Positions 1 through 64,000 of a stretch of 64,000 nt of DNA are shown here, piece after piece. The notes below the pieces were generated by a model that saw nothing but the letters and a program-made list of their open reading frames with translations, was not told the origin of the DNA and did no database searches. How positions within the stretch are numbered: the first letter of the stretch is position 1; every line of letters begins with the position of its first letter. Source of the stretch: an uncultured bacterium (GTDB taxonomy: Bacteria; Patescibacteriota; Minisyncoccia; UBA6257; GWB1-50-10); the NCBI GenBank assembly GCA_903827975.1, contig CAIKKG010000014.1, positions 52,833 through 116,832 of the forward strand, read 5' to 3'. The position numbers and the translations under genes were made by a program.

Positions 1-1587
1 GAATCCTGTTCCCCCAGTGCTTTGTGTTGGTGTTGTTGTCTGAGTTGTCGGTAATATAGTTCTGGTTACTACATTTTCTCCAACGTCGATACCACTTAAA
101 ATTTCCGTCATCGTGTCATTTGCAATGCCCGTTGTTACTATCCTTCTTTCTGGAGTTATAACAGCCGTAGTTGATGTTCCAGCAACAGTAATTTGTGATA
201 ATGGTAGAACTTCCACATACTGCTCAGTTCCTTGTGTTTTTACTGCTGAGTTTGGGACAAGAATAATATCCTGTTTTACATCTGTAATAACTGATGCGTT
301 TACGCTCATCCCAGGTTTTACCCTTGTGTCACTAGTATCAAATCCAATTTTTACATTATATATCACTACGCCCTGTGAAACTGTTCCTATTGTGTCAATT
401 TCAATTACTTTTCCGGTAACGCTATATCCATCTATTGCATCAAACGTAAGAGTAGCTTTCTGGCCCACACTTACCTTAGACACATCAACTTCATTTAATG
501 ATATTCCTGCATAACGACTTGATGAGATTAGAGTTGCAAATATAGTTCCTGGAGAAACAGAGTCTCCTAATTTAACAATTGTGCTGGCAATAATTCCACT
601 AAAAGGTGCTCGTACCGTGTAGTACTTTAATGCATCCTTTGCATCCGCGAGTGTATTTTCCTTTTGTTTTAGTGAAAGTTCCTGTGAAGCAATATTTAAT
701 GGTGCATTTGTTATTGAGGATTGGATTGAAGAAAGAGAAGCGATGTGGGGGTTAATTTTTGATGTGTAGTCCGCTAAGTTTGTTTTATATTTTACAAGTA
801 GATTTGAATAAACTGATGGGAGAACACGATTGTTTTTGGTGTTATAGTCATTTATGTAGTCAATAAGATTGACCATATTTTTTACAGCATCTGCAATTTT
901 TATTGAGGCTCCAGATGTCTCATCAATAAATTTAACAATCTTATCTTGTGAGTCCGAGCGACTTACTAAGTGATATTCAGTGAATGCTGTATCGTACGCG
1001 TTTCTCGCATCAGTGTAACTACTTTCCGCAGTTTTAATGAGCGGTCTGACAAGATCCGCATCCTTTGCATCAACGAGATTTGTGTATGATGCAATTGTAT
1101 TATCATAGACAATTGAATTTAGTCCCGTAATTAATGTTGGTAGGTCTAAAAATGTATCTGCAACATCATTGTATCCATCGGAAACTAGTTTCTGAATATT
1201 TGAACTGGATTCTTTTAGGATTGTTAGTTGTAGATTACCTGATTCAAGACTCATTGCTGCGTCGCGGATAGTTTTTTCCGCATCTGCTGTATCAAGTCTT
1301 CCAATCACCTCACCCTCTGATACGTACTGACCATTATGAATATTAATCTCGTTTATTCTTCCTGAGGCTTCAGGTTTTATATCAATCTGATTTAAAACTG
1401 CTACCTGACCACTTCCAGAAATAGATGTTACAAGTGTGCCTTTTTCTACAACTGATGAGACATATTGTGTAACCGCGGGTTTTATATTTGCTTTTGTGTA
1501 CCAATAGTATCCCCCACCAACTACTAAAAGAACTGTTACTGATATTAGAAATTTGTTATTAGCGATCCAGTGTGAAGTTTTTGTCAT
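1..1587 (-). CDS. Efflux membrane-fusion protein (HlyD/RND adaptor family), 3' end runs off window
   Basis: My own translation of the minus strand from ATG at 1587 gives an uninterrupted ORF to position 1 (MTKTSHWIANNKF...; N-terminal TM anchor, biotinyl/lipoyl-like motif ...YTVRAPFSGIIAS..., beta-barrel region ...KATLTFDAIDGYSVTGKVIEIDT...). Not in ORF track because no stop within window. Confidence 0.7.
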   Translation of the reverse strand, partial: MTKTSHWIANNKFLISVTVLLVVGGGYYWYTKANIKPAVTQYVSSVVEKGTLVTSISGSGQVAVLNQIDIKPEASGRINEINIHNGQYVSEGEVIGRLDTADAEKTIRDAAMSLESGNLQLTILKESSSNIQKLVSDGYNDVADTFLDLPTLITGLNSIVYDNTIASYTNLVDAKDADLVRPLIKTAESSYTDARNAYDTAFTEYHLVSRSDSQDKIVKFIDETSGASIKIADAVKNMVNLIDYINDYNTKNNRVLPSVYSNLLVKYKTNLADYTSKINPHIASLSSIQSSITNAPLNIASQELSLKQKENTLADAKDALKYYTVRAPFSGIIASTIVKLGDSVSPGTIFATLISSSRYAGISLNEVDVSKVSVGQKATLTFDAIDGYSVTGKVIEIDTIGTVSQGVVIYNVKIGFDTSDTRVKPGMSVNASVITDVKQDIILVPNSAVKTQGTEQYVEVLPLSQITVAGTSTTAVITPERRIVTTGIANDTMTEILSGIDVGENVVTRTILPTTQTTTPTQSTGGTGF

Positions 1588-1589
1588 TT

Positions 1590-2090
1590 TTATTGAGAAA
1601 TATTTTGATCTACATCTACTCGCTGATTTTCTGGTGGTGGTGGCAATACCCTTATAAGCTTTGCCCCTATTTGGCCCGTATTATTTGGTGAACCTATTAC
1701 TGCGACCGACTCACCAACCAAGAGATTATTTATTGAAATAGTTTCGCGAAACTTTTTTATGACTGTTTCATTACTTACCTGTATCATTTTTTCGGCCCCA
1801 TCACGATCCTGAACTGTAATAGTTGAACTGGAGATTTTAATTATTGGACCCGCTACTCCGTGCCCCATCAGGAAATCGTTTTCTCCAAAATTATTCCCCA
1901 TTTGACCCTTTCTCTGACCCATCACACTCCTATAATATCCCTCGCCCCATTTATATGAGAATTCCGCTTTTCTAAAGCCCACAAGTTCGCCAGCTTTAAA
2001 AGCGCTAAGCAAGACTAAAATGCTACCTAAAATAATGATTGAATATTTTAATGCTTTTGATTGAATTATTTCTCTAAGATTAATTTTCAT
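1590..2090 (-). CDS. Hypothetical membrane-anchored protein, co-transcribed between anti-sigma and efflux adaptor
   Basis: 166-aa ORF, N-terminal hydrophobic segment, stop 3 nt before the adaptor start; no recognisable family. Confidence 0.45.
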   Translation of the reverse strand: MKINLREIIQSKALKYSIIILGSILVLLSAFKAGELVGFRKAEFSYKWGEGYYRSVMGQRKGQMGNNFGENDFLMGHGVAGPIIKISSSTITVQDRDGAEKMIQVSNETVIKKFRETISINNLLVGESVAVIGSPNNTGQIGAKLIRVLPPPPENQRVDVDQNISQ

Positions 2091-2100
2091 TTATATATAT

Positions 2101-2517
2101 TTAAAATGCTACAAGATTCGACCTTGTAAGAGCTCTAACATTGCGAATAAGGCGTTCTGTCGAGACTAGGAATAATAAAACACTGCCAACTAATCCTATA
2201 GCGGAAAGTATGGGCAGAGATTCAGCAAGTGAGAGAATGAAGTCCTGCCAATATGTCATTATTGTCCCTCCATCAGAAAAAATAAGGGACGATAGTTGTG
2301 AGAAGCCTGATTGTGTTAATTCAACATAAAATCCATTCCAAATTGGAGCTAGAACTAAAAGAGCTGTTGCTGATGTAACTCCAAAGAAGCCGATGCGCGC
2401 ATACATTGCGACACGTCTTTTCTTTGCATCTATACGAAGCATTGTGTCATGGAAAAGCTGCTCCGGTGGTTCCACGGGCTCAAATGACTCAAATAATTTT
2501 TGATAGTCTTTATGCAT
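2101..2517 (-). CDS. Putative membrane-anchored anti-sigma factor
   Basis: 138 aa, short cytoplasmic N-terminus then one TM helix, immediately downstream of an ECF sigma gene (classic sigma/anti-sigma arrangement). Confidence 0.5.
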   Translation of the reverse strand: MHKDYQKLFESFEPVEPPEQLFHDTMLRIDAKKRRVAMYARIGFFGVTSATALLVLAPIWNGFYVELTQSGFSQLSSLIFSDGGTIMTYWQDFILSLAESLPILSAIGLVGSVLLFLVSTERLIRNVRALTRSNLVAF

Positions 2518-2548
2518 CAGTATTTATTATATAATACACATAAGTTTC

Positions 2549-3121
2549 TTACTTTGGTGCATCTACACCCAATATTTTTCTTAGCTTATTTATTGCTCTC
2601 AAGTGTCTACTTTTTACGGTATTTACTGATTCATTTTCTATCTCCGCAATTTCCCTGAATGTAAGTTCTTCTTTGTAATGGAGAATTAGCGCCGTTTGAT
2701 ATCTTGGGTTAAGTTTCCCTATTGCTGACTCGAGCTCCTCCTTCAGGCTTGCTCTATCAAAAAGTTCTGCTGGGAGTGGATTTTCATCTTCAATTGTTTC
2801 ATCAAATTGCTGTTCGTCGCCCTCCTTTGTGACATCAGAAAAAGTAGATGGTTTTTTCTTGCGTAGCCAGTTTAGCGATGCATTTTTTGCTATTGCAAAG
2901 ATCCAGGTTTTAAATTTTTTACTGGTATCAAACTTATCGATATTTTTCCAAATACTTACAAATATATCCTGTGTTATGTCTTCAGCATCGCCCACGTTCC
3001 CAACATAGCGAAAAACGAACCCAAAAATGGGTTTTATGTGGCGTCTAACCAGTATTTCAAGTGCCCGATTCTCGCCATTTATATATGCAGTTACAAGCTC
3101 CTCATCTATCCGCTCGTCCAT
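2549..3121 (-). CDS. RNA polymerase ECF-type sigma-70 factor (sigma-24 family)
   Basis: Region 2 (DAEDITQDIFVSIWKNIDKFD) and region 4 (REIAEIENESVNTVKSRHLRAINKLR) sigma-70 motifs in a 190-aa protein. Confidence 0.85.
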   Translation of the reverse strand: MDERIDEELVTAYINGENRALEILVRRHIKPIFGFVFRYVGNVGDAEDITQDIFVSIWKNIDKFDTSKKFKTWIFAIAKNASLNWLRKKKPSTFSDVTKEGDEQQFDETIEDENPLPAELFDRASLKEELESAIGKLNPRYQTALILHYKEELTFREIAEIENESVNTVKSRHLRAINKLRKILGVDAPK

Positions 3122-3194
3122 AATTTATATTATATTCGATAACTCTAAATTCTGATACGCTGAAAACAGTTCATTTTTGTGATATGCTTTTATC

Positions 3195-3794
3195 ATGTCT
3201 GGACTCACAACATCTGCAATATTGGCGCTTATTATTAAATATAAGTATCTAATAATATTCCCAATCGCTGTGTTGGAGGGTCCGTTGATCTCTATGGCAG
3301 TTGGTTTTCTTATTTATTCTGGCTATCTAAATGCATTTTTTGCGTTTACACTTCTAATTCTTGCTGATTTGGTTGGAGACTCACTTTACTATTCTATCGG
3401 CCGATTTGGACGAAAAACATTTATCCATAAATATGGACGTTATATTGGAATTAATGAGGAGCGCGTCCTAAAACTAGAGACTCAGTTTGAACATCATCAT
3501 TGGAAGATAATTGCTGTAGGTAAAACGCAGGCCGTCGGCTCTCTCATACTTGTTGCTGCTGGTATTGCAAATGCGCCGTTTAAGAAATTTTTGTGGTATA
3601 ACCTTTTAGGAACTGTGCCAAAAACTTTAATTTTTGTTTTCATCGGATATTTCTTTAGTCATGGATTTGAGGCAATTACTTCATTTTCGAACTCAATCGG
3701 AATTATTTCAATCGGAATGTCGGTAGCATTACTCATTTTTTACATAGTTTTTAAGATGTATTTGAAAAAGAAGAGTCATCTAAATGGACAGTAA
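3195..3794 (+). CDS. DedA/SNARE-associated (VTT domain) membrane protein
   Basis: 199 aa, multi-TM, DedA-like core LADLVGDSLYYSIGRFGRK... Confidence 0.65.
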   Translation: MSGLTTSAILALIIKYKYLIIFPIAVLEGPLISMAVGFLIYSGYLNAFFAFTLLILADLVGDSLYYSIGRFGRKTFIHKYGRYIGINEERVLKLETQFEHHHWKIIAVGKTQAVGSLILVAAGIANAPFKKFLWYNLLGTVPKTLIFVFIGYFFSHGFEAITSFSNSIGIISIGMSVALLIFYIVFKMYLKKKSHLNGQ

Positions 3795-4821
3795 AAAGAA
3801 AATTGTAATAGTTACTGACGCCTGGCATCCGCAAAAAAACGGCGTTGTCGTGCACTCAGAAAAAATGTATGAGTATCTAACAGCTAAGGGTCATGAGGTT
3901 GTGATTATTCACCCTCAACTTTTCCCTTATAAAATGCGTGTTTTTTTCTATCCTGAGATTGAGCTGTCTCTACTTGTTGGACGAAAAATGCGAGCACTAT
4001 TAAAAGAGCATTCTCCATACTATGTTCATATCGCGACTGAGGGCCCCCTTGGCCTTGCTGCGCGAAAATATTGCATTCAAAATAGGATTAAATTTACTAC
4101 CACCTATCACACACACTACCCCATGTACATTGAGGCCAGGCTTAGCGCACTTTCAAAGATAACATCAGTATATATACGATGGTTTCATAGTGCAGCATCA
4201 CGAACCATGGTTTCAACACCTTCATTAAAATTATTTTTAGAAAATGTTGGATTTAAGAATCTGGTTATTACCCCGCTTGGTGTTGATATAGGTCTACTTA
4301 AAAAAAATGATGAGCCTAAAATTCCAAAGGAACTTGCTGGATTACCACATCCGTTTTTCATATATTTCGGTAGAGTTGCAATAGAAAAAAATGTGGAGGC
4401 ATTTTTAAAATGCAATCTTCCTGGAACAAAAATTGTTTCTGGTGGTGGCCCGCAGCTAAAGGAGCTAAAGAAAAAATATGGGAAAAGCACTATATTCATT
4501 CACTCTGCTGGTTATAAGCGAGACCAGTCATTTATTGACCTGCTTTCACTTGCGGATGTATTCGTATTCCCATCGAAAACTGAAACATTTGGACTTGTTC
4601 TATTGGAGGCACTGGCCTGCGAACTTCCAGTTGCAGCGTACGACGTGATGGGGGCAAAAGACATAATCATACAGGGAGCTCATGGATTTACAGGAGATAA
4701 TTTAGAAAAGGCAGCGCTAATGTGTCTCAACTTACCACGCGAAAATCTGCGAAAAAGAGCCGATGAATTTTCATGGGAGAATGCTGGTAATACATTTTTT
4801 CTGCATCTGGAAGAAAATTAA
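3784..4821 (+). CDS. Glycosyltransferase family 4 (GT-B, GT1-like)
   Basis: N-terminal TDAWHPQKNGV and C-terminal ...FPSKTETFGLVLLEALACELPV... GT4 signature (E-x7-E region). Confidence 0.8.
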   Translation: MDSKKKIVIVTDAWHPQKNGVVVHSEKMYEYLTAKGHEVVIIHPQLFPYKMRVFFYPEIELSLLVGRKMRALLKEHSPYYVHIATEGPLGLAARKYCIQNRIKFTTTYHTHYPMYIEARLSALSKITSVYIRWFHSAASRTMVSTPSLKLFLENVGFKNLVITPLGVDIGLLKKNDEPKIPKELAGLPHPFFIYFGRVAIEKNVEAFLKCNLPGTKIVSGGGPQLKELKKKYGKSTIFIHSAGYKRDQSFIDLLSLADVFVFPSKTETFGLVLLEALACELPVAAYDVMGAKDIIIQGAHGFTGDNLEKAALMCLNLPRENLRKRADEFSWENAGNTFFLHLEEN

Positions 4822-5510
4822 ACCCTTTTATGCTTAACTTTTAGCCGATGCATCTTATAATTTTGCTGCACCACCTCATGCACTGAAACTAGTTTTAATA
4901 TATCTCTAATCATTAATACGTCTCCACACATACCACGGACAAAACCCACTTTGGCTGATTTTCTTGGTGTGATTGTATTTTTCCAGTCAACAACTTTAAT
5001 TGCGTATGAATTTTTAATAATTATTCTGTTAAAAAATGATTCAATGGCAAAACTTGGAAGTTCAGATATCGCATCAAGATGCTCTATCAACATATCTTTT
5101 CTGAAGACTCTCTCACCTGAAATATAATCTAATCCAATCATTCTCATAATCGATAGACTATTTTTTCTTAAACTTATTGATATATCAGCCTCCCCATTTA
5201 AAATTGGCTGAATAAGCCTAGTTACATCATCAGCACTTAGTCCTACTAGGTCAGCATCTAACATAAAAAGATGGTCGTGCTTTGACTCTCTAATTCCTGT
5301 CACAACGGCAAAACTTTTTCCACGATTTTTGGTAAGTGTGATTAGCTTGACCCCTTTTCTTTTTGAAACAATTTCACTCGTATTATCTTTTGAGCCGTCA
5401 TCAATAACAATAACCTCTTCTATTAGAGGGTGGTTTTCGATTGCATCTAAAACACCGCCGATTCTCTCACTTTCGTTATAGGCGGCAATAATACATGAGA
5501 CTTTTTTCAT
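4818..5510 (-). CDS. Glycosyltransferase family 2 (dolichol-P-sugar/polyprenyl-P-sugar synthase-like)
   Basis: CIIAAYNESERIGGVL...VIVIDDGSKDNT, DxD-containing GT-A fold N-terminus. Confidence 0.8.
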   Translation of the reverse strand: MKKVSCIIAAYNESERIGGVLDAIENHPLIEEVIVIDDGSKDNTSEIVSKRKGVKLITLTKNRGKSFAVVTGIRESKHDHLFMLDADLVGLSADDVTRLIQPILNGEADISISLRKNSLSIMRMIGLDYISGERVFRKDMLIEHLDAISELPSFAIESFFNRIIIKNSYAIKVVDWKNTITPRKSAKVGFVRGMCGDVLMIRDILKLVSVHEVVQQNYKMHRLKVKHKRV

Positions 5511-5512
5511 TT

Positions 5513-6145
5513 CTATGCGAAAAGCTCGTAATCTTTTTTGAAGATGTATAAGGAAATACGGTAAATTCCGAATGCAATAAAGAATGCAGCAAATACATCA
5601 ATTGAGTAGTGGAGGTGTCCTAATAAAACGCTAATGGCCCCAACAAATGTAGAGGCTAAGAAAAACCATCTCCAAAATCCTCTATTCCAATAAACAAGAG
5701 AGAGCATAAATGGTAGGCCAGTGTGTGCTGAGAAAAACAGATCATCTCCCGAACTTACAATACTTAATCCGTCTATTCCGTAACCAGGCGTTCCAGCGAC
5801 TGGTGGTGCTAAGTGCGTTAGAATCATGAAAAATGAACGTACAACCAAAAATAATGAGATACTTTTTAGTACAAAAGGAATGTGTTTCGGCTCATAGATT
5901 AACAGCGATGCCAAAACAACTAAAAATGCCAGTGCTCCATATATGAATATAAAGCTCATATCAACAACTGGAAGGTTGTCTAGGATTATATCTGTCGCAA
6001 CATTGCTAGCACTTATTGATGCATAAATATTTGCATAATAATTAACAAATAAACTTACAAATAATAATAAAAGGCCTACAAGCCCCTGAATGAGAGATTC
6101 TTTTTGAAACCAGAATGTTTTATGCTTATGAACTATATTTTTCAT
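5513..6145 (-). CDS. PAP2_C / sphingomyelin-synthase-like integral membrane phosphotransferase
   Basis: Six hydrophobic segments; motifs SGDDLFFSAHTG (C-G-D-x3-S-G-H-T like) and HLHYSIDVFAAFFIAFGIY (H-Y-T-x-D-V-x3-Y) characteristic of the SMS/PAP2_C branch. Confidence 0.5.
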   Translation of the reverse strand: MKNIVHKHKTFWFQKESLIQGLVGLLLLFVSLFVNYYANIYASISASNVATDIILDNLPVVDMSFIFIYGALAFLVVLASLLIYEPKHIPFVLKSISLFLVVRSFFMILTHLAPPVAGTPGYGIDGLSIVSSGDDLFFSAHTGLPFMLSLVYWNRGFWRWFFLASTFVGAISVLLGHLHYSIDVFAAFFIAFGIYRISLYIFKKDYELFA

Positions 6146-6200
6146 AACTGAAACTTGAAATTAATTATATCACCTACCTATTTTAATTGCACATATTTTT

Positions 6201-6209
6201 TGCTATAAT
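6201..6209 (+). promoter_or_regulatory. Extended -10 promoter (TGcTATAAT) giving a leaderless or near-leaderless peroxiredoxin transcript
   Basis: Perfect TATAAT preceded by TG, ending ~7 nt before the ATG at 6217; no room for an SD. Confidence 0.5.
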
Positions 6210-6216
6210 GCCCTGC

Positions 6217-6780
6217 ATGATTACTATAAATTCACCCGTCCCAGATTTTGAGGCGGATTCATACCAGAACGACGAGATTAGCAAGGTTAAACTCTCTGAT
6301 TACAGAGGAAAGTGGGTCGCGATGATTTTTTATCCAGCTGATTTCACTTTTGTATGTCCAACAGAATTGGAGGATGCTGAGGCGCACTATGACGAGATTA
6401 AAGCATTGGGAGGAGAGGTTATGAGCATTAGTACTGATACTGCATTTGCGCATAAGGCGTGGCATGATTCGTCGCCCGCAATAGGAAAGGTTAGATATCC
6501 TATGTTGGCAGACCCATCTGGAAGTATTTCTAAAATGTTTGGAACATATATTGAGGGCGAGGGATTATCACTCCGAGGAACATTTATTATCGACCCAGAT
6601 GGACTTTTAAAAACCATCGAGATTCACGATAATAGCATCGGTAGAAGTGCGAAAGAGTTGGTAAGAAAGATTCAGGCTGCTAAATTTGTGAAGGAACATG
6701 CAGGAAATGTGTGTCCGGCAAACTGGGAGCCAGGAAAAGACACGTTGAAGCCAGGAGTTGAACTAGTAGGAAAGATATAA
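6217..6780 (+). CDS. Peroxiredoxin, typical 2-Cys AhpC/TSA family
   Basis: FTFVCPTE peroxidatic Cys motif and C-terminal VCPANW resolving Cys; ORF-track start 6187 (TTG) overlaps the promoter, ATG at 6217 (MITINSPVPDFEA) preferred. Confidence 0.9.
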   Translation: MITINSPVPDFEADSYQNDEISKVKLSDYRGKWVAMIFYPADFTFVCPTELEDAEAHYDEIKALGGEVMSISTDTAFAHKAWHDSSPAIGKVRYPMLADPSGSISKMFGTYIEGEGLSLRGTFIIDPDGLLKTIEIHDNSIGRSAKELVRKIQAAKFVKEHAGNVCPANWEPGKDTLKPGVELVGKI

Positions 6781-6787
6781 AAATAGA

Positions 6788-6820
6788 AACCCGCCAATAG
6801 ATACGAATGGCGGGTTTTTA
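6788..6820 (+). terminator. Rho-independent terminator
   Basis: cccgccaat..attggcggg hairpin followed by TTTTT right after the peroxiredoxin stop. Confidence 0.7.
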
Positions 6821-6880
6821 ATTGACTCAAATATTAAACAAAGGCAATATAGTTATAGAACCTATACATAAGGAGATTCC

Positions 6881-7489
6881 ATGTTAATTGAGGTTGAGGG
6901 CATCACTGGTTCGGGTAAAACCACACAGTGCGAAAGAATGAAGAGTATTTTAGAGCATGCAAAGTTTACCGCAACGATTGTAAATGAGCCTGGTATGACA
7001 GAAATGGGCACATTTATTATGAAAGCCATAAAATCCAACACTCCAAGAGATAAGGTTGCTGAATTATTTCTTTCTCTTGCAGTTGAGGCAGAATTGCACT
7101 CACAAATTATCATTCCTGAGCATTCGATACCAGGACATCTAGTTCTTCGTGATGGAGGTAGGGGCTCTTTTATAAGTTATCATTATCTCACTACTCAGTT
7201 TAGTCTTGAGAAATTAACACGCTTATATGATCAGGCTACACTTGGGCATCGTTCAATAATGACTATATTTCTTGATGTTCCACTTGATGTTGCGGCAAAG
7301 CGTATCAAAAATAGACGTAAGGAGTCAAAGTTTGATATGTTACCTCTCGTATTTATACAAAGGCAACGTGATGTATTTATGCATCTTTCTCAAACGCTAC
7401 CAAACTGGGTTGTTGTTGATGGAACTAAACCAGCTATCAATGTTCGAGACCAGATACTTAGTAAAATACAGGATCGTGTGAACGCATAA
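6881..7489 (+). CDS. tmk: Thymidylate kinase-like P-loop nucleotide kinase
   Basis: N-terminal VEGITGSGKTTQ (tmk-type P-loop E-G-x-D/T-G-x-G-K-T-T), ~200 aa. Confidence 0.55.
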   Translation: MLIEVEGITGSGKTTQCERMKSILEHAKFTATIVNEPGMTEMGTFIMKAIKSNTPRDKVAELFLSLAVEAELHSQIIIPEHSIPGHLVLRDGGRGSFISYHYLTTQFSLEKLTRLYDQATLGHRSIMTIFLDVPLDVAAKRIKNRRKESKFDMLPLVFIQRQRDVFMHLSQTLPNWVVVDGTKPAINVRDQILSKIQDRVNA

Positions 7490-7505
7490 AAATATGTTTA
7501 TAATT

Positions 7506-7531
7506 ATGGGGGTCAATAGCCCCCATTTTTT
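7506..7531 (+). terminator. Rho-independent terminator
   Basis: tgggggtcaatagccccca hairpin plus T-run after tmk-like stop. Confidence 0.6.
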
Positions 7532-7543
7532 ATTATATAGTTT

Positions 7544-8146
7544 ATGAAGATTAAATATAAAATAATTGTTGTAATAGCGCTTTCGTTTTTTGTTGGCGTC
7601 TTTTTTCAGACACCTAAAATGGGCGTATTTATAAGTATAAATAAAGAGGAAAGTGAATCTACTACATCCTCAGTAAAATCTTCAGGAGTAAGAATACGTG
7701 CTCATGTTACGCGCGTCATTGATGGTGATACACTAAAAGTATTTATTAATGACCGCAATGATACCGTGCGCTTAATCGGAATCGATAGCCCGGAGATTGT
7801 TGATACTCGAAAACCAGTTCAGTGTTTTGCAAATGAGGCTTCTGCAAAAATGACGGAGTTAGTCTCGGATGCCTCCGTATTTCTCGAGGAGGATGCAACA
7901 CAGGGAGACAGAGATAAGTATGGGCGTCTCTTGAGATTCGTATTTTTAGAGAACGGAAATGATATTGGAGAGTTAATGCTTGAAGGTGGATATGCATTTG
8001 AATATACACACAATAAGGCCTACAAATATACTTCAGAATATAAATCATCCGAAAGTGATGCTAGAAATACAAAAGTTGGTTTATGGAATCAACTAAATTG
8101 TCTCACCAAAATTGTTGGCGGACGATTGGAAACTATATATAAATAA
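7544..8146 (+). CDS. Secreted thermonuclease (staphylococcal nuclease / SNase fold)
   Basis: N-terminal TM/signal anchor; VIDGDTLKV...RLIGIDSPE...YGRLLRFVFLENG...GYAFEY matches SNc catalytic core. Confidence 0.85.
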   Translation: MKIKYKIIVVIALSFFVGVFFQTPKMGVFISINKEESESTTSSVKSSGVRIRAHVTRVIDGDTLKVFINDRNDTVRLIGIDSPEIVDTRKPVQCFANEASAKMTELVSDASVFLEEDATQGDRDKYGRLLRFVFLENGNDIGELMLEGGYAFEYTHNKAYKYTSEYKSSESDARNTKVGLWNQLNCLTKIVGGRLETIYK

Positions 8147-8148
8147 AA

Positions 8149-8172
8149 ACCCGCACAAATTTCTGTGCGGGT
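8149..8172 (-). terminator. Hairpin terminator (T-run on minus strand) for the GC-rich small ORF
   Basis: acccgcacaaatttctgtgcgggt, followed on minus strand by TTTTTATTT. Confidence 0.6.
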
Positions 8173-8179
8173 GAGGAAT

Positions 8180-8395
8180 TTAATCCAGACGAACGGTCTC
8201 CTTAAGGATACCGGCGATAAGTGGAGCCAGTCTACTGGCCTCGCTGGCATCGGCTGAGTGGAGCACGAGTATTGATGACCCCGTCTCCAACTCACCTATT
8301 TTTTTATTGCCACGCCAGATCTCTAGTCTGTCCTCCTCCTTGGCTACTAGGTAGCCGACAGCTTCCAGAAAACTGATAATCTTCCTTTCTCGCAT
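8180..8395 (-). CDS. Small GC-rich hypothetical protein (71 aa from ATG 8395; possible HicA/YcfA-like fold)
   Basis: ORF-track ORF 8180..8440 trimmed to the ATG preceded by AGGAGGtaat; local GC ~50% vs ~35% background; weak C-terminal resemblance to HicA (..VLHSAD..LAPLIAGILKE). Confidence 0.4.
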   Translation of the reverse strand: MRERKIISFLEAVGYLVAKEEDRLEIWRGNKKIGELETGSSILVLHSADASEASRLAPLIAGILKETVRLD

Positions 8396-8504
8396 ATTAC
8401 CTCCTTTCAAGGTAGTTCTAGAATTACATAATTTACTCATTTTGTCAATGAATACTCTAATTTCCTTTTTTTCTTATATATAATGTATGTTGTTGGCTAA
8501 AACA

Positions 8505-8519
8505 CTGATTGACAATCAG
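8505..8519 (+). promoter_or_regulatory. Perfect 15-bp palindrome CTGATTGaCAATCAG overlapping a TTGACA -35 box upstream of the ABC-F gene
   Basis: Seen directly; candidate operator for a dimeric regulator plus -35 element, -10-like CATTAT 17 nt downstream. Confidence 0.4.
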
Positions 8520-8566
8520 CAAAATATTTGTCATTATTGACGTTCTGGCGCAAAACTAATAAACAC

Positions 8567-10018
8567 ATGGCACGCAACGAAGTTATATTACGATTTGATA
8601 AGGTTTCCTTTGAATTTGGACACCATTCCCCCATCCTAGATGAGGTTGATTTTTCAGTTCGCGAGGGAATGAAATTTACGCTTATGGGACAGAATGGCGC
8701 TGGAAAAACAACAATTTTCCAACTGATTACAGGAAGTCTAACTCCTGAGTCTGGAAAGGTTATTATTACTAATGATGCCTCCATCGCTATTGCTCGTCAG
8801 GTAATCCCAAGAGATCAGATGAGTCTTACGGTAAGAGAATTCTTTGAAAAGTGTTTCGATAAAAAAATATATGATATCGACCCTAGAATTGATGAGGTTC
8901 TTGAGGTTGTAAATTTAAATGCTCCACATGAAAGAACCGTCGGTTCTTTTTCAGGAGGTCAGCAAGCAAGGCTTTTACTTGCTTCAGCTCTCATTCAGAA
9001 GCCAGACCTGCTTTTACTTGATGAGCCTACAAATAATCTTGATAAGGCTGGCATCGCCCACCTTACACAGTTTCTTATTGATTATAAGAAGACATGCATA
9101 GTAATTTCTCACGATGCAGACTTTTTGAACGCATTCACACATGGTGTTTTATACTTGGATGTTTTCACAAGGAAAATGGAGCAGTACTCTGGTGACTACA
9201 AGGATGTGGTAGCCGAGATTTCTGCACGTATAGAAAAAGAAAACAGAAAGAATGCTTTACTTGAAAAAGAAATACAAGCAAACAAAGATAAGGTAAACTT
9301 TTTTGCACACAAGGGAGGACAGATGAGGTTGGTTGCAAAGAAAATGAGAGAGAAGGTTGAGGAGATGGAGGCCGCAAAAGTTGATGTGCGTAAGGAGGAT
9401 AAAACAATCCGTCAGTTTTTTATTCCTTCACAGCCAGAGCTAATTGGTGAGATTCTTAATATCTCAACTGTTTCAATATTCAAGGATCACAAACCAACGG
9501 TAAAAAAGGTTAAGATTTCAATGAAGAAGAATCAGCACTTACTCCTCGTAGGAAGAAATGGAATTGGAAAAAGTACTCTTCTTGAGGCATTAACACATAA
9601 AGATAACAAAGGTTCCACAATAGCAGAGGATGTTCGTGTAGGATATTACCGCCAGGATTTCTCAACACTAAATTTCGAGGATACTGTATATAATTCATTA
9701 GCATCTGTTGCTGATAATGTAGGAGAGGAGCAATTACGATCAGCTGCATCCGGATTTCTTATTGATGAGGATATGATGAGGCAGAAGATAGGCTCATTGT
9801 CAGAAGGTCAGAAAGGACTTGTGGCATTCGCACAACTCGTCTTACTAAGGCCTGGACTCTTAATACTTGATGAACCTACAAACCATATTAATTTTCGTCA
9901 TATACCTATAATAGCTAATGCTTTAAATAAGTATGAGGGAGCAATGATATTAGTAAGTCACGTGCCGGAATTTATTGAACAGATTCGTATTGACGAGACA
10001 TTTGATTTAGAAAAATAG
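8567..10018 (+). CDS. ABC-F family ATPase (tandem ABC domains, no TMD; translation-factor type)
   Basis: Two Walker A (GQNGAGKTT, GRNGIGKST) and two signature/Walker B sets (LSGGQQARL...LLLDEPTNNLD; LSEGQKGLV...LILDEPTNHI) with a charged linker; ATG at 8567 preferred over the ORF-track start 8528. Confidence 0.85.
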   Translation: MARNEVILRFDKVSFEFGHHSPILDEVDFSVREGMKFTLMGQNGAGKTTIFQLITGSLTPESGKVIITNDASIAIARQVIPRDQMSLTVREFFEKCFDKKIYDIDPRIDEVLEVVNLNAPHERTVGSFSGGQQARLLLASALIQKPDLLLLDEPTNNLDKAGIAHLTQFLIDYKKTCIVISHDADFLNAFTHGVLYLDVFTRKMEQYSGDYKDVVAEISARIEKENRKNALLEKEIQANKDKVNFFAHKGGQMRLVAKKMREKVEEMEAAKVDVRKEDKTIRQFFIPSQPELIGEILNISTVSIFKDHKPTVKKVKISMKKNQHLLLVGRNGIGKSTLLEALTHKDNKGSTIAEDVRVGYYRQDFSTLNFEDTVYNSLASVADNVGEEQLRSAASGFLIDEDMMRQKIGSLSEGQKGLVAFAQLVLLRPGLLILDEPTNHINFRHIPIIANALNKYEGAMILVSHVPEFIEQIRIDETFDLEK

Positions 10019-10028
10019 AATAAAAATA

Positions 10029-10058
10029 AACCCCGAATTTAATCGGGGTTTATTTTTT
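10029..10058. terminator. Bidirectional hairpin terminator between ABC-F (+) and DEAD-box helicase (-)
   Basis: aaccccgaatttaatcggggtt flanked by A-run and T-run. Confidence 0.7.
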
Positions 10059-11682
10059 ATCTTCCTCCAAATTTTGCTGGCCTAGAACCACGGCTTCTGA
10101 ATCTTGGCGTCTTTCTATCCTGAGATGCTCCTGGAGCGCCGGATGTTCTTGGTGCATAAGATGAGCCAGCCCTTGGTGCTCGTGATGAACCTGATGTTCT
10201 TTGCGCATATCCCGAGCTAGGTGTTCTTGGTGCGTATGATGAACCTGTTCGTGGCGCGTACGATGAGCCAGATGTTCTTGGTCCACTTGAAGTTCTTGGT
10301 GCGTATGATGAACCTGTTCGTGGCGCGTACGATGAGCCAGATGTTCTTGGTGCATAAGACGAACCTGAAGTTCTTGGTGCGTATGATGAACCAGCGTGAG
10401 TTGGTCTTGAAGAAGGTGTTCGTGAGTGAGATGAGTTTGCTCTATCCCTATTCATATGAGGGAACCTTCGTGAAGGCGCCTGACGTCTCTCTTCGCGCTC
10501 AGGTGGAATTCCTGTTTTTACTGAAGGTAATGCTTGAGGTAGCTCAGGCAGTTTTGAAACTGGGAGTGTTGATCTAATAAGTTTTTCAATCGAGCGGATA
10601 TCATCGCGCTGATTTGGGCGGGCAAATGAAATTGCATGACCACTAACACCTGCACGGCCAGTTCGTCCTATGCGGTGAACATAATCCTCTGCATTTTCAG
10701 GAAGGTCATAGTTTATAACAACCTCAATATTACTTACATCAATACCACGAGCTGCAATATCAGTTGCAACAAGAACACGGAACCTACCATTTTTGAACCC
10801 TTCTAATGCTTCACGTCTCTGACCAAGTGAGCGATTCGAGTGAATCTCCGCTGCTGCATGTCCTAAAAAGCGGACAGTTGCTGCAATTCTTTTTGCATTA
10901 TGTTTTGTTCTAGAAAATACGAGGACTGAACCGTTGTATTCCTGCAATAATTTTTCTAAAAGTCTAGCCTTATCCTCCTGTGAAACTATAAATAATTCCT
11001 GAGTTACATCTTTTGCGGTACTACCTGAACGCGCTATTTCAATGCGAACCGGCAATTTCATGTATGTCCTTGCAATTATTACGATTTCCTCAGGCATTGT
11101 TGCTGAGAAAAGCATTGTCTGTCTCTCCTCAGGAATTGAAGAGATAATTTGTTTTAATTGTGGAGCAAAACCCATATCAAGCATTCTGTCTGCTTCATCA
11201 AGCACAAGCATTGAAACCTTATCAAGGTTTATTGTTTTCTGGTCTACATGATCAATCAATCTTCCAGGTGTTCCTATTACAATATCAGGGCGTCGCGCTA
11301 ATGAGCGAAGTTGTCGTGACATTGGCTCACCTCCAATTATTACTGATGTTTTTACACCAAGTTGAAGACCAACTGTATTCAATGACTCTGCAACCTGAAT
11401 AGCAAGTTCACGTGTTGGTACTACAATAAGACCAAGTCCGTTAGCTTTTAAAATTCTCTGTATCATTGGGATACCAAATGCGAGTGTTTTTCCAGTTCCT
11501 GTTTGTGCTACACCCATAACATCCTTTCCTTCCATTGCAATCGGAATAGCCTGTTCTTGAATAGGCGTTGGTTTTGTAAAATTAAGCTTTGCAAGGATTC
11601 CTAGTATTCCTGGAGCAATTCCAAGTCCTTCAAATCCCCTTTCGTTATTTGTCATTCGGGCACTATCATAACACATTGACAA
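10057..11682 (-). CDS. DEAD-box ATP-dependent RNA helicase with repetitive S/Y/R/P-rich C-terminal tail
   Basis: Q-motif, AQTGTGKT, VLDEADRMLDMGF, SAT, HRIGRTGRAG motifs; C-terminus is tandem SGSSYAPRT repeats. Confidence 0.9.
   Translation of the reverse strand: MSMCYDSARMTNNERGFEGLGIAPGILGILAKLNFTKPTPIQEQAIPIAMEGKDVMGVAQTGTGKTLAFGIPMIQRILKANGLGLIVVPTRELAIQVAESLNTVGLQLGVKTSVIIGGEPMSRQLRSLARRPDIVIGTPGRLIDHVDQKTINLDKVSMLVLDEADRMLDMGFAPQLKQIISSIPEERQTMLFSATMPEEIVIIARTYMKLPVRIEIARSGSTAKDVTQELFIVSQEDKARLLEKLLQEYNGSVLVFSRTKHNAKRIAATVRFLGHAAAEIHSNRSLGQRREALEGFKNGRFRVLVATDIAARGIDVSNIEVVINYDLPENAEDYVHRIGRTGRAGVSGHAISFARPNQRDDIRSIEKLIRSTLPVSKLPELPQALPSVKTGIPPEREERRQAPSRRFPHMNRDRANSSHSRTPSSRPTHAGSSYAPRTSGSSYAPRTSGSSYAPRTGSSYAPRTSSGPRTSGSSYAPRTGSSYAPRTPSSGYAQRTSGSSRAPRAGSSYAPRTSGAPGASQDRKTPRFRSRGSRPAKFGGR
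10118..10400. repeat. Coding tandem repeat (27-nt unit, with a ~60-70-nt higher-order duplicate)
   Basis: gttcttggtgcgtatgatgaacctg... repeated >=8 times; creates spurious overlapping ORFs 10050..10355(-) and 10221..10577(+). Confidence 0.85.
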
Positions 11683-11727
11683 AATAAAGCAAATATTTTA
11701 TTTTCCACCACCTTTTATGCGAAAAAA

Positions 11728-11747
11728 CCCCCGCCAATAGGAGGGGG
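11728..11747 (-). terminator. Rho-independent terminator for the ClpP-family gene
   Basis: ccccc..ggggg hairpin followed by TTTTTT on the minus strand. Confidence 0.6.
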
Positions 11748-11759
11748 TCTAGTTAAAAT

Positions 11760-12302
11760 TCACTTTAATTTAAACATATTAGTATCAGCAACCGCATCAG
11801 CTAGACCTAGTTTTACAGCCTCATTTGCTGAGATTGAGGTCTCATTTGTCATAAATCGCTTCATTTTACTAGGCGAAAGTAGACCCCCTGATCTTTCCGA
11901 CAAAATATTACAGTAGTTCTTCATGCCAGCATTCAGTTCTTTTCCAAATGTAATAAGTCTTTTGGGACCCAGGGTACTTTCAGCACTTATATCCATAACG
12001 TAAAAGTCATGGAAAAATAATGTGGTATTCGGCATAAGAAGTCGCACTTTGCCTGAGGCTAGAATTAAGGGTGCAATTGAGCGCACGGTTCCAGTGCCGA
12101 TTGTGATGAGTTTTGGCTTTAGGATTTTCATATTGTCATAAAATGAAAAGCCAACGTCTGTCTCCCCTCCATTACTAAAAAGGAAAAGCCCTATGGGTTC
12201 CTTTGGGGCCTCTTCTATTAAATCCATAATCCTTCCCAATACTCTATCAAAATTCTTTTGGTCAATGTCACCTATCCACTTAATCATGCGACTGAGCTTC
12301 AT
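11760..12302 (-). CDS. ClpP-family (S14) peptidase-like protein, short form
   Basis: LFLFSNGGETDVGFSFYDNMKILKPKLITIGTGTVRSIA aligns with ClpP INSPGG...YDTMQFIKP...GQAASMG; Ser and His positions conserved, third triad residue uncertain; no clpX adjacent. Confidence 0.55.
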   Translation of the reverse strand: MKLSRMIKWIGDIDQKNFDRVLGRIMDLIEEAPKEPIGLFLFSNGGETDVGFSFYDNMKILKPKLITIGTGTVRSIAPLILASGKVRLLMPNTTLFFHDFYVMDISAESTLGPKRLITFGKELNAGMKNYCNILSERSGGLLSPSKMKRFMTNETSISANEAVKLGLADAVADTNMFKLK

Positions 12303-12429
12303 AAGCCCTCCATTTGTGATTGCTTTTTTATGTACTAATTACAAAATAATACTCAGAGGATTGGAAGTCAAATCAGTAAATCTATTAGTATATACTTATA
12401 TAAAGGTCGTAAACTATTTATTTTAGAAA

Positions 12430-12639
12430 ATGAAAATATTACATCAAATTACTTTCGTGCTTTTAGTTGTTGGAGGTTTGAATTGGCTTACATTTGCATT
12501 TGACTATGACCTAGTAGCAATGCTTTTGGGAGCTGGTAGCATGCTTTCGCAGATTGTTTATATTCTTGTAGGTCTCTCAGCGCTTGTGCAGGTTTTTACT
12601 CACATGAGTAGCTGTAAGGAGTGCGAGAAAAAAGTATAA
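12430..12639 (+). CDS. DUF378-type small membrane protein
   Basis: 69 aa, two TM helices with GGLNW motif. Confidence 0.5.
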   Translation: MKILHQITFVLLVVGGLNWLTFAFDYDLVAMLLGAGSMLSQIVYILVGLSALVQVFTHMSSCKECEKKV

Positions 12640-12651
12640 GTATTATAAAAA

Positions 12652-12679
12652 ATACGGCACTTATGTGCCGTATTTTTTT
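12652..12679. terminator. Bidirectional hairpin terminator
   Basis: atacggcacttatgtgccgtat flanked by A-run and T-run. Confidence 0.7.
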
Positions 12680-13370
12680 ATACTTTCATTTTCAATTTTG
12701 ATACTTCTGCTTCCGTAAGTTGTCGATATTTACCTGAGGTAATGTCCTTAAGTGTTATATCACCAATTCGCGTTCTCTTTAGGCGATTTATGGTTAGATA
12801 TACAGCAGAACACATTCTGCGTATCTGGTGCTTTTTACCTTCTCGCAAAATGATTTTAAATATGCGAGGGCCGATCATTTTGGTTTTGGCAGGCAATGTC
12901 ATTCCTTCTGCAAGCATAATACCAGTCTCCATTTTTTTAAGCTTACCAGGTGTTAGTGGCTCACTTACCTCGACCTCATACTCCTTTTCAATAAGATGGT
13001 CTGTTCCTGTAACAGTTGAGGTTATGGTTCCGTCATTTGATAGAAGTAGTAAGCCCTCACTTTCCTTATCTAGTCTTCCAACAGTATTTAAATAAGTAAA
13101 TTCTGGAAGCAAATCAAAAACCGTAGGCCCCTCCTCCTTTATTTTTGATGATACAACCCCTCGTGGCTTATTGAACGCAATTGTAATTTTCTTTCCAAGC
13201 GAAGGTCTCGCTGATTGAATAATCTCAACTTTGTCCTTTTCCGGATCAATCTGAGTTCCAAGCTCCTTTACTACCTTGCCATTAACAGTGATAAAACCTT
13301 TTAACATAAAATCCTCCGTCTCTCTACGGGAAAGTATTTTCTGTTCAGATAGATATTTCTGTATTCGCAT
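12678..13370 (-). CDS. rRNA pseudouridine synthase, RsuA/RluB family (S4 domain + catalytic domain)
   Basis: MRIQKYLSE..(S4), FNKPRGVVSS, VGRLDKESEGLLLLSNDG catalytic Asp motif; ATG at 13370 preferred over ORF-track 13406. Confidence 0.85.
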   Translation of the reverse strand: MRIQKYLSEQKILSRRETEDFMLKGFITVNGKVVKELGTQIDPEKDKVEIIQSARPSLGKKITIAFNKPRGVVSSKIKEEGPTVFDLLPEFTYLNTVGRLDKESEGLLLLSNDGTITSTVTGTDHLIEKEYEVEVSEPLTPGKLKKMETGIMLAEGMTLPAKTKMIGPRIFKIILREGKKHQIRRMCSAVYLTINRLKRTRIGDITLKDITSGKYRQLTEAEVSKLKMKV

Positions 13371-13406
13371 TGTTCCTATAGTAAACGAACTGCTGATAAC
13401 ACACAA

Positions 13407-14420
13407 CTAATGACCGGCAAGTCCGGTTTTAATAAACTGTTTTACAATTACCTCAACCTCCTTAGAATTCTTTGCTCCCATGAGTTCTATTCGTAATTCT
13501 TTTGCGCCATCAAAGCCTGAAGCATACGCTTTATAATGCTTTTTCATAATATCAAAGCGCTTTATATCTTTATACATCTTCTCAAACAATTTCGTGTGCT
13601 CAACCATAACCTTCATTCGCTCCTTTAGTGGGATTTCTTTTCCCTCAAATTTACGGTTAAAAAGCCATGGATTTCCAAAAATTGCGCGCCCGAGCATCAC
13701 ACCATCCACCCCATACTTTCTAACCTTATCTTCCGCATCTTTAATATCTCGCACATCGCCATTTCCCAATATTAGAGCACGAGACGGAGATGAGTCATAT
13801 TTTTTTGCCATTACAACTGCCTCACCTATAACATCCCATTGTGCGGGCGCCTTCGACATTTCTTTTCGAGTTCGTGCGTGGATAGTGATTGCCGAAGGCT
13901 CAGCCTCTAACAGAATAGGTAACCATTCTTTTAGAATATTTGTGTTGTAACCTATTCTTGTTTTTACAGAGACTGGCATGTCACCAGCACCTTTTTTAGC
14001 TGCCAGAATTAGTTCCCTAGCAAGTTTCGGATTTTTAATAAGTGCCGCCCCAGCTCCCTGTTTTTCTATCGCTTTGTCAGGACAGCCCATATTTATATCT
14101 AACCCATCAAATTTTAATTTTCTAATAAGTCTTGCGCATTCCTCCATTTGATCTGGTCTGCTTCCAAATAGCTGAGCAACAATAGGCCGCTCTGACTTAT
14201 CAAAGTCTAAATCTTTAAGTAATCTTGGGCGCCCCTTCTCGGAGCATAGACCAGCACATGCTACAAACTCAGTCCATATAACATCAGGCTTACCATGTTT
14301 AGCAATAATACGTCTGAATGCAGCATCTGTTACATCAGCCATCGGGGCTAGTACGAATACCGGTCTTTTAATTTTTTTCCAAAATCCTTTTATCATTTTG
14401 TCATAGCAAGAAGACCCCAT
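13407..14420 (-). CDS. dus: tRNA-dihydrouridine synthase
   Basis: FVLAPMADVTDAAFRRI..., TIM-barrel Dus family motifs, conserved Cys (NMGCP). Confidence 0.9.
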   Translation of the reverse strand: MGSSCYDKMIKGFWKKIKRPVFVLAPMADVTDAAFRRIIAKHGKPDVIWTEFVACAGLCSEKGRPRLLKDLDFDKSERPIVAQLFGSRPDQMEECARLIRKLKFDGLDINMGCPDKAIEKQGAGAALIKNPKLARELILAAKKGAGDMPVSVKTRIGYNTNILKEWLPILLEAEPSAITIHARTRKEMSKAPAQWDVIGEAVVMAKKYDSSPSRALILGNGDVRDIKDAEDKVRKYGVDGVMLGRAIFGNPWLFNRKFEGKEIPLKERMKVMVEHTKLFEKMYKDIKRFDIMKKHYKAYASGFDGAKELRIELMGAKNSKEVEVIVKQFIKTGLAGH

Positions 14421-14441
14421 CAGATGATGGGGTCTGTTGCC

Positions 14442-15791
14442 TTATTTTTTTAATATCTCCCTCACCCTCTCAACTAGATTTTTTTGTTTTACCTCTTCCT
14501 GAGTTCTAGCCCCCATGTCTTTTATAAGTGCTGAAGATTTTTCTGTTTCTGTTGCGCCAATAATTATTACTATTGGAATTTCCATATTTACTGCATATGC
14601 GAGCTGACCCTTAATATTACCTTCATTTCCAAGATAAAATTCGGTATTGATTCCACTAGCTCTTAATTCCGAAGCATTTTTTATAATATCGTGCTCTCCA
14701 GCCTCATCAAAATTTAAAAATAATACATCAGTTACAGTCTTTTCTTTTTTCACAAGCTCAAGTTGCTCCATAGCAACAAATAATCTATCGATTCCGATTG
14801 ATGTGCCAACTGCTGGAATTGAAGAACCTCCAAATCTTTCAATCAGGTTATCATAACGGCCACCTGAGAAAACACTACCAATCTGTGGCATATCTGTAAG
14901 TATTGTCTCGTAAACTGTTCCCGTGTAGTATCCAAGACCTCTCGCGACTGAAAAATCTATTTTCCACGCTTCATTTGGAACACCAAGCCACTCCAGATAT
15001 TTTGCAACCTCTCTCAACTCCTCGATTCCCTCAATGGCAACGGGAACATCACGCATACACTTTATTCCATCTTCGAGAGTATCCTTATAATTAGTATTTT
15101 TTATTGATAAGAATTTTTTAACTTTCTCGCTTTGCGTCTCATCTAAGCTAGCTCCCTTCTCGTCTGATAATTCTTTCAGAACATCATCCCATGATTGCTT
15201 ACCTAGCTTATCAATTGATCTCAGCACAGACTCAGTCTTTGAATCTTCAAATCCAGCATATTCTGCGAGACCATTTAAAATTTTTCTATTATTTACTCTA
15301 ATCAAAAAGTTAGAAACTCCAAGTGCCCTCATTGTTTCATACATTAGGGCTATAATCTCGGCATCCGCCGTTGCTTTGTTTGAGCCAACAATATCTGCGT
15401 CACACTGAACAAACTCGCGATATCTTCCAGCCTGCTGCCTCTCTCCACGCCAGACCTTTCCTATCTGAAATCTCTTAAATGGTTTTTTAAGAGTGCTCTG
15501 ATTTGCTGCAATTACGCGAGCTAGTGGTACTGTTAAATCAAATCTTAGAGATAGTTCATGTTCGTCTTCTTCATTTGATTTTGCTGATACAACTCCATAC
15601 ACCTGCTTTTTAAAGCTTGAATCTCCACTTGTTAATATTTCGGTCTTCTCAATTCCTGGAGTATCAAGGGGTACAAAACCAAACCGCTCAAATGTTTCAC
15701 GTATTGCGTTAAACATTTTTTCGCGTGGAATCATATCTTCCGGTAGATAATCACGAAAGCCGCCGGGTAGTTTTGGTTCTATTTCTTGCAT
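14442..15791 (-). CDS. hisS: Histidyl-tRNA synthetase
   Basis: Class II motifs (GGFRDYLP, ...RFQIGKVWRGERQQAGRYREFVQCD..., GGRYD) and C-terminal anticodon-binding domain. Confidence 0.9.
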   Translation of the reverse strand: MQEIEPKLPGGFRDYLPEDMIPREKMFNAIRETFERFGFVPLDTPGIEKTEILTSGDSSFKKQVYGVVSAKSNEEDEHELSLRFDLTVPLARVIAANQSTLKKPFKRFQIGKVWRGERQQAGRYREFVQCDADIVGSNKATADAEIIALMYETMRALGVSNFLIRVNNRKILNGLAEYAGFEDSKTESVLRSIDKLGKQSWDDVLKELSDEKGASLDETQSEKVKKFLSIKNTNYKDTLEDGIKCMRDVPVAIEGIEELREVAKYLEWLGVPNEAWKIDFSVARGLGYYTGTVYETILTDMPQIGSVFSGGRYDNLIERFGGSSIPAVGTSIGIDRLFVAMEQLELVKKEKTVTDVLFLNFDEAGEHDIIKNASELRASGINTEFYLGNEGNIKGQLAYAVNMEIPIVIIIGATETEKSSALIKDMGARTQEEVKQKNLVERVREILKK

Positions 15792-15799
15792 TGTTTTGA

Positions 15800-18304
15800 T
15801 TATGCCATAGGTTTACGGATTGCAGAATTAACCTGATCAGCATATTCTGGCGCTGACATATATGCCTTAAGACCAACTGCGCTCGTATTGTATACTGCTC
15901 CATTTGTTCCACGATATTCAAACCCATCACCCATCTGCCTTACTAGATATATTTCAGGTTTTTGATCATTCAAATATAGTGTCCTTGGCTCCCACTTTGA
16001 TATGCTCTGTCCAACGCCAGCCTGTGGAAGTTCTTGTGACTGAGAAAGTTCATGGAAATAATCCATATGACCTTCTAGTTTCGCTGTAAGTAGCTTGCCA
16101 CTCTCCTCATCAATATATCTTCCAAATGACTCATGATTCATACGACTTCCCTGACCTAGATAATCTGCGTATATACGCGCATCGTGCGAACTTAAACCAT
16201 TAAGCTTTCCCAGTTCAACAACTGAGTATCTTAGTAAGGTTGTGTCTGAGATATCCTGCGAAAATTCTCCATTAAGAGTGCCCTCGTGTATTTTGTGCAA
16301 TGTGTCAGCTAATTCAGGGTGTAATACAACGTACTTTGGGTTTTCACTTGCAAATCTAACTAGATATTCAGCACCGCTCGCATTAATTCCAGCCGTACCA
16401 TCCGTTGAAGACTCGATGCTGGCTTTGTACAAATCAATATTATTTTGTATTGCCTCTTCATCAATTAGTGTTTCGGCGGCCACCTCACCAGCAACAGCCT
16501 CACCAGCAATAACTTCAACTTGCTCCACTGGACTGTGTAGGGCCTCATACTGAATCCTATTTGATTCAAGTATGGAGCTAATCTGAGCTGTTGAAAGACC
16601 TCTTGCCTGACCTAATATTTTATCCAAATCATCCTTCGCAAACATTCCCTGAAGTTCCTTAGCTCCCCATCCAATCTTTATATGATCGACGTCTGTTAGG
16701 CCATATTTTTGAGGGTCTTCTGCCACCATGTCTTTATAGTGATCAATGACAAGTGTTCGCTGAGCCTCATTTAAATCCTTGAATCCAGGAACATTTTTTT
16801 CCAAGTCATGCTGAATAACACGCCAAACGGAATCTCCAGACTTTGCTGATGTTAATTCCCATACCTTTCCTACTGGCACTGGTTGCACATCATGCTCCGC
16901 CCTAAAATGTGCTGCATTGTTTTGGGACGGGTCGTTCGACGCGGCTGATGGATGTTCCGCATTAAAATGTGCTGCGCTATTTTGTGACGGGTCATAAGGC
17001 GCGGCTGATGGATGTTCCGCATTAAAATGTGCTGCATTAGCTACATGAATATTTGCTCTATCAGCATCTGAAATACTCACACCAGAATTATGAGGCACAC
17101 CTACTGAACTATTTCCACCAGAAGTACCAGTTGTTATAGAATCAACTCCTGAGGGTTCGAATATAGAATTGATTGCGGCCCCAGTACCAAAACCAACCAG
17201 AAGACCTGTTGCCACTGCGGTGCCGACGCGTGCCCACTTATATTTTGATTTAATCTTTTTTTCCTTTTCTCTAATCTCCTCATCGAGTTCTTGTGTTCTT
17301 GCAAGATTCATCTCTGTGAGCAATGCAAAATTTTCCATAATTGCAAGATTTATTAACTCGCTATTTTCTCCCAATGCGAATTCCCCACCAGCAATTACAC
17401 CGCTTCGCATCTTTTCAAGACTCTTTTTTTCAGCAGTGTCCAAAAGTTTTTCACTCACATATTTTTGAATAAGGCCTGATGCGGTAGCTCCAAAAAGACC
17501 CCTGACCATTCTTAACCCAAGAGCTCCAACGCCACCAGTTGCTCCCGCGGCTACAAAACCAACGGTTGATGAGATTGCAATTCTTGCAGCCTTTGGCATT
17601 GCAATCCATTTTGACCAGGCTTTTTTTATAAGGCTAGGCTCATTTTCTTTTTCTGCTTTGTTAGCTCTCTCCTTAGCAGCGTGATTTTTTTCAAGCTCCA
17701 ACATCGACATCCTCGTAAGTTCCATCTCATACGCTGGATTTTCAACGCCACCTTTTAAGATATCACTGGTGATTTTTTCATTAATCGTATTTTCATCAAA
17801 TCCTTCCGCCTCGTATTTTTCCTTAAGAGCTTCTACCTTATCGCTCATAAGTTGTTGCTTAAGATCTAAGAGTCTACTTTTAAATTCCTCATCAATTCCA
17901 CCGACACGCTCTTTTGCATGCTCAATATCAACCTCTTTAATTAACTTTGACCATTCGGAGTCTACTGACGTGCCATTCTCTTTTGCACGACTAACAGCCT
18001 TCTGACGAAGTTCCTCAGATATTTCCTGAAGTTTACATAATGAATTCGCTTTTTCTAGTGCTTGTCTGGTAAAAGACTGATATATATTGTCAAGATAATT
18101 TCTTTGTTCCTCAATTGACTGAACCTCTCCAGCTTTCTGCTTGTCTTGAAAGGCTTTTATCTCCTCCTTGGTTTTCTCATCAATATTACTTGTAAATAAT
18201 TGCACTCCACCTTCAGACAAAAATAAGGCCGTTTCTATTCTTTCCCTTTCTATATCTGAGAGAACCTCCTCAGTCTCGTGACCGCCTGGCGTTTCTGGTG
18301 ACAT
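15800..18304 (-). CDS. Large (834 aa) hypothetical membrane protein with N-terminal coiled-coil, Gly/Ala-rich TM segments and tandem HFNAEHPSAA..DPSQN repeats
   Basis: Coiled-coil rich N-half, hydrophobic G/A-rich helices around aa 230-370, three ~20-aa tandem repeats, structured C-terminal domain; stop 8 nt upstream of hisS start. Confidence 0.6.
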   Translation of the reverse strand: MSPETPGGHETEEVLSDIERERIETALFLSEGGVQLFTSNIDEKTKEEIKAFQDKQKAGEVQSIEEQRNYLDNIYQSFTRQALEKANSLCKLQEISEELRQKAVSRAKENGTSVDSEWSKLIKEVDIEHAKERVGGIDEEFKSRLLDLKQQLMSDKVEALKEKYEAEGFDENTINEKITSDILKGGVENPAYEMELTRMSMLELEKNHAAKERANKAEKENEPSLIKKAWSKWIAMPKAARIAISSTVGFVAAGATGGVGALGLRMVRGLFGATASGLIQKYVSEKLLDTAEKKSLEKMRSGVIAGGEFALGENSELINLAIMENFALLTEMNLARTQELDEEIREKEKKIKSKYKWARVGTAVATGLLVGFGTGAAINSIFEPSGVDSITTGTSGGNSSVGVPHNSGVSISDADRANIHVANAAHFNAEHPSAAPYDPSQNSAAHFNAEHPSAASNDPSQNNAAHFRAEHDVQPVPVGKVWELTSAKSGDSVWRVIQHDLEKNVPGFKDLNEAQRTLVIDHYKDMVAEDPQKYGLTDVDHIKIGWGAKELQGMFAKDDLDKILGQARGLSTAQISSILESNRIQYEALHSPVEQVEVIAGEAVAGEVAAETLIDEEAIQNNIDLYKASIESSTDGTAGINASGAEYLVRFASENPKYVVLHPELADTLHKIHEGTLNGEFSQDISDTTLLRYSVVELGKLNGLSSHDARIYADYLGQGSRMNHESFGRYIDEESGKLLTAKLEGHMDYFHELSQSQELPQAGVGQSISKWEPRTLYLNDQKPEIYLVRQMGDGFEYRGTNGAVYNTSAVGLKAYMSAPEYADQVNSAIRKPMA
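16896..17040. repeat. 60-nt coding tandem repeat (~2.4 copies)
   Basis: gctgatggatgttccgcattaaaatgtgctgc...gacgggtc.t..ggcgcg repeated head-to-tail. Confidence 0.8.
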
Positions 18305-18315
18305 ATATTAGATAA

Positions 18316-18627
18316 TTATTTTTTGAAGCTACTTAGCATCATTTCTTTGTAAGAGGCGACCTCTGCCTTTATAATATCCTCGAATCTTGGTATTTCTTTT
18401 TGTAGAAATGCATACATTTCTTCTGGATTTGATGTGTCATATATCTTTTCCAACTCATTTGCCTGCGCCTCAGTAAGTAAATCCATTACCTTAAGCCAGA
18501 CACCCTTCATGATAATATCTGAGATTTGTGCAAGCATTGCTGTCCTCTGCTCAAGCGGAAGACTTTGTAGGCCTAGCTCAGCTACCAAATCTACACTGAT
18601 TAGCGAATTTATTTTGTTTATATCCAT
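18316..18627 (-). CDS. Hypothetical small alpha-helical protein (103 aa)
   Basis: Acidic helical protein immediately upstream of the 834-aa gene; no recognisable family. Confidence 0.5.
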   Translation of the reverse strand: MDINKINSLISVDLVAELGLQSLPLEQRTAMLAQISDIIMKGVWLKVMDLLTEAQANELEKIYDTSNPEEMYAFLQKEIPRFEDIIKAEVASYKEMMLSSFKK

Positions 18628-18656
18628 ATTGAAGTCATTATATCATTTGTAAATTT

Positions 18657-18680
18657 AAAAGCGCCAGAGCGGCGCTTTTA
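18657..18680. terminator. Bidirectional hairpin terminator
   Basis: aaaagcgccagagcggcgctttt. Confidence 0.7.
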
Positions 18681-18699
18681 GACTTAGAACATATATATG

Positions 18700-19092
18700 T
18701 TATTGCTGAATTCCGATTGAGCCGCCACCTACAAGGAGGATGGCAATATTTGCCGCCAATAGAATAAACTCAAATTCCCACCCTGTTTTATCTGTTGCAG
18801 AAAAAGGAGATCCCCATTTCGTAATTTTCATTGTTATTGCACCAACCATTACACAACTTAGAAGTAGCGCTCCTAATTGTGTATAGAACCCAAAGACAAG
18901 ATATAAGGATGAGACCATTTCAACCAAGCCAAGAACGATTATCATAAAGCTCATACTAGGTATACCCATCCCTATAGCTATATCTTTTGGATGCTTAAAT
19001 TTTGGAATCGCGTGAATGAAAAATACAATTCCAATTGCAAGGCGCAATGCGAATAACCCTATATTGTTGTACTGAAGTGTTTCTGTGAACAT
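18700..19092 (-). CDS. DoxX family membrane protein
   Basis: 130 aa, 4 TM, LRLAIGIVFFIHAIPKF DoxX N-terminal signature. Confidence 0.75.
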   Translation of the reverse strand: MFTETLQYNNIGLFALRLAIGIVFFIHAIPKFKHPKDIAIGMGIPSMSFMIIVLGLVEMVSSLYLVFGFYTQLGALLLSCVMVGAITMKITKWGSPFSATDKTGWEFEFILLAANIAILLVGGGSIGIQQ

Positions 19093-19139
19093 TTTAATTA
19101 AATATTTCTTTCTATTTTCGGCCTTTTAACAAGTTTTCC

Positions 19140-19547
19140 TTAAAAACCGCTTACTAATAATATAATTCCCATAAGCCATAGTGTAAATGCTGACATTAAG
19201 CACCAGAAACACCATGCTTTTATTAACTTCCATTGTATATATGCAAAAATGAATGAAGCGGCACACCCTATTGCCACGCCAAATGAGATTCCGAGTGCCC
19301 AAAAGTGTGTTGGCTCTATCTTCAACGAATATAGCAGGCTAAGTAAGAAAATTGCAACATATCCAAAAAGACCCAACATATCATTTGGAATCATGAATAT
19401 CTTGTTGTATTTACTCTCGAGAACTAGTGTACAGTCATCCCCTAGAATACATACTGGCCTTTCCGCTCTAACTCGTTTACGAATCAGGTACGCTGTTTCG
19501 ACTATGCCGAATATGGAAAGAGCAATTATTGCTACGATTGTTAACAT
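19140..19547 (-). CDS. Vitamin K epoxide reductase (VKOR) family membrane oxidoreductase
   Basis: ETAYLIRKR..PVCILGDDCTL..SKYNKIFMIPNDMLGLFGY (loop Cys pair + conserved Ser/Tyr region) and membrane CFWC (CxxC) active site. Confidence 0.65.
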   Translation of the reverse strand: MLTIVAIIALSIFGIVETAYLIRKRVRAERPVCILGDDCTLVLESKYNKIFMIPNDMLGLFGYVAIFLLSLLYSLKIEPTHFWALGISFGVAIGCAASFIFAYIQWKLIKAWCFWCLMSAFTLWLMGIILLVSGF

Positions 19548-19585
19548 GGTTTAATTGTAGCAAATTTTTGAAATTTTTAATTTCA

Positions 19586-19639
19586 CCCTATTTAAACTGC
19601 CAAAAATGGCAGTTATAAATTGTGCGGGCAAGGGGAATC
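19586..19639. repeat. 54-bp direct repeat, copy 1: partial tRNA-Gly 3' end (19 nt) plus trailer hairpin
   Basis: ccctatttaaactgccaaaaatggcagttataaattgtgcgggcaaggggaatc, identical to 19733-19786. Confidence 0.8.
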
Positions 19640-19732
19640 TCCCTCGCCTCTCAGCTCGTCGCCACTCGCTTCGGACTGGGCACCACCTCGTGATGCATTC
19701 TTCTGAATGCATACCACTCCGGTGTTCGATTC

Positions 19733-19786
19733 CCCTATTTAAACTGCCAAAAATGGCAGTTATAAATTGTGCGGGCAAGGGGAATC
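19733..19786. repeat. 54-bp direct repeat, copy 2 (overlaps the 3' 17 nt of the intact tRNA-Gly and its trailer)
   Basis: Identical to copy 1; includes ctgccaaaaatggcag trailer hairpin. Confidence 0.8.
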
Positions 19787-19840
19787 GAACCCCTGTCTCA
19801 ACCTTGGGAATGTCGCATTCTACCACTAGACCATGCCCGC
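19770..19840 (-). tRNA. tRNA-Gly (anticodon CCC)
   Basis: Minus-strand GCGGGCATGGTCTAGTGGTAGAATGCGACATTCCCAAGGTTGAGACAGGGGTTCGATTCCCCTTGCCCGCA: 7-bp acceptor stem, T-arm AGGGG/TTCGATT/CCCCT, anticodon loop TTCCCAA; no encoded CCA. Confidence 0.85.
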
Positions 19841-19851
19841 ATTTAACTAGA

Positions 19852-20148
19852 TTATTTTTTAGTGCTTGTTGCAGTAGTACTTGAATCGTCCGGAACCACA
19901 ATAAACATCTGCTCCCCTTCCACCTTAAGATTAAATTTCGAACGCGATTCTTTTATAAGATTTTCGGTGCGCCCAAAGTATGCAATTCCGCCCTCAACTG
20001 ATTTATTTTCATCGGTCAACTTTTTTGCAACATCAGACAAACCTCGAATCTCTCTTTCAATTGCTCTTTTCTGCTGAATTAAAGAATACCCCGTCCATAA
20101 AAGTATGGCAATTCCTAAAAATAAAATTGATAATTTTAGTATCTTCAT
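19852..20148 (-). CDS. FtsB/DivIC-like septum-formation initiator family protein
   Basis: 98 aa, N-terminal TM then coiled-coil, size and architecture typical of FtsB/DivIC. Confidence 0.4.
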   Translation of the reverse strand: MKILKLSILFLGIAILLWTGYSLIQQKRAIEREIRGLSDVAKKLTDENKSVEGGIAYFGRTENLIKESRSKFNLKVEGEQMFIVVPDDSSTTATSTKK

Positions 20149-20390
20149 ACATCCCCTTTATAAAATGACCTACTTACGCGCTTTGAAATAGAGATTAATA
20201 ATATCGTAATAGAAAAATGCACAACTACAAGATATTTCGTAGAGGAACTCAGGTATTTGGCAGCTGATTCAAAATTATTAATAACGGCATAAATAATGCC
20301 AAGTTCTAAAACGAACTGAAGCACCAAAAAACCGAATGCAAATAGTAATATTGCAAACTCTCTTCGTAATTTGATTGACCTTGCTAACAT
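20145..20390 (-). CDS. Small hypothetical membrane protein (81 aa)
   Basis: Two predicted TM helices; overlaps neighbours by 4 nt (operonic). Confidence 0.4.
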   Translation of the reverse strand: MLARSIKLRREFAILLFAFGFLVLQFVLELGIIYAVINNFESAAKYLSSSTKYLVVVHFSITILLISISKRVSRSFYKGDV

Positions 20391-20403
20391 GTATTTTATT
20401 ATA

Positions 20404-22224
20404 CTATCTTTTCAATAATTCCTTAAATACTTCTGGTGCTATTTGGACCTGAGCGCGGGCCTCAAGATTTTTCTTTCCCCGCTGTTGTTTTTTCCACAAC
20501 TTCATTTTTCTTGTTCTATCCCCACCATATAAATACCCAGTTACATCTTTTCTTAATGCCGGAATATCCTCTCTTGCTAAGATTTGTCCATCTGCTTGTG
20601 CTTGAATAGGCTGTGTCCATTGCTGACGTGGAAGATGCTCTTTTAGCCTTCCAACCATCTGTCTTGCCTCCCTTAATACAATTTCCTTAGGTAGGAAGCG
20701 GCTTAGTCCTGGAATGAGTTCGTGTGACAATAAAATATCTACGCGAACAACATCGGCTTTTTTATACTCCTCAACCTCATAACTGAATGATGCCATACCC
20801 TTAGTTGCTGACTTTAACTGGTCATCAAAGTCACTTACGAGTTCCGCAAGAGGCATGTGTGTCATTAGTCTAACCCTATCTCCAATTGTTTCTGTATTAA
20901 GATCAGAAAATCTAAATGCACGCTGTAGAGCTATTACGCTGGATAAATATTCATTTGGCAAAATAATATCGAGCTTTATAATTGGCTCCCATATTTCATC
21001 GTAATCATTTGGTAATTCCTCAGGCTTAACAATTGTGAACCACTCCAACCCCTTTTTAACGCGATACAAAACAGATGGAAATGTATTAACTGTTTCCACA
21101 TTGAATTCTCTGCGTAATCTCTCGGCAGTTATTTCGAAGTGTAGTCTACCCAAAAAACCAACTTTAAATCCACGACCTAGAACCTCGTTCTGATCAGGTT
21201 CAATATGAAGTGCTGAATCGTTAAGTTTCAATTTTTGAAGACCCTTACTTAAAAGTTCAAAATTATCACTCTCCTCAGGGTAGAAAGAAACAAATACAAC
21301 AGGCATAGCTTCTTTATAGCCGTGCAACATTAACTTTTCCGGATCTTTTGCATACTTAGAAACAAGGACGGTATCACCAATACGAATTTTTTCTGGGTCT
21401 CTAATTCCGGTTGCTATATAACCTATCTCTCCAGCTGTTAATTTTGATGTCGCAGGTAATGCAGTTAACTGGGGTGTAAAGTATCCAGTCTCCTTAATTT
21501 TTGCATATGTGTTTGTTGCAATAAGCAAAATCTCATCCTCTCCTGAAATCTCACCATCAAACATTCTTACTGATGCAATAACACCCTTATGGTCATCAAA
21601 AAATGAATCAAAAACTAATGCACGGCCAAATGTCTCAATACTTTCTTTTGGTGGTGGAACTTTTTCAATTACATCCTCTAAAAGTTTTTGTACGCCATCC
21701 CCAGTTTTTCCAGAAATATTATGTATTTCATTTTCAGTAACTCCGATAAGCTCGGCAAGGCTTTTCCTAAGAACGTGAATCCTTTCATCATCTAGGTTGA
21801 TATTTCCATCTACATCCTTGAAAAAATCTACTTTATTTAGCGCTCCCACGATTGTAAGCCCCGCAGCCTTAGCTATTCGGTGATTTGCGAGGGTCTGTGC
21901 CTGAATACCTTGTGTTGCATCAACCAAAAGAACCGCCCCCTCAACCGCGTTTAGTGAGCGTGAAACCTCATATGAAAAATCTGAGTGGCCAGGAGTATCA
22001 ATTAGGTTGAGAATATAGTTATTATCTTTGTACTCATAACGCATGCGAACTGGAGCCATTTTTATTGTTATACCTCTTTCTCTTTCAAGCTCTAACTGAT
22101 CGAGGTATTGATCCTTCATTTTTCGAATCTCAACTGTTTTTGTTACTTCCAAAAAACGATCGGCAAGAGTACTCTTGCCGTGGTCAACATGTGCAATTAT
22201 TACGAAATTTCTTATATGCTTCAT
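20404..22224 (-). CDS. lepA: Elongation factor 4 (LepA)
   Basis: IIAHVDHGKSTLADR, DTPGHSDF, NKVD G-domain motifs plus LepA-specific C-terminal domain, 606 aa. Confidence 0.95.
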   Translation of the reverse strand: MKHIRNFVIIAHVDHGKSTLADRFLEVTKTVEIRKMKDQYLDQLELERERGITIKMAPVRMRYEYKDNNYILNLIDTPGHSDFSYEVSRSLNAVEGAVLLVDATQGIQAQTLANHRIAKAAGLTIVGALNKVDFFKDVDGNINLDDERIHVLRKSLAELIGVTENEIHNISGKTGDGVQKLLEDVIEKVPPPKESIETFGRALVFDSFFDDHKGVIASVRMFDGEISGEDEILLIATNTYAKIKETGYFTPQLTALPATSKLTAGEIGYIATGIRDPEKIRIGDTVLVSKYAKDPEKLMLHGYKEAMPVVFVSFYPEESDNFELLSKGLQKLKLNDSALHIEPDQNEVLGRGFKVGFLGRLHFEITAERLRREFNVETVNTFPSVLYRVKKGLEWFTIVKPEELPNDYDEIWEPIIKLDIILPNEYLSSVIALQRAFRFSDLNTETIGDRVRLMTHMPLAELVSDFDDQLKSATKGMASFSYEVEEYKKADVVRVDILLSHELIPGLSRFLPKEIVLREARQMVGRLKEHLPRQQWTQPIQAQADGQILAREDIPALRKDVTGYLYGGDRTRKMKLWKKQQRGKKNLEARAQVQIAPEVFKELLKR

Positions 22225-24317
22225 TGTTTTATAAGCTCCAGCGTCAATACTATGCGTGCATCTGGATTTTCATCCGTATAAACATAATTTGGCATACCAC
22301 TTTCCTTCCATATAAAACCTATTGGCGCTGATATGTTTATATTTATTCTTGTTTGGACACCAGACTGTCGTTCATATACAAATATGTATTTTGAACCCGT
22401 TGTCGGTGCGGTGAGAGAAGTATTATCGTTATGATACCTCATAGTCAAGGTTGATGTAGTTCCAGGGGCTGTATTAAACCATGTTCCAAAAGCAGTTTTT
22501 CCGAACTCGCTCATTGACCAGGCATTGTATTCAGGCAATGAGAGACGTGAAGAGTCAATCTTAAATAGGTCTGGATTTTCATCATATTTATTTTTTTCGT
22601 AATCAAATGATGGCTTCTCCGTTTTTATAGAGTTCCCTTTTAGAGAGATTATTGATGACCCCGGATCAGTCAAAATTTGAATGAAGTTTTGATTCTTTTT
22701 ATTCCACCATGGATCCTTTTTATCACCACCACTGTGTGCACGTGTAATTACAAGATCTGTTAGAACAGCACCATTTGTATCTATATTAATATTCGCGTTA
22801 GCTGTCTGCTTAATAAGCGCATCAGTTTTTCCGCCAGCAACATTTGCATCAACAATTGCTAGATACGAACCTAAAAAGTTTGAAGGAATTTCAAATACCG
22901 AACCATCAGTATTAGTCTGCTTGATAAACGAGGCGAGCTCAGCGTCTTTTGCATAAAACATAATATCTTTCTTAGTTACACGCTCACCCAATTTTTTAAT
23001 AAACATACCCTGACTTGTAGAGTCAAGAAGTTTCATTTTTTCCATCAAAAGTGGCGCTAGTATTTTCAGAATTCGTTTTGGCTCTCCAGCTTTCTTATCT
23101 TTCCCAGCCTCAACCTCGCGCTGAACCTCTGTAAGAAAATTATTCTGGTCTATCGTAACGTTATATTCTGATAGATAGATGGGGCCAGTAACCTCAAGCA
23201 TCGATTGAATTACAGGTATATTTATTGCAATTGCTCCGTCAAAAGTAATGCCCTTCTCTGAATACATTTTTGATAATTCGAGAAAGCTTATTACTGTCTT
23301 TGCTGATGTTGGAAAATCAAAAAACCAGTTTGAATCGCGAGCGCCCCAGTTCTCACTTACGGTCTGTAACTGATACGGAGGAACTATTTTTTCAAAAAAT
23401 TGCCCATCAGGATCATAAATATCTCTTACATCCATTCCTTGCATCTGCCCATCCTTAATTGTTAAATCCGCATAACTACCTATAAACCCACCACCTGGAC
23501 GAATCTCTGCTGGATTTTGGAATAGAAGAAGTAGGTGCCTTGTGTTTTCAGAACCCAACATTGTTATTAAACTATCAAGAGAAGAATTAGCTTTATATAA
23601 TAGTGCGCTGTTTTCTACATAAGTCTTCCCGATAGAGTCATCTATCTTTCCGAAAGATGATGATAACCTCCTTAGGTTTCCCGTTGTATTTTTTACCGCC
23701 TGCCCCTCCTCTAAAATAATAGCTAAGGATTTCTTTATTTCTCTCAATGAATTGAGGAACGCCACGCCATCTGATTGGAAGTTGTGAAAACCGTTTTTCT
23801 TGAGGTCTTCGGTTGTTACAGCCAACTGAAGGAAACCAATATTCAGTGAGGCTATATGGCTAACTAAAGAACCACTTTCTTTGAATGCTGGAATTACACT
23901 ACCGAGTGTGTTCATAAATCCCTCTGCGTGGCTTTGCTTTAATAAGTAATCAAGTTTTGCAATATCTCTTGTATTTTCTTTTAAAATCGAACCTGCTTTT
24001 TCTGGGTCAAGATTTTGCATTGAGTCCAGTGAATTTGAGAAATTTTCTCCTATTCTTACACCAGTAGCCTTCATTACATCTCTAGATTGAAAAAGTCGGA
24101 TACCTTCATATGCAACTAGTAACACAAATATAAGCGCTATTACTCCAATAGAGCGCTTAACTATAAATCCTATATGCTTCATCTCACCATCAGTCCCCAT
24201 CGGAGTTTTGCGTAAATCTATAACGGGATGATGTGAGGACCAGGAATAATTAGTAGATGGATTTTTTATATCAACAACTACTGGAACAATATTATTTCGA
24301 GAAACTTTTTGTTTCAT
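22221..24317 (-). CDS. Large (698 aa) membrane-anchored extracytoplasmic protein of the polysaccharide cluster (DUF4012-like?)
   Basis: Single TM near aa 55-75 then ~620-aa extracellular domain; start overlaps GT4 stop by 1 nt and stop overlaps lepA start by 4 nt. Confidence 0.55.
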   Translation of the reverse strand: MKQKVSRNNIVPVVVDIKNPSTNYSWSSHHPVIDLRKTPMGTDGEMKHIGFIVKRSIGVIALIFVLLVAYEGIRLFQSRDVMKATGVRIGENFSNSLDSMQNLDPEKAGSILKENTRDIAKLDYLLKQSHAEGFMNTLGSVIPAFKESGSLVSHIASLNIGFLQLAVTTEDLKKNGFHNFQSDGVAFLNSLREIKKSLAIILEEGQAVKNTTGNLRRLSSSFGKIDDSIGKTYVENSALLYKANSSLDSLITMLGSENTRHLLLLFQNPAEIRPGGGFIGSYADLTIKDGQMQGMDVRDIYDPDGQFFEKIVPPYQLQTVSENWGARDSNWFFDFPTSAKTVISFLELSKMYSEKGITFDGAIAINIPVIQSMLEVTGPIYLSEYNVTIDQNNFLTEVQREVEAGKDKKAGEPKRILKILAPLLMEKMKLLDSTSQGMFIKKLGERVTKKDIMFYAKDAELASFIKQTNTDGSVFEIPSNFLGSYLAIVDANVAGGKTDALIKQTANANINIDTNGAVLTDLVITRAHSGGDKKDPWWNKKNQNFIQILTDPGSSIISLKGNSIKTEKPSFDYEKNKYDENPDLFKIDSSRLSLPEYNAWSMSEFGKTAFGTWFNTAPGTTSTLTMRYHNDNTSLTAPTTGSKYIFVYERQSGVQTRININISAPIGFIWKESGMPNYVYTDENPDARIVLTLELIKQ

Positions 24318-25456
24318 TATTCAAATTTGTTAAAAACCCTCATTAATTCATCGGTTGCTTTCGTCCAACTGAACCTTTTGATATTTTCAAACCCTTTTTT
24401 CCTTAAATCGATTCGAACCTTTTCATTTTTTAAAATTAACTGCATTGCGTGCGCCAATTCTTCTACTTTCCACGGATCAACTAGGAGAGCAGAATCTCCT
24501 ACAATTTCTGGGAGTGATGAAAGATTTGATGTTATGACTGGTGCCCCGCATGCTTGAGCCTCAAGAGGAGGAAAACCAAATCCTTCAAAAAATGAAGGGT
24601 ATACAAATGCATCTGCGAGATTGTAAAGTAATCTCAAATCTTCGTATGATGACTCACCCCAAAAAATAATATCGCTCTTCCATTTCGAATTTTCTGCATC
24701 CTTAAAAATTGTATCACAAAGCCACCCGCGCTTACCCACAATTATTAATTGCAATTCACTATTAAATAGATCCTCTTTAACAACTTCGAATGCTTTTATT
24801 ATTCCTGAAATATTTTTACGTGGTTCGAGTGTCCCAGCAAATAATAAGAATGGTCTTGTAAGCCTTTTTTCTTTAACAAACGATGCTCGCGACTTATCAT
24901 TTTCAGGAAGCTGTTTATAAAACGGATTTATACCTGAATGTATTGTGTGCACTCTATCAGAAGAAACACCGAGAGTCTTAATAATATCCTGCCGCGTGAA
25001 CTCTGATACCGCGATAATTGCATCAGCAAGGTTGGCTTGTCTTAAATAGTCCTGTTGCCAGTGCCAAAAACGTTTTCTAGCTGGATAAAATTCAGGAAAA
25101 TGAACAAATGATAAATCATGAAAAGTAATAACCCTCTTAGCATTTTTTGGTTTTGGAAGAAAATTAAAGTGCGGGCTAAATACGATATCAGAATTAAGTT
25201 TCTCCTCAATGTGTGGCATTCCCGTAATTCTCATCGATAATTCAAGGAGTTTGTTGGGAATATTCCACTCAAGTAGGCTTGTATTATTCTTTTTCCAATT
25301 TTCAGGAAATTCAGCCTTCTTAATACCGCTGTAAAAAAACTGAAATATATTTTCCTTGTCCTTTTCTAGCAGATTTTGTATTACAAATCTGGCATATTCT
25401 TCTATGCCTGAGATTCTTCCCTTACTCAAAAGTCTTGTATCAATAAGAATCTTCAT
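24317..25456 (-). CDS. Glycosyltransferase family 4
   Basis: C-terminal GT-B motifs ...LFAGTLEPRKNI..., ...YPSFFEGFGFPPLEAQACGAPVI... Confidence 0.85.
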   Translation of the reverse strand: MKILIDTRLLSKGRISGIEEYARFVIQNLLEKDKENIFQFFYSGIKKAEFPENWKKNNTSLLEWNIPNKLLELSMRITGMPHIEEKLNSDIVFSPHFNFLPKPKNAKRVITFHDLSFVHFPEFYPARKRFWHWQQDYLRQANLADAIIAVSEFTRQDIIKTLGVSSDRVHTIHSGINPFYKQLPENDKSRASFVKEKRLTRPFLLFAGTLEPRKNISGIIKAFEVVKEDLFNSELQLIIVGKRGWLCDTIFKDAENSKWKSDIIFWGESSYEDLRLLYNLADAFVYPSFFEGFGFPPLEAQACGAPVITSNLSSLPEIVGDSALLVDPWKVEELAHAMQLILKNEKVRIDLRKKGFENIKRFSWTKATDELMRVFNKFE

Positions 25457-26560
25457 TTATATAGCTTCGGAAAATCCAGCAGAACGCACAACCTCAGAAA
25501 GCTGCTCTTTAAATTTATTTTTTGAAAATCTATCTGCTTTATTTGCAATCACTCGCCGATCAAATTTCATTGATTCAAATTCTCTTACTGCATCCTCTAT
25601 TGCCTCAGCAGACTGAACATTGAATATGAGTCCCGTCTGTTTATTTATTACTATTTCTCCGCCACCCCCGACTTTATATGCAATAACTGGCGTTCCACAC
25701 ATTTGCGCCTCTGCGGCGACCAGTCCGAAATCCTCAATCTGTGGGAAAATAAATGCTTTTGCATTTGAATAAAGCTTTCTTAATTCCGCATCATTAATAC
25801 CTGATAAAAACTCAATATTTGAACCACGTGCAAGTTTTTTAAGTTTTTCGGATTCTGGCCCAGCTCCTACAATTTTTAGAGGTTTTTTAAGATTATTAAA
25901 TGCATGAATAGCCATATCAAACCCTTTGTAATATAAAAGACGGCCAACCATCAGATAATATTCTTCATGCTCATCATCTTTATCAGGATAAAACATATCG
26001 TTTGTAACTGGTGGATATATTACCTGTGCCTCCCTTAAATAATATGAATTAACCTTGTTCGCAATAAACTGAGAGTTGGCTAGAAATAAATTGACATGAG
26101 TCGATGCATGTATGTCCCATTTTCTTAGTGCATTTGCTATTGGGTAAACAAGAAAATCCTTAAGTGGCCATGGGGCAAAAGATAGATTTTTAAGATAGTC
26201 TACTTCCCATGCATACCTTAGTGGGCTGTGACAATAACTAATGTGATAATTTCCTTTAACATGAAATCCTTTTGCATACCCTGCTGTCGAGGAGATAACC
26301 AGGTCGTAATGCTTGTCCGACGTCAGCATATTTGATGCAAACGGCATGAATGGAATAAACATTCTATGGTGTCCGCGAACAAACGGCACGTCTAAAATAC
26401 TCGTTTTCTTAATATTGCGATCAAATATACCAAAAGTCTTTTCTTTGTCATAAAGCAAAGTGTAAAGATCGGCATTCGGGAATATCTCGAGCATTACCTG
26501 AAGCACGCGCTCGGCCCCTCCAAACTGATTCAAATAATCATGCAAAATAGCAACGCGCAT
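25457..26560 (-). CDS. Glycosyltransferase family 4
   Basis: ...MVGRLLYYKGFD..., ...FPQIEDFGLVAAEAQMCGTPVIAY... GT4 motifs. Confidence 0.85.
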   Translation of the reverse strand: MRVAILHDYLNQFGGAERVLQVMLEIFPNADLYTLLYDKEKTFGIFDRNIKKTSILDVPFVRGHHRMFIPFMPFASNMLTSDKHYDLVISSTAGYAKGFHVKGNYHISYCHSPLRYAWEVDYLKNLSFAPWPLKDFLVYPIANALRKWDIHASTHVNLFLANSQFIANKVNSYYLREAQVIYPPVTNDMFYPDKDDEHEEYYLMVGRLLYYKGFDMAIHAFNNLKKPLKIVGAGPESEKLKKLARGSNIEFLSGINDAELRKLYSNAKAFIFPQIEDFGLVAAEAQMCGTPVIAYKVGGGGEIVINKQTGLIFNVQSAEAIEDAVREFESMKFDRRVIANKADRFSKNKFKEQLSEVVRSAGFSEAI

Positions 26561-26602
26561 TACCTACATAATAATGCAAAATACGCGTATTCGCCACAAA
26601 CT

Positions 26603-27193
26603 CTATACGCCAGTTGGATCTGAAAATAAAATCCAAATAGTTTTAAAAAGAATCCTCATATCAAGCCAAAATGACTGGTGCTCCAAATAAAATTTATCAA
26701 GCTCAATCTCCTTTAAAAATGGTAGACCTGACGCGCCACTAACCTGTGATAGTCCAGTAAGTCCGGCTTTCGCGCTAGAAAGTATTTTAAATTCCTCTGG
26801 ATATCCGTCTATCTCCTCCTCCTCGTGAGGACGAGGGCCAACAAGAGATAGGTCCCCCTTCAAAACATTAATAAATTGAGGAAACTCATCTACGCGTAAC
26901 TTTCGTAGTATTTTTCCAACCCTGGTGAGACGTGGGTCATTTTTAATCTTAAAAAGTGGTCCGTCAGAGCGCTCATTTAGATGAGCCAATCCCTTTTTCA
27001 TGGCTCTTGCATTCCTAACCATTGAGCGAAATTTATAAACATATATACGCCTGCCATTACTAATCCTTGGCAGCGAGACAATAATGGGCCATCCACTTTC
27101 TAATAGAATTGCTATTGCGACAAATGGGAAGATAACTATAAGAGCAATTATCCCCAGAATTGAGCAGAATATATCAAAAATTCGTTTTAACAC
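26603..27193 (-). CDS. Polyprenyl-phosphate sugar phosphotransferase (bacterial sugar transferase, WbaP/WcaJ C-terminal domain type)
   Basis: KRIFDIFCS..., YKFRSM, DEFPQFINVLKGDLSLVGPRP hallmark motifs. Confidence 0.9.
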   Translation of the reverse strand: MLKRIFDIFCSILGIIALIVIFPFVAIAILLESGWPIIVSLPRISNGRRIYVYKFRSMVRNARAMKKGLAHLNERSDGPLFKIKNDPRLTRVGKILRKLRVDEFPQFINVLKGDLSLVGPRPHEEEEIDGYPEEFKILSSAKAGLTGLSQVSGASGLPFLKEIELDKFYLEHQSFWLDMRILFKTIWILFSDPTGV

Positions 27194-27210
27194 AGTTGTA
27201 TAATAATACT

Positions 27211-27483
27211 ATGAACTCGAAAAACAACCTATTAATGTTTTATGGACAGGGATGTGTGCATTGCGAAAAGATGATGCCGCTCGTCGAGCAATTGGAGCTT
27301 GAGCATGGAGTTTCAGTCCAAAAACTGGAAACGTGGCAAAATACAGATAATGATGACCTAAGAAAAAAATATGATATCGCAAATTGCGACGGAGTTCCAT
27401 ATTTTTTCAATACTAAAACTGAGAAATTTATTTGTGGGGAAGCTGACTATACAGATTTAATCGTTTGGGCTACTGCTGAATAG
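27211..27483 (+). CDS. Thioredoxin-fold protein with CxxC (CVHC) motif
   Basis: LLMFYGQGCVHCEKMMP..., ~90 aa from ATG 27211 (ORF-track start 27160 overlaps the divergent sugar-transferase start). Confidence 0.65.
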   Translation: MNSKNNLLMFYGQGCVHCEKMMPLVEQLELEHGVSVQKLETWQNTDNDDLRKKYDIANCDGVPYFFNTKTEKFICGEADYTDLIVWATAE

Positions 27484-28176
27484 ATTTCCAACAACTACAA
27501 CAAACTCGCCACGCGCGCGACCCTCTTCCTTAAAGATTTCTAAGGCATCTTTTGCACAACCCTTAAAAACCTCCTCATGTAGTTTTGTAAGTTCTCTTCC
27601 TATAATGATTGTCTGGTCACCACCCATCACATCCACGATGCTATTTAAAGCCTTTTCTATTCTGTGTGGAGACTCATAAAAAACAACAGGCCAGACTTTA
27701 TTCTCCTTAAGATTCTCAAAGAATGTCTTCCTTCCTTTTTTATGCGGAGAATAACCCCAAAATGTGAATTGTTCTGTATTCATACCAGATACAGAGAGAA
27801 TCGTTGTTATTGCTGAGACTCCTGGAATTGGAGTGATTGTAATATCAGGAAGTTGCATTGAGACCTCAGCAACAAGCCTACCGCCAGGATCAGCTATACC
27901 AGGGGTTCCAGCATCTGTTGTTAGTGCTATTTTTTTCCCTTCTTTTAATAACTGTATAATCTTTTTCGTTGACTGTTTATGTGAGTGCTCGTCATAACGA
28001 AATAAAGGCTTTTTTATTGCAAAGTGAGATAGCAGTTTAGAAGTAACACGCGTATCCTCAGAAAATACAACATCAGCATCTTTCAGTGTTTCAAGTGCTC
28101 GTAATGTTATATCGCTTAGGTTTCCTATCGGTGTAGCTACCATAAAAAGTCCGCCCTTCTTTGTAGTTTCTGACAT
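27457..28176 (-). CDS. rsmI: 16S rRNA (cytidine1402-2'-O)-methyltransferase
   Basis: LFMVATPIGNLSDITLRALETLKDADVVFSEDTR tetrapyrrole-methylase fold N-terminus typical of RsmI. Confidence 0.9.
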   Translation of the reverse strand: MSETTKKGGLFMVATPIGNLSDITLRALETLKDADVVFSEDTRVTSKLLSHFAIKKPLFRYDEHSHKQSTKKIIQLLKEGKKIALTTDAGTPGIADPGGRLVAEVSMQLPDITITPIPGVSAITTILSVSGMNTEQFTFWGYSPHKKGRKTFFENLKENKVWPVVFYESPHRIEKALNSIVDVMGGDQTIIIGRELTKLHEEVFKGCAKDALEIFKEEGRARGEFVVVVGNLFSSSPND

Positions 28177-28202
28177 ATGAGGTAAGTATATATTAAAAAG
28201 TT

Positions 28203-28223
28203 AACCCTGCGTATTGCAGGGTT
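28203..28223 (-). terminator. Rho-independent terminator after rplS
   Basis: aaccctgcgtattgcagggtt with T-run on minus strand. Confidence 0.65.
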
Positions 28224-28229
28224 AATTAG

Positions 28230-28550
28230 TTACTTTGTTTTCAAGCGCTCACGAATCTTCTTACTTGAGAAATCACGGATGTGATAAAGTTTTGATTTGT
28301 GAACCTTCTTAGGTGATGAGATTATATCAACCTTTGCAATTGTCGGAGAGTGAGATTGAAATACTTTTTCTACACCTATTTCGGAGATTATTGCACGTAC
28401 AGTAAACGAGGAACCAGCCTCAGCACCATGCTTGTGTGCAATAACTATACCTTCAAAAGAGCTCTGGCGCTCCTTTTCGCCTTCTTTAATGCGCTCCCAG
28501 ACGCGTACCTTTGCGCCTGCTCTAATTTTTGAGAGAACCTCTTTTTCCAT
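28230..28550 (-). CDS. rplS: 50S ribosomal protein L19
   Basis: ...RVWERIKEGEKERQSSFEGIVIAHKHG... L19 core. Confidence 0.9.
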   Translation of the reverse strand: MEKEVLSKIRAGAKVRVWERIKEGEKERQSSFEGIVIAHKHGAEAGSSFTVRAIISEIGVEKVFQSHSPTIAKVDIISSPKKVHKSKLYHIRDFSSKKIRERLKTK

Positions 28551-28607
28551 AGTGGATATAGTGTAAAAGACTATACAAAAAAAATCAAGGGCATATTAGA
28601 TAAAAAT

Positions 28608-28632
28608 GCCCCCGTGATTAACGGGGGCTTTT
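28608..28632. terminator. Hairpin terminator (bidirectional)
   Basis: gcccccgtgattaacgggggc + tttt. Confidence 0.65.
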
Positions 28633-28636
28633 AGGA

Positions 28637-29131
28637 CTATATTTTGGGAACAATAAAAAGCTGTTTAGCATTATCAGGCCAGATAAATACATCATCCACC
28701 TGAAACAGATTTGTCCCAATCTGATAGGACGAGATTGAATAAGCAAATACACTAGCCAAGAAATACTTACCGTCATGTTTGAAAAGGAAAAATGTCGGAG
28801 TGTCTACAACCATAATCCAACCACGATTCGCTCGAGCAAACTCCTTAATCTGCCCAAGTGTGAAGCAAAGGCTATCCAAATCTTTACTGATGAGTCCAAG
28901 CATCTCACAAAACGTGTGAGCCTTCCTCATCCTATAAAAATCAATATCGACTTTCTTAGTTGTATTAGAAAGTTTAAGACCACCTAAAAAATTGAAAAGA
29001 ATGTCGATATTGCCGAATACATCATAGGACAATGAAAATGATTTTTCTTCTGGCTTTGTGGCCTCAATTGCTGTTGGCCACGCATACCTTCTTAAAACCT
29101 GAGGAGTGGAATACTCCTTATCATCAGACAT
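28637..29131 (-). CDS. Hypothetical protein (164 aa), own promoter and strong AAGGAG SD
   Basis: No recognisable motifs; upstream TTGACG/-10-like and AAGGAG 6 nt before ATG. Confidence 0.5.
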   Translation of the reverse strand: MSDDKEYSTPQVLRRYAWPTAIEATKPEEKSFSLSYDVFGNIDILFNFLGGLKLSNTTKKVDIDFYRMRKAHTFCEMLGLISKDLDSLCFTLGQIKEFARANRGWIMVVDTPTFFLFKHDGKYFLASVFAYSISSYQIGTNLFQVDDVFIWPDNAKQLFIVPKI

Positions 29132-29200
29132 AGCTAACTCCTTTTAGAGATTTTAATTTACTCAATATAGGGTGTCATAAATCAAAAAACACGTCAATTA

Positions 29201-29932
29201 TTATGCGTGCTTTTCAAGAGAATCCAAAACTTTTTGAAGTTCTGGTGATAGCTCTGCCTCCAGTTTTATTCTATTACCATCTGGAGTCCCAAACTCAATT
29301 GAATCTGCGTGTAGAAAATGACGATTTAGTCCAAAGCTGTTTGTTTTTGGTCCATATAGAGTATCCCCAACTATTGGATGTCCAATTGATGCAAGATGAA
29401 CCCTGATCTGGTGAGTTCTACCAGTATGTGGAGTTACATGTATTAATGTGTAATAAACCGCACCCCTTCCATCAAGCACACTCTGCTGGTAAATCTTTAC
29501 AGCCTTATACTCAGTCACAGCATCCTTAACCATCTTCATATTCCTAGCAAGCGTACTTCTTTTAATTGTACCTGGTTTTAACCCTATAGGAGCATCTATT
29601 GTTCCGCTACCGAGAACCCTTCCGTTAACTAACGCCGTGTAAGTCTTCTTAACCTGATGATTTTGAAAAAGATTCTTCATAAAACTGAAGAACTTTTGAT
29701 TTCTGGCAATCACAATAACCCCGGAAGTATTTTTATCCAATCTGTGAACGATTCCTGGGCGATTTTCTGGATCATCTCCAACCTTAGCAATCTCGGGAAA
29801 CTCCTTTTTGGCTATATCAGCCAAAGTCTTACCCATTTCCCTATCCTCAAAACCCTTTATTGCGTGCACTAAGACACCGGCCGGTTTGTTGTAGACCGCG
29901 AAGTCCTTCGTCTTGTAAATTAGGCTTGGCAT
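29201..29932 (-). CDS. Pseudouridine synthase, RluA family
   Basis: ...FAVYNKPAGVLVH..., ...HRLDKNTSGVIVIARN... catalytic Asp motif; ATG 29932 preferred over TTG 29971. Confidence 0.85.
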   Translation of the reverse strand: MPSLIYKTKDFAVYNKPAGVLVHAIKGFEDREMGKTLADIAKKEFPEIAKVGDDPENRPGIVHRLDKNTSGVIVIARNQKFFSFMKNLFQNHQVKKTYTALVNGRVLGSGTIDAPIGLKPGTIKRSTLARNMKMVKDAVTEYKAVKIYQQSVLDGRGAVYYTLIHVTPHTGRTHQIRVHLASIGHPIVGDTLYGPKTNSFGLNRHFLHADSIEFGTPDGNRIKLEAELSPELQKVLDSLEKHA

Positions 29933-30061
29933 GGCTTTTAAGCATACTAACACATATGCCGAAAAACTCAATAAAAATGAGGGTTTTTTGTTAAAATAGG
30001 GCCAAAAACCGCTAAAATAACTTGCTAAATTCAGAATAGTGTGCTAGGATAGGCACATTAA

Positions 30062-30083
30062 TCCCCGTGAGGGGGTTTTTGTT
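30062..30083 (+). promoter_or_regulatory. GC-stem GNRA-tetraloop hairpin + T-run inside the ~200-nt 5' UTR of the 3D-domain gene (attenuator / candidate riboswitch expression platform)
   Basis: tccccGTGAggggg followed by TTTTTGTTT ~55 nt upstream of ATG 30139; no + strand gene upstream that it could terminate. Confidence 0.35.
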
Positions 30084-30138
30084 TGGGGGTATCATCCGAT
30101 GTGGAAGTCGACTCCTAAAATAAAATACAAAAATACAC

Positions 30139-30588
30139 ATGACAGCAAAACTCGTATCAACACTAATAAGTCTTTCGGTTCTCGCATTTCCAACTCCATC
30201 TGAGACGTTAGCAAACGGAAGTCGCCAGGCGATTACGAATGCGATTGTTCAGGTTGCAAGGGCGGCAACTGGAAAGGATGAGGAGGTTAAGAAGCCTGTC
30301 GAAGCAATAAAGATGTGGGTAACCGCATATACAAGCGCTCCAGAGGAAACAGATGAGACACCATTTGAAACAGCAATGGGATCAGATGTTCATGACGGAA
30401 TTGTAGCAACAAACATGCTTCCGTTCGGAACTAAGGTTAAGCTTCCTAAGCTTTTTGGTGATAAGGTCTTCGTTGTCGAGGATAGAATGCACAGAAGGAA
30501 GGTTGGATTTATAGATATCTGGATGCCAACCAAGAAAGAGGCATTCAAGTTCGGAATATCATACTCTGATGTAGTAGTGTTAGATTAA
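30139..30588 (+). CDS. Secreted 3D-domain (MltA/RlpA-like lytic transglycosylase fold) protein
   Basis: Signal peptide; ...MWVTAYTSAPEETDETPFETAMGSDVHDGIVATNMLPFGTKVKLP...FVVEDRMHRRKVGFIDIWM... three-Asp 3D domain. Confidence 0.8.
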   Translation: MTAKLVSTLISLSVLAFPTPSETLANGSRQAITNAIVQVARAATGKDEEVKKPVEAIKMWVTAYTSAPEETDETPFETAMGSDVHDGIVATNMLPFGTKVKLPKLFGDKVFVVEDRMHRRKVGFIDIWMPTKKEAFKFGISYSDVVVLD

Positions 30589-30600
30589 TCGAAATATAAA

Positions 30601-30632
30601 AGCACCGCACATTTGTGTGGTGCTTTTTTTTG
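30601..30632 (+). terminator. Rho-independent terminator
   Basis: agcaccgcacatttgtgtggtgct + TTTTTTTT. Confidence 0.75.
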
Positions 30633-30666
30633 TATTCACTGAATGGTAAGATAGATTAATAATTAT

Positions 30667-31965
30667 ATGAATTTCCAAATTGAGGGAGGACATAAGCTTT
30701 CAGGGACAATTGGAGTTAACTCGTCGAAAAATTCGGCGGTTGGTCTTTTGTGCGCATCTCTTCTAAATAAGTCAAAAACAACATTAACCAATGTTCCTAA
30801 AATTGAGGAGGTTTATCGCATAATTGAGGTTTTAGAAAGTATTGGTGTGAAAGTTGAGTGGAATGGCCCCTCACTAACCATAATTCCTCCTAAGAAGCTA
30901 AAGCTTAGTAAGCTTAATGAGGAGTCTGCAAAAAAGACCAGAAGCATTGTTATGTTTATGGGACCACTAGCCCACCTTCTTCAAGCTTTTAAAATTCCTC
31001 AGACTGGTGGCTGTAAGCTTGGATCTAGAACTGTGGCTCCACATCTTTTTGCTCTTAAAAAACTAGGGATTAATATTTTAACGAAAGCTGATGCCTTCGA
31101 TGTTAGGGTTAAGAAGTTACATCCTGGTGAGATTGTTATGTACGAGTCAGGAGATACTGTGACTGAAAATGTATTAATGGCTGCAGCAAAAATACCAGGC
31201 AAAACTGTCATTAAGTTCGCCTCGGCAAATTATATGGTTCAGGATCTTTGTCACTTTTTAGAACTTTTTGGTGTTGTTATAGAAGGTATTGGAACAACAA
31301 CTCTTACAATAACAGGCGTAAGCGACATGGACATGCCAGTGCGTTATACACTTAGCGAGGACCCAATAGAAGCGATGCTTTTCCTTTCTATAGCCGCAAC
31401 GACCAATTCAAAAATCACAATAAAAAAGTGCCCAATAGAATTTTTAGAACTTGAGCTTATGAAATTGGAAGTTATGGGTTTCAAATATAAACGCTCAAAG
31501 GAATATGTATCCGAGAATGGATTTACAAAACTTGTTGATATAGTTACCCTGCCTTCAAATCTTGTAGCGCTCGATGAAAAAATATATGCACGCCCATTCC
31601 CTGGCCTAAACATAGATAACTTACCATTCTTCGTTCCTATTGTTGCGCGCGCAAAAGGACAGACATTAATTCATGATTGGGTTTATGAGAATCGCGCACT
31701 TTATTATTTAGAGTTGTCTAAGCTTGGGGTAAATATGCTACTTGCGGATCCACATCGTGTTTTTATAACAGGACCAACAAAGTTTAAAGCAGCCGAGATA
31801 ATCTGTCCTCCAGCGCTTCGCCCAGCTGCAATAATTATGATTGCTATGCTTGCCGCGCCAGGAACATCTCTGTTAAGAAATGTTTATTCCATTAATCGCG
31901 GTTATGAGGATATTGCTAATAGACTTAGAAAAATTGGCGCTAAAATAGAAACTATTAAAAATTAA
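30667..31965 (+). CDS. murA: UDP-N-acetylglucosamine 1-carboxyvinyltransferase
   Basis: Enolpyruvyl-transferase fold, 432 aa, catalytic-Cys loop ..QTGGCKLGSRTV.. (equivalent to E. coli C115). Confidence 0.85.
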   Translation: MNFQIEGGHKLSGTIGVNSSKNSAVGLLCASLLNKSKTTLTNVPKIEEVYRIIEVLESIGVKVEWNGPSLTIIPPKKLKLSKLNEESAKKTRSIVMFMGPLAHLLQAFKIPQTGGCKLGSRTVAPHLFALKKLGINILTKADAFDVRVKKLHPGEIVMYESGDTVTENVLMAAAKIPGKTVIKFASANYMVQDLCHFLELFGVVIEGIGTTTLTITGVSDMDMPVRYTLSEDPIEAMLFLSIAATTNSKITIKKCPIEFLELELMKLEVMGFKYKRSKEYVSENGFTKLVDIVTLPSNLVALDEKIYARPFPGLNIDNLPFFVPIVARAKGQTLIHDWVYENRALYYLELSKLGVNMLLADPHRVFITGPTKFKAAEIICPPALRPAAIIMIAMLAAPGTSLLRNVYSINRGYEDIANRLRKIGAKIETIKN

Positions 31966-31972
31966 AAGAAAA

Positions 31973-31996
31973 ATCCCGCTATTGCGGGGTTTTCTT
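31973..31996. terminator. Bidirectional hairpin terminator
   Basis: aaatcccgctattgcggggtttt. Confidence 0.7.
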
Positions 31997-32006
31997 TTTT
32001 TACACA

Positions 32007-32306
32007 CTACTTACCTATCTCCGGCTTTATATGATTAGAATCACCATCATGATCCTTATGCCTCATACTTGTTAAAACATAACTCACAAGCACAACTATG
32101 AGAGTAACTAATAGAGCATAAATTAATTTAGCAAATCGTCCTCCTTCAGAAGGAAAGAAAAATTCAATGAATGATTTTATTGCTTCGTTCCAAGCAAGAC
32201 CAGCAACAAAGCTAAAGCTCGTGATGACCATTGTAATCGCCTGATTTCGTCCTTCGCGTCTAAAGCGTTTATGACCCCTACTTAGCTTCTCTTTAAAATT
32301 ACGCAT
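32007..32306 (-). CDS. Small hypothetical membrane protein (99 aa, two TM)
   Basis: Basic N-terminus, two TM helices, His/Asp-rich C-terminus; 8-nt overlap with SOD start suggests co-transcription. Confidence 0.45.
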   Translation of the reverse strand: MRNFKEKLSRGHKRFRREGRNQAITMVITSFSFVAGLAWNEAIKSFIEFFFPSEGGRFAKLIYALLVTLIVVLVSYVLTSMRHKDHDGDSNHIKPEIGK

Positions 32307-32919
32307 ATTTTCCCATTACTTTTTTATACTTTTCTCCGACCCCCTCCCAATCCACAATGTTCCACCACTCAGTAACATACTCAGCCCTACGATTCTGAAA
32401 CTTCAGATAATATGCGTGCTCCCAAACATCAAGGCACATTATTGGTGTGAGTCCTATTGAGATTGGATTGTCCTGATTTGAAGTGCTAAGAGTTTTTAAA
32501 ACTCCATCTGCATCGATTACTAACCACGCCCAACCACTTCCAAAAACTCCTAAACCTAATTTTGAAAAATCTTCTTTAAACTTTTCAAACCCTCCAAGAT
32601 ATTTTGTGATTGCCTCCATAAGCTCGCCATCCGGCATTCCTGTACTTTTTGGCCCTATGCTCTCCCATAATAATGTATGGGCTACATGCCCTCCACCGTG
32701 ATTTTTTACCGCCGTCCTGATTGATTCAGGAATTGCACCTAAATCTCTAAGTAATTCCTCTGGTGTCTTTTCGAATAGTTCCGGATTATTCTGAAGCGCC
32801 TCATTTAACTTAGCCACATATGTTGCATGATGCTTTGAGTGATGAATCTCCATGGTGCGCGCATCTAGGAATGGCTCCAACGCATCATATGAGTATTGTA
32901 ATTTTGGTAATTCGTACAT
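32299..32919 (-). CDS. sod: Superoxide dismutase (Fe/Mn family)
   Basis: LPKLQYSYDALEPFLDARTMEIHHSKHHATYV and C-terminal DVWEHAYYL metal-ligand motifs. Confidence 0.95.
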   Translation of the reverse strand: MYELPKLQYSYDALEPFLDARTMEIHHSKHHATYVAKLNEALQNNPELFEKTPEELLRDLGAIPESIRTAVKNHGGGHVAHTLLWESIGPKSTGMPDGELMEAITKYLGGFEKFKEDFSKLGLGVFGSGWAWLVIDADGVLKTLSTSNQDNPISIGLTPIMCLDVWEHAYYLKFQNRRAEYVTEWWNIVDWEGVGEKYKKVMGKYA

Positions 32920-32931
32920 ATTTATATTATA

Positions 32932-33600
32932 TCATGACTTTTTTGGCGTGTTGTAGCTAATGTCTAAGATTAGCGCATCTTCTTTTGAAAAATTCCCCAC
33001 TCTTGTCCTCTCAAGTGAGGATAGATAACCACCGACATTTAGTTTTCTCCCAATATCGCGCGCTAGTGAGCGAATATAAACTCCTGGACCAGTCGTTACC
33101 TTAATTTTTAGATACGGCCAGCTAAATGACAAGAACTCAATTTTTTTTATAAGTACCTTTCTTGCCGGAAGAATAAGGACCTCTCCCGCCCTTGTTCTTT
33201 TGTAAGCTGTAGAGCCCTGAACTTTAATTGCACTATATACTGGAGGTATTTGCATAATCTCCCCCTCAAAATCCTTTAGTGATTTTTTAATTAGGATTAG
33301 TGCTGGTTTTTTTATTGGGTGTATAGCAGTCTTCATTCCCTCACTGTCATCCGTTGTGCTTTCTGTACCAAGATGAATTGAGGCAATGTACTCCTTTTCT
33401 TTTGCCACCTCGTCGGCAATTTTTTTGGTTGCGTCACGCCCGACCGCGATTACAAGGACTCCTGATGCGCGTGGGTCGAGTGTTCCTGCGTGGCCTATTC
33501 TTTTTTCTGTTGTGTGTTTCTTTATCTCACGGATTACATCATATGAGCTTGGTCCCCTTGGTTTCCAGACTCCAAAAATACCTATAAGTTCTTTTTTCAT
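32932..33600 (-). CDS. truB: tRNA pseudouridine(55) synthase
   Basis: GIFGVWKPRGPSS..., GHAGTLDPRASGVLVIAVG catalytic Asp motif; lacks a long PUA tail. Confidence 0.9.
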   Translation of the reverse strand: MKKELIGIFGVWKPRGPSSYDVIREIKKHTTEKRIGHAGTLDPRASGVLVIAVGRDATKKIADEVAKEKEYIASIHLGTESTTDDSEGMKTAIHPIKKPALILIKKSLKDFEGEIMQIPPVYSAIKVQGSTAYKRTRAGEVLILPARKVLIKKIEFLSFSWPYLKIKVTTGPGVYIRSLARDIGRKLNVGGYLSSLERTRVGNFSKEDALILDISYNTPKKS

Positions 33601-33606
33601 TATATT

Positions 33607-34308
33607 TTATCTGCACGCAAGGTATGAGACTATTGTTGCTGCAGTTTCTGCTCTCAGTGTTAGAGCTCCAAGACTTACCTGAATAATACCGGCCTCTTTT
33701 GCACTTTCTATCTCCTCGCTTGTCCAACCACCCTCCGGCCCTACAAAAATTCCAATATTTTTTGATGATTTGAAAACTGACTCATCTAATACTATTCCAT
33801 CTTTATCAAAAAATATATTTAGGTCATTTTCCTTTGCCTTTAGAATTGCATCAGGTAGCGAGACCGCGCCCTCCATTTTTGGAACAATTCCTCGTCCAGA
33901 CTGTTCTGATGCTTCTTTTATAATTTTTTCTATTCGCTCCTTATTAATATTCATCTTAACAGTTCTTGAAGAAATGACTGGAACGATTCTTGAGATACCA
34001 ACCTCTGTTGCTTTCTGAGCAGAGATTTCAAAATTTTCCCTTTTTAGAATAGACAGAAATAGTGTCACACTTTTCTCTGACTCATTTTTATTTTGCGAAC
34101 GAGCTTCTATTTCCACCTCAACATATCCATTCCCATAGCTTAGTATTTTTGCGTTCGCCTCCTCTCCAAGACCATTTGAAAGCATAAGCTCCTCGCCAAC
34201 ATTAAGACGCAACACATAGCGCGCCTGATTTACAAATTCTTCATCAGTAATTCTTAGTACTGATTCTTTAATATTAAAATTTCCGATGAATCGATGGACT
34301 TTTGTCAT
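33607..34308 (-). CDS. rsmE: 16S rRNA (uracil1498-N3)-methyltransferase
   Basis: MTKVHRFIGNF..., SPOUT C-terminus GIFVGPEGGWTSEEI... Confidence 0.85.
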   Translation of the reverse strand: MTKVHRFIGNFNIKESVLRITDEEFVNQARYVLRLNVGEELMLSNGLGEEANAKILSYGNGYVEVEIEARSQNKNESEKSVTLFLSILKRENFEISAQKATEVGISRIVPVISSRTVKMNINKERIEKIIKEASEQSGRGIVPKMEGAVSLPDAILKAKENDLNIFFDKDGIVLDESVFKSSKNIGIFVGPEGGWTSEEIESAKEAGIIQVSLGALTLRAETAATIVSYLACR

Positions 34309-34333
34309 ATCATTACACTACTACAAACAAGCC

Positions 34334-34359
34334 CCGCCCCTCAATAGAGGGGCGGTTTT
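34334..34359. terminator. Hairpin terminator-like element
   Basis: ccgcccctcaatagaggggcgg + tttt. Confidence 0.5.
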
Positions 34360-34368
34360 ACACGTTTA

Positions 34369-34605
34369 CTATTTAATTCCAACCGCTTCGTTTATCGCAC
34401 TCTTATCGAATCCTATGATTATCTTTCCATCTATGTCTAACACTGGAACGCCAAGCTGGCCCGACTTCTTTATCATTTCTTCACGCCCAACCTCATCCAC
34501 CATTACATCCTTTTCCTCGTATTTAACGCCCTTCTGATCAAAATATGCCTTAGCCATCTTGCAATATACGCACGACGGGGTTGAATAAATTATTATTGGT
34601 TTCAT
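34369..34605 (-). CDS. Glutaredoxin (NrdH/Grx-like, CVYC active site)
   Basis: MKPIIIYSTPSCVYCKMAKAYF..., 78 aa. Confidence 0.9.
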   Translation of the reverse strand: MKPIIIYSTPSCVYCKMAKAYFDQKGVKYEEKDVMVDEVGREEMIKKSGQLGVPVLDIDGKIIIGFDKSAINEAVGIK

Positions 34606-34648
34606 ATAGTGTCATAATAACATATATTTTAAGCTTTGATAAAAAAAA

Positions 34649-34670
34649 TCCCCCGCATTTTTGCGGGGGA
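34649..34670 (-). terminator. Rho-independent terminator after pepF
   Basis: tcccccgcatttttgcggggga with T-run on minus strand. Confidence 0.7.
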
Positions 34671-34676
34671 TGTTTA

Positions 34677-36527
34677 CTATAGTGAAATCCCCATTTCCAG
34701 TGATAATTCCTCGGCCTCCTTCAACATTGACCCAATACCAACATTAATTCCATTAATCCAGAACTGCTCGCTTGTGGGATTTAGGCCAAATGGTGTAAGT
34801 AATTCCACAACATCTAATTTAGACCCAGAACGTAACATGTCCAAATACAGTGGTTCAAATTCATTTCCAAATCTATCTCTTACTGCATACAGGCTTTGCG
34901 TCAGCAGTTCGCCAAACGCATACCCATAAACATAAAAAGGATTGTGAAAGTGAGAAACATATGTCCAGAAGTATTCCATATTATCATAAGTGAATACATC
35001 ACCATCCTCGCCATACAATTCAGAAATCGTCTCCACCCAGATATTACTCAATTCCTCAGCAGATATTTTTCTAGATCTTCCCCACTCGGAATATGTTTCG
35101 TTCATTCCGTGAATTCTGCGTTCAAAATTGGAAAACCCAATCTGCCTAACCATGCTATTCATTGAGTCATCAATTTTTCGCATTAGAAGTATAAGAAGTG
35201 CTTTTTTATCACCATCCTCTAGAAGTCTGTTCTTCAGAAAGTTGAATGTCGTCATCTCTCCAAAAATAGATGCGGTTTCTGCATATGCAGTTGGTGCATT
35301 ACACATTAATACTCCTTGTGCATCACCAGCCTCCTCGCCATGAACTCCGTGACCTACTTCATGTGCAAGAGTCATTACATCCCCACTTCCACCAAGATAA
35401 TTAAGAAGTGTGAATGATAGCGCACCACTTTGAGGTAGTACGGCCCATGTGCAGAATGCCCCGTCAGACTTTCCCTTCTTTGCGCGCGCATCTATGCGCC
35501 CATCACTTACCATCAGACGAACGCGTCTTGCTAAAGTTGGACTAAATTGTTCATATGCATCAATCACCATTTTTAATGCGTCATCAAAGTGTATTTTTGA
35601 AGAATCTGAAAAAGGCATTTGTGCATTTCTATCGCTCCACCGAAGTTTTTCCAGACCAAGGTGTTTTGCTTTCAGGCGATAGAATCTTTTTGCGATAGGA
35701 CTCGCTACATTTCTAACAGCGTTGTGAAGTGCACTCACCATATCATCCGAAACTCGATTTTCCATGTTACGGAATCTCATTGGATGTTCGTATGAGCGCT
35801 CTTCGCACTCAACTGCATTTGAGCCTACAACAATCCACAAGACCTGAGCTGCGCACTTTGCAAAGTATCCCTTAAATGCGTCATTCATTGCTTTCATCGT
35901 TAATACGCGTACATTCTCATCCTGAGATGTATCCAAGACGCTAATAGCCTCTTCGAGAGTAATGCTCATACCAAGAACTTCAATTTCCAAATCTACGACA
36001 AGTTCTTCGTGCAACTCGCTCCACGCACTTGGTCCGAACGTGCTCCTCTTTGTAAGCGCTCCTTCTACGGCCTCGCTCAACATGTGAGACTTAAAACAAC
36101 GAACCTGTTCAATCCAGGATTTATGTTGCTCGACAAACTTATCGAGACCATACCAGCGCTCACAATCCTCATCACTTAGAGAGGCTAGTTCGATGCTAAA
36201 AAACTCAAGATACTTACCGGCCGACGCACTAATTAGAACTGATAATTCTGCTTCCTTTTCTTTTAACTTTGAATCGGAAACATCAAGGCTTTTCTGAAGC
36301 ATTAAATACATTCCAATCTTTTCACCGAGTGCTGTAATGAGTACAAATTCGCGCAATGCACTTCCTAGAGCCTCGGACAGCTTTCCATTAAACCTTATGT
36401 AAAAGTCCTCATAATTTTTAACGAGTTCCTCAGCATCTTTAACAAGCCTTAGGTCGTCTATATCCGAATAAAAGAACCTGGCCAGTTGCCATCGTACGTT
36501 CTCAGTGCCTAGATTTTTAGCACACAT
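34677..36527 (-). CDS. pepF: Oligoendopeptidase F (M3B metallopeptidase)
   Basis: 616 aa, HEVGHGVH zinc motif with downstream Glu, M3 family architecture. Confidence 0.85.
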   Translation of the reverse strand: MCAKNLGTENVRWQLARFFYSDIDDLRLVKDAEELVKNYEDFYIRFNGKLSEALGSALREFVLITALGEKIGMYLMLQKSLDVSDSKLKEKEAELSVLISASAGKYLEFFSIELASLSDEDCERWYGLDKFVEQHKSWIEQVRCFKSHMLSEAVEGALTKRSTFGPSAWSELHEELVVDLEIEVLGMSITLEEAISVLDTSQDENVRVLTMKAMNDAFKGYFAKCAAQVLWIVVGSNAVECEERSYEHPMRFRNMENRVSDDMVSALHNAVRNVASPIAKRFYRLKAKHLGLEKLRWSDRNAQMPFSDSSKIHFDDALKMVIDAYEQFSPTLARRVRLMVSDGRIDARAKKGKSDGAFCTWAVLPQSGALSFTLLNYLGGSGDVMTLAHEVGHGVHGEEAGDAQGVLMCNAPTAYAETASIFGEMTTFNFLKNRLLEDGDKKALLILLMRKIDDSMNSMVRQIGFSNFERRIHGMNETYSEWGRSRKISAEELSNIWVETISELYGEDGDVFTYDNMEYFWTYVSHFHNPFYVYGYAFGELLTQSLYAVRDRFGNEFEPLYLDMLRSGSKLDVVELLTPFGLNPTSEQFWINGINVGIGSMLKEAEELSLEMGISL

Positions 36528-36596
36528 TTAACCCCCTTTTTTGTAAAGTTAAATAACTAAAGCCACCATACTGCTTTTACAAAATAGTGTCAAAAT

Positions 36597-39572
36597 TTAT
36601 TCTTTTATTACTGGCAATTTAACGGTAAATTCCGTACCCTTACCCTCCTCTGATATGAAACTTATATTCCCACCCACTTTTTCAACCATCTGCTTAGTTA
36701 TATAAAGACCAAGACCAGTGCCATCTGGTGCATACTGAGTAATATTTTCACCCCGGAAAAACTTATTATAAACCTTATCCTGCTGATTCAGAGGAATTCC
36801 ATAGCCATTATCCTTTACTTTAATTTCAATCTCTTTTTCGTTTTTATTTATACTCAGATTAATCTGTCCACCCTCCTTTGTATATTTAGTGGAGTTTGTC
36901 ATTAGATTCTGAATTATCATTCTAACTAATGTTTGATCCATGATTTCAATTATTTTCTTAGCTCCATACTCCTTTATAACCTTCTGATTTCTAGCCTTTA
37001 TATTAACCTGTATTTCTTTAATAACGGAGTCTGCAACCTGAATTATATCCAGCTCTTTTGGAGAAGATGAAAATGTGCCGAGCTCAATTCGTGAGACATC
37101 TAAAAGTGCAGTAACAAGCTCCGACATTCGCATAGATGAGGCATTAACCTCAGAAACATATAGATTTTGTTTTTTGTTAAGTTTTCCCGCATCTCCACTT
37201 AGAAGCATTTCTGAATACCAATTAATTGCTGTAAGTGGTGTGCGAAGTTGGTGTGAGGCTACTGAGACAAATTCTGACTTTGAGCGGTCAATCTGCTTAG
37301 CTTTCGTAATATCGCGTTCAACACCGACGAAATATTCTATATTGCCCTCTATATTAATAATAGGAGTGATACTGACCTCAGACTCATATAAAAGACCATT
37401 CTTTCTTTTATTTGTAATCTCGCCAGCGAACGGTTGTTTTAACTCCTTAATCTGGTGCCACAATTCTTCGTAAAACTTCTTAGGCATCTGACCTCCCCAA
37501 ATAGCTGGCGTTTTACCAATCATTTCTTCTTTTGAGTACCCAGTCATCTGCTCAGCTCCCTTATTTGCATAAATAATTTTTCCCTCCACATCGGAAATAA
37601 CTATATGGTCAGATGCATTGCTCACGGCCTCTCTAAATTGTTGAAGCTCCTCAATCTTTATAGCTAGAGACTCTTCTGCATTTTTCCTTTTTGTGATGTC
37701 ACTAATAATAGAAAAGAGAACCTTCTTACCACCAATAACTATTCCATTACTAAATACCTCGACGTCCCTAACAGAACCATCTGCTCGTTTATGTTTAAAC
37801 TCAAATAAAACGTTTTTAGCCTGAGTTGCCTCTTCCATATGACGTGAAACAACATTTGGGTCAAGTGTATTAATTTGTCTAATACTCATTTCTTTAAGCT
37901 GTGAAATAGTCCAACCATAAAAATTTTCTGCTGCTTGGTTTGCATCGATAATATTCCCATCATCAGGATTAATCAGTAACATTACCGCGGAGCTGCGCTC
38001 AAATAATGCTCTGAACTTTTCCTCGCTTTCTTCTAATGATTTCTGAATCTCCTTCAGCTTAGTGATATCAATGTGAGTTCCTGTCATTCGGACAGGTTTA
38101 TGGGCCTCATCCCACTCAACAACGCGGCCACGATCTGTAACCCAGACCCATGAGCCGTCCTTGTGCTTCATTCGTGAATCAAATGAGTAAAACTCAGTCT
38201 TTCCTTCAAAGTGCTCATTAAGAAGCCTATCAGATTCCTTGAGATCATCTGGGTGCGCTAGTGTCTCCCATGTTTTAATACTTACTGGTTCTAGTTCTGC
38301 AAGTGTGTAGCCTAAGATTTCTGCCCAACGTTCATTGAATGTAACCTTACCAGTTTTTATATACCAGTCCCATGTTCCAGCATTAGAACCAAAAATAACA
38401 TTTTTTAAATCTGCCTCGCTTTGTTCAAGAACGACCTCCTTTTCTCTTAAATCTTTTGTAATTATTCCGGCAAGGTCTTCTGCTTTTCTTCTCGCATCTA
38501 AAAGTGTATACGCGTAAATTGCCGACAAAAATGCAAATAAAATACCCATATATATCACTAACCTTGAGGTCAAATCATTGTTTACTAGCGCATCTAATTC
38601 TGGTGTACTTGAAAATTGAATATAATAAGATCCCTCTGGTCTGGAGTTCTTAATTACTGAGAAAAGCGGGACCTTTCCTGAATTTACAGAAGATTTTGAC
38701 TTGCTTTCATACAATAGTGATCCATTTTCAGAATCCGCCCCATCAATTACTTTTAAATTAATCGAACTTAGAAGCTCGCCAAATACCTGCTTGTTATGAA
38801 TATATATATCAGTTTTCTTATATAAAGCGCCGATATAACCAATCAGATTCATATCCCTCTCCTCTGCTGTACTATGTGGACTTCCATTTTTAAAAAGCGG
38901 AAGTACATATATAAGATATGCGTCATTAGCCATGCCGAGCTTAGTTGCTAAAGTAAACTTAACGACATCATTTTTAAGCGAGACATTCAGTATTTTATTC
39001 ACTGACACAACTGATGAGATATCAAAACCAAGAAGAGATTGCTCTCCTTCACGTGTCTCAAGATAGTGAATTGGATAATACTCAGTTGATGTAGATTCTG
39101 AAATCACTGTATATTTTGACAAATCAAGTTCCGGAACTGTCTTGTCGTTACGAACTCCAGCAACATATGAATTAAGATTTCGAGACAAAACTCTGGGAGC
39201 ATAAAAAAGCCCGTAAAGCGGGTAAAGCGGAGAATCTGTGTCAGACTTTCTAAGAGAATGTGCGTTTGAATATGTTTGCCACTCGTTTCGCATAATACTA
39301 TCACTTGATTCAAATAATGCCCTTGCTGAATATAATAATTCCGAGCGTGCAACCTCGTCAGCTATAATATTTCCGGATATCGCTTCGGCATATTTTTCAA
39401 ATGTTGCACCATACTCTTTTTTTGAATCAATTGAAAATGAGTTTGAAATATTAAATACAATAAATGCAATTAAAAAAAATATAAGTGATGAAAACAGAAC
39501 ACTCTTCGGAATATTTTTTGTATTTAATTCTTTCATCAAAATTTTATTTGGGGTGGATGAACTTCCGTACAA
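36597..39572 (-). CDS. Sensor histidine kinase: N-terminal TM + large periplasmic (Cache/CHASE-like) domain + TM + 3 PAS + HisKA + HATPase_c
   Basis: 991 aa; H-box SHQLRTPLT, N/G1/G2 boxes (NLMTNSTKYT, DNGYGIP, GTGLGL). Confidence 0.9.
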   Translation of the reverse strand: MYGSSSTPNKILMKELNTKNIPKSVLFSSLIFFLIAFIVFNISNSFSIDSKKEYGATFEKYAEAISGNIIADEVARSELLYSARALFESSDSIMRNEWQTYSNAHSLRKSDTDSPLYPLYGLFYAPRVLSRNLNSYVAGVRNDKTVPELDLSKYTVISESTSTEYYPIHYLETREGEQSLLGFDISSVVSVNKILNVSLKNDVVKFTLATKLGMANDAYLIYVLPLFKNGSPHSTAEERDMNLIGYIGALYKKTDIYIHNKQVFGELLSSINLKVIDGADSENGSLLYESKSKSSVNSGKVPLFSVIKNSRPEGSYYIQFSSTPELDALVNNDLTSRLVIYMGILFAFLSAIYAYTLLDARRKAEDLAGIITKDLREKEVVLEQSEADLKNVIFGSNAGTWDWYIKTGKVTFNERWAEILGYTLAELEPVSIKTWETLAHPDDLKESDRLLNEHFEGKTEFYSFDSRMKHKDGSWVWVTDRGRVVEWDEAHKPVRMTGTHIDITKLKEIQKSLEESEEKFRALFERSSAVMLLINPDDGNIIDANQAAENFYGWTISQLKEMSIRQINTLDPNVVSRHMEEATQAKNVLFEFKHKRADGSVRDVEVFSNGIVIGGKKVLFSIISDITKRKNAEESLAIKIEELQQFREAVSNASDHIVISDVEGKIIYANKGAEQMTGYSKEEMIGKTPAIWGGQMPKKFYEELWHQIKELKQPFAGEITNKRKNGLLYESEVSITPIINIEGNIEYFVGVERDITKAKQIDRSKSEFVSVASHQLRTPLTAINWYSEMLLSGDAGKLNKKQNLYVSEVNASSMRMSELVTALLDVSRIELGTFSSSPKELDIIQVADSVIKEIQVNIKARNQKVIKEYGAKKIIEIMDQTLVRMIIQNLMTNSTKYTKEGGQINLSINKNEKEIEIKVKDNGYGIPLNQQDKVYNKFFRGENITQYAPDGTGLGLYITKQMVEKVGGNISFISEEGKGTEFTVKLPVIKE

Positions 39573-39745
39573 ATTATTTCACTATAATTATAACATCAAA
39601 GAAATATTTTAATAACTAGTTCTGTTAATAAATATTTGATATTGGTTAATTCGAATATTTATGAATTCTTATATTAGTAAGTTCTTTTAAATAAAATACC
39701 GCCCTTTGGCGTTATTTTATGACTATTATATAGAAAGGTTTTAGA

Positions 39746-40144
39746 TTAAACCTGCTTAGGTAGACAGGTTTTTACTTTTTCTACGAGCTCATTAATCGCC
39801 CAATTTGACTTAACTAAATAGCATGTAGGCTTATCTTCTCTAATTGAACTAACTACATTCACATCATTTTCGTTTAGATTTGAAAGTACTACAACTGAAA
39901 CATTTTTACCCCACTCGTTTTCTCCGCGTAATTTTTTAAGCATTTCTAGCCCACCCATCTTAGGCATTACAATATCAAGCAGAATAAGATCTGGTTGCTC
40001 TTTAATAGCCATAGCAAACCCTTCCTCACCGTCCTGAGCCTCGATAGCAGTAAAACCGTCACGAGCGAATTTATCCGCAAGTGCTTTGCGCTGAGATACC
40101 TCGTCCTCCACAATAAGTATTTTTCTTTTTATTAATTCTTCCAT
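39746..40144 (-). CDS. Single-domain response regulator (CheY-like receiver only)
   Basis: ILIVEDE...DLILLDIVMPKMGG... receiver motifs; no output domain. Confidence 0.9.
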   Translation of the reverse strand: MEELIKRKILIVEDEVSQRKALADKFARDGFTAIEAQDGEEGFAMAIKEQPDLILLDIVMPKMGGLEMLKKLRGENEWGKNVSVVVLSNLNENDVNVVSSIREDKPTCYLVKSNWAINELVEKVKTCLPKQV

Positions 40145-40183
40145 GTTTTTATTATATCAAACCATTGCTACTGGTAAAAATTA

Positions 40184-41935
40184 TTAGCTCTCAGAAACAA
40201 TACCAAGTCTTGTTGTCCCTACTTTTTCCACCATACCACTAAGTGGAATCACTACATGGAAAGCAGTTCCCTTGTTGAGCTCTGACTGAAACCATATCTC
40301 ACCTTTGGTATGTTCAATCACTGATTTAACCAAATATAGTCCCAATCCTGTACCATCTGTATCCATTTCTTTTACATTGTACGCGCGGAAGAGTTTTCCA
40401 AAAATTTTATCCTTTTGGTCTTCTGGAATACCATAACCATTATCTGATATGGTCAAAGCTAAGCTGACCTCTTTAATTATTTTATTCTCAAACTCATCAC
40501 CTTTTTGCTTCAGAAAAATCTCTATACCGATCTCACCCTTAGGTTGTGTGTATTTTATTGCGTTTGAAACAATATTTTGTATAACTATGCGCATAAGTTC
40601 TAAATCAACTACCACCGAACTAAGATTCTCTGAATATTTTTCGGAGATGTGCTGTTTCTTTTCTTGTATTTGTGGATATAGTCCTTGGATTATCTCTTTA
40701 GAGAGTCTAGGTATATCTACTGTTTCTGGCTTGATAGAAAATGTACCTAGTTCAATACGAGACATATTGAGCAATGCATTAATAAGAGTAATCATTCGCT
40801 GATTGTTTTTATATACCTCATCAAAATATTCTTTTTGTTTTTCATTTAACTCTCCAACCTCTCCCGAAATCAGCATCTCTAAAAACCACTTCATGCTTGT
40901 CGGTGGCGTTCGTAGCTGATGAGAAGCAAGTGAGATAAATTCAGTTTTTGCTCTGTCAATTTCTATTTCTTTTGTAATATCACGGAAAACATCAATCGCT
41001 CCTACTACTTTTCCATCAAGAATGATTGGTCTTGTATTTATTGCAACAGGAAAATGAGTTCCGTCTTTTCTAGCATAAAAAGTAGCAGTAGCAGTAGCAG
41101 TAGCAGTAGCAGTAGCAAGTGTAACCTGCGTTGGTCGTTTCTCTATTGGAATTCTAATTCCGTTTTCATCAAAGGATTGGACAACTTCAAACAAACTTTT
41201 TCCTCTTGCATCGCCGAATTGAAGCCCAAGCATTTCTTCAGCCGCTTTGTTGACCGTAATAATATTTCCACTTTCATCAACCGCAATAACTCCATCCCCA
41301 ATGGATGAGAGCATGGCCTCGTCCTTAGCACTTGCTTCCTCAATATTTTCTATGATTTTTTTAATCCAGGTGACATTAGTAATAATAATTATGAATAATA
41401 CAAAAATTAATAAACCAATACTAATATTTAATCTTATTTGTACAGCAGAGGTTTTTGAACGTATTAATGAACCTAGTATTGTGGCCTGATTTGCCATTTC
41501 AGATCTATGTTCCACCAACTGATTAACTAATTTAACTTCTATCTCATGTGTCTTTTGCGGGTCAGATAATACTGTTGGAAGATTCAAAAAAAGGTCACCA
41601 CCGATTTGTTTTATGGAATTATTATGTTCATCAATTAAACCAACCGATTGAAGTTCATCAGGGGCGACGAAATTTGTCTTCATACTCATAACTAGCACAT
41701 CAATATCTTTAGATGATGAAATCCATTTTTCTCGAGAGGAATCATCTGGATGTAATAGATATGCATCAAGAAGGTTTGCACGCTCGAAGATGTGGGTCCT
41801 AATATCACTAATAATTTCTAGTTTTAAAGTGTTGGCATTAGTTTGTATTACAGTAATAAATATAAATACACCTGCCAGAATCGAGACAATTAAGGAGATA
41901 GCGAAGACAATGCTGATTTTTGTTTTATTTTTCAT
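40184..41935 (-). CDS. Sensor histidine kinase (TM - extracytoplasmic ~150 aa - TM - PAS - HisKA - HATPase_c)
   Basis: 583 aa; H-box SHQLRTPPT; N, G1, G2 boxes; contains in-frame (TA)6 dipeptide run. Confidence 0.9.
   Translation of the reverse strand: MKNKTKISIVFAISLIVSILAGVFIFITVIQTNANTLKLEIISDIRTHIFERANLLDAYLLHPDDSSREKWISSSKDIDVLVMSMKTNFVAPDELQSVGLIDEHNNSIKQIGGDLFLNLPTVLSDPQKTHEIEVKLVNQLVEHRSEMANQATILGSLIRSKTSAVQIRLNISIGLLIFVLFIIIITNVTWIKKIIENIEEASAKDEAMLSSIGDGVIAVDESGNIITVNKAAEEMLGLQFGDARGKSLFEVVQSFDENGIRIPIEKRPTQVTLATATATATATATFYARKDGTHFPVAINTRPIILDGKVVGAIDVFRDITKEIEIDRAKTEFISLASHQLRTPPTSMKWFLEMLISGEVGELNEKQKEYFDEVYKNNQRMITLINALLNMSRIELGTFSIKPETVDIPRLSKEIIQGLYPQIQEKKQHISEKYSENLSSVVVDLELMRIVIQNIVSNAIKYTQPKGEIGIEIFLKQKGDEFENKIIKEVSLALTISDNGYGIPEDQKDKIFGKLFRAYNVKEMDTDGTGLGLYLVKSVIEHTKGEIWFQSELNKGTAFHVVIPLSGMVEKVGTTRLGIVSES
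41081..41116. repeat. Hexanucleotide microsatellite (AGTAGC)x6 inside the histidine-kinase CDS
   Basis: agtagcagtagcagtagcagtagcagtagcagtagc; encodes TATATATATATA in-frame. Confidence 0.9.
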
Positions 41936-41952
41936 AAGATTATGGTTTTAAT

Positions 41953-41961
41953 TATATCACT
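41953..41961 (-). promoter_or_regulatory. Extended -10 element TGaTATAAT (with TTGACA-like -35, short spacer) for the HK-RR operon
   Basis: Minus-strand tttgacatactagatagTGaTATAATtaaaaccataatctt ATG. Confidence 0.4.
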
Positions 41962-41982
41962 ATCTAGTATGTCAAATAAAAA

Positions 41983-42004
41983 AACCGCCTTTCGGCGGTG
42001 TTTT
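41983..42004. terminator. Hairpin terminator downstream of the tRNA pair
   Basis: accgcctttcggcggt flanked by A-run/T-run. Confidence 0.65.
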
Positions 42005-42007
42005 TTT

Positions 42008-42084
42008 TGGTGGACCTGACCGGATTCGAACCGGTGACCTCCTCATTGCAAATGAGGCGCTCTAACCAACTGAGCTACAGGCCC
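42008..42084 (-). tRNA. tRNA-Ala (anticodon TGC), CCA encoded
   Basis: GGGCCTGTAGCTCAGTTGGTTAGAGCGCCTCATTTGCAATGAGGAGGTCACCGGTTCGAATCCGGTCAGGTCCACCA with G3:U70 Ala identity pair. Confidence 0.9.
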
Positions 42085-42171
42085 AGAACCCATTTCTTGC
42101 CCCGCTTGCGCTTCGCTTCTTTGGGGTACTGAATTTTGTATTCTCTCATTGACTCGCGAACAAAATTCGTG

Positions 42172-42243
42172 TGGGCGTGGAAGGGATCGAACCTTCGACC
42201 TCTGTCTTATCAGGACAGCGTTCTACCACTGAACTACACGCCC
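42172..42243 (-). tRNA. tRNA-Ile (anticodon GAT)
   Basis: GGGCGTGTAGTTCAGTGGTAGAACGCTGTCCTGATAAGACAGAGGTCGAAGGTTCGATCCCTTCCACGCCCA cloverleaf. Confidence 0.9.
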
Positions 42244-42273
42244 AAATTACTACTTTAATAAAATACCAGACAA

Positions 42274-42492
42274 TTACGACTTTGGTAACTTTAATGCCTC
42301 GAACCCTTGGATGTCAAACTTTTCCGGTGCAGATGATGATTCACTTGTTGAAAATGACTTATTTAGGCTATTTGTCAGTTTTGTCATTTGAGACACGACG
42401 AATACTCCTACCAGGACAACCATAATAAGTGCCATTATTGTGAAAACAATTCTTCTCGAAATCCTAAACTTAATTTTATTAATAAGTTCCAT
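42274..42492 (-). CDS. Small hypothetical membrane-anchored protein (72 aa)
   Basis: N-terminal TM, Ser-rich tail. Confidence 0.4.
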   Translation of the reverse strand: MELINKIKFRISRRIVFTIMALIMVVLVGVFVVSQMTKLTNSLNKSFSTSESSSAPEKFDIQGFEALKLPKS

Positions 42493-42502
42493 AATAATTT
42501 AA

Positions 42503-43042
42503 TTATTCCTGCCTAAAGAATACCTGACCATGTGTTGTAAGTTGACCATTACCTTCTGAAGTTCTAACTATAGAAAAACTATCAAATGTTGAGAAATACC
42601 TGAAGTTTTGTAGCTCTGATACAAATTCAATTAGTTTTTCAAAGTTTCCATTAACCTCTAGCTTAAATTTCATATTTCCAAAATATGTTCCACTTGCTGG
42701 TGATTCGCTTAAAAATGAGAACGATGAAGAAAGGCCATTCTTAGATGAGATTAGCTGAAATTCTTTTGAAAGATTAATGAGTTGATCTTTAATCGGAACA
42801 GCAGCCTTCATAGACTGAAGATATTTGCCAACCTCTCCTGAATACTGTGTTTGCAGTGATGCTAATGAGCCAAGGTCTTTAGCTTGTTTTGTTAACTGAT
42901 TTCTTTTTGCTGATATCTGATCGCTGTACTCAGTTACTCTACTACTTAGAAAACTGATGCCAGCAAAAAGCGTTAACAATATTGCCAATGTAATAACGCT
43001 TTCGGTAAGTAATTTTTTCTTGAATTGATCCATAAAACTCAA
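42503..43042 (-). CDS. Hypothetical membrane-anchored protein (179 aa; PilO-like architecture: TM + coiled-coil + C-terminal domain)
   Basis: Architecture only; no diagnostic motif. Confidence 0.4.
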   Translation of the reverse strand: MSFMDQFKKKLLTESVITLAILLTLFAGISFLSSRVTEYSDQISAKRNQLTKQAKDLGSLASLQTQYSGEVGKYLQSMKAAVPIKDQLINLSKEFQLISSKNGLSSSFSFLSESPASGTYFGNMKFKLEVNGNFEKLIEFVSELQNFRYFSTFDSFSIVRTSEGNGQLTTHGQVFFRQE

Positions 43043-43081
43043 TCACTCAAATCTTAGTGTATAATTATCTTATCATATTAA

Positions 43082-43963
43082 ATGAGAGAATGCATTCTAA
43101 CATTACATTCAGATGATTCGGCATACCCAAGACTTCTTAAGGAGACCGTTGGGTTCCCAAAAACGCTTCATTATATAGGCTCATTACCCACGAGTGAGGA
43201 GATTTGCGTTTCAATAGTTGGTACCCGAAAAGCAACGCGAGAAGGATTGGCTATCGCACACGAGACGGCTAAGGAGATTGCTAAAAGAGGTTTTACAATT
43301 GTTAGTGGACTCGCACTTGGAATTGACGGGGCTGCACATGAGGGTGCCCTTGCTGGGAAAGGAAAGACTGTAGCAGTGCTTGCGAATGGGCTTGATTCTG
43401 TATACCCAAAACAACACGAAAATCTTGCTAAGCTCATAATAGAAAATGGCGGATGCATAATTTCAGAGTATTCAGATGGAACCCCCTCATATCCAAATCA
43501 GTTTCTTGAAAGAAATAGAATTGTGAGTGGGCTTTCAATAGCTACGATTGTGATAGAGGCGCCAGAACGATCTGGGTCACTTGCAACTGCGCGCAATGCG
43601 ATTGAGCAAGGACGTGAAGTATTTATTTTTCCAGGAAGTGTTAATCATGTTAATTATCGCGGATCACATAGACTTATCCGAGATGGCGCTCGATTGGTAA
43701 CAAATTTTTCAGATATTTTAGAAGACCTTGGGATGAGCGATAAAACACCAAGAGAGCAGAGCCTTACAAAAATTACAGAGCTTGAGGACGAGAATGAGAT
43801 TGAAATTGTACGAACACTTCTTGAATCGCCAGATTCTATTACAATTGACAAAATAATTGAACTCACTATACTTCCGCCACATATCGTCAGTGAAAAGCTA
43901 ACACTACTAATATTTGACGGTATTGTGTCAGAGCAGAATGGTTTGTTCTCAATTCGTTCATAA
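43082..43963 (+). CDS. dprA: DNA-processing protein DprA (Smf family)
   Basis: IVGTRKAT..G...A...A..G...VSGLALGIDGAAHEGAL...VLANGLD... Rossmann-like DprA core + C-terminal wHTH. Confidence 0.9.
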   Translation: MRECILTLHSDDSAYPRLLKETVGFPKTLHYIGSLPTSEEICVSIVGTRKATREGLAIAHETAKEIAKRGFTIVSGLALGIDGAAHEGALAGKGKTVAVLANGLDSVYPKQHENLAKLIIENGGCIISEYSDGTPSYPNQFLERNRIVSGLSIATIVIEAPERSGSLATARNAIEQGREVFIFPGSVNHVNYRGSHRLIRDGARLVTNFSDILEDLGMSDKTPREQSLTKITELEDENEIEIVRTLLESPDSITIDKIIELTILPPHIVSEKLTLLIFDGIVSEQNGLFSIRS

Positions 43964-43986
43964 TATATACATATATATAGACACGC

Positions 43987-46176
43987 ATGAAACTTGTTAT
44001 CGTAGAGAGCCCTGCAAAGGCAAAAACAATTGAAAAATACCTAAAGGGAGAATATAAGGTCGTCGCAAGCGTCGGCCATATTCGCGACCTACCAAAAAGT
44101 AATAAAAAGGCTATTGATATACCCGCTGGCTTTGTTCCTCATTACGAAATTTCAAAAGGAAAAGAGGAGGTTGTTCGTGAGATACAAAAACTTTCAAAAA
44201 AAGCAGAAGAGGTTCTTCTCGCAACTGACCCTGATAGAGAGGGTGAGGCAATAGCATGGCACATAAAGGAGGCGGTTGGATTAAAGAATCCTAAGCGTGT
44301 TGTTTTCCATGAAATAACAGAGCCCGCGGTTCAGGAGGCTATACGACACCCTCGCCACATAGATGAAAATCTAAGAAAGGCGCAGGAGGCTCGTCGCGTT
44401 CTTGACAGGCTTGTAGGTTATGACCTTTCAGGACTTATTTGGAAAAAGGTTCGATATGGTCTTTCTGCTGGGCGTGTTCAATCCCCCGCACTAAGAATAA
44501 TTATGGAAAAGGAGCGCGAGATTCGCGCTTTTGTTCCTGAACATTTTTGGACAATAAGCGGAAAATTTAAAACAAAAAGTAAGCATGAATTATTGCTTAT
44601 ATGCGAAAAAGAACCAAGAGACGAGTCTGAAACTAATTCAATCTTAGAACACGCAAAAAAAGGCTCTTGGTTTGTTATTTCCGTAAAACAAACTGAGGCT
44701 AAGCGATCTCCAAAACCACCATTTATTACATCCACACTTCAACAGACAGCCAGTTCACGACTTGGATTCTCCCCTTCACGCACAATGTCTATTGCTCAGA
44801 AACTATATGAGGCAGGACATATTACATATATGCGTACTGATAGTGTGAATCTTAGTGAGTTAGCACTAAAAGATATATATGCCGTTATCGAGAAGAAGTA
44901 TGGATCTGAATTTTTATCACCTAGAAAATATATTACTAAGAGTAAAAATGCTCAGGAGGCGCATGAGGCAATCCGCATAACAAAGCCAAGCGTTGTACAC
45001 GCTGGAAATAATGAGGAACAGAAACGCCTATATGATCTAATATGGCAACGAACAATTGCATCACAGATGACTGATGCAAAAGTTTTACGAACAAAAGTTA
45101 GCGCAAACATTGATGAGAATAATACTATTCCAAATTTTTCAATAAATGGAAATGTTGTTTTGTTTCCAGGATGGCTCTCTGCTGACGCAGGTGCAAAAGG
45201 AGAGGATGTTGAGTTACCACCAATTAAGGAGGGAGAGCCAGTATCATTATTATCTATTGAGGCGGAAGGAAAGGATACTGAGCCACCACCACGCTACACA
45301 GAGGCGGGCCTTGTCAAAGAGCTTGAGAAGCGAGATATCGGACGACCTAGTACATACGCGTCCATAATTAAGACGCTTCAGGACAGAGGATATGTAGAAA
45401 AAATTAATAAGGCACTTAATCCAACTGACACCGGAGAAGTGGTAAGTGATTTTTTGGAGAAGAACTTTGCAGAATACATCAGCGATTCATTTACTGCGGA
45501 AATGGAAAATAAGCTCGATGAGATTGCGGAAGGAAAAAGCGAATATAAAAAAATTCTTAAGAACTTCTATACCCCATTCGCTAAGGAGATTAAGGAGAAG
45601 GAGAAATTAGAAAAAGCAACGAATCTTGGTGAAGATGCTCGCTTCACGTGTCCAATTGATTCAACGCACGGACCGATGGTTATTAAACTTGGTCGCGCTG
45701 GTAAATTCCTGAGCTGTCGATTATTTGATGATAAAACAATAAATTGTCCTGGCGCCAGAAAACTTGATGGAACTCTTATGGAGGGTCCAAAGGAGACTGG
45801 AGAGTTGTGTCCCGAGTGTGGTGGTAAACTTCTAGAACGCGAAGGAAAGTTTGGAAAATTTATTGCTTGCAGTAATTGGAAGCGCGGGAAAAAAGGATGT
45901 CACTATATAAAACAAAGTCCTGAGGAAGAGGAAAAAAGGAAAACTGGGGTTAAATGTCCTGAGTGTGGCGGAGAAATAGTTGAACGACGTGGAAGATTTG
46001 GCGCATTCTTTAGTTGTGCTAATTATCCTAAGTGTAAATTCATAATTAAATCTCGACCCACTGGGAAAAAGTGTGAGCTTTGTGGAGCGCTAATGATGGA
46101 GGGTACAAAAACAATTCCTGAGCGATGCTCAAACAAAGCCTGCCCAAACCATAACCCACATAAGATTAAGAAATAG
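43987..46176 (+). CDS. topA: DNA topoisomerase I with C-terminal C4 zinc-ribbon repeats
   Basis: TOPRIM (LVIVESPAKAKTI..., ...ATDPDREGEAIAWH), active-site Tyr region, three CPxCG zinc ribbons. Confidence 0.95.
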   Translation: MKLVIVESPAKAKTIEKYLKGEYKVVASVGHIRDLPKSNKKAIDIPAGFVPHYEISKGKEEVVREIQKLSKKAEEVLLATDPDREGEAIAWHIKEAVGLKNPKRVVFHEITEPAVQEAIRHPRHIDENLRKAQEARRVLDRLVGYDLSGLIWKKVRYGLSAGRVQSPALRIIMEKEREIRAFVPEHFWTISGKFKTKSKHELLLICEKEPRDESETNSILEHAKKGSWFVISVKQTEAKRSPKPPFITSTLQQTASSRLGFSPSRTMSIAQKLYEAGHITYMRTDSVNLSELALKDIYAVIEKKYGSEFLSPRKYITKSKNAQEAHEAIRITKPSVVHAGNNEEQKRLYDLIWQRTIASQMTDAKVLRTKVSANIDENNTIPNFSINGNVVLFPGWLSADAGAKGEDVELPPIKEGEPVSLLSIEAEGKDTEPPPRYTEAGLVKELEKRDIGRPSTYASIIKTLQDRGYVEKINKALNPTDTGEVVSDFLEKNFAEYISDSFTAEMENKLDEIAEGKSEYKKILKNFYTPFAKEIKEKEKLEKATNLGEDARFTCPIDSTHGPMVIKLGRAGKFLSCRLFDDKTINCPGARKLDGTLMEGPKETGELCPECGGKLLEREGKFGKFIACSNWKRGKKGCHYIKQSPEEEEKRKTGVKCPECGGEIVERRGRFGAFFSCANYPKCKFIIKSRPTGKKCELCGALMMEGTKTIPERCSNKACPNHNPHKIKK

Positions 46177-46306
46177 TGGGTTAGTTTCTGTTCTCGCGTT
46201 GACAATGTAAAAATTCTATGACAATGTAGTTTTAGGTAATTAAAAAACCTCTTCTGTGCGTCGTGCATCATCAGAGAAAATAATACACTTAAACCAAGGA
46301 GGTAAT

Positions 46307-46873
46307 GTGGTTAAAAAGAAGCTGGCGCTCAGGCTCCTCAAGAAGAAAGTCGACTCACTTTTGGTGCGGGAGGAGAAGAAAGAAAAGGTAATGGAACAAC
46401 CCCCAATTGCACTCATGATTCCAGAAAAACTTCTGGTTTCTCAGTGCGACGGGGCGGAGACCTGCCTTCAGAGCGGACTCTTCTTCCCAATCAAAAATAA
46501 AGATGCGAAGGATGTCATGCATCTTGATTCCGCAGTAAACAAGCCGACAACAGCCGCAAAGGTCCGCGTCTACGAACTCAAACGTGATGCAACCTTCGGC
46601 CAGATGTTCAAGCACCTTAGGAATAATCCTCGCAAAATGTGTTTCACAGAGGCACAGATCTGCACCTTCATCCGTGAGAATAAACACGTTCTCACGAGCT
46701 GTGATGCAACATTCTTCCCGTTCGCCCTCAAAAGCGGAAAGGTGGCAGTTCTGCACGTCACCTACTACCCAGAGATTTCGGAGGACCAGTTCTGTATGTA
46801 CACATACCCTATTTGGAATCTCAGGCCATGGAATACGAAATTTAAATTCCATCTTGTTGTAATGTCTAAGTAA
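46307..46873 (+). CDS. Hypothetical protein, GC-rich islet, paralog of 49546..50067 (unknown Cys/His-containing family)
   Basis: GTG start 4 nt after AAGGAGG (ORF-track ATG 46256 lies upstream of the SD); ~50% GC; K-rich N-terminus; shares KRDATFGQMFKHL/TKHATTQEIMKFV, ..SC.., ..V.HV.YYP/..NVHSGYWTP blocks with protein at 49546. Confidence 0.55.
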   Translation: MVKKKLALRLLKKKVDSLLVREEKKEKVMEQPPIALMIPEKLLVSQCDGAETCLQSGLFFPIKNKDAKDVMHLDSAVNKPTTAAKVRVYELKRDATFGQMFKHLRNNPRKMCFTEAQICTFIRENKHVLTSCDATFFPFALKSGKVAVLHVTYYPEISEDQFCMYTYPIWNLRPWNTKFKFHLVVMSK

Positions 46874-46879
46874 AAAAAT

Positions 46880-46899
46880 CCCCCGCCAATTGGCGGGGG
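46880..46899. terminator. Bidirectional hairpin terminator
   Basis: cccccgccaattggcggggg flanked by A-run and T-run; near-identical to the hairpin at 49522. Confidence 0.75.
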
Positions 46900-46907
46900 T
46901 ATTTATT

Positions 46908-47954
46908 TTAATATGCAGTCGTAAGACACACGTGATGAGGGTAGTCAAAACTCTCCTGTCCCTTAATCCATCTATATGAGTCGAGCTCGCAAATAGAAAT
47001 CGGGCGAAGTCCTTCAGTTCCTCTACACGCATTGATGATTTTTAGTTCTTCCATTTGTGCGAATACCGTAGCGGCCCTCAACTCAGTTTCCATTCTTGAG
47101 CCCGCTTTAATTATGGAACGGTCCATAATTTTTTGCATAAGAGAATCTGAGTATATAAAAATTCCATCAGAATGATACCCACGAGGAATCTCATAATCAG
47201 GAATTGGCCCAAGATATTCAATATCTTCAATTAGCCTTTTGAACTTCTGAGTGGCTTTCTCGTGATAGATTTTTACGAATAGTTGCGCTCGTTTCATGAA
47301 ATGAAATTTGCGTACATTACCTTCACCATCTACAAGTGTCGCGTTATCTGCTCCAAAAGTATTTGGGAATTTATTTAGTAGAATATCTACAACACCATCA
47401 CTTCCGTTCTTGCCAAATGCACGATATTGTCCTTCTTCCAAAATATTCATTGGGTCGCCATCAAATTTTTCACTTACAACGATGGCGGCCTCTTCAAGTA
47501 GATCCCTGCGCTCACCAATCATTGGTAAATCATTGAATCCCTTGAAAAACTTTTTTGTTCTTCCAAGCGAAAAAACAATATTCAAAATATCATTTGCATA
47601 TACTGGTGACTCATGGAATGTGCGGAAAAAGCACGCCCCCATAGCGGCGGAACCAAACTTAACATTGTTCCCTGATTTTGCGGAAAATGTAAGCTCATAC
47701 TCTGTTCGAAACTGCCCAGGATGAGCAAAACAGAAATTTACGCACGAGCGCCAAAACTCCTGAGTTACGAATGCGAGAAAATCATGCGCATAAATAGCAT
47801 CGTCATTCCACTTCGGAATAGAAAATTTACGAAGTGCAACTTCAGATGCGGATGCAAAAAGCATTGCCTCGTCTACATATACATGCTGAGGAACTAATGC
47901 TGACCAACTTTCAAGCGTTTCCTGCGTACGCCAATTCATGTGTACCTCCTTCAA
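46908..47954 (-). CDS. QNG1/DUF2419-like protein (putative queuosine 5'-phosphate N-glycosylase/hydrolase, queuosine salvage)
   Basis: Recalled-from-memory similarity to human C9orf64/QNG1 blocks: FL..VTQEFWRS (FLVDTLNFSFW), KFDGDPMNIL (KFGGSFLNCV), FMKRAQLFV (FYKRAQILV), ELDSYRW (LLDYYLW), ..DYPHH.. C-terminus. Confidence 0.5.
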   Translation of the reverse strand: MKEVHMNWRTQETLESWSALVPQHVYVDEAMLFASASEVALRKFSIPKWNDDAIYAHDFLAFVTQEFWRSCVNFCFAHPGQFRTEYELTFSAKSGNNVKFGSAAMGACFFRTFHESPVYANDILNIVFSLGRTKKFFKGFNDLPMIGERRDLLEEAAIVVSEKFDGDPMNILEEGQYRAFGKNGSDGVVDILLNKFPNTFGADNATLVDGEGNVRKFHFMKRAQLFVKIYHEKATQKFKRLIEDIEYLGPIPDYEIPRGYHSDGIFIYSDSLMQKIMDRSIIKAGSRMETELRAATVFAQMEELKIINACRGTEGLRPISICELDSYRWIKGQESFDYPHHVCLTTAY

Positions 47955-47990
47955 GGTTTTAAAGAAACTGCGTATAAAATACAGAAAAAA

Positions 47991-48015
47991 CGTGATTATG
48001 TCAATTACGTTTTTA
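47991..48015 (-). terminator. Hairpin terminator after map
   Basis: acgtgattatgtcaattacgt with T-run on minus strand. Confidence 0.5.
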
Positions 48016-48021
48016 GATTTT

Positions 48022-48783
48022 TTATTTTGTTAAAACCTCGCATCCGCCTTCTGTTATTGCAATTGTATGTTCAAAATGAGCACTAAGACTTCTATCTTTT
48101 GTTTCATAGCTTCCATCACGAGATAAAACCGCATACTTCGATCCTACTGAGAACATTGGCTCGATTGCGAGCACAAGTCCAGGCACAAGTTTCATGCCCT
48201 CACCCCTATTCCCATAGTTAAAAACACTAGGATCCTCATGTAGTTCAAAGCCCACTCCATGCCCTGTAAGCCCCTGAATTACGCTAAAATTGGCCTTTTT
48301 AGCGGTGTTTTCGATAGCCCAGCCAATATCTCCCAAGTACCCACCAGGCACACATTCCTTGATTGATTTCTCTAGTGCGAGCTCTGTTGTCTTTATAAGC
48401 AGTTTTGCTTCGTCTGTGATTCTACCTATCCCGATTGTCATAGCTGCATCAGTTATTCTCCCCTTATAAGTTACACCGAGGTCAATCGAAAGAATATCAC
48501 CATTTTTTAAAACATACTTCCCTGGGATTCCGTGAACAATTGTTTCATTTACTGAGGCACAAAGAGCCGCTGGGTACGGCTTATTTGCGCCCTCTGGCGT
48601 GTAGCCCAAAAACGTGGGCTCACCACCAGCCTCACTTATAAGTTTTCGTGCAAGTTTATCAAGTGTTGAAAGTTGAATACCTTCTTTTGCAATTAATGCG
48701 ATTTCACTTAATGTGTTTGCTAAAATTTTCCCCGAGACCCGCATTAGTTTTATGTCGGCCTCAGTTTTTAAACGTATCTTCAT
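48022..48783 (-). CDS. map: Methionine aminopeptidase type I
   Basis: Pita-bread fold with metal ligands (D..D..H..E..E pattern: ..SIDLGV.., ..HG.G...HE..). Confidence 0.95.
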   Translation of the reverse strand: MKIRLKTEADIKLMRVSGKILANTLSEIALIAKEGIQLSTLDKLARKLISEAGGEPTFLGYTPEGANKPYPAALCASVNETIVHGIPGKYVLKNGDILSIDLGVTYKGRITDAAMTIGIGRITDEAKLLIKTTELALEKSIKECVPGGYLGDIGWAIENTAKKANFSVIQGLTGHGVGFELHEDPSVFNYGNRGEGMKLVPGLVLAIEPMFSVGSKYAVLSRDGSYETKDRSLSAHFEHTIAITEGGCEVLTK

Positions 48784-48787
48784 CTTA

Positions 48788-49468
48788 TTATCCGAGCTTC
48801 AATGCTTTAATGATTTTTTCTGAAACTTTATATGGCAACGATTCTCCGTCCAATTTTTTAATTGTGAATCCTTTCTTTTTCATTTCTGAAACAATTGGGT
48901 ATGTTCTCTCTCTATATTCCTTTAGGCGAACCTTAATCACCTCAGGATTATCTAATGAGCGCGTTCTCATAGTGCCGGCACATAGCGCACAATGTGGAAG
49001 TTTTGCACTTTCCAATTTAGGAAGTCCGCACTGTGAGCAGACTACTCGATGACTGTTTCTTTTTATCGAGGTTGAGTCTTCGACATTAAGTAAAACAACA
49101 GAAATATTTTCCTTGCCAAATGATTTAATAAGAGACTCGGTTAGGCCCTTCGTCTTGCCTCCGCCGAATGCCTCAAACATTGTTCTTGGGGAACCACTAA
49201 AAACTAAATTATATCCTGCTTTCGCGATTCTTTCAGACTCTTCTCTAGTAATTTTTAAAACCCACTCTGGTGAGCATAATATTCCTGAATCAAAATTTGC
49301 TTTTTCTCTTTTTAAAATTGGATCTGTTTTTGCCTTTGGCGAACGAAAAAGACTCTCAAGATATCGCCCCGTATCGAGATGTATAAAATTAAATTTTCTC
49401 GCTAACAAATCCGCCTGCGTACCCTTCCCAGAACCCGGAGGTCCATAAATAATTACAGCTTTTGACAT
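48788..49468 (-). CDS. adk: Adenylate kinase (long form with zinc-binding LID: CSQCG...CALCAG)
   Basis: GPPGSGKGTQ P-loop, LID domain with four Cys. Confidence 0.9.
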   Translation of the reverse strand: MSKAVIIYGPPGSGKGTQADLLARKFNFIHLDTGRYLESLFRSPKAKTDPILKREKANFDSGILCSPEWVLKITREESERIAKAGYNLVFSGSPRTMFEAFGGGKTKGLTESLIKSFGKENISVVLLNVEDSTSIKRNSHRVVCSQCGLPKLESAKLPHCALCAGTMRTRSLDNPEVIKVRLKEYRERTYPIVSEMKKKGFTIKKLDGESLPYKVSEKIIKALKLG

Positions 49469-49521
49469 ATATTTTATTATACATTTCGATTTTAAAAATC
49501 GCTAATTTAAAAAAATAAAAA

Positions 49522-49540
49522 CCCCCGCTTATGGCGGGGG
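49522..49540 (-). terminator. Rho-independent terminator for the GC-rich gene 49546..50067
   Basis: cccccgcttatggcggggg followed on minus strand by TTTTTATTTTTTT. Confidence 0.75.
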
Positions 49541-49545
49541 TATAC

Positions 49546-50067
49546 TTAGAACGAGACCATGATTATCGTTCCGGGCGTCCAATACCCGGAGTGGACATTG
49601 AGGGCCCAGGTGCCATCAATGCACCTGCCGGCAGCCAAAATGCTCTCCTTCTTCTCATCTCCAGATTGGAGGGAGACTAGCGTCTTGCAACTCGGCATCA
49701 CATTACTGCAATACCGGATTGCGATTGCGAGCCCTTGTGGCCCGAGAAGCGTTGGCCGGCCAGGAAGGCCAGCCACGAACTTCATGATTTCCTGCGTTGT
49801 AGCATGTTTCGTTGCGTAGAAAAAGGCAAGGCGCCTTTTCCCGGGCAGAGGGTGGATATTCCCAGCCTCTAATGACTCGAAGGTGCGTTCGAAGAGGTGG
49901 ATACTGACCTTCCCACCACGACGAAGGTAATCGAAGTGGTTCACCACGGATGTGGGTACCCTCACCATGCTCTCGGTGAGGAAGGGAAACGGCTCCTGAC
50001 CCTGCATTAGGTCACGGATCCGCCCTTGGAATGCCCGATAGGGCTTCGTCGTATTCTGATTCAGCAT
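49546..50067 (-). CDS. Hypothetical protein, GC-rich islet (~55-57% GC), paralog of 46307..46873
   Basis: 173 aa; AAGGAG SD 5 nt upstream of ATG; inserted between secY and adk; no recognised domain. Confidence 0.55.
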   Translation of the reverse strand: MLNQNTTKPYRAFQGRIRDLMQGQEPFPFLTESMVRVPTSVVNHFDYLRRGGKVSIHLFERTFESLEAGNIHPLPGKRRLAFFYATKHATTQEIMKFVAGLPGRPTLLGPQGLAIAIRYCSNVMPSCKTLVSLQSGDEKKESILAAGRCIDGTWALNVHSGYWTPGTIIMVSF

Positions 50068-50159
50068 GTTAACTCCTTTGCGGACAGTGCCGCGGTTAAG
50101 TTGCTGGAATTATTGTGTCATAGAATAGACATAATGTCAATCATAATGCATAAAAATAA

Positions 50160-50185
50160 AAGGGGCGGGCAATCTGCCCACCCCA
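50160..50185 (-). terminator. Hairpin terminator for the 83-aa membrane ORF
   Basis: ggggcgggcaatctgcccacccc, T-run on minus strand. Confidence 0.55.
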
Positions 50186-50186
50186 C

Positions 50187-50438
50187 TTACCTACCAAGTA
50201 TTAAATAAAGCATTCCGAGTATTGCTAAGGCCCCAGTAATAAGAGGGTACTTTGCGAGTGTTTCCGCTAAGTACCCTCCCAACCACCTAAGGAACGAAGT
50301 GAGGAGTCCCCTCACCTTACTCCCAAGCAGACCAAGAACCTTCTTTGCAGAAGGCCCACCCCACAGATAAAATGGGGCAACCAGGATGGCCATTAGTATG
50401 GCCATCATTAGAACTATACTATTAAGCTCCTTCATCAT
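50187..50438 (-). CDS. Small hypothetical membrane protein (83 aa), part of the secY-adk insertion
   Basis: Two to three TM helices, elevated GC (~47%). Confidence 0.4.
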   Translation of the reverse strand: MMKELNSIVLMMAILMAILVAPFYLWGGPSAKKVLGLLGSKVRGLLTSFLRWLGGYLAETLAKYPLITGALAILGMLYLILGR

Positions 50439-50514
50439 AGCCCCTTATGCGGAAGTATCCGCTCAAATTTCTATAAATAGATTAGCATTTAACACTTACT
50501 TTGTCAATAAAAAA

Positions 50515-50532
50515 CCCCTGCGAAAGCAGGGG
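50515..50532 (-). terminator. Rho-independent terminator after secY
   Basis: cccctgcgaaagcagggg with T-run on the minus strand. Confidence 0.75.
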
Positions 50533-50546
50533 TTTTATCTTACTTA

Positions 50547-51818
50547 TTAGAATATTCCTTCGTACTCTCGAATTGTGAGTTGTGACTCAATCTGCTTCAT
50601 AGATTCGAGTGCAACTGCAACAACGATTAGTAATGCTGTACCACCAACCTTCAACGACTGAATACCTGTAAAGAATTGTGTGATGTTTGGCAAGATTGCA
50701 ATCACACCGAGGAATAATGCTCCGAACAATGTGGTTCGATGCACTGTCTTTGCAATAACCTCTGCGGTTGCTTCACCAGGACGAATTCCAGGAATAAATC
50801 CACCACTCTGCTGAAGATTCTTTGAGATTTCCTTTGGATCAAAAGTGATAGCTGTGTAGAAATATGTGAATAGCACAACCAAGAAGAAATAAAGTGAACC
50901 ATAGATAAGCTGATTGTTGAATACCTTGGTCACAAAACTATTAAGCTTCAATGACAAATCAGGAGAGAAGATGGAGATTGATTGCGCTATAAACTGAGGG
51001 AATAGAAGAATTGAGATTGCGAAGATTATCGGAATAACTCCAGCCTGGTTAACCTTAAGTGGAAGGTACGAGGATGCTCCACCGTATACCTTTGAACCAC
51101 GAACCTGCTTTGCATATGAAACTGGAATCTTGCGCTCTCCCTCATTGACGAAAACAACGCCACCAATAACCACGAGACTAAGAATTGCAAAAATCAAATA
51201 TGTTGGAAGAACTCCTGGTGTGTAGTTTATGAACGCGGATGAGATTGCCTGAGGTAGTGCACTTACTATTCCTGCGAAAATGAGAAGTGAGATTCCGTTT
51301 CCAATCTTATATTCTGAAAGAATCTCTCCAATCCACATTAGCAATAGTGAACCAGCTGTAATAATTAAGACGTCTGTTATAAGTGAGAAAAAATTAAGTC
51401 TTGGAATAACACCCTGAGACATTAGAAGATTCAAAAATCCATAACCTTGTAATGCTGCAAGTGGGACCGTTATTAGGCGTGAGATTCTATTAAACTTCGC
51501 CTGTCCGGCTGCACCCTCTTCGTAGTATGCCTTCTTAAGATTCGGGAAAATAATGGTCAATAACTGCATAATGATTGTTGCAGTAATGTAAGGACCAACA
51601 CCAAGCATCATAATTGAGAGATGGGAAAGACCACCTCCTGAAAAAATGTTTAAAAATCCAAATAGCTGATTTGATTCGAAAAATGCCTGCAAGCGTGATG
51701 CGTCAATTCCAGGAATAGGAATAGATGCGAAAAGGCGGAAAACAAAAAGCCAAAAAAGCACCATAAGTACTTTTTTGCGAAGGTCCGGGGATTTAAATAC
51801 GAGTAGCAGTTTATTCAT
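50547..51818 (-). CDS. secY: Preprotein translocase subunit SecY
   Basis: 10-TM SecY with conserved ...GGVSHLSIMMLGVGPYITA... region. Confidence 0.95.
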   Translation of the reverse strand: MNKLLLVFKSPDLRKKVLMVLFWLFVFRLFASIPIPGIDASRLQAFFESNQLFGFLNIFSGGGLSHLSIMMLGVGPYITATIIMQLLTIIFPNLKKAYYEEGAAGQAKFNRISRLITVPLAALQGYGFLNLLMSQGVIPRLNFFSLITDVLIITAGSLLLMWIGEILSEYKIGNGISLLIFAGIVSALPQAISSAFINYTPGVLPTYLIFAILSLVVIGGVVFVNEGERKIPVSYAKQVRGSKVYGGASSYLPLKVNQAGVIPIIFAISILLFPQFIAQSISIFSPDLSLKLNSFVTKVFNNQLIYGSLYFFLVVLFTYFYTAITFDPKEISKNLQQSGGFIPGIRPGEATAEVIAKTVHRTTLFGALFLGVIAILPNITQFFTGIQSLKVGGTALLIVVAVALESMKQIESQLTIREYEGIF

Positions 51819-51833
51819 TTGAAATCGAATTGC

Positions 51834-52256
51834 TTACTTAACTGTTCCGCCGGCTTTCTCTATTTTTGCTTTTGCTCCAGCAGAAATCTCTACGCCGTCA
51901 ATTGTTATAGGTTTTTTTATCTCTCCTCCGCTTAAAATCTTTACGCGAATGTGAGTTCCTTTCGTCAATCCCTTCTCGGCAATTATGCTCTTTGAAACGA
52001 TTCCGTCAGGAAATACTTTTGTGAGTTCACCAACATTAAATATTAGTGCAACCTCTCTCTTTGGCTTATTTTTGACACCGCGCAACTTTGGAATGCGCAT
52101 CAAAAGATCGCGCTCTGCAGGGCGAATTCTGTGACCAGCACGTGACTTCTGTCCTTTTTGTCCGTGTCCTGATGTCGTTCCACGCTTGCCACCACGGCCT
52201 ACGCGCTTCTGACTCTTCCTTATTGCATTTTTCGGTTTTAATTCGTTAAGCTGCAT
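51834..52256 (-). CDS. rplO: 50S ribosomal protein L15
   Basis: KRVGRGGKRGTTSGHGQKGQKSR... L15 N-terminus. Confidence 0.9.
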   Translation of the reverse strand: MQLNELKPKNAIRKSQKRVGRGGKRGTTSGHGQKGQKSRAGHRIRPAERDLLMRIPKLRGVKNKPKREVALIFNVGELTKVFPDGIVSKSIIAEKGLTKGTHIRVKILSGGEIKKPITIDGVEISAGAKAKIEKAGGTVK

Positions 52257-52268
52257 ATTATTTAAACT

Positions 52269-52778
52269 TTATTTAATCGGCTCTATCGACTTCAATGCTT
52301 CTATTCCTGCCTGTGCATTCGCAATTTTATTTTTTGTTGTTCCAAGGATTTTTGCAGAAACATCTTTTATTCCTGCGAGTTCCAAGACAACGCGAAGTGA
52401 GCCTCCCGCAATAAGACCGTGTCCCTTTTTAGCAGGCTTTATACGAACTCTTGCTGCATCAAACTTAGCCTCAACCTCATAAGGAACTGTGCGGCCGTCC
52501 TTAAGATTCACGCGAACCACACTTTTTTCTGCCTGACGAGTCGCCTTCTGTACTGCTGCTGAGAAATCTAATCCTTTTGCAGTACCGATGCCGATGCGTC
52601 CCTTCATATCACCCACCACGACTGCTGCGCGGAAGCTAAAGCGCTTTCCTCCTGCAACAACACGAGTTACGCGACGAACTTCGAGAACGCGCTCCTTAAA
52701 CTCAGAAACCCTCTTAGGCATCATACGCCTCGGACCTCTTGGCGAATTTTGATTATTTTTTGAATTAGGGTTGAACAT
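52269..52778 (-). CDS. rpsE: 30S ribosomal protein S5
   Basis: ...RVTRVVAGGKRFSFRAAVVVGDMKGRIGIGTAKG... S5 dsRBD + C-terminal domain. Confidence 0.9.
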   Translation of the reverse strand: MFNPNSKNNQNSPRGPRRMMPKRVSEFKERVLEVRRVTRVVAGGKRFSFRAAVVVGDMKGRIGIGTAKGLDFSAAVQKATRQAEKSVVRVNLKDGRTVPYEVEAKFDAARVRIKPAKKGHGLIAGGSLRVVLELAGIKDVSAKILGTTKNKIANAQAGIEALKSIEPIK

Positions 52779-52780
52779 AA

Positions 52781-53134
52781 TTATATATTGATTCCCTCGT
52801 TTCTTGCGGCCTCAACAAGTGCCTTTACGCGACCGTGATATCTGTATGAACCGCGATCAAATACGGCTGATGTTACTCCAGCTGCTTTTGCGCGTTCTGC
52901 AATTGTCTTTCCGACAAAGGCTGAACCCGTAAGTTTAGGCTCCTTCTTCTTCATTTCTTTTGAGGTTGCTGAAGCTAATGTCTTTCCTGCAACATCATCA
53001 ATGAGCTGAGCAAGCATATATTTATTGCTGCGAAATACTGAAAGACGAGGTCGCTCTGCGGTGCCACGAATACGCGCACGTGTTCGTATCGCTCTTCGCT
53101 CTCTCTTTTCAATTAATTTCTTTCTGTCGTTCAT
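52781..53134 (-). CDS. rplR: 50S ribosomal protein L18
   Basis: ..[24 protein letters not shown].. L18 core. Confidence 0.9.
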
Positions 53135-53146
53135 ATTATTTTACGA

Positions 53147-53689
53147 TTATTTTGCAGCTGCTTTCTTACCCGCTTTGCGCTTAATTATTTCGCCTTGATA
53201 TCTGAAACCTTTTCCTTTGTATGGCTCTGGCTTCTTCAAAGCGCGAATCTCTGCAGCAACCTGCCCTACAAGTGCTTTGTCAAAACCTGCAATTTTTAAA
53301 ATGGTGTTTTTCTCAACTGTAAATTCAATATTCTCAGGAGCCTTATACTTAACCGGGTGGGAAAAGCCAAGACTTAGATTTAAATCGTTTCCATCCTTAG
53401 CAATCTTATATCCGACACCTTCAACAATTAAAGTTTTTTCGTAACCCTTTACGAGTCCTTCTATTGCATTCTGGATCAATGAGCGGAGTGTTCCCCAGTT
53501 GCTACGAATCTGCTTTGCAGTACTATCCGCAGTTAATGTGAGCTCATTGTTTTCAATTTTAACGTTAATTCCGCGCAATTTTTCAATTACAAGCTCTCGC
53601 TTTGCGTCTTTGACAACCACGCGCTTAGGTTCAACCGTTACGGTGATGCCTGCTGGAATTTCTATAAGTTTTTTTCCTACTTTCGACAT
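53147..53689 (-). CDS. rplF: 50S ribosomal protein L6
   Basis: MSKVGKKLIEIPAGITVTV... two L6 alpha/beta domains. Confidence 0.9.
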   Translation of the reverse strand: MSKVGKKLIEIPAGITVTVEPKRVVVKDAKRELVIEKLRGINVKIENNELTLTADSTAKQIRSNWGTLRSLIQNAIEGLVKGYEKTLIVEGVGYKIAKDGNDLNLSLGFSHPVKYKAPENIEFTVEKNTILKIAGFDKALVGQVAAEIRALKKPEPYKGKGFRYQGEIIKRKAGKKAAAK

Positions 53690-53702
53690 ATGTATTAAAT
53701 AA

Positions 53703-54074
53703 TTACCAGACTTGGAATAAGAGTTGACCTCCTACTTTTTCTTTTTTTGCCTCATCGCCAGACATAACACCTTTCGAGGTTGATACCACGAGAAGTCCAT
53801 GTCCACTTTTTACACGCCTAAATTCATCATAACCACCATATCTTCGTAGTGAAGGCTTGCTCAAAAATTTGATTCCTTTAATTGGGTGCTTTTCGTTGAG
53901 CTCCAACTCAATCACCTTTTTATAGGACTTACCTTTTACATCAAAACTTTTCACAAAACCATATCGTGTAAGAATCTCAGTTACTGCGTTGTCCATCTTA
54001 GTGTATCTCGTCTTAAGAGTATACTTTTCAGCGGCCTCAGCGTTTTTAATTTTTATCAAAAGGTCTATGTACAT
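53703..54074 (-). CDS. rpsH: 30S ribosomal protein S8
   Basis: ...DLLIKIKNAEAA... S8 signature. Confidence 0.9.
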   Translation of the reverse strand: MYIDLLIKIKNAEAAEKYTLKTRYTKMDNAVTEILTRYGFVKSFDVKGKSYKKVIELELNEKHPIKGIKFLSKPSLRRYGGYDEFRRVKSGHGLLVVSTSKGVMSGDEAKKEKVGGQLLFQVW

Positions 54075-54075
54075 A

Positions 54076-54261
54076 TTACCAAGATGATTTTTTTACCCCA
54101 GGGATCTCTCCACGACTTGCAAATTCTCTGAAGCAGATTCTGCACAAGTTGAAATCGTTCATATATCCGCGCTTTCTTCCGCAACGGAAACAACGCTTCA
54201 CGATTCGTGTGGAATACTTCGGTGTCTTTTTAGCTCTTGCGATTACAGATGTTTTTGCCAT
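54076..54261 (-). CDS. rpsZ: 30S ribosomal protein S14 type Z (zinc-binding)
   Basis: 61 aa, CFRCGRKRG...LCRIC. Confidence 0.9.
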
Positions 54262-54263
54262 GC

Positions 54264-54776
54264 TTACTTTTCAGAGTTTTTTAATGGTACCCCAAGCGAC
54301 CTATATAAAGCAATTGCTGCTTCACGATCTTTCTCCTTCGGAACAACGGTCACCTGTATTCCAAATGACACGCGTGATTTTTCAGGATTGATTTCAGGAA
54401 ACACCGTCTGCTCACGGAAACCGAAGTTCAAATTACCGTCATGATCAACATTTGAAATTTCAAGTCCGCGGAAATCTTTTACGCGAGGTAATACAACATT
54501 TACAACTTTTGATAAAAAGTCATTCATACGTTGCTTTCTTAGCGTTACTTGTAGTCCAACAACCTCACCTTCACGAATCTTAAATGTTGAGATTGATTTT
54601 TTTGCTTTACGCTCAGCTGGCTTCTGTCCGGTTATTATAGAAAGTTCCTTCTCAATTTCAGGTAATATCTTATCGTCAAACTGTGCCTGATTGCGAAGTT
54701 TACCCACGCCGGAGTTTACGACGAGTTTTGCAAGTACTGTTTGAGTATGTTTATTTGTTTTCGTTTCCTTTTTCAT
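54264..54776 (-). CDS. rplE: 50S ribosomal protein L5
   Basis: L5 family, 170 aa, conserved position between L24 and S14. Confidence 0.9.
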
Positions 54777-54779
54777 ATT

Positions 54780-55085
54780 CTAAATAGCTCCTTTGCACTT
54801 AGCGCAATATCGCACCTTTTTATCAACATCCATACGAAATCCGATACGTGTCTGCTTGTTACAGCTAGGACAAACTATCGCAACATTTGAAATATCCATA
54901 GGCCTTGCTATTGATATGATTTCTCCTTTCTGTCCCTGCTTTTTTGGCTTTACGTGCTTCTTGTATAAATTTAAGCCTTCGAGTGACACCTTGCTCGTTT
55001 TTGAATCAGCATTAACAACCTTGCCGCTTTTTCCGCGGTCCTTTCCTGTCAAAATTTTAACTGTGTCGCCTTTTTTTATGTTCAT
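54780..55085 (-). CDS. rplX: 50S ribosomal protein L24 with C-terminal C4 zinc-ribbon extension
   Basis: KOW motif IKKGDTVKILTGKDRGKSGKV; extra CPSC...CAKC tail. Confidence 0.85.
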   Translation of the reverse strand: MNIKKGDTVKILTGKDRGKSGKVVNADSKTSKVSLEGLNLYKKHVKPKKQGQKGEIISIARPMDISNVAIVCPSCNKQTRIGFRMDVDKKVRYCAKCKGAI

Positions 55086-55103
55086 ACTCGAATTCTTGAA
55101 TTT

Positions 55104-55469
55104 TTACACTAGCTCTTCTGCAAGTGATGCTATTGTTGTATATCCCTTCTCTTTAATTTCGCGTGGGATTGGACCGAAGATACGAGTACCTTTTGGCTCT
55201 CCCTTATCAATGATTACAACTGCATTATCGTCAAAACGAATCCTTGAGCCGTCTGCGCGCTTTATAGGTGCTCGCTGGCGAACTACAAGTGCTCTTACGA
55301 CATCCTTTTTCTTTACCTGTTTTCTTGGTTCTGCCTTCTGAACAGATGCAACGATTATCTGACCTACTGTTGCATAACGCTTACGGCTTCCGCCGAGAAC
55401 ACGAAAACAACGCACGGTCTTTGCACCACTGTTATCAGCCACTTTTAGTATGGATCGTTCTTGAATCAT
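55104..55469 (-). CDS. rplN: 50S ribosomal protein L14
   Basis: [17 protein letters not shown]... L14. Confidence 0.9.
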
Positions 55470-55505
55470 AGTTGTTATCTACCGAAATTAGTGTCTCAAT
55501 AGTAT

Positions 55506-55733
55506 CTACGCTTTTCCGACAATTGTCCAGCGTTTTTCGCGCGACATTGGGCGAACTTCCTGAATTATTACCTTATCTCCGGCCTTGTACTCGTTTTTCT
55601 CATCGTGCGCTTTAAATCTATCCGTTACTGCATAATATTTATCGTATCTCGGATGTTTTTTCATGCGATCGACTGCGACAACACGAGTCTTTGTCATTTT
55701 GTCTGAAACAATTGTACCTTGAAGTTTTCTCAT
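55506..55733 (-). CDS. rpsQ: 30S ribosomal protein S17
   Basis: ...GTIVSDKMTKTRVV... S17 OB-fold. Confidence 0.9.
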   Translation of the reverse strand: MRKLQGTIVSDKMTKTRVVAVDRMKKHPRYDKYYAVTDRFKAHDEKNEYKAGDKVIIQEVRPMSREKRWTIVGKA

Positions 55734-55734
55734 G

Positions 55735-55953
55735 TTATTTGTTATTCTCCACCTCGATCTTTGACCTTTCAGCTAAAACAGTGAGAAGTTGAGCAATGCT
55801 CGTCTTCACATTCTTTATTTCACGGATATTTTTAACCTTACCAGCTGCTAAATCAAATTTAAGATTAACGCGTTTAATGCGAAGTTCATTGAGTTCTTTC
55901 TCAATCTCTGAGACCGCTTTATTTTTCATTAATTTAAATTCGTTCTTCTTCAT
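55735..55953 (-). CDS. rpmC: 50S ribosomal protein L29
   Basis: 72 aa helical, L29 position and motif (..ELNELR..). Confidence 0.85.
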   Translation of the reverse strand: MKKNEFKLMKNKAVSEIEKELNELRIKRVNLKFDLAAGKVKNIREIKNVKTSIAQLLTVLAERSKIEVENNK

Positions 55954-55954
55954 A

Positions 55955-56365
55955 TTATTGTGAAATAAATTTTGTCTTAACAGGCATCTTATGTCCAGCC
56001 ATCAAGAGGGCGCGCTTTGCTACCGCCTCCTTAACTCCATCAACCTCATACAGGATTCTTCCTGGTTTAACAGGAAATACGTAACGATCGATTTCACCCT
56101 TTCCACCTCCCAAGGTTACTTCTGGAGGAAGTTTGGTTACTGGCTTGTCTGGGAATATTCTAATCCAGAGACGTCCCTCACGATGCATTGAGTGTGCAAT
56201 TGTCTTTCTTCCTGCCTCAATCTGGTTGGCTGTAAGCCATGCCGCCTCGAGTGCCTGAAGTCCAAACTTTCCGTAAGAAAGCGTAATTCCACGCGTCTCA
56301 ACTAGGCGTCTTCGTGAGCGTCCTTTCTGCTGCTTCCTATATTTTTGTTTTTTAGGCTGTAACAT
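55955..56365 (-). CDS. rplP: 50S ribosomal protein L16
   Basis: MLQPKKQKYRKQQKGR... L16. Confidence 0.9.
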   Translation of the reverse strand: MLQPKKQKYRKQQKGRSRRRLVETRGITLSYGKFGLQALEAAWLTANQIEAGRKTIAHSMHREGRLWIRIFPDKPVTKLPPEVTLGGGKGEIDRYVFPVKPGRILYEVDGVKEAVAKRALLMAGHKMPVKTKFISQ

Positions 56366-56374
56366 GGTTCAAGA

Positions 56375-57052
56375 CTATTTAGCGTTCTTTTCTTCAAATA
56401 TTTCTCCTTTGTTGATCCAGACCTTAACACCAACCGTTCCATAGCTGTTGAACGAGGTTGCTTCAGCATAGTCAATGTTTGCGCGGAGCGTCTGCAAAGG
56501 CATTCTTCCATTCGCGAGCCAATCGGTTCGGGAAATTTCAGCGCCATTTAAACGGCCGGACAATTTAATCTTTACACCTTTTACATCCCTGTTCTGCATC
56601 GTGCTTTCTACAGCACGCTTCATTATTTTACGATATGGCTGACGGCGCTCTATGTCCGTAGCAATCTGCTGAGCGACAACTGCTGATGAAACATCGGTTC
56701 TTTTTAATTCTTCAATATTAAGATTAAGTGAAAAATTTGTAGGTGCCTTGTTTGCCTTGCGAATTGCCTTTAGCTTTACGAGAAGTTTCTCACGAAGCTC
56801 TTCAATTCCCTTTCCTCCGCGTCCTATTATAAGACCTGGGCGACTTGCAAGAATATTAACTCTTACAACCTCGCTTGTTCTTTCAATAACAATTCCGGCA
56901 ACTCCGGCCTCTTTTAATTTTTCTTTTACAAATTCGCGAATTGCATAATCCTCCTCAAGGAAAAACCTAGATTTTCGTGTGAAAAACCAGCGGCTTGCCC
57001 ATGGAAGCGTAACTCCGATTCGTAATGTTGTTGGTTTAATCTTCTGTGCCAT
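56375..57052 (-). CDS. rpsC: 30S ribosomal protein S3
   Basis: MAQKIKPTTLRIGV... KH + S3 C-terminal domain. Confidence 0.9.
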   Translation of the reverse strand: MAQKIKPTTLRIGVTLPWASRWFFTRKSRFFLEEDYAIREFVKEKLKEAGVAGIVIERTSEVVRVNILASRPGLIIGRGGKGIEELREKLLVKLKAIRKANKAPTNFSLNLNIEELKRTDVSSAVVAQQIATDIERRQPYRKIMKRAVESTMQNRDVKGVKIKLSGRLNGAEISRTDWLANGRMPLQTLRANIDYAEATSFNSYGTVGVKVWINKGEIFEEKNAK

Positions 57053-57057
57053 ACGTT

Positions 57058-57570
57058 CTAAATTGCTTTCCTGCTAAATATTTTTGGACCACCACTTCTC
57101 TTCTCTTTAGGCTTCTCAACACTTACCGTCTTATCTTCGTGTGTGTGCTTTGAATCCTTAGACGTGGTCTTCTTTTTCTTTGGTTTCTCCTCCTTCTTTT
57201 TCTTCGCAATTATGGTGAAACGCTTTGCCTTTGCTTCTCTTACTCCAAGCTCAATTGTGATGTGACTTGTTTTCTTTTGGATCTGACTTGCACTTCCTCT
57301 TGCACGAGGTGTCCAGCGCTTTGTCATTGGTCCGTTATCAACGATAACGTTACTTACATAAAGAGTATCGATATCAAGCTTTTTGTTGTGAGTTGCATTA
57401 GCTATTGCACTTCTCAATAGGCGCAAAAGATAATCTCGTGTGCGATGTGGAGACAATAAAAGCTGTCCCTCTGCTTCGTTTACAGAAAGACCCTTAATAA
57501 TGTTCGCGTAAATTCTAACCTTACGCGGTGACATCTTCATGAACTTAAGTTTTGCGACAATAGTTTCCAT
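57058..57570 (-). CDS. rplV: 50S ribosomal protein L22 with Lys-rich C-terminal extension
   Basis: L22 core then ~55-aa KKKKEEKPKKKK... tail. Confidence 0.85.
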   Translation of the reverse strand: METIVAKLKFMKMSPRKVRIYANIIKGLSVNEAEGQLLLSPHRTRDYLLRLLRSAIANATHNKKLDIDTLYVSNVIVDNGPMTKRWTPRARGSASQIQKKTSHITIELGVREAKAKRFTIIAKKKKEEKPKKKKTTSKDSKHTHEDKTVSVEKPKEKRSGGPKIFSRKAI

Positions 57571-57576
57571 GTTTCG

Positions 57577-57894
57577 TTATTTCTTTGCAGTCGCTGCAGG
57601 TGCAGGAGCTGTTGATTTCTTTTCTAAGTCGCGCTGCATTTTTCCACCGTGCTTCACGAATTTCCTTGTAAGTGAGAACTCGCCAAACCTGTGTCCAATC
57701 ATGTCCTCACCAACTGTTACCTCAATAAAGTCCTTTCCATTGTGTACTCCAAACGTAAATCCAACCATTTCCGGGGAAATTTCTGAATCACGAGACCACG
57801 TCTTTACGACTGTGTGATCGCCATGTTTCATGGTCGAAACTTTCTTTAATATATTTGGGTCTACCCATGGACCTTTTCGTGTTGAACGGCTCAT
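57577..57894 (-). CDS. rpsS: 30S ribosomal protein S19
   Basis: [12 protein letters not shown]... S19; short [10 protein letters not shown] tail. Confidence 0.9.
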
Positions 57895-57949
57895 ATTTGT
57901 TTATTTAATGCGGTGATTAGTATATCGATTAGTTCAGGATTTTACAACC

Positions 57950-58777
57950 TTACTTACTCCTGCGCTTAACGATAAGCTTCGTCGACCACTTCTTCTTGTT
58001 TCTTGTCTTCTTTCCTCCTGTAATCTTTCCCCACTTTGTCTTAGGACGCTTCGTTCCACGTTGCGTACTTCCTTCTCCACCACCGTATGGATGGTCGCGT
58101 GGGTTCATGGCTTTTCCTCTAACTGTAGGACGAATGCCAAGCCAACGTGAATGTCCTGCCTTACCTCCGACAACTAGGTTGTGTTCGATGTTTGAAACCT
58201 GACCGATTGTTGCTGCGCAATCCCAAGATACCTTTCGGACCTCGCTGGATGCCATTTTCAAGTGCGTATATCCGTCTTCATTTGCCAATACCTGAACAGA
58301 TGAACCAGCTGAGCGGGCAAACTGACCGCCTTTTCCTGGCGAGAGCTCAACATTGTGAACAAATGTACCAACTGGAATTCTTTTTAATGATGTTCTATTT
58401 CCTGAAATAAATTCTGATGTTTCTGATGCGATTATCACATCGTCAACCTTCATTCCATGTGGAGCGATTATGTATTTTCGGTCGCCATCTTTATAACTGA
58501 TACGTGCAATAAAGGCTGTGCGATATGGATCATACTCAATAGACTCAACCTTTCCTGGAACGCCAAATTTTTTCTGTACAAAATCAATCTCTCTGAATAT
58601 TTTCTTGTTTCCTCCTCCCTGGTGACGCATTGTAATGCGACCCTGTGAGTTACGTCCGGCTCTGTTACTTCTGCCGCGCGTAAGCGACTTCAAACGCTTC
58701 ACGCCCTTGGTAAGCGTTCCGTAGTCAACTACGGTCATGTGTCTGCGTGATTGAGTTGTCGGCTTATACTGTTTCAT
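57950..58777 (-). CDS. rplB: 50S ribosomal protein L2
   Basis: 275 aa, L2 N- and C-terminal domains (..GGGEGSTQRG.. region). Confidence 0.95.
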   Translation of the reverse strand: MKQYKPTTQSRRHMTVVDYGTLTKGVKRLKSLTRGRSNRAGRNSQGRITMRHQGGGNKKIFREIDFVQKKFGVPGKVESIEYDPYRTAFIARISYKDGDRKYIIAPHGMKVDDVIIASETSEFISGNRTSLKRIPVGTFVHNVELSPGKGGQFARSAGSSVQVLANEDGYTHLKMASSEVRKVSWDCAATIGQVSNIEHNLVVGGKAGHSRWLGIRPTVRGKAMNPRDHPYGGGEGSTQRGTKRPKTKWGKITGGKKTRNKKKWSTKLIVKRRSK

Positions 58778-58779
58778 GT

Positions 58780-59154
58780 TTATGCAATCTCTATTTTATC
58801 TCCTGCTTTCAAGGTCACATACGCCTTTTTGTGTATTGAGGCCTTACCACGGCGACCACGGAATGTTTTTACTTTACCCTTGTTAACAACCATGTCTACA
58901 TCAACAACTTTTACGTTGTATCTGCGTTGTACTTCCTCCTTTACCATAATTTTATTTGCTGAATTCTCAACAATAAAAACATACTGATTGCGTGCCTGAA
59001 GTCCGTACGCCTTTTCACTTGCATGAGGGCGCTTAATAACACTCGTTGTAGCAGAATGCTGCGCAGGTGTGCTTTTTTTCTTAGGACTTGCGGTTACAAC
59101 AGCTGTTTCCTTCTCCTCTCCCTCTTCTTTAGTTTTAAAAATATTCATTGCCAT
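58780..59154 (-). CDS. rplW: 50S ribosomal protein L23 with ~40-aa N-terminal extension
   Basis: C-terminal L23 core (..RYNVKVVDVDMV..), acidic/basic N-terminal extension. Confidence 0.85.
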   Translation of the reverse strand: MAMNIFKTKEEGEEKETAVVTASPKKKSTPAQHSATTSVIKRPHASEKAYGLQARNQYVFIVENSANKIMVKEEVQRRYNVKVVDVDMVVNKGKVKTFRGRRGKASIHKKAYVTLKAGDKIEIA

Positions 59155-59159
59155 ATGCG

Positions 59160-59783
59160 TTATTTCGCTTTCGACAATTCCTCGACTGCGCCCTTTTCTA
59201 TCATCAAATTCTTATGCAACATAACACTCTTCGCATTTAACTCACTTACGTGTGTTATTTCAATCTTAGGAATGTTTCTTCCTGAGAGGAAAAGAGATTT
59301 ATTTTCGTTGCTTGAAACGAAAAGAACATTAGGCTTCTTGTCGAAGAAGTTCTTCAACATTACAGCTACATCCTTTGTTTTTCTTGTGTTAAATTCCAAT
59401 GAATCAACGACAAATACTTCTCCGTCTGTTAATTTCTTTGATAATACAGATGCGAGTGCGCCCCTCTTCATCTTTTTATTTATTTTCTTTGAAAAATCGC
59501 GATCTGCTTTTGGTCCATGGGAAACACCTCCACCCTTCCAAATCGGAGAGCGTGTTGAACCTGCGCGAGCACGTCCTGTGTGTTTTTGTTTGTATGGTTT
59601 TTTACCACCACCACTTACCTCACCACGACCACGAGAAACCGCAATTACTTTGCGGATATTTGCATCATAAGCAACGATAACCTGATGAACAAGATCAGGG
59701 TTCCACTTTGCACCAAAAAGCTGATCCGGCAATTCTGCAGTTCCAACTTTTTTATGCTCCTGATTGTAGAGATCGGTTGTCAT
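59160..59783 (-). CDS. rplD: 50S ribosomal protein L4
   Basis: 207 aa L4 family. Confidence 0.9.
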   Translation of the reverse strand: MTTDLYNQEHKKVGTAELPDQLFGAKWNPDLVHQVIVAYDANIRKVIAVSRGRGEVSGGGKKPYKQKHTGRARAGSTRSPIWKGGGVSHGPKADRDFSKKINKKMKRGALASVLSKKLTDGEVFVVDSLEFNTRKTKDVAVMLKNFFDKKPNVLFVSSNENKSLFLSGRNIPKIEITHVSELNAKSVMLHKNLMIEKGAVEELSKAK

Positions 59784-59788
59784 GTTTC

Positions 59789-60238
59789 TTATTTTCTAAT
59801 TTCAATTGATCCACCACGATTACCCGGAACAGCTCCGCGAACCATGATTATTTTTTCTTCCGGTTTCAATTCAGCAACCATAAGATTTTTTACTGTTACT
59901 CTTCGATTTCCAGTATGTCCTGCCATTTTCCTTCCTGGTAGCACGCGCTGAGGTGCTGTAGGACCGATTGAGCCAGGAGCACGAAGGCGGTCCTTCTGAC
60001 CATGTGACTTTGGACCTCCATGAAAACCATGACGTTTAACTACACCTTGGAATCCTTTTCCGCGGCTAGTTCCAGAAACGATAACTAACTCACCATCCTT
60101 CAATGAAGAAAAAAGTGCGTCAATATCGCCCTTTTCGCAAAGTAGCGGGGTTACCGGAAAGACCTTTCCGTCTTTCCAAATCTGAGACATTCTAAGTTTT
60201 TTTGCAATTACTTTTTCCATGTTAAATGAAAACAACAA
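59789..60238 (-). CDS. rplC: 50S ribosomal protein L3 (short form, ~145 aa)
   Basis: ..RGKGFQGVVKRHGFHGGPKSHGQKDRLRAPGSIG.. L3 signature; true start probably Met7. Confidence 0.85.
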   Translation of the reverse strand: MLFSFNMEKVIAKKLRMSQIWKDGKVFPVTPLLCEKGDIDALFSSLKDGELVIVSGTSRGKGFQGVVKRHGFHGGPKSHGQKDRLRAPGSIGPTAPQRVLPGRKMAGHTGNRRVTVKNLMVAELKPEEKIIMVRGAVPGNRGGSIEIRK

Positions 60239-60333
60239 GGTTACAGCCCTGTTGTTTTCGGTAGAAAAAATCTGGCTAAACCTTACCTATCGTAAATTAC
60301 TCCTTGATTAAAGTCAATACTTTTTCTACACGC

Positions 60334-60666
60334 TTAGCCCATTTTAATCTCCACATCAACTCCAGCTGGAAGATTTAAATCAGTTAATGATTCAATTATC
60401 TTCTGCTGAGGGTTCATAATGTCGATTAGGCGTTTGTGTACACGAAGTTCAAATTGATCTACCGATTTTTTATGCACGAACGTTGAGCGATTTACAGAAT
60501 ACTTTCTAAATTCTGTAGGCAAAGGAATAGGGCCTGTTACATCCCCACCCTGCCTTTTAATAGCCTCAACAATCTGCCTTACGGAGCTATCAATGAGTTT
60601 CGCATCGTATGACTTAATACGAAGTCGCAATTTTTCTTTTTGAAGTTGCTCGTCTCTTTTTGCCAT
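60334..60666 (-). CDS. rpsJ: 30S ribosomal protein S10
   Basis: ...LRIKSYDAKLIDSSVRQIVEA... S10. Confidence 0.9.
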   Translation of the reverse strand: MAKRDEQLQKEKLRLRIKSYDAKLIDSSVRQIVEAIKRQGGDVTGPIPLPTEFRKYSVNRSTFVHKKSVDQFELRVHKRLIDIMNPQQKIIESLTDLNLPAGVDVEIKMG

Positions 60667-60700
60667 TTGTGTTTGCTAACTCACAACACACAGTCTACTG

Positions 60701-60736
60701 TCAGCGACCTTGAACTTTTATATTCTCAGTCGCTGA
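60701..60736 (-). promoter_or_regulatory. 8-bp inverted repeat (tcagcgac ... gtcgctga, 20-nt loop) in the tuf-rpsJ spacer, candidate S10-operon leader structure
   Basis: Seen in sequence; located in the untranslated leader of rpsJ. Confidence 0.3.
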
Positions 60737-60757
60737 TTGTAGATTGCTAGTTGCTGG

Positions 60758-61957
60758 TTATTTAAGAATTTTTACTACCGCACCGGCTCCGACTGTCTTA
60801 CCTCCTTCGCGGATTGCAAAGCGTTGTTTCTCTTCGAGTGCAACAGGTGCAATAAGCTTTACGGTGATGCTGACTGTATCGCCAGGCATAACCATTTCAA
60901 CTCCTGCTGGCAAGATTACCTCACCAGTGACATCTGTTGTGCGGATGTAGAACTGCGGCTTGTAACCCTTAAAGAATGGGGTGTGGCGTCCGCCTTCCTC
61001 CTTAGAAAGAACGTATACCTCAGCCTCAAATTCTGTATGAGGAGTTACTGAACCAGGTTTAGCAATAACCTGACCGCGCTCGATATCATCCTTCTTCAAA
61101 CCACGGAGAAGAATTCCAACGTTGTCTCCTGCCTGTGCGTCATCAAGAAGCTTCTGGAACATTTCGATTCCGGTTACAACAGTCTTCTGTGTAGGCCTTA
61201 ATCCGATTATTTCCACTTCCTCGTTTACCTTCAACACTCCGCGCTCTGCACGACCTGTGCAGACTGTTCCACGTCCTTCAATTGAGAAGATGTCCTCAAT
61301 AGGCATAAGGAAAGGCATATCTGTTGCGCGAACTGGCTCAGGAATGTAATCATCAACGGCTTTAACAAGGTCTAAGATTGGCTTTACTGCAGGATCATCA
61401 AGTGACTTTGTTTCAAGTCCCTTCAATGCAGAACCACGAATAATCGGGGTTGTTTCGCCATCATAGTTATACTTTGTCAAAAGTTCACGAATTTCTGACT
61501 CCACGAGATCCAACATTTCAGGATCCTCAACCATATCGCACTTGTTCAAGAAAACAACGACTTTAGGCACACCAACCTGGTAGGCCAAAAGGATGTGCTC
61601 TCTTGTCTGAGGCATAGGACCATCAGTTGCAGCAACCACGAGAATTGCGCCGTCCATTTGAGCGGCACCCGTGATCATGTTCTTGATATAGTCTGCGTGT
61701 CCTGGTGCATCGATGTGTGCATAGTGACGTGTTTCTGACTCATATTCTGAGTGGTGGAGCGCGATTGTTATACCGCGAGCCTTTTCCTCAGGAGCATTGT
61801 CAATGTTATCGACTCCTTCTTCTTTCTTTGCAAGACCTTTCATAAAAAGGACGTGCGTAATTGCCGCGGTAAGAGTTGTCTTTCCGTGGTCAACGTGACC
61901 GATTGTACCAATGTTTACGTGTGGCTTGGTACGCTGAAATTTTTCTTTTTCTGCCAT
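60758..61957 (-). CDS. tuf: Elongation factor Tu
   Basis: [31 protein letters not shown] motifs; 399 aa. Confidence 0.97.
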
Positions 61958-62017
61958 GTTTTTTTTGCTTTTTTGTTTGTTTTTTTCGACCTGTTTAGGT
62001 TTATATAAGCAAGGATA

Positions 62018-62046
62018 ATTCTTACTTATTAAGGAAAAAATGTCAA
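62018..62046 (-). promoter_or_regulatory. Sigma-70-like promoter for tuf (TTGACA - 16 nt - TAAGAAT)
   Basis: Minus-strand ggTTGACAttttttccttaataagTAAGAATtatcc ~60 nt upstream of tuf ATG. Confidence 0.45.
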
Positions 62047-62186
62047 CCCCTTTCGCGTAGGATAACTAATAATATCTTTATGCTTAGCCATACTTAGCAT
62101 TAAAAAATTAAATTAGTTAATTTTATCTGCTAAATAAACATTATTTTGTGCCAAATAATAATGTTTTAGCTTTTTTATAATAAAAA

Positions 62187-62208
62187 ACGTCCCACAATTG
62201 CGGGACGT
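62187..62208 (-). terminator. Rho-independent terminator for the 62220 gene
   Basis: acgtcccacaattgcgggacgt with T-run on minus strand. Confidence 0.7.
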
Positions 62209-62219
62209 TGATGTACTTA

Positions 62220-62666
62220 TTACGGTTCAATTTTATAAACATCGAGCACGTCTTCGGTGTTTAGGCGTCCACAAAACTTCCAGTGAAATTTTTCTATGCG
62301 ACGCATATTTTCAAGAATCCAAATCTCTGCCGTACCACACTGCCACTTACCGTCCGAGCGTTGTACTCGGCAGTTGGCCTGAACGTGCAGATAATCATCA
62401 AATATGAAATCGAAGGAGAATGCCCTGGTAGCATTGATTTTATTGCCCTCTACTGCACTACCAAACCACTTAGCACTAACTTTTGCATTGCTGTGTGTCT
62501 TTCCTAGATACTGCAGAGACTTACAGACAAGATTTGTTGAAAAAGTAACTGCATCAGCAACAAGCTCAGAATTCTCGTACTCCATGAAACCCTCCTTATG
62601 GGATTTTGTGTTTGTTAATGAACAACTATCCAGAATTGGATGTTGTGAATATGACACATACTTCAA
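62220..62666 (-). CDS. Hypothetical protein (Cys-containing, 120-148 aa) inserted between fusA and tuf
   Basis: ORF starts with TTG; internal ATG (MEYENSELV..) plausible; no recognisable family. Confidence 0.45.
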   Translation of the reverse strand: MKYVSYSQHPILDSCSLTNTKSHKEGFMEYENSELVADAVTFSTNLVCKSLQYLGKTHSNAKVSAKWFGSAVEGNKINATRAFSFDFIFDDYLHVQANCRVQRSDGKWQCGTAEIWILENMRRIEKFHWKFCGRLNTEDVLDVYKIEP

Positions 62667-62723
62667 ATATAATCAAGTAAGCCATGCCTCGAACAGTATT
62701 TAGGCCTTATATTTCTTATACTA

Positions 62724-63437
62724 TTACTCCCTTACTATAAATGAGAGTGTTTTTAGAATTTCGGTGACAAATCCGCTTCCACCAAATGGGATGCTGCCAA
62801 GGCTTGCAGTAAATACAAGATCTTCGGTGTCAGAAAGTGAAATTATTGCATTAATATAATGTGTTGAACTTACAATACCCTCCTCACCCCTACATCGTTC
62901 GTGTTCCGCAATATCAAGTATTTTTCCACCTACCATAAACTCGGAATGCGCGAAAGACTTGCACGCTGATGCTTCCGTATACTGAATGAATGAACCTTTT
63001 TCGTATACTTGAAATGAAATTGCTTTTCCGTTTCCAGCATATGCAATATTTGCATCTCTTAATTTTACAATCACATTTACACCAACTGAACTACTGGATG
63101 TTGCGAAAGTTACTTTTGATAAAGCTGGATATTTAAAAGAGAAGCCATACTTTGTATTTTTATATGTGAGCCACTCGTTTCGCAATGGGGTGTTACCAAT
63201 TTTAGACGTGGTTGATGTTGCTATTACGGTTGTGGATGTTGGACATAGCGCAAAATCACAGGAGGGTCCTGTGCGTCCCACTGCTGTTCCATCCGGACAG
63301 ATTTTTGCCTCCATGGTACAACTAACCTCGTTATCAATTTTAGGTTTTTTTGAAACAGAAAAATAAACGCCAAAACCCACGGCAATAATTGCTATTAGCA
63401 CGCTAACCTGAATTAGAACTGAATTCTTTTTATCCAT
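62724..63437 (-). CDS. Hypothetical membrane-anchored/secreted protein with Cys-rich N-proximal motif
   Basis: N-terminal TM anchor; ..VSCTMEAKICPDGTAVGRTGPSCDFALCP..; beta-rich extracellular domain. Confidence 0.5.
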   Translation of the reverse strand: MDKKNSVLIQVSVLIAIIAVGFGVYFSVSKKPKIDNEVSCTMEAKICPDGTAVGRTGPSCDFALCPTSTTVIATSTTSKIGNTPLRNEWLTYKNTKYGFSFKYPALSKVTFATSSSSVGVNVIVKLRDANIAYAGNGKAISFQVYEKGSFIQYTEASACKSFAHSEFMVGGKILDIAEHERCRGEEGIVSSTHYINAIISLSDTEDLVFTASLGSIPFGGSGFVTEILKTLSFIVRE

Positions 63438-63475
63438 ATCATCATTATAATCACAAAATAACTGTTTGAAAACAA

Positions 63476-63510
63476 AAATCCCGCCACTCAGATTAAGTGA
63501 CGGGATTTTT
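63476..63510. terminator. Hairpin terminator after fusA
   Basis: atcccgccactcagattaagtgacgggat flanked by T-runs on both strands. Confidence 0.6.
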
Positions 63511-63520
63511 TATAATTTAT

Positions 63521-64000
63521 TTATTTCTTCTGTCTTCCTTCAATGATGGTTGTCGCAACATTGCCTGGGACCTCTTCGTAGTGCGAGAACTCCATGCTGA
63601 AGCTTCCGCGGCCCTGAGTCATTGAGCGAAGTGTCGTAACATATCCGAACATCTCTGCCATAGGACATGTTGCATCAATAACGCGAAGATTACCTCTCTC
63701 ACCCATCGCTGAAATCTTTGCTCTGCGTGAGCTCAAATCTCCTGTAATATCACCCAAGAAATTTGCTGGGGCAATTGCTTGAACCTTCATGACCGGCTCC
63801 AACAATACGAGCTTTGCCTGCTTTGTTGCCTCCTGGAATGCCATTGAACCCGCAATCTTAAACGCGAATTCAGATGAGTCAACCTCGTGGAAGGATCCAT
63901 CGTAAAGCGTTACCTTAACGTCTACAACTGGGTATCCAGCGAGTACACCACGCGCAACAGTCTCTTCAATACCTTTCTTAATTGGGTTAATGAATTCCTT
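63521..64000 (-). CDS. fusA: Elongation factor G, C-terminal part (gene continues beyond window end)
   Basis: C-terminal domains IV/V: ...[31 protein letters not shown]...; reading frame open to position 64000. Confidence 0.9.

Follow-up and report, generated by a model that had tools for sequence, protein, structure and literature searches.

Tandem repeats in the disordered, basic C-terminal tail of a Paceibacteria-type DEAD-box RNA helicase

The minus-strand gene at 10057-11655 of the window (the whole 64-kb stretch of DNA that was analysed) encodes a 532-residue DEAD-box RNA helicase of an uncultured groundwater-type, Paceibacteria-type (Patescibacteria/CPR) bacterium. Its core is ordinary, with the standard two RecA domains in approximately residues 1-385; what follows is a disordered, basic C-terminal extension, built in part from a tandem array of a short Ser/Tyr/Ala/Pro/Arg/Thr unit. 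Disordered tails that evolve fast are a known pattern in bacterial RNA helicases, of which this protein is a clear example rather than a new kind of system. The most reasonable proposal for the tail is that it takes part in binding RNA or in condensation. The first-pass annotation of this DNA was right about a real repeat-built tail and overstated its copy number, perfection, length and unusualness.

The helicase and its C-terminal extension

The gene, its core and its immediate flanks are laid out as follows.

11695..11723, minus strand: sigma-70-like promoter match, TTCGCA-17-TAAAAT (9/12 consensus match)
11056..11541, minus strand: RecA-like domain 1 (Pfam DEAD, residues 39-200), with the AQTGTGKT, PTRELA, TPGR, DEAD and SAT motifs in the translation
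10621..10944, minus strand: RecA-like domain 2 (Pfam Helicase_C, residues 238-345), with the ARGID and HRIGRTGRAG motifs in the translation
10022..10057, minus strand: terminator-like hairpin and T-run starting at the stop codon (15-pair stem, 5 GC pairs)

Both Pfam matches, DEAD (PF00270, E=1.7e-53) and Helicase_C (PF00271, E=1.2e-30), lie far above their gathering scores and bear out the earlier identification of this minus-strand ORF as a DEAD-box helicase. Motifs Q (F..PTPIQ), I, Ia, Ib, II, III, V and VI are all found in the translation, their columns are without variation in an alignment of 123 sequences, and the core is confidently folded in the AF2 model (pLDDT >90). Translation probably begins with the ATG at 11655 (MTNNERGF), rather than with a TTG or ATG further upstream; this start agrees with the N-termini of homologues, most of those shown reading M-x-x-x-E/D-K/R-G-F, and the upstream MCYDSAR extension is an addition of some gene callers. 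Between the TAA stop codon (10057-10059) and the end of the convergent ABC-F gene (10018) lie 38 nt, which hold the terminator-like hairpin. The sigma-70-like match, a weak candidate for the helicase promoter (such sites are no more numerous than expected from shuffled sequence), sits between the terminator of the upstream ClpP-family gene and the helicase start. The gene has terminator-like hairpins on both flanks.

The best NCBIfam matches are to CshA, DbpA and RhlE, each below its equivalog cut-off: 415.9 against 646 bits for CshA (NF053631; match restricted to residues 17-385), 368.4 against 524 for DbpA (match ending at residue 382) and 358.8 against 743 for RhlE, with RhlE1 (345.6 against 750) and RhlE2 (349.1 against 925) close behind. 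Scores for the DeaD/CsdA type also fall short (330.9 against 989 for PRK11634; 327.5 against 890 for CsdA). Pfam finds DEAD, Helicase_C and ResIII only, and the folded C-terminal RNA-binding domain of the DbpA/YxiN type (which binds 23S rRNA hairpin 92) is absent. The nearest solved structure is the CshA core (5ivl, E=4e-93), covering residues 8-377 of the query only. The named homologues come from Patescibacteria/Paceibacteria MAGs; database homologues that bear a JGI name are labelled RhlE.

Beyond the core the protein has the following parts, of which the array is taken up in the next section.

10060..10488, minus strand: disordered basic C-terminal extension (residues 390-532, about 145 residues), from the AF2 model and composition
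10438..10470, minus strand: proximal tail motif RRFPHMNRDRA (residues 396-406), kept in the closest orthologues, with or without repeats
10144..10395, minus strand: (S)GSSYAPRT array, units U1-U10 (residues 421-504, 84 residues), from a codon-resolved unit table, Tandem Repeats Finder and a repeat search
10060..10113, minus strand: distal basic/aromatic motif KTPRFRSRGSRPAKFGGR (residues 515-532), C-terminal in the closest orthologues (tail alignment)

In the AF2 model, almost all of residues 390-522 have pLDDT below 50, ten-residue block means over residues 391-532 are 36-53, and there is no assigned secondary structure beyond residue 381. The 134 residues from 399 to 532 include 21 Arg, 2 Lys, 2 Asp and no Glu, for a net charge of +21; 2% of the stretch is hydrophobic. 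The tail's 8 Tyr are spaced 8-9 residues apart, each placed three residues ahead of an Arg and directly before an Ala (SYA or GYA). By its disorder, charge and poor conservation the tail belongs with the disordered basic C-terminal extensions of bacterial DEAD-box helicases. Two other labels given to it before do not fit: a prion-like domain is rich in Gln/Asn (and in Gly/Ser/Tyr) with few charges, and here 2 Gln and 2 Asn stand beside 21 Arg; an RGG/YG-type tail is not what the array offers either, since it has no RGG (the nearest approach is the terminal FGGR) and no [G/S]Y[G/S] triplet.

The extension consists of a conserved proximal motif, a variable middle segment and a conserved distal motif. 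The distal pattern K/R-T/K-P-R-F-R-N/S-R-G...F-G-R forms the C-terminus of the closest orthologues; here it reads KTPRFRSRG..FGGR and is shared with orthologues that lack repeats. The tripeptide PRF is enriched in tails (z=6.7). The middle of the tail cannot be aligned across orthologues, whereas their cores are 60-89% identical.

The tandem array and its length alleles

The array was first described as ten or more near-perfect 9-residue repeats making up the last ~110 residues. It is shorter and less regular than that: within its 84 residues there are seven perfect GSSYAPRT cores (U1, U2, U3, U4, U6, U7 and U10), a number of exact 8-mer copies that cannot have arisen in one protein by chance, together with three degenerate units (SSGPRT, PSSGYAQRT and SGSSRAPRA) and one vestigial unit. 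The DNA is a tandem repeat, as had been said, although not a uniform 27-nt one; the spacing is sometimes 8 and sometimes 9 residues (24/27 nt), an 18-nt unit occurs in addition, and Tandem Repeats Finder reports no more than 67% matches at period 27, its top-scoring period being 69 nt (2.8 copies, 80%).

The low-complexity tail, rich in Ser, Arg, Pro, Gly, Ala, Thr and Tyr, lies in the helicase reading frame, as the first-pass annotation had it, and every unit length is a multiple of 3. Of the other frames across the tail, one has several stops and one is a mere repeat shadow; two ORFs over the array, on the minus strand (10050-10355) and the plus strand (10221-10577), were considered and set aside as such shadows, having no homologues, start or conserved terminus. 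Perfect peptide units differ from one another by up to 7 synonymous changes per 27 nt. Compared with their consensus, the six distinct perfect cores show 12 synonymous and no non-synonymous changes, a partly circular result in that these cores were chosen for being perfect; across all units there are 17 synonymous and 17 non-synonymous nucleotide changes, where a synonymous share of 0.30 would be expected (binomial P=0.01). These codon patterns indicate an array that is translated and constrained at the peptide level, though unevenly: with 3 of the 10 units degenerate, constraint along the array is not uniform.

That unevenness is one of the reasons to consider a near-neutral expansion, in which the middle segment separates two functional motifs as a change-tolerant spacer and the array is a by-product of replication slippage or unequal recombination, adding length without any specific function. 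The degenerate and vestigial units are what such an account expects, and so is the coexistence of a short and a long form of the tail (see below); the synonymous excess, in the perfect cores and over the whole array, speaks against it. We regard this account as unlikely, albeit the weightiest of the alternatives, and return to it with the orthologues.

The two forms differ by a single segment.

10283..10351, minus strand: 69-nt (23-residue) segment that the window allele has and the short allele lacks, from alignment of the window DNA with L001 and L002

Apart from this exact 69-nt indel, one and the same tail sequence is found in the window, in L001 and in L002. The indel is edged by a direct repeat that is exact over 60 nt (10292-10351 and 10223-10282; the longest exact run at lag 69), within which its placement is ambiguous. 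The short allele is represented by the proteins P0001/P0123 and the long allele by P0124/P0127. Each form occurs in 5 contigs, from differing samples and from strains with SNP differences elsewhere. Copy number had been presumed hypervariable; only these two alleles, one 69-nt unit apart, were found among ~10 contigs, and since the array units have diverged in DNA sequence, slippage should be limited. The array probably still changes, by unequal recombination or slippage between the 60-nt exact repeats, to yield the 69-nt length alleles.

An exact repeat of that length at lag 69 could also be collapsed or miscounted by short-read de Bruijn assemblers, and one partial MAG protein (P0122) terminates inside the array. 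Both facts lend something to the idea that the array or its copy number arose by mis-assembly, or that the tail is not translated, concerns which the first-pass annotation itself had raised. The comparison of contigs speaks against these ideas: the window's long tail recurs identically in independent assemblies (P0124 in 4 contigs, P0127 in 1), and the long allele includes a unique sequence, the SSGPRT unit, that neither collapse nor expansion can create. There is no frameshift either, the unit lengths and the 69-nt difference all being multiples of 3 and the open frame running through the tail into the orthologous C-terminal motif and on to the stop codon where the terminator hairpin begins. 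As an account of the array's existence, artefact is largely refuted, and we give it almost no credence.

The array is found in no other gene of the window. In metagenome contigs a DNA pattern of two adjacent units had no matches, the species being apparently missing from that collection; a single-unit pattern matched at least 120 loci, once each and in a chance-like manner, with no second array among the matches listed. A 93-residue array query against proteins gave 877 word-sharing candidates and none at E<=10, its own cluster included, a blank that the HMMER composition filters likely account for by suppressing such a query.

Tails in orthologues and in other helicases

The syntenic orthologue P0121 and the relatives P0002 and P0003 (86-89% identity) have one related motif (PPYASHAPRPSG) and no array. 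P0070 has one GSYAPRPSG, and the distant relative P0073, which amplified its motif independently, carries three PYTPRPSG copies in a codon pattern of its own. These comparisons suggest that the middle segment was lengthened in the present species by tandem amplification of a pre-existing Y-x-P-R-x-S-G motif. They bear in both directions on near-neutral expansion. Orthologues in identical synteny lack the repeats, the sister species P0125 and P0126 have small indels in the middle segment, and tails across the family differ widely in length and sequence, all of which a tolerant spacer would allow. Against it, a Y-x-P-R-x-S-G-like motif is kept singly in distant relatives, besides its separate amplification in P0073, and the tails of homologues are enriched over composition-matched shuffles in RP.[YF] (z=13.5) and [YF].PR (z=3.4), scores that are inflated by the relatedness of the sequences. 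RGG is not enriched in the same tails (z=-0.4).

Measured from a common anchor, the tail is 158 residues long here, for a median of 52 in 128 sequences (127 homologues and the window). A tail of this kind had been thought unusual for a bacterial RhlE/DeaD protein. That is not so: basic tails are present in 127 of 127 close homologues, tails of at least 100 residues in 116 of 146 representatives clustered at 50% identity, and several of those representatives have tandem repeats that are longer and more perfect than the present array. Other repeat-tailed DEAD-box helicases in public data (P0176, P0183/P0281, P0194, P0134, P0156 and P0073) have C-terminal repeats of 7-21 residues that combine Arg/Lys, Pro and an aromatic residue; in contrast to the array described here, their units differ in sequence and mostly include acidic residues, and they are independent expansions. 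Copy number differs even between the close relatives P0183 (~8 units) and P0281 (~11 units). Among the matches listed in a search of genome contigs, relatives reach at most 72% identity, and basic, partly repetitive tails occur in other phyla. A search of the literature on DEAD-box helicase tails of Patescibacteria found nothing specific.

The closest parallels are elsewhere. RhlE1 and RhlE2 of Pseudomonas aeruginosa likewise join a two-RecA core to a basic, disordered, fast-evolving, clade-specific extension without a folded accessory domain, and their extensions have been shown to promote the binding and unwinding of RNA as well as phase separation (PMC11260450). The present helicase differs from them in coming from Patescibacteria rather than Proteobacteria, in scoring below the NCBIfam cut-offs for RhlE, RhlE1 and RhlE2, and in having a tandem array rather than a poly-Lys or poly-Gln stretch; an interaction with RNase E is not to be assumed for it. 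CshA, the degradosome helicase of Firmicutes and the best match in NCBIfam and in structure, likewise uses a low-complexity C-terminal end (PMC11260450). The resemblance is confined to the core, the match stopping at residues 377-385 and the 429-residue 5ivl chain aligning only to its residue 376.

Eukaryotic DEAD-box helicases of the LAF-1, Ddx4 and Ded1/DDX3 type have RGG or aromatic low-complexity tails. Common to these and to the tail described here is a disordered region of Arg and aromatic residues with Ser/Gly spacers on a DEAD-box core, and a similar sticker-and-spacer logic is plausible for the latter. In contrast to them, the array is without RGG/RG boxes, almost without acidic residues and without charge patterning, and the tail is a regular tandem repeat, at the C-terminus only, of a bacterial protein.

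What the tail may do

By analogy with RhlE1 and RhlE2, the tail is probably, though far from certainly, a non-specific RNA tether combined with a multivalent self-association module, its array derived from an amplified motif. The polycationic tail would tether the non-processive core to large RNAs (rRNA precursors, structured mRNAs) without sequence specificity, raising RNA affinity and local unwinding; the evenly spaced Tyr and Arg would offer multivalent Tyr-Arg, Tyr-Tyr and Arg-RNA contacts and thereby favour RNA-dependent clustering or condensation, with valence rising with the number of units. Because acidic residues are almost absent, condensation would need RNA or another polyanion. The modest Tyr density of the array (8 in 84 residues) counts against this proposal, and since close orthologues function without an array and the shorter allele coexists with the longer, the extra copies must be at least partly dispensable.

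The peptide-level conservation of the 8-residue core, with a Pro codon that is invariant in 9 of 10 units, also fits a docking array, in which the YAPRT(S)GSS unit is a short linear motif for a protein partner (a ribonuclease, ribosomal protein or kinase could serve). Phosphorylation on Ser/Thr/Tyr might control such a motif, much as in the RNA polymerase II CTD. The succession of Y-x-P and Ser/Thr, presumably a loose likeness to the CTD heptad, we count in its favour as a lead only. There are precedents, in that the low-complexity C-terminal ends of CshA and RhlE2 mediate contact with RNase Y and RNase E (PMC11260450). On the other side, neither the ClpP-family gene nor the ABC-F gene next to the helicase is known to encode a partner of such enzymes, the motif sequence is not kept across the family, in which composition and an Arg/Pro/aromatic theme alone recur, and the array is restricted to this one gene of the window. 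A docking array seems to us very improbable.

A bolder extension of the tether proposal takes Y-x-P-R-x-S-G as an ancestral functional motif of Paceibacteria helicase tails that each lineage amplifies independently to set valence. We hold it to be decidedly doubtful. If it were true, tail valence would set the threshold at which this protein, perhaps the main or only DEAD-box helicase of a very small cell, undergoes RNA-dependent clustering, and the 69-nt length alleles would be a population-level tuning knob, for temperature, for example. It is more speculative still that the Ser/Thr/Tyr-rich units might be phosphorylated, again like the CTD, and so switch clustering.

For genome annotation, flagging tails of this kind as exceptional is unwarranted, given how common they are among bacterial DEAD-box helicases. 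The value of the locus lies in its being a natural series for the evolution of disordered tails, with 0-1 motif copies in sister species and shorter (by 23 residues) and longer arrays in strains of one species. The series is made the cleaner by conserved motifs on both sides of the array and by the independent amplification of a related motif in a distant relative. To our knowledge, biochemical data are almost absent for the CPR group; should the tail indeed control how RNA is tethered or how condensates form, valence could be tested directly in a CPR protein with these variants.

The helicase gene and its surroundings

The stretch singled out by the first-pass annotation occupies the 3' end (10057-10450) of a minus-strand ORF, 10057-11682, whose start, as judged by fit to homologues, is the ATG at 11655 (MTNNERGFEGLGI...). 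The product of 532 aa ends at a TAA codon (10057-10059) and is a DEAD-box helicase. Pfam places DEAD at residues 39-200 (E=1.7e-53) and Helicase_C at residues 238-345 (E=1.2e-30), with just a weak overlapping ResIII match besides in the whole protein, and the canonical motifs are all present in the translation (PTPIQ, AQTGTGKT, PTRELA, TPGR, DEAD, SAT, ARGID and HRIGRTGRAG). The top-ranking NCBIfam models are CshA, DbpA, RhlE, RhlE2 and RhlE1, for every one of which the score is far under the curated equivalog cut-off. Among solved proteins the Geobacillus CshA core (5ivl; E=4e-93) comes closest, the match being confined to helicase residues 8-377. Named homologues come from Patescibacteria MAGs (Paceibacterota, Jorgensenbacteria, Liptonbacteria).

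Features of the window referred to here:
8570-10018, plus strand, ABC-F gene, convergent with the helicase gene
10019-10056, 38-nt gap between these two genes
10022-10057, terminator-like hairpin, starting at the helicase stop codon
10057-11655, minus strand, helicase gene
10144-10395, minus strand, repeat array in the helicase tail (aa 421-504)
15800-18304, minus strand, 834-aa ORF
16892-17036, 60-nt (20-aa) tandem repeat in the 834-aa ORF
40184-41935, minus strand, 583-aa ORF, putative membrane sensor histidine kinase judging by its sequence
41081-41117, perfect (Thr-Ala)x6 run in the 583-aa ORF
42008-42243, minus strand, adjoining tRNA-Ile(GAT) and tRNA-Ala(TGC)

The gap between the helicase and ABC-F genes is taken up by one GC hairpin with AT flanks (AAACCCCGAtttaaaTCGGGGTTT) that could be a bidirectional transcription terminator. 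On the other side, 5' of the helicase start, lie a weak match to a promoter and a terminator-like hairpin that belongs to the ClpP-family gene before it. In the 64-kb window the helicase gene is the sole DEAD-box gene, and the array repeat does not recur. The 834-aa ORF supplies the window's second tandem repeat within coding sequence (AAHFNAEHPSAAxxDPSQN, 2.4 copies, 85% identity); the counterpart of this ORF in a related locus, L001, has no Pfam match on record. The Thr-Ala run of the 583-aa ORF, AGTAGC x6.2 on the plus strand, could change length in frame by slippage. A tRNA-Ile/tRNA-Ala pair is the usual occupant of the spacer between 16S and 23S genes; a search of the entire window against Rfam, at gathering thresholds, detects no rRNA.

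The array, its reading frame and its two lengths

Codon-by-codon parsing of the tail delimits ten units.

Units of the array, in order from the N-terminal side
U1, A-GSSYAPRT
U2, S-GSSYAPRT
U3, S-GSSYAPRT
U4, GSSYAPRT
U5, SSGPRT
U6, S-GSSYAPRT
U7, GSSYAPRT
U8, PSSGYAQRT
U9, SGSSRAPRA
U10, GSSYAPRT
directly after U10, SGAPGASQD, a vestigial unit

The first-pass annotation was right that the tail is built of repeats and overstated their number and regularity: what it took for 10 or more near-perfect 9-aa repeats are seven perfect 8-residue cores, spaced by 8 or 9 residues, and three degenerate units. Nor is the DNA the 27-nt tandem array that it described, since Tandem Repeats Finder gives just 67% matches at period 27 and scores best at period 69 nt (2.8 copies, 80%).

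The helicase frame stays open across the array until the terminator hairpin, where its stop codon lies. Beyond the array comes the protein's terminal motif, KTPRFRSRGSRPAKFGGR, in which repeat-less orthologues finish too (for example P0002, KTPRFRNRGGGIKRFHGR, and P0009, KPRFRSRGPRPMRSFGR); the array thus leaves the frame intact, with no frameshift, and an untranslated tail is largely excluded. One of the alternative frames is interrupted by several stops; the other, a shadow of the repeat, lacks a start and a homologue. At the DNA level the perfect units come in five versions with at most seven nucleotide differences per 27, all synonymous. The six distinct perfect cores differ from the consensus unit by 12 synonymous and 0 non-synonymous changes, a count that is partly circular, the units having been chosen as perfect. 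That circularity is absent when all units are taken, and these show 17 synonymous and 17 non-synonymous nucleotide changes, compared with a synonymous fraction of 0.30 expected of random mutation (binomial P=0.01). From the two counts together it follows that, measured against the divergence of strains, the array is old, and that it has been constrained at the level of the peptide in the helicase frame.

Among the contigs compared the array has two lengths only, which does not bear out the suggestion that repeat number is hypervariable. The long form recurs in P0124, the exact helicase protein with an N-terminus 7 residues longer by gene-caller choice (four contigs), and in P0127, which has an identical tail and one substitution in the core. 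The short form (P0001/P0123; five contigs) has exactly 23 residues fewer; P0122 is a partial protein that breaks off within the array. DNA of the short allele is available from L001, which is an ENA assembly, and from L002 (GCA_026396755.1), which bears the label Candidatus Jorgensenbacteria. Both carry SNPs relative to the window elsewhere (99.9% identity on one side, 97.3-99.2% on the other) and so represent other strains; in the tail region the sole difference is a precise 69-nt indel, which has a 60-nt exact direct repeat (lag 69) at its bounds. The short allele could be a true deletion through unequal recombination or, alternatively, the result of a de Bruijn assembler passing over a loop. 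The long allele cannot be an invention of the assembler, since its SSGPRT unit is unique sequence; with the recurrence of that allele in P0124 and P0127, an artefactual array is largely excluded. Identity between L001 and the window is 99.9% on the helicase/ClpP side and falls to 97.3% on the ABC-F side (20 gap openings), with the break at the repeat (~10000-10400); the fall in L002 is smaller, from 99.93% to 99.24%. The break may mark a recombination boundary, or the neighbourhood may just be more variable.

Tails of relatives and of bacterial helicases at large

Measured from a fixed anchor in 128 sequences (127 homologues and the window's own), tails have a median length of 52 aa, the helicase's 158 aa being the longest; all are basic (net charge +5 to +25). 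Among the nearest relatives the tail has three parts: a conserved proximal zone (LPVSKLPELP..GIPPEREERR..RRFPHMNRDRA), an unalignable middle zone in which the array is located, and the conserved distal motif. P0121 is a true orthologue, 87% identical and in the same gene order (HisRS, Dus, pseudouridine synthase, DUF378, ClpP family, helicase, ABC-F, SNase, thymidylate kinase). It and the homologues P0002 and P0003 each have just one array-related stretch (PPYASHAPRPSG, PPFASHAPRATS or RRPYAPSSPRATS). GSYAPRPSG stands in single copy in P0070, a more distant relative, whose sister P0073 has PYTPRPSG three times in tandem, with synonymous differences of its own. On the most economical reading of these sequences, the Y-x-P-R-x-S-G motif would be old in the clade and independently amplified at least twice; the comparison indicates that the array arose by tandem amplification inside the variable segment. 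Scans of metagenome contigs with DNA patterns gave no match to two adjacent units and, among the matches listed for a single unit, no second array. A protein search with the tail alone matched nothing, the helicase itself included, most probably through filtering of the query.

The middle segment is an indel hotspot across several lineages. The near-identical proteins of two sister species, P0125 and P0126, differ there by a 3-residue AAH indel (HTAAHAAHTPSAAHT vs HTAAHTPSAAHT), at the place matching the window's array site. The array might then be a near-neutral expansion within a tolerant spacer, as the orthologues without repeats and the existence of a short allele would suggest. In homologue tails, RP.[YF] occurs 43 times against 7.7 expected from composition-matched shuffles (z=13.5), and PRF (z=6.7) and [YF].PR (z=3.4) are likewise in excess, all of these scores being inflated by kinship and internal repetition; RGG is not above the same shuffles.

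When 1.84 billion cluster representatives were searched exhaustively, 150 best matches came back, 146 of them with a recognisable motif VI. Tails reach at least 100 aa in 116 of the 146 and at least 150 aa in 97, with a mean net charge of +23, and several of these best-match representatives have repeats longer and more perfect than the array.

Tandem repeats in tails of best-match representatives
P0176, 17-aa unit, ~14 copies
P0194, 18-aa unit, ~9 copies
P0183, 19-aa unit, ~8 copies
P0134, SKPSYGA, ~7 copies
P0156, RSFGDRPA, ~9 copies

P0281 falls into the P0183 cluster (at least 90% identity) and has ~11 units to the ~8 of P0183. Together with P0170 and P0242, these proteins are uncharacterised DEAD-box helicases with long, near-perfect C-terminal tandem repeats, and Arg/Lys-Pro-aromatic motifs are the basis of the representatives' repeats (for example NRPWENRSNDRPQSRDN x ~14). 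In other phyla, too, tails are basic, with repeats in some of them. RhlE C-terminal extensions are clade-specific, fast-evolving and disordered, and promote RNA binding, unwinding and phase separation, with RNase E binding in one case (PMC11260450). Given that literature and the long basic or repetitive tails of the representatives, the helicase tail belongs to an already known pattern, and its description as unusual for bacterial helicases is unsupported.

Disorder, charge and possible function

An AlphaFold2 model built on a 123-sequence alignment has pLDDT above 90 for most of the core and below 50 at nearly all residues 390-522 (10-residue block means 36-53 over 391-532), with no secondary structure assigned past residue 381. 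The tail is thus predicted to be disordered, and it is strongly positive: residues 399-532 (Ser 33, Arg 21, Pro 16, Gly 15, Ala 15, Thr 12, Tyr 8, Lys 2, Phe 2, Asp 2, Glu 0, Gln 2, Asn 2) have a net charge of +21 and 2% hydrophobic residues. Each of the eight tyrosines (425, 434, 443, 451, 466, 474, 483, 500) has an arginine three residues downstream, because Ala-Pro-Arg follows all but Tyr483 (U8), which is followed by Ala-Gln-Arg. RGG motifs are absent from the array, and Gln and Asn nearly so. The labels "RGG/YG" and "prion-like" accordingly fail on composition, leaving the first-pass interpretation partly supported; the tail is better termed a disordered, polycationic region in which Tyr/Arg pairs recur at regular intervals.

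The basic C-tails of Mss116 and CYT-19 are a precedent for tethering to RNA. From this, and from the RhlE experiments, we infer that non-specific, electrostatic contacts of the tail would tether a non-processive helicase core to large RNAs; the Tyr/Arg periodicity of the array may add multivalent contacts favouring RNA-dependent clustering. Condensation would need RNA, since the array is devoid of acidic residues. Less probably, the array would be a multivalent docking site or phospho-regulated platform for a protein partner. The chief value of the locus is as a natural allelic and orthologous series for relating the repeat valence of a bacterial helicase tail to RNA tethering or condensation.

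Follow-up and report, generated by a model that had tools for sequence, protein, structure and literature searches.

The 834-aa protein encoded in the window (the whole 64,000-nucleotide stretch of DNA that was analyzed) belongs to a family of predicted envelope-spanning proteins that occurs throughout the Patescibacteria and has no name, and the DUF5663 (PF18908) protein encoded next to it is a genuine partner of this family, with the two genes forming a near-obligate pair. As to function, it is an evenly balanced proposition that the large protein acts as a wall-tethered envelope scaffold of this Patescibacteria-specific family, working together with the DUF5663 protein.

The locus, the family and the DUF5663 partner

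The pair and its surroundings in the window are as follows:

18637..18677, minus strand: probable start of the transcription unit (read directly off the sequence; putative function)
18316..18627, minus strand: DUF5663 (PF18908) gene, 103 aa (open reading frame list and Pfam match)
15800..18304, minus strand: open reading frame of the 834-aa protein (open reading frame list)
14442..15791: hisS, downstream of the 834-aa gene
13407..14420: dus, after hisS
12678..13406: rsuA-like gene, after dus
12647..12678, no strand assigned: strong 14-bp hairpin with flanking A/T runs, a terminator-like site

The spacers measure 11 nt between the DUF5663 gene, which lies upstream, and the 834-aa gene and 8 nt between the latter and hisS, and no terminator was found in the window along the run from the 834-aa gene through hisS to the rsuA-like gene. 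The coordinates confirm the preliminary description of the two open reading frames and of the 8-nt spacer before hisS. The unit probably begins at 18637..18677, where a GC-rich hairpin with a T-run (18660-18677), located after the upstream DoxX gene, precedes an extended -10-like TGATATAAT (18637-18645) situated 10 nt ahead of the DUF5663 start codon, with a near-leaderless start predicted at about 18630; neither element was reported by the consensus scanner. It probably ends at the 12647..12678 hairpin, between the rsuA-like gene and a convergent DUF378 gene. The earlier emphasis on an operonic fusion to translation genes is misplaced: of the 31 loci, just 3 have hisS downstream, namely the window and the two lineages closest to it, and the link is incidental, a matter of local synteny in a compact genome.

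Across CPR genomes, an exhaustive HMMER search recovered 192 representative relatives of the 834-aa protein, all from Patescibacteria wherever the taxonomy is known (as are 10 of 10 matches in species genomes), with the family spanning groundwater Paceibacteria, Jorgensenbacteria and Saccharibacteria. The relatives range from about 600 to 1700 aa, so that calling the window protein "giant" was an overstatement. Those that are named are all "hypothetical proteins", including the identical MCX6788615.1 (NCBI) from Candidatus Jorgensenbacteria. The earlier view that this is no recognizable housekeeping family stands, as the 834-aa protein has no match in Pfam, NCBIfam, PHROGs, PADLOC or PDB, and a Pfam search of nine diverse family members likewise returned no domains. 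Two marginal matches were taken as chance, namely Stb3, a eukaryotic Sin3-binding family (18.8-22.6 bits, under the 25-bit cut-off), and a YadA entry in PDB (E 0.1). Word-indexed homology searches returned only the protein itself and P0002 when run with the full protein, and nothing when run with the domain alignment or with aa 590-834; the locus search used the sub-alignments A2 and A4, alignment A1 being too diverse for a pattern-based search.

The 103-aa protein matches DUF5663 across profile positions 1-82 of 84 (35.8 bits, E 1.2e-8, with a gathering score of 23.7 bits). As had been described, it is small, acidic (pI 4.6) and helical; it has neither a TM segment nor a signal peptide and would be cytoplasmic. 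Its suggested status as a partner is substantiated by the survey of neighborhoods: in 29 of the 31 dereplicated loci, no more than 700 nt separate the large gene from a DUF5663 homologue, which may be upstream or downstream depending on the locus and is present on either side of the gene in L004. The PF18908 entry in Pfam gives no function, and a literature search found no paper mentioning DUF5663 and no description of its pairing with the large family, while a search on Patescibacteria, LysM and coiled coils returned nothing relevant. DUF5663 gains its first genomic context from this pairing, and what was a "hypothetical protein" becomes a defined family with an architecture, a predicted topology and a near-obligate partner.

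Architecture and predicted topology

The family displays a characteristic order of parts—a variable acidic heptad-rich N-terminus, a membrane module, a stalk, a domain of ~110 aa and variable C-terminal modules—which is kept in about 150 members, with the ~110-aa domain present in nearly all of the 150. The window protein carries both of the features by which the family is defined, i.e., the membrane module followed by the ~110-aa domain (GDSVW...IDxxKD...FGL). Its parts, with the positions that encode them, are:

17615..18304, minus strand: aa 1-230, acidic (pI 4.75), heptad-rich, helical N-terminal region (composition and heptad test)
17150..17632, minus strand: aa 225-385, membrane module (iterative search, alignment, consensus and flank charges)
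17468..17581, minus strand: aa 242-279, Gly/Ala-rich hydrophobic run (IAISSTVGFVAAGATGGVGALGL), then RMVR and a short amphipathic stretch
17159..17227, minus strand: aa 360-382, predicted TM helix with KEKKIKSKYKWAR before it and an acidic flank after it (composition and flank charges)
16877..17158, minus strand: aa 383-476, stalk, low-complexity and Gly/Ser/Ala/Asn-rich, with 20-aa AAHFNAEHPSAA..DPSQN repeats (composition)
16892..17036, no strand assigned: 60-nt tandem repeat, 2.4 copies, 85% matches (TRF)
16511..16876, minus strand: aa 477-598, family-defining domain of about 110 aa
15803..16510, minus strand: aa 599-834, C-terminal alpha/beta module

The N-terminal half is 32-42% charged. 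A coiled coil had been proposed for it, and a crude heptad test, counting windows in which the a/d hydrophobic excess reaches 0.5 or more, agrees: the protein has 51 such windows as against 7.2+/-7.7 in shuffled versions, with 0 of 300 shuffles reaching 51, and the periodicity runs over long proline-poor helices (only two prolines in aa 41-230). Iterative searches found aa 1-230 to be conserved only with P0008, P0005, P0010 and, weakly, P0003; throughout the family the N-termini vary in both length and sequence, with 35-55% of residues charged or Q. By composition, the window protein has no hydrophobic segment at its N-terminus.

The membrane module is homologous in 106 of the 150 members by iterative search. 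It has a K/R-rich lead-in, W..K(W/Y)..MP, after which two hydrophobic segments, the first of them Gly/Ala-rich, are separated by a basic loop (pI 8.2), helical and about 80 aa long. The Gly/Ala-rich membrane segments to which attention had been drawn are indeed there, the one quoted at aa 248-278, within a protein that has two uncharged, weakly hydrophobic runs (aa 242-264 and aa 360-382); its hydrophobic segments are marginal, with Kyte-Doolittle values of 1.2-1.6. Across the family, the first uncharged run has a median length of 31 aa, frequently with Pro or Gly at its center, and carries net positive charge on both flanks, and the stretch at aa 242-279 may accordingly fold as a re-entrant hairpin rather than a single pass. 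The second, at aa 360-382, is predicted to be a true transmembrane helix in an N-in/C-out orientation: its 15-aa flanks hold on average 5.33 K+R on the N-terminal side versus 1.62 on the C-terminal side, with the former exceeding the latter in 95% of 92 members. The N-flanks of both hydrophobic segments are K/R-rich, in 95% and 93% of these members. Because of these positive-inside statistics over 92 relatives, the C-terminal half is predicted to lie most likely outside the cell, which would leave aa 1-230 in the cytoplasm and lends predictive support to the membrane tethering suggested earlier.

The stalk segment (aa 383-476) is unique to this protein lineage, with no relatives found in the family search. 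Of the three ~20-aa repeats said to be encoded by a 60-nt array, the array is present, but three full copies are not: the 2.4 copies detected by TRF amount to two full 20-aa units and an 8-aa partial unit. The copy number of the repeat, and with it the length of the stalk, is polymorphic between populations: P0155 and P0157, cluster members of 854 aa, equal the window protein plus one exact additional 20-aa unit, with 0 mismatches and 1 gap.

The family-defining domain has the consensus tA.KGDSVWK..E.QL...F..L.EAQKTY.IDA.KD.VAA.P.KFGL.D.D.IK.GQKID, of which the window carries a degenerate copy (IKIGWGAKEL). It bears an apparent similarity, weak and partial, to LysM, the peptidoglycan- and chitin-binding beta-alpha-alpha-beta module whose domains are extracytoplasmic wall binders. 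It opens with the beta1-alpha1 signature of LysM (x-V-x-K-G-D-S/T-L/V-W-x-I) and in most members ends with I-K-x-G-Q-K-I-D/N-L, resembling LysM beta2; it differs in having about 28 inserted residues, including a long helix, and two C-terminal helices. PF01476 (LysM) is matched by 20 of 43 domain copies (best E 3.4e-6), mostly over profile positions 2-16, with two copies, at 23.3 and 27.3 bits, above the gathering score of 20.9 bits. A PDB profile search with the domain gave a split match to the SafA LysM structure (E 0.0024), and hhalign against CPR LysM domains gave 52.5% probability (E 1.4e-4) over 32 columns confined to the N-terminal half. The window protein itself, whether whole or as aa 477-598, shows no PF01476 match even at E <= 5, and the AF2 model of its domain is devoid of strands and does not match LysM structurally. 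Weak as this likeness is, it would fit the charge-based topology, LysM being extracytoplasmic.

Beyond this domain, aa 599-834 form a helical bundle with a 4-stranded sheet and the motif WEPR...lGLVR..G.g.fEY; the module is lineage-specific, with 1-3 copies in relatives. The structured C-terminal domain of the preliminary description is borne out by AF2 pLDDT values of 91.9 for aa 477-598 and 83.3 for aa 590-834.

A putative wall-tethered scaffold and its probable counterpart in Southlakia epibionticum

If the 834-aa protein is such a scaffold, its acidic heptad-rich arm (aa 1-230) and basic loop (aa 265-358) would be cytoplasmic, and it would be anchored in the membrane by the Gly/Ala-rich hairpin (aa 242-279) and the one TM helix (aa 360-382), with a flexible stalk of variable length (aa 383-476) carrying the aa 477-598 domain and the aa 599-834 module outside the cell, where this ectodomain would hold the protein to peptidoglycan. 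The small acidic DUF5663 protein may bind the cytoplasmic part, and the two together might offer machinery of the cytoplasm or membrane a fixed place to dock, tethered to the wall. Among the candidate clients, the orphan VirD4-like coupling ATPase and the ~145-aa protein that accompanies it would be the best supported, being encoded with the pair in about a third of lineages; division proteins are a second possibility.

A parallel might be struck with the FimV/HubP/TspA polar hubs of diderm Proteobacteria, which combine LysM, a TM segment and a long acidic cytoplasmic region, rich in repeats or coiled coils, that recruits client machines. The family is predicted to share a wall-binding ectodomain, putatively of LysM type, the single span and the long acidic coiled-coil-rich cytoplasmic region. 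In contrast to these hubs, it is inverted, with the cytoplasmic part N-terminal and the ectodomain C-terminal, lacks a signal peptide and has an extra hydrophobic hairpin; no FimV-related match was found in sequence or Pfam searches, and the domain order of the 834-aa protein is not that of FimV/HubP.

In S. epibionticum, a 767-aa gene lying beside two DUF5663 genes scored as essential by Tn-seq, as did one of these two (PMC10633639 Table S1), in a co-culture where the "essential" class also takes in host-interaction genes. The 767-aa gene product, SEML1_0161, is probably a family member, a candidate by position, size and lack of annotation rather than by sequence; the infB...fmt synteny is absent from the contexts of P0138 and P0067, the nearest Saccharibacteria-type representatives. 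The S. epibionticum DUF5663 members are flagged as a core, Patescibacteria-enriched family. If SEML1_0161 and SEML1_0162 are indeed orthologues of the pair, the published Tn-seq shows the pair to be required for growth. Patescibacteria account for a sizeable part of bacterial diversity, and no function is assigned to the majority of the essential genes specific to their lineages; S. epibionticum is genetically tractable, making localization, depletion and pull-down experiments feasible.

Gene neighborhoods and competing readings

Neighborhoods of the pair offer two testable functional links, to orphan coupling ATPases in a third of the loci and to division genes in several lineages. In 11-12 of the 31 loci, a charged protein of ~145 aa and an orphan VirD4-like T4CP lie within 3 genes of the pair, and this group of four genes occurs in three different orders. 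The T4CP of these loci has ~820 aa, with a TM segment at its N-terminus and above-threshold matches to TrwB_AAD_bind, DUF87 and TraG-D_C. About 19 of the 31 loci, including that of the window, have no adjacent T4CP, and neither the T4CP nor the ~145-aa companion is present in the 64-kb window. Among division-related genes, ftsZ comes immediately after the pair in L019; DivIC/FtsB is encoded 2-5 genes upstream in the window (29.6 bits versus a cut-off of 28.9) and in L003, L004 and L006; an FtsQ-like POTRA gene is at -2 to -4 in L035, L036, L041 and L042 and further off in L002; SMC is upstream in L009 and L017; and a LysM-M23 peptidase is at -1 in three loci.

These latter neighbors might point to a landmark for cell division or morphogenesis, marking or stabilizing the division site or pole in the manner of MapZ, FtsN/DamX or FimV/HubP, with the ectodomain on the wall and the coiled-coil arm and DUF5663 engaging FtsZ or other divisome or segregation proteins. 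Such a role is possible, if rather improbable. The layout predicted here, in which a cytoplasmic N-terminus is connected through one TM and a flexible linker to a wall-binding domain outside the cell, is also that of MapZ/LocZ and of the bitopic SPOR-domain proteins FtsN, DamX and DedD, which mark or stabilize the division site, and some family loci adjoin ftsZ, ftsQ or divIC; the family differs in its much longer cytoplasmic arm and its dedicated small partner. The Tn-seq result for S. epibionticum (PMC10633639), where the probable counterpart equals dnaA in essentiality, would also suit this role. However, each gene association occurs in one clade, among housekeeping genes (lepA, serS, rpsP), and the division-gene links may therefore be inherited synteny. 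The T4CP exceeds all of these neighbors in frequency and in robustness to rearrangement, and Pfam, family libraries and structure comparison gave no homology to known divisome proteins.

The T4CP link invites a different reading, namely VirB4-independent translocation, in which the large protein, anchored to the wall, would serve the hexameric, VirD4-like orphan ATPase as its stator or as a subunit associated with the channel, and DUF5663 and the ~145-aa protein would act as adaptors or substrates; this appears unlikely. In its favor are the persistence of the four genes together despite their reordering and the domain make-up of the T4CP, and the pair resembles monoderm T4SS loci, where VirD4-type coupling proteins have the VirB8-like TraM/PrgL and the VirB1-like PrgK/TraG as membrane partners, in that about a third of its loci encode a VirD4-like ATPase. 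The scaffolds of Gram-positive T4SS likewise combine a surface domain with one TM and an N-terminus in the cytoplasm. Patescibacteria encode 5,713 VirD4-like T4CPs, only 148 of them near virB4; mostly far from that gene, they are possibly exapted, and their role is an open question (PMC12102498). Against it, the majority of loci lack an adjacent ATPase gene, and structure comparison of the C-terminal module found no VirB8/NTF2-like or other T4SS fold. Moreover, the S. epibionticum T4CP is non-essential and unlinked to the 767-aa and DUF5663 genes (PMC10633639), while the probable pair is essential; with the T4CP dispensable and located elsewhere, the core role of the pair cannot depend on it. 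It is similarly doubtful that the large protein, DUF5663 and the ~145-aa protein form a wall-anchored envelope complex, specific to Patescibacteria, that is the missing partner of the thousands of orphan VirD4-like ATPases in these bacteria; if true, this complex would be a minimal VirB4-independent machine for translocation or DNA handling, built on an essential scaffold.

A surface factor for host attachment in episymbiosis, with the C-terminal modules contacting the host and the repeat stalk setting the reach, is a decidedly unlikely reading. The lineage-specific C-terminal modules in their varying copy number, the differing stalk repeats between populations and the breadth of the Tn-seq "essential" class would all suit it, but what the family conserves is the membrane module and the LysM-related domain rather than the distal end, Pfam and structure comparison revealed no adhesin-like fold or family, and the Paceibacteria, Jorgensenbacteria and Saccharibacteria members have very different presumed hosts.

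Finally, a translation-related housekeeping role, or that of a mobile-element or defense gene, is effectively refuted by the neighborhood survey: against the tight spacing to hisS and the unbroken run to the rsuA-like gene stands the rarity of hisS in this position; the T4CP neighbor in other loci weakly matches the PADLOC models mad8 and HerA, but the large protein, DUF5663 and the ~145-aa protein have no PADLOC match; and two viral-contig scans found no relatives, while the flanks of the family loci consist of core chromosomal genes.

The pair and its gene cluster

The 834-aa and 103-aa ORFs are real, as the preliminary description had them, with hisS, dus and an rsuA-like gene next on the same strand. 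The features concerned are:

18316..18627, minus strand: partner, 103-aa ORF
15800..18304, minus strand: large gene, 834-aa ORF
14442..15791, minus strand: hisS, downstream of the large gene
13407..14420, minus strand: dus, after hisS
12678..13406, minus strand: rsuA-like gene, after dus
19769..19840, minus strand: tRNA-Gly(CCC)

The spacers measure 11 nt between the partner and the large gene and 8 nt between the large gene and hisS. On inspection of the sequence, a GC-rich hairpin with a T-run, 3' of the DoxX gene, lies directly upstream of the partner, an extended -10-like element (TGATATAAT) stands 10 nt 5' of the partner start codon, and a strong hairpin 3' of rsuA ends the cluster; hence, it is plausible that the five genes are co-transcribed from the partner onward.

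Searches of Pfam, NCBIfam, PHROGs, PADLOC and PDB sequences gave no significant match to the large protein, in keeping with its earlier description as a protein of unknown function, yet it is no orphan. A word-indexed protein search returned only itself and one weak relative, P0002, which has only about 90 alignable residues, yet shares the whole layout; queries with the domain alignment and a sub-sequence (aa 590-834) gave no matches by the same method. This search missed the family almost entirely, whereas an exhaustive HMMER search with aa 470-834 recovered 192 representatives at E <= 0.001, 32 of them at <= 1e-10. Thus, among low-complexity, fast-evolving proteins, apparent orphans from word-indexed search alone are not trustworthy.

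Nearly all family members are 600-1700 aa long, share a block of about 100 aa (aa 485-590 of the large protein) and carry the public name 'hypothetical protein' throughout; one, MCX6788615.1 from a Candidatus Jorgensenbacteria MAG, is an exact copy of the window's protein. All 10 matches in species-representative genomes are to Patescibacteria (Paceibacterota, Jorgensenbacteria, Saccharibacteria, Moraniibacteriota), and one further copy occurs in Doudnabacteria. ORF calling in one dereplicated group of loci (L021-L028), which has C1-T4CP genes upstream of the large gene, gives a large gene of 277-656 aa only; frameshifts, assembly breaks or an alternative genetic code may account for this.

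The partner belongs to DUF5663; it is acidic (pI 4.6) and lacks hydrophobic segments. A literature search for DUF5663 found no paper that mentions it. Of the 55 loci that we collected, 53 fall into 31 groups after dereplication at 80% identity, and a DUF5663 homologue lies <=700 nt from the large gene in 29 of these. Its position varies: some lineages have it upstream and others immediately downstream, and L004 has it on both sides. Because the adjacency survives such rearrangement of gene order, it is strong evidence that the two form a functional pair, bearing out the earlier designation of the 103-aa neighbour as partner. The two constitute a phylum-wide, previously undescribed two-gene module, a finding that matters for CPR biology.

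In some lineages DUF5663 occurs twice beside the large gene: in the Jorgensenbacteria MAG JACRFG01 (L004 = L007) copies at 2903-3226 and 6105-6425 flank it. A small ORF of 59-75 aa also often stands between or beside the two genes (L002 7817-7996, L004 5870-6097, L015 3779-3976). The L002 copy is a charged helix and, used as a seed, detected no homology to the other copies; these may be a fifth, fast-evolving component or spurious ORFs.

Architecture and predicted topology

All 150 listed members keep the same order of parts. A long charged N-terminus, variable in length and 35-55% E/K/D/R/Q, leads into hydrophobic segment 1; about 80 aa separate this from hydrophobic segment 2, and a linker of some 70 aa then connects to the conserved domain, which a variable C-terminus follows. 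In the window's protein the N-terminal 230 aa are 32-42% charged and strongly heptad-periodic (51 scoring windows vs 7.2+/-7.7 in shuffles, with 0/300 shuffles as high), and two weakly hydrophobic, uncharged Gly/Ala-rich runs follow at aa 242-264 and aa 360-382. The N-terminal arm is kept only in the closest relatives; the membrane region (aa 220-395), with its conserved (W/Y)xK(L/M)P lead-in and Gly/Ala-rich pattern, is a homologous module in 106 of the 150.

Flank charges were compared over 15 aa in the 92 members with two clear hydrophobic segments. The uncharged run of segment 1 has a median length of 31 aa and frequently contains a central Pro or Gly; that of segment 2 is about 19 aa long. 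Mean K+R is 5.05 in the N-flank vs 2.09 in the C-flank of segment 1 (N > C in 93% of members), and 5.33 vs 1.62 for segment 2 (95%). Two ordinary passes would need the opposite bias at segment 2. A coherent reading of these biases keeps the N-terminus and the loop (pI 8.2) inside, makes segment 1 a re-entrant hairpin and segment 2 the true span, and places the C-terminal half outside.

The predicted topology places the repeat-bearing stalk outside the cell; among family members, this segment is unique to the lineage of the window's protein. The preliminary description gave it three repeats of about 20 aa; the 60-nt array is present (16892..17036) but holds 2.4 copies, and so two full 20-aa units and a partial one. 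Two proteins of 854 aa, among those >90% identical to the window's, differ from it solely by one extra exact 20-aa repeat (0 mismatches, 1 gap). The stalk is thus polymorphic in length, as expected from slippage in a 60-nt tandem array.

The conserved domain (consensus tA.KGDSVWK..E.QL...F..L.EAQKTY.IDA.KD.VAA.P.KFGL.D.D.IK.GQKID) looks like a LysM unit interrupted by an insertion. Among its copies, no Pfam family recurs nearly as often as PF01476 (20/43, best E 3.4e-6), two copies exceeding Pfam's own threshold, mainly over the beta1-alpha1 half; in a profile search of the PDB the SafA LysM domain came up as a split match (E 0.0024), and hhalign against bona fide CPR LysM domains gave 52% probability (E 1.4e-4). 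However, the window's own copy has no LysM match in any Pfam scan, and DSSP assigns only helices to its confident AF2 model (pLDDT 91.9). The domain may therefore be called LysM-related at the sequence level only, and wall binding is something we infer.

Beyond it, aa 599-834 form a reusable unit with the motif WEPR...lGLVR..G.g.fEY, present in three tandem copies in P0003, in two each in P0004 and P0095, also in P0005, P0007, P0101 and P0133, and stand-alone as P0027. Its AF2 model (pLDDT 83.3, pTM 0.78) shows a helical bundle and, after it, a four-stranded sheet, with no enzyme, adhesin or VirB8-like fold.

Neighbours, transposon data and possible roles

Unbiased clustering of neighbours yielded two more recurrent genes, each no more than three genes away from the large one and arranged in three different orders: a charged protein of about 145 aa (12/31 groups) and one of about 820 aa with an N-terminal TM segment (11/31). 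By its domain matches, the latter is assigned as a divergent VirD4-type coupling protein (T4CP): TrwB_AAD_bind, DUF87 and TraG-D_C all score above threshold, the nearest solved relatives are TrwB and DotL, and the best NCBIfam match, far under cut-off, is the monoderm CD1115 family. Patescibacteria hold 5,713 VirD4-like T4CPs in 2,918 genomes, just 148 of them near virB4, and exaptation of the T4CPs has been suggested as possible; the neighbours found here are not described there (Quinonero-Coronel et al. 2025, PMC12102498). After the DUF5663 pairing, the T4CP association is the commonest and most rearrangement-robust link, yet it is absent from most loci, and the 64-kb window has neither a T4CP nor a homologue of the 145-aa protein.

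The Tn-seq data for Southlakia epibionticum (Wang et al. 2023, Tables S1 and S2, PMC10633639) bear on this, the main text of that paper not discussing the genes concerned. SEML1_0161, a 767-aa hypothetical without Pfam or fold annotation, is probably the family orthologue, judging by position, size and absent annotation rather than by sequence; it scored GD/ES/ES, with 99 insertions in input DNA, then 12, 0 and 0. The DUF5663 gene SEML1_0162, flagged as core and Patescibacteria-enriched, likewise scored GD/ES/ES. The T4CP SEML1_0293, elsewhere in the genome beside a GNAT gene and Cas9, scored NE/NE/NE (PMC10633639). These data suggest that the pair is important where the T4CP is not and, together with the absence of a T4CP from the window and most loci, they make the T4CP a candidate client and not the core function. 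A second DUF5663 gene in tandem, SEML1_0163, scored NE/GD/GD, so that the copies differ in phenotype (ES vs GD).

The best-supported reading is that the large protein would be a wall-tethered, membrane-spanning scaffold, whose cytoplasmic arm and loop would interact with DUF5663, creating a fixed docking site at the envelope. This logic, of a bitopic wall-anchored scaffold, is recognisable, and the scaffold role is what we propose. A role of the pair in division or morphogenesis is a live alternative; clade-restricted neighbours include ftsZ (L019), FtsQ-like POTRA genes, SMC, DivIC/FtsB (in the window at 19852..20148) and LysM-M23 peptidases. Host contact is a further live alternative: 'essential' in the S. 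epibionticum screen means essential in co-culture (PMC10633639), so that housekeeping and host interaction are not told apart. An origin as a mobile-element or defence gene is unlikely, the large protein having no PADLOC match and two scans of viral contigs having turned up no relatives. The translation-related role suggested by the adjoining genes is effectively excluded, since hisS follows the large gene in only three of the 31 groups (window, L003, L006), and the earlier emphasis on translation genes falls with it. Overall, the preliminary description is confirmed in what it observed and partly supported in how it read the observation.

Other observations at the loci

The ftsZ gene of L019 (3245-4258; Tubulin + FtsZ_C) starts 58 nt 3' of the DUF5663 gene that follows the large gene, the sole locus so arranged. 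A secreted peptidase with two LysM domains and M23, a possible wall-remodelling partner, lies immediately upstream of the large gene in L010 (240-1265), L048 (5596-6432) and L050 (5765-6844), on the opposite strand in two of the three. The gene directly upstream of the family member P0067 (3026-4432 in L054, 2663-4069 in L055) encodes a 468-aa protein with a lamin-tail domain (PF00932, LTD).

In the window, the pair is directly preceded by VKOR (19140..19547) and DoxX (18700..19092) genes, which the other collected loci lack at this position; they point to thiol-disulfide chemistry outside the cytoplasm of an organism whose genome is very reduced. A 54-nt sequence recurs without mismatch as a direct repeat (19733-19786 and 19586-19639, spacing 147 nt) that duplicates the last 18 nt or so of tRNA-Gly(CCC) and a terminator-like hairpin. 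The 93 nt or so between the copies match no tRNA or Rfam entry; an att-like scar left by integration or excision, or a partial tRNA duplication, could explain the repeat. Farther along, a 991-aa CHASE and multiple-PAS histidine kinase (36597-39572) and a second PAS histidine kinase of 583 aa (40184-41935) represent a sizeable sensory investment for a Jorgensenbacteria genome.

Follow-up and report, generated by a model that had tools for sequence, protein, structure and literature searches.

What does the gene encode that follows map at the end of a ribosomal-protein operon in an ultra-small bacterium, and is queuosine salvage the right name for its function? The locus lies in a stretch of 64,000 nucleotides (64 kb; hereafter the window) from a Candidatus Jorgensenbacteria MAG, which belongs to the Parcubacteria group of the CPR. 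A reading of the sequence alone had taken a 348-aa ORF at this position for a QNG1/DUF2419-like salvage enzyme that would fit a host-dependent lifestyle, and the CPR affiliation of the host agrees with that proposal. The same reading had suggested that the gene displaces infA-rpmJ-rpsM and that it may itself belong to an acquired, GC-rich segment. The features of the locus are as follows.

46908..47939, minus strand: coding sequence of the Q_salvage/Qng1 family, 343 aa (ORF, PF10343, PDB matches, AF2 model and Foldseek)
47945..47951, minus strand: Shine-Dalgarno sequence AAGGAGG, 5 nt 5' of the ATG, read from the sequence
47976..48004, minus strand: promoter-like TTGACA-17-TATTTT in the 82-bp spacer between map and Q_salvage, a consensus match only
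46880..46899, both strands: bidirectional intrinsic terminator CCCCCGCC-AATT-GGCGGGGG, carrying T-runs on either strand, in the gap that separates Q_salvage from the convergent hyp205
48022-48783, minus strand: map (Pfam Peptidase_M24), directly 5' of Q_salvage
48788-49468, minus strand: adk (Pfam ADK), upstream of map
50547-51818: secY, which with map and adk forms the end of the S10-spc operon
43082-43963, plus strand: dprA (Pfam), convergent with Q_salvage
43987-46176, plus strand: topA (Pfam), convergent with Q_salvage
46256-46873, plus strand: hyp205 ("islet gene B"), 205 aa, tail-to-tail with Q_salvage and located between it and topA

The gene and its protein family

The minus-strand frame from 46908 to 47954 was open without interruption, and the ORF is real. 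Its proposed start did not hold: the TTG at 47954, which gives the 348-aa version, falls within the Shine-Dalgarno sequence, and the coding sequence starts with the ATG at 47939, which gives 343 aa and agrees with the public gene calls. The protein was identical to NCBI MCX6788583.1, and NCBI already names a 99% identical protein, encoded by another MAG, "queuosine salvage family protein." No fewer than 15 contigs from this species carried the frame intact and at full length, and the pN/pS ratio against a 98%-identical strain was 0.13, a value that rests on 6 differences only. The expression context was intact: the Shine-Dalgarno sequence is strong and the bidirectional terminator clean. TTGACA-17-TATTTT is a weak promoter candidate, because promoter-like sites were no more frequent in the spacer region than in shuffled sequence.

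The protein scored 86.6 bits with PF10343 (Q_salvage/DUF2419), for which the cutoff is 25 (E 2.8e-24), and the match spanned model positions 16-278 of 285; all 12 homologues found by word index also matched this family (12/12). NCBIfam gave no match. As a single sequence, the protein matched the Qng1 of Sphaerobacter thermophilus (StQng1, 7u07) with an E value of 1.8e-18 and human QNG1 (7ugk) with 8.9e-10, and a 12-sequence profile matched the same two proteins with E values of 2.6e-55 and 1.7e-42, respectively. The AF2 model had a pLDDT of 91.7 and a pTM of 0.90. In the Foldseek search with this model, PDB ranks 1-11 were all Qng1/QNG1 chains (7u07/7uk3/7ugk; TM 0.80-0.86, E 6e-19 to 5e-16). 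The similarity to QNG1 is thus far beyond chance. Together with the retained catalytic residues described below, these results confirmed that the gene is a Qng1/QNG1-family (PF10343) relative with the two-lobe HhH-type fold, as the sequence-only reading had recognized.

Substrate contacts and proposed function

Next, the protein was compared with the catalytic and substrate-binding residues described for StQng1 (PMC9881137). The catalytic pair D231/K199 of StQng1 was kept as D248/K216 within the motifs DYxxP and KRAQL; both residues were invariant in alignment A1 and more than 95% conserved among 148 cluster representatives. The residues facing the 7-deazaguanine and the ribose were also kept (StQng1 D298, W302, I203, F75, and Y232, here D320, W324, L220, F71, and Y249), as was part of the side-chain pocket (W48 and P46, here W44 and P42). 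Across the 148 related representatives, the catalytic and substrate-binding positions kept here were 85-99% conserved. The C terminus reads CLTTAY directly before the stop codon, and its last tyrosine, present in 138 of the 148 representatives, corresponds to Y323 of StQng1, where the free carboxylate of this residue shuts the pocket over a mononucleotide and where tags at the C terminus abolish activity (PMC9881137).

Most of the remaining contacts were changed. In the cyclopentenediol pocket, Y93, W94, W299, and H53 of StQng1 are replaced by S97, A98, S321, and I49, which leaves only W44 and P42 of the aromatic pocket. Of the 148 representatives, 141 have S or A at position 93, i.e., the change is branch-wide. 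At the 5'-phosphate site, E250 takes the place of K233 and a T that of R80, where the alignment is less secure; Q306 is retained (Q328 here), with K326 nearby; position 306 was R or K in most members of the CPR/archaeal branch. The altered cyclopentenediol pocket makes the substrate less certain but leaves the family assignment untouched.

In a neighbor-joining tree, the CPR and archaeal sequences grouped apart from StQng1, human QNG1, and every copy that adjoins tgt. The protein studied here sits in this CPR-plus-archaeal branch (type B) and differs from both characterized enzymes at substrate-contacting positions. The CPR/archaeal branch of PF10343 is divergent and without a characterized member. 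Type B was also found in DPANN and in cultured haloarchaea (Haloplanus and Halorubrum). Haloarchaeal tRNAs carry archaeosine and are not known to carry queuosine.

Searches by tblastn with E. coli queries and with an HMM of tRNA-guanine transglycosylase (TGT) found no tgt, queA, or yhhQ in the 64-kb window and 10 kb on each side (84 kb in total), and the gene lists of the 10-kb flanks held no Q-pathway Pfam family. Among the 120 nearest TGTs listed for a Pacearchaeota/CPR-type TGT seed, none bore a Jorgensenbacteria name. CPR TGTs were abundant and highly conserved. The loop GG[DE][LF]G, mostly GGDLG, was present in all but one of these 120 TGTs, of which the named ones are nearly all from CPR. 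GGDLG is one residue shorter than the E. coli loop GGLAVGE and is without its Val, and it does not exactly match GG[LS][AS]G, the motif published for TGTs that accept queuine; Val233 of the E. coli loop is said to exclude queuine (PMC11570991). Of the 80 genome loci retrieved, 10 had tgt and a Q_salvage gene directly side by side, as did 2 of the 4 CPR tgt loci. The tgt-adjacent Q_salvage genes, CPR ones included, were all of the canonical Y93/K233/Q306 type and none was type B. The supplementary tables of PMC11570991 contain no CPR entries, a literature search returned nothing on queuosine or queuine salvage in CPR/Patescibacteria/Parcubacteria, and the bacterial Q pathway in DPANN is covered by one paper.

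The gene probably encodes a native Qng1-family N-glycosidase that releases queuine for salvage, with a substrate derived from tRNA breakdown, and forms the last gene of the spc-adk-map operon; we hold this reading with somewhat better than even confidence. The enzyme would enclose a single queuosine nucleoside or nucleotide, with the carboxylate of the C-terminal tyrosine closing the active site, and the conserved Asp/Lys pair would cleave the base-ribose bond and liberate free queuine. The substrate may arise from the breakdown of tRNA, whether foreign or the cell's own, with the CPR cell scavenging nucleic acid breakdown products, and a TGT encoded elsewhere in the genome would place queuine in the wobble position of tRNA-Asp/Asn/His/Tyr. 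Within this scheme, we infer which substrate is used (Q, Q-5'-MP, or Q-3'-MP), that the genome has a tgt and what its product accepts, and uptake. CPR bacteria are extreme scavengers.

Several observations run against the proposed queuine release: tgt, queA, and yhhQ are missing from the 84 kb searched, the pocket and the phosphate site are changed, the Q_salvage genes beside tgt are all canonical, type B occurs in haloarchaea, and NCBIfam gave no match.

The strongest alternative, which we regard as possible but doubtful, is that type B is a paralogue with the same fold and chemistry acting on a substrate other than Q-5'-MP, and that the true Qng1 of CPR is the canonical copy linked to tgt. 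With the same reserve, the candidates for that substrate may be the Q nucleoside, Q-3'-MP as the product of an SNase-type nuclease, or a preQ0, preQ1, or archaeosine nucleotide. An SNase-family nuclease is in fact encoded in the window (7544-8146). The substitutions Y93 to S/A, K233 to E/Q/A, and Q306 to R/K are branch-wide and fall exactly on the contacts to the 7-substituent and the 5'-phosphate; the tree separates the CPR/archaeal sequences from StQng1, human QNG1, and the tgt-adjacent copies; and canonical copies occur in CPR tgt operons (L094 and L095). In haloarchaea and DPANN, type B lies beside nucleoside and nucleotide salvage genes (Nuc_deoxyrib_tr, the adenosine kinase PF04008, dCMP_cyt_deam, and HAD), and a transporter adjoining an Acidobacteriota qng1 is reported to carry preQ0/preQ1 and not Q, which the authors call unexpected (PMC11130926). 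However, the residues at the guanine face and the ribose are the same as in StQng1, the side-chain pocket retains W48/P46, and the basic residue back at position 306 in most type B proteins suggests that phosphate binding may have been rebuilt. In addition, 2 of the 4 CPR tgt loci were without a canonical copy, and type B could be the sole Qng1 there. No single genome showed both types in this analysis; the peptide pattern used in the genome-contig scan, DY[EG].P, favors type B and is therefore no gauge of their co-occurrence. It is a tentative view, held well below even odds, that CPR carry two ancient Q_salvage lineages, of which type B, linked in CPR to topA and often to relA, would be an undescribed 7-deazaguanine nucleoside or nucleotide glycosidase with a different substrate.

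It is improbable that the protein is an HhH-superfamily DNA glycosylase acting together with topA/dprA, for example, on a damaged or 7-deazaguanine-modified base. Its fold is related to those of AGOG, OGG1, and EndoIII (Foldseek; PMC9881137), and the adjacency to topA/dprA is conserved across CPR. However, Q_salvage and topA/dprA are arranged tail-to-tail and are therefore not cotranscribed. The best Foldseek matches after the Qng1 chains were AGOG DNA glycosylases, with a TM of only 0.38-0.5, an E value of about 0.02, and 10-12% identity, against a TM of 0.8 for Qng1, and the C-terminal Tyr lid, which belongs to a mononucleotide pocket in StQng1, is shared by this protein and 138 of the 148 representatives. 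This reading was rejected on the fold scores and the Tyr lid.

Genomic neighborhood and origin

The position claimed by the sequence-only reading was borne out: Q_salvage directly follows map, and the alpha-operon genes do not. Searches by tblastn with E. coli queries found none of rpmJ, rpsM, rpsK, rpsD, rpoA, and rplQ in the window and 10 kb past each end, whereas the same query set detected SecY at 41% identity. An infA-like gene was absent from the ORF and gene lists of the window and its flanks. The tail-to-tail arrangement with the GC-rich hyp205 also held, and this ORF had no Pfam or NCBIfam match.

The composition of Q_salvage was typical of the genome, with a GC content of 0.405, a GC3 of 0.337, and z scores for GC, GC3, and codon usage of 0.1, 0.0, and -0.5, respectively. 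In contrast to these values, the three flanking hypothetical ORFs were compositional outliers (z = 2 to 4.8), among which hyp205 had a GC3 of 0.553 (z = 3.2). In two relatives with 40-43% protein identity (L010 and L008), adk, map, and Q_salvage are followed by the convergent topA and dprA without these ORFs. In L010, secY lies directly upstream of adk, and a single nucleotide separates the map stop codon from the ATG of Q_salvage (TAACATG). The convergent Q_salvage/topA order was present in eight loci (L007, L008, L010, L011, L016, L017, L019, and L043), and hyp205 was missing from six of them (L007, L008, L010, L011, L016, and L043). Even in CPR lineages where protein identity falls to 28%, Q_salvage stands in one block with the convergent topA and dprA. 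The conserved unit in CPR is the convergent Q_salvage/topA pair, with dprA beyond it where the sequence reaches and relA/spoT usually upstream, and the pair was also kept in Saccharibacteria, Nealsonbacteria, and Paceibacterota.

Because its composition is genome-typical, its synteny with topA/dprA extends across CPR, and it is coupled to map in L010, Q_salvage is native, long-resident, and vertically inherited, and the GC-rich neighboring ORFs are the newcomers. hyp205 is a lineage-specific, compositionally foreign insert outside the Q_salvage unit. In this lineage, relatives included, an old rearrangement attached the Q_salvage-topA unit to the tail of the spc operon; the lack of alpha-operon genes after map goes back to this shared event and not to a displacement of infA-rpmJ-rpsM by Q_salvage, and membership in an acquired segment is contradicted by the native composition and by relatives that hold the same gene order without the GC-rich ORFs.

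Two readings of the origin and state of the gene appear very improbable. A recent island carrying Q_salvage and the GC-rich ORFs, inserted in the ribosomal operon in place of infA-rpmJ-rpsM, would account for the abutting foreign hyp205 and for the alpha-operon genes missing after map, but it was rejected on the composition of Q_salvage and on the synteny in L010, L008, Saccharibacteria, Nealsonbacteria, and Paceibacterota. Equally remote is a decaying or nonfunctional relic, for which the missing partner genes nearby could speak, but against which stand the intact full-length frame in the contigs of the species, the retention of all catalytic residues, the strong Shine-Dalgarno sequence, and the conservation of the gene across CPR.

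As this locus demonstrates, CPR genomes have long contained a Qng1-family gene and passed it on vertically. Queuosine is, to our knowledge, the one tRNA modification that many organisms obtain by salvage only, and the wiring of Q_salvage in this lineage to the end of a ribosomal-protein/adk/map operon is in keeping with a function in maintaining tRNA modification with nucleotides taken from a host. The annotation has modest practical value, since the twin MAG already bears it. The more interesting by-product is the family split, with a CPR/archaeal branch that has an altered pocket. The label "queuosine salvage" may be an overtransfer for type B, since this type is found in archaea that are not known to have queuosine; if type B does act on another substrate, deazaguanine recycling would extend to such archaea.

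Comparison with known systems

The HhH DNA glycosylases (AGOG, OGG1, and EndoIII) share a distantly related two-lobe HhH fold and a catalytic Asp/Lys with the protein (PMC9881137), but Pfam HhH-GPD found no match in it, and its Qng1-type insertions and C-terminal Tyr lid point to a mononucleotide rather than DNA. QueK, the queuosine nucleoside hydrolase of Clostridioides difficile, resembles it in the proposed role of releasing queuine for salvage but belongs to an unrelated protein family (PMC11570991, PMC11130926), whereas the protein studied here matched PF10343 only.

Human QNG1/C9orf64 (7ugk, 8dl3) has the family, the fold (TM 0.80-0.82), and the catalytic constellation in common with the protein, but the identity is only 19%, and the human enzyme has Y-W at positions 93/94 and Arg at 233, none of which this protein retains. 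The canonical CPR-type copies directly 3' of tgt, in L094 (Nealsonbacteria-type), L095 (Parcubacteria DG_72-type), and L070 (Pacearchaeota), belong to the same family and have comparable hosts. These copies are 305-318 aa long, are about 25% identical to the protein, and keep all StQng1 substrate residues (Y93, K233, Q306, and W299); they stand in tgt operons, whereas Q_salvage here has topA and map as its neighbors and no tgt in the vicinity.

StQng1 (7u07, 7uk3, 7u1o, 7u91; PMC9881137) is alike in Pfam family and fold (TM 0.80-0.86) at 24-26% identity, and its source is likewise a bacterium expected to depend on salvage. The counterparts of K199, D231, Y232, F75, D298, W302, W48, P46, the aliphatic residue at 203, and the C-terminal Tyr are all kept here. 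The two proteins differ in the cyclopentenediol pocket and phosphate contacts given above, in the C-terminal motif (IFY in StQng1 and TTAY here), and in an insertion of about 8 residues here before the G92 loop, and StQng1 lies in another branch of the family tree.

The gene and its product

The minus-strand ORF reported at 46908-47954 by the sequence-only reading was present in the window as an uninterrupted frame, but the 348 amino acids assigned to its protein were too many. On the coding strand, the TTG listed as the start overlaps a perfect Shine-Dalgarno sequence and an ATG follows 5 nt after that sequence, so the product of this gene, hereafter Q_salvage, is 343 amino acids long, as in every public gene call for the species. 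This true start is new here. The map/Q_salvage spacer is 82 bp and contains a promoter-like match (TTGACA-17-TATTTT) that is weak and consensus-only.

46908-47939, minus strand, Q_salvage gene, ATG at 47939
47954-47952, minus strand, listed TTG start
47951-47945, minus strand, Shine-Dalgarno sequence AAGGAGG
46880-46899, perfectly paired 8-bp GC stem with T-runs on each strand, between Q_salvage and the convergent ORF hyp205 (46256-46873)

The sole Pfam match of the protein was PF10343 (Q_salvage; E value of 2.8e-24, 86.6 bits, cutoff 25), which covered nearly the whole model, and an NCBIfam search of the protein gave no match. A single-sequence PDB search retrieved Sphaerobacter thermophilus Qng1 (StQng1; 7u07 and 7uk3, E about 2e-18) and human QNG1 (7ugk, E of 9e-10), and a 12-sequence profile retrieved the same proteins at 2.6e-55 and 1.7e-42, respectively. 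The AlphaFold2 model from the 12-sequence alignment was confident (pLDDT 91.7, pTM 0.90), and its top eleven PDB structure matches were all Qng1/QNG1 chains (TM 0.80 to 0.86). Archaeal AGOG DNA glycosylases came next, at a TM of only 0.38 to 0.50, and the reading of Q_salvage as a DNA glycosylase is very improbable.

The catalytic, ribose, base, and C-terminal residues described for Qng1 (PMC9881137) were mapped from StQng1 to Q_salvage numbering, and most of them have a counterpart. The nucleophile D231 maps to D248, the ribose-orienting K199 to K216, the ribose-stacking F75 and Y232 to F71 and Y249, and the base-reading D298 and W302 to D320 and W324. The aliphatic position 203 maps to L220, and W48 and P46 map to W44 and P42. 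The carboxylate of a C-terminal Tyr completes the Qng1 active site (PMC9881137), and the final residue of Q_salvage is the corresponding Tyr (...TTAY). The Pfam and PDB matches, predicted fold, and mapped residues together established membership in the Qng1/QNG1 (DUF2419) family, bearing out the initial assignment. The gene is intact and well signaled, and its being a relic is highly unlikely.

Gene neighborhood and origin

The minus-strand order is tuf, rpsJ ... rplO, secY, hyp83, hyp173, adk, map, and Q_salvage, beyond which hyp205, topA, and dprA are convergent. Queries with E. coli S13, S11, S4, RpoA, L17, and L36 found no match in the window and its 10-kb extensions at both ends, whereas the control, E. 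coli SecY, was detected at 41% identity in the same search. This result confirmed the earlier statement that the alpha-operon genes do not follow map. No infA-like gene was found in the ORF and gene lists of the window and flanks.

Two further proposals, that Q_salvage displaces the infA-rpmJ-rpsM block and that it belongs to an acquired GC-rich islet, did not hold. Compared with 56 window genes, Q_salvage (GC 0.405, GC3 0.337) showed z-scores of 0.1 for GC, 0.0 for GC3, and -0.5 for codon usage. The small hypothetical ORFs hyp205 (GC3 0.553), hyp173 (GC 0.55, GC3 0.66), and hyp83 were outliers in the same comparison (z of 2 to 4.8). In locus L010, secY-adk-map-Q_salvage faces convergent topA and dprA, with the stop codon of map 1 nt from the ATG of Q_salvage, and in locus L008, adk-map-Q_salvage faces the same pair. 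Both loci lack the GC-rich ORFs, and their Q_salvage proteins are just 40 to 43% identical to that of the window. Because of its native composition and conserved synteny, Q_salvage is neither a displacer nor part of an islet, and a recently acquired island including the gene was rejected as very unlikely on the same grounds.

The convergent Q_salvage/topA pair also occurs in more distant CPR at 28 to 40% identity, with dprA beyond topA where the sequence reaches (Saccharibacteria L011; Nealsonbacteria L016 and L043; Paceibacterota L019; L007 and L017). The divergent upstream neighbor was relA/spoT, not map, in all six. Since the pair is kept in distant CPR with relA/spoT upstream, Q_salvage/topA(/dprA) is the conserved unit. 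An old rearrangement appended this unit to the spc-adk-map operon in the Jorgensenbacteria-like lineage, and the GC-rich ORFs were inserted later. Q_salvage has been inherited vertically, and deeply so, beside translation and DNA-maintenance genes. The conserved Q_salvage/topA(/relA) neighborhood in CPR is new here, as is the demonstration that Q_salvage is ancestral and the GC-rich ORFs are the insertions.

ORFs of foreign composition at 49546-50067, 50187-50438, and 46256-46873 interrupt the otherwise conserved secY-adk-map-Q_salvage-topA stretch. Between two strains with flanking genes 99 to 100% identical, hyp173 is 72% and hyp83 87% identical; these two and hyp205 look like hypervariable inserted genes, and Pfam and NCBIfam searches of all three gave no match.

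A protein identical to Q_salvage (MCX6788583.1, locus tag NTZ36_01725, annotated as "hypothetical protein") comes from a Candidatus Jorgensenbacteria MAG (GCA_026396755.1), within the Parcubacteria group of the Patescibacteria/CPR. The compact S10-spc operon without L30, the type-IV-pilus-like genes, and the low GC of the window are consistent with this placement. Other features of the window and of a sister strain (L001, GCA_037131435.1) were as follows.

51834-52778, L30 gene (rpmD) missing between rpsE and rplO, with a 12-bp gap only
59789-60238, uL3 ORF of just 149 amino acids, apparently without an internal segment of typical L3 proteins
62220-63437, two hypothetical genes (148 and 237 amino acids) lying as an insertion in the str operon, between fusA and tuf, the 237-amino-acid protein having an N-terminal membrane anchor and no Pfam match on record
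10057-11682, DEAD-box helicase whose long C-terminal tail is made up of tandem GSSYAPRTS-like repeats
15800-18304, neighboring 834-amino-acid protein, also with short AAHFNAEHPSAA repeats
42008-42243, tRNA-Ile(GAT) and tRNA-Ala(TGC) pair standing alone
L001 16079-18890, 2.8-kb insertion beside tRNA-Ala (equivalent window position ~41861-42017) encoding a DUF1330 protein, an NAD-dependent epimerase, and an RVT_1 reverse transcriptase, with ~156 bp of window sequence duplicated at both ends

The two tRNAs are classic rRNA-operon spacer tRNAs, and Rfam found no rRNA genes in the 64-kb window.

The substrate site and the tgt partner

StQng1 and human QNG1 have a cyclopentenediol pocket lined by Y93-W94 and W/Y299 and a 5'-phosphate site made up of K/R233, R/K80, and Q306, the last being His in the human enzyme (PMC9881137). 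In Q_salvage, Y93-W94 is replaced by S97-A98, 299 by S321, K/R233 by E250, and R/K80 by T, where the alignment is less certain; Q306 is kept as Q328. Of the 148 nearest cluster representatives (clustered at 50% identity), 141 carry S or A at position 93, so the change there is not a quirk of the species. Most of this set has Q, E, or A at position 233, and most has R or K at position 306. In a neighbor-joining tree of the fetched homologues, sequences of this divergent form (type B) made two clades, one of CPR and one archaeal (Undinarchaeales, Micrarchaeota, Pacearchaeota, Haloplanus, and Halorubrum), apart from all other sequences, among them StQng1, human QNG1, and every copy adjacent to tgt.

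Type-B homologues were seen in cultured haloarchaea (Haloplanus ruber, L014; Halorubrum sp., L023) and in DPANN (L013, L015, L021, and L022). Neighbors of the archaeal members encode a nucleoside 2-deoxyribosyltransferase-family protein, an adenosine-specific kinase (PF04008), cytidine/dCMP-type deaminases, and a HAD phosphatase, and a TGT+DUF5591 protein lies 6 kb from the Haloplanus homologue. Haloarchaeal tRNA carries archaeosine and is not known to carry queuosine, nor is queuosine use known from archaea in general. At least the archaeal proteins therefore probably have a role other than supplying Q34 formation, and their "queuosine salvage" annotation may be an over-transfer.

No tgt, queA, or yhhQ was found in the 84 kb comprising the window and 10 kb beyond each end. 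A scan of GTDB species representatives placed Q_salvage relatives at 143 loci (Chloroflexota, Acetothermia, CPR, DPANN, haloarchaea, and others), and tgt was directly beside the gene in 10 of 80 fetched loci, a clear family-level link. Among four CPR tgt loci examined, two have a canonical (StQng1-like) Q_salvage directly after tgt and the other two do not.

L094, 8001-10105, tgt then canonical Q_salvage, followed by HD-domain and nitroreductase genes
L095, 2869-4931, tgt then canonical Q_salvage
L097, 5001-6832, tgt-HD...nitroreductase order as in L094, without Q_salvage

The recurrence of the L094 order in L097 suggests that the canonical copy has been gained or lost within CPR. The L094 and L095 proteins are just about 25% identical to window Q_salvage and, unlike it, keep all StQng1 substrate residues.

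The TGTs of these CPR, like those encoded beside Q_salvage in other phyla, carry a substrate loop, GG-[DS]LG, that is without the Val of E. coli GGLAVGE and shorter by one residue. This Val clashes with queuine, and queuine-salvaging TGTs carry GG[LS][AS]G (PMC11570991). By its sequence, the CPR loop appears to resemble the queuine type without being identical; the GG-DLG form differs from both the published preQ1 and queuine motifs. CPR-type TGTs (L070, L094, L095, and P0187-P0306) constitute a very large, highly conserved clade. A Pacearchaeota TGT from a Q_salvage-adjacent locus is 65 to 71% identical to a very large TGT set whose named members are nearly all CPR, suggesting transfer between CPR and DPANN.

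Proposed function and known relatives

The best-supported reading, which we hold to be reasonably probable, is that Q_salvage is a Qng1-type glycosidase. A queuosine nucleoside or nucleotide would be scavenged and taken up, Q_salvage would release queuine from it, and a Val-less CPR-type TGT encoded elsewhere would use the queuine. A transporter encoded beside an Acidobacteriota qng1 carries preQ0/preQ1, not Q, which was noted as unexpected (PMC11130926).

At 6881-8146, a thymidylate-kinase/dNK-like gene adjoins an SNase-family nuclease gene whose product has an N-terminal hydrophobic segment, a possible signal or anchor; this pair is consistent with extracellular nucleic acids being scavenged. 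SNase-type enzymes produce 3'-nucleotides, a point relevant to the form in which a queuosine nucleotide would become accessible. The main rival keeps the chemistry and changes the substrate (Q-3'-MP, Q nucleoside, or another 7-deazaguanine nucleotide), so that type B and the canonical tgt-linked enzyme would be paralogues. The altered pocket and separate clades can be set beside this rival, and the retained nucleophile and base-reading residues beside queuine release; we regard the rival as possible but rather doubtful.

Since the DUF2419 work, bacterial Qng1 homologues have reportedly become known in salvage-dependent organisms. As these are known and a 99% identical protein of another MAG (MEI6479343.1) already bears the NCBI name "queuosine salvage family protein", Q_salvage is a Qng1-family gene of an already-known kind, correctly recognized from the sequence alone. 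Also new here is the existence of an uncharacterized CPR/archaeal branch with an apparently remodeled substrate site.
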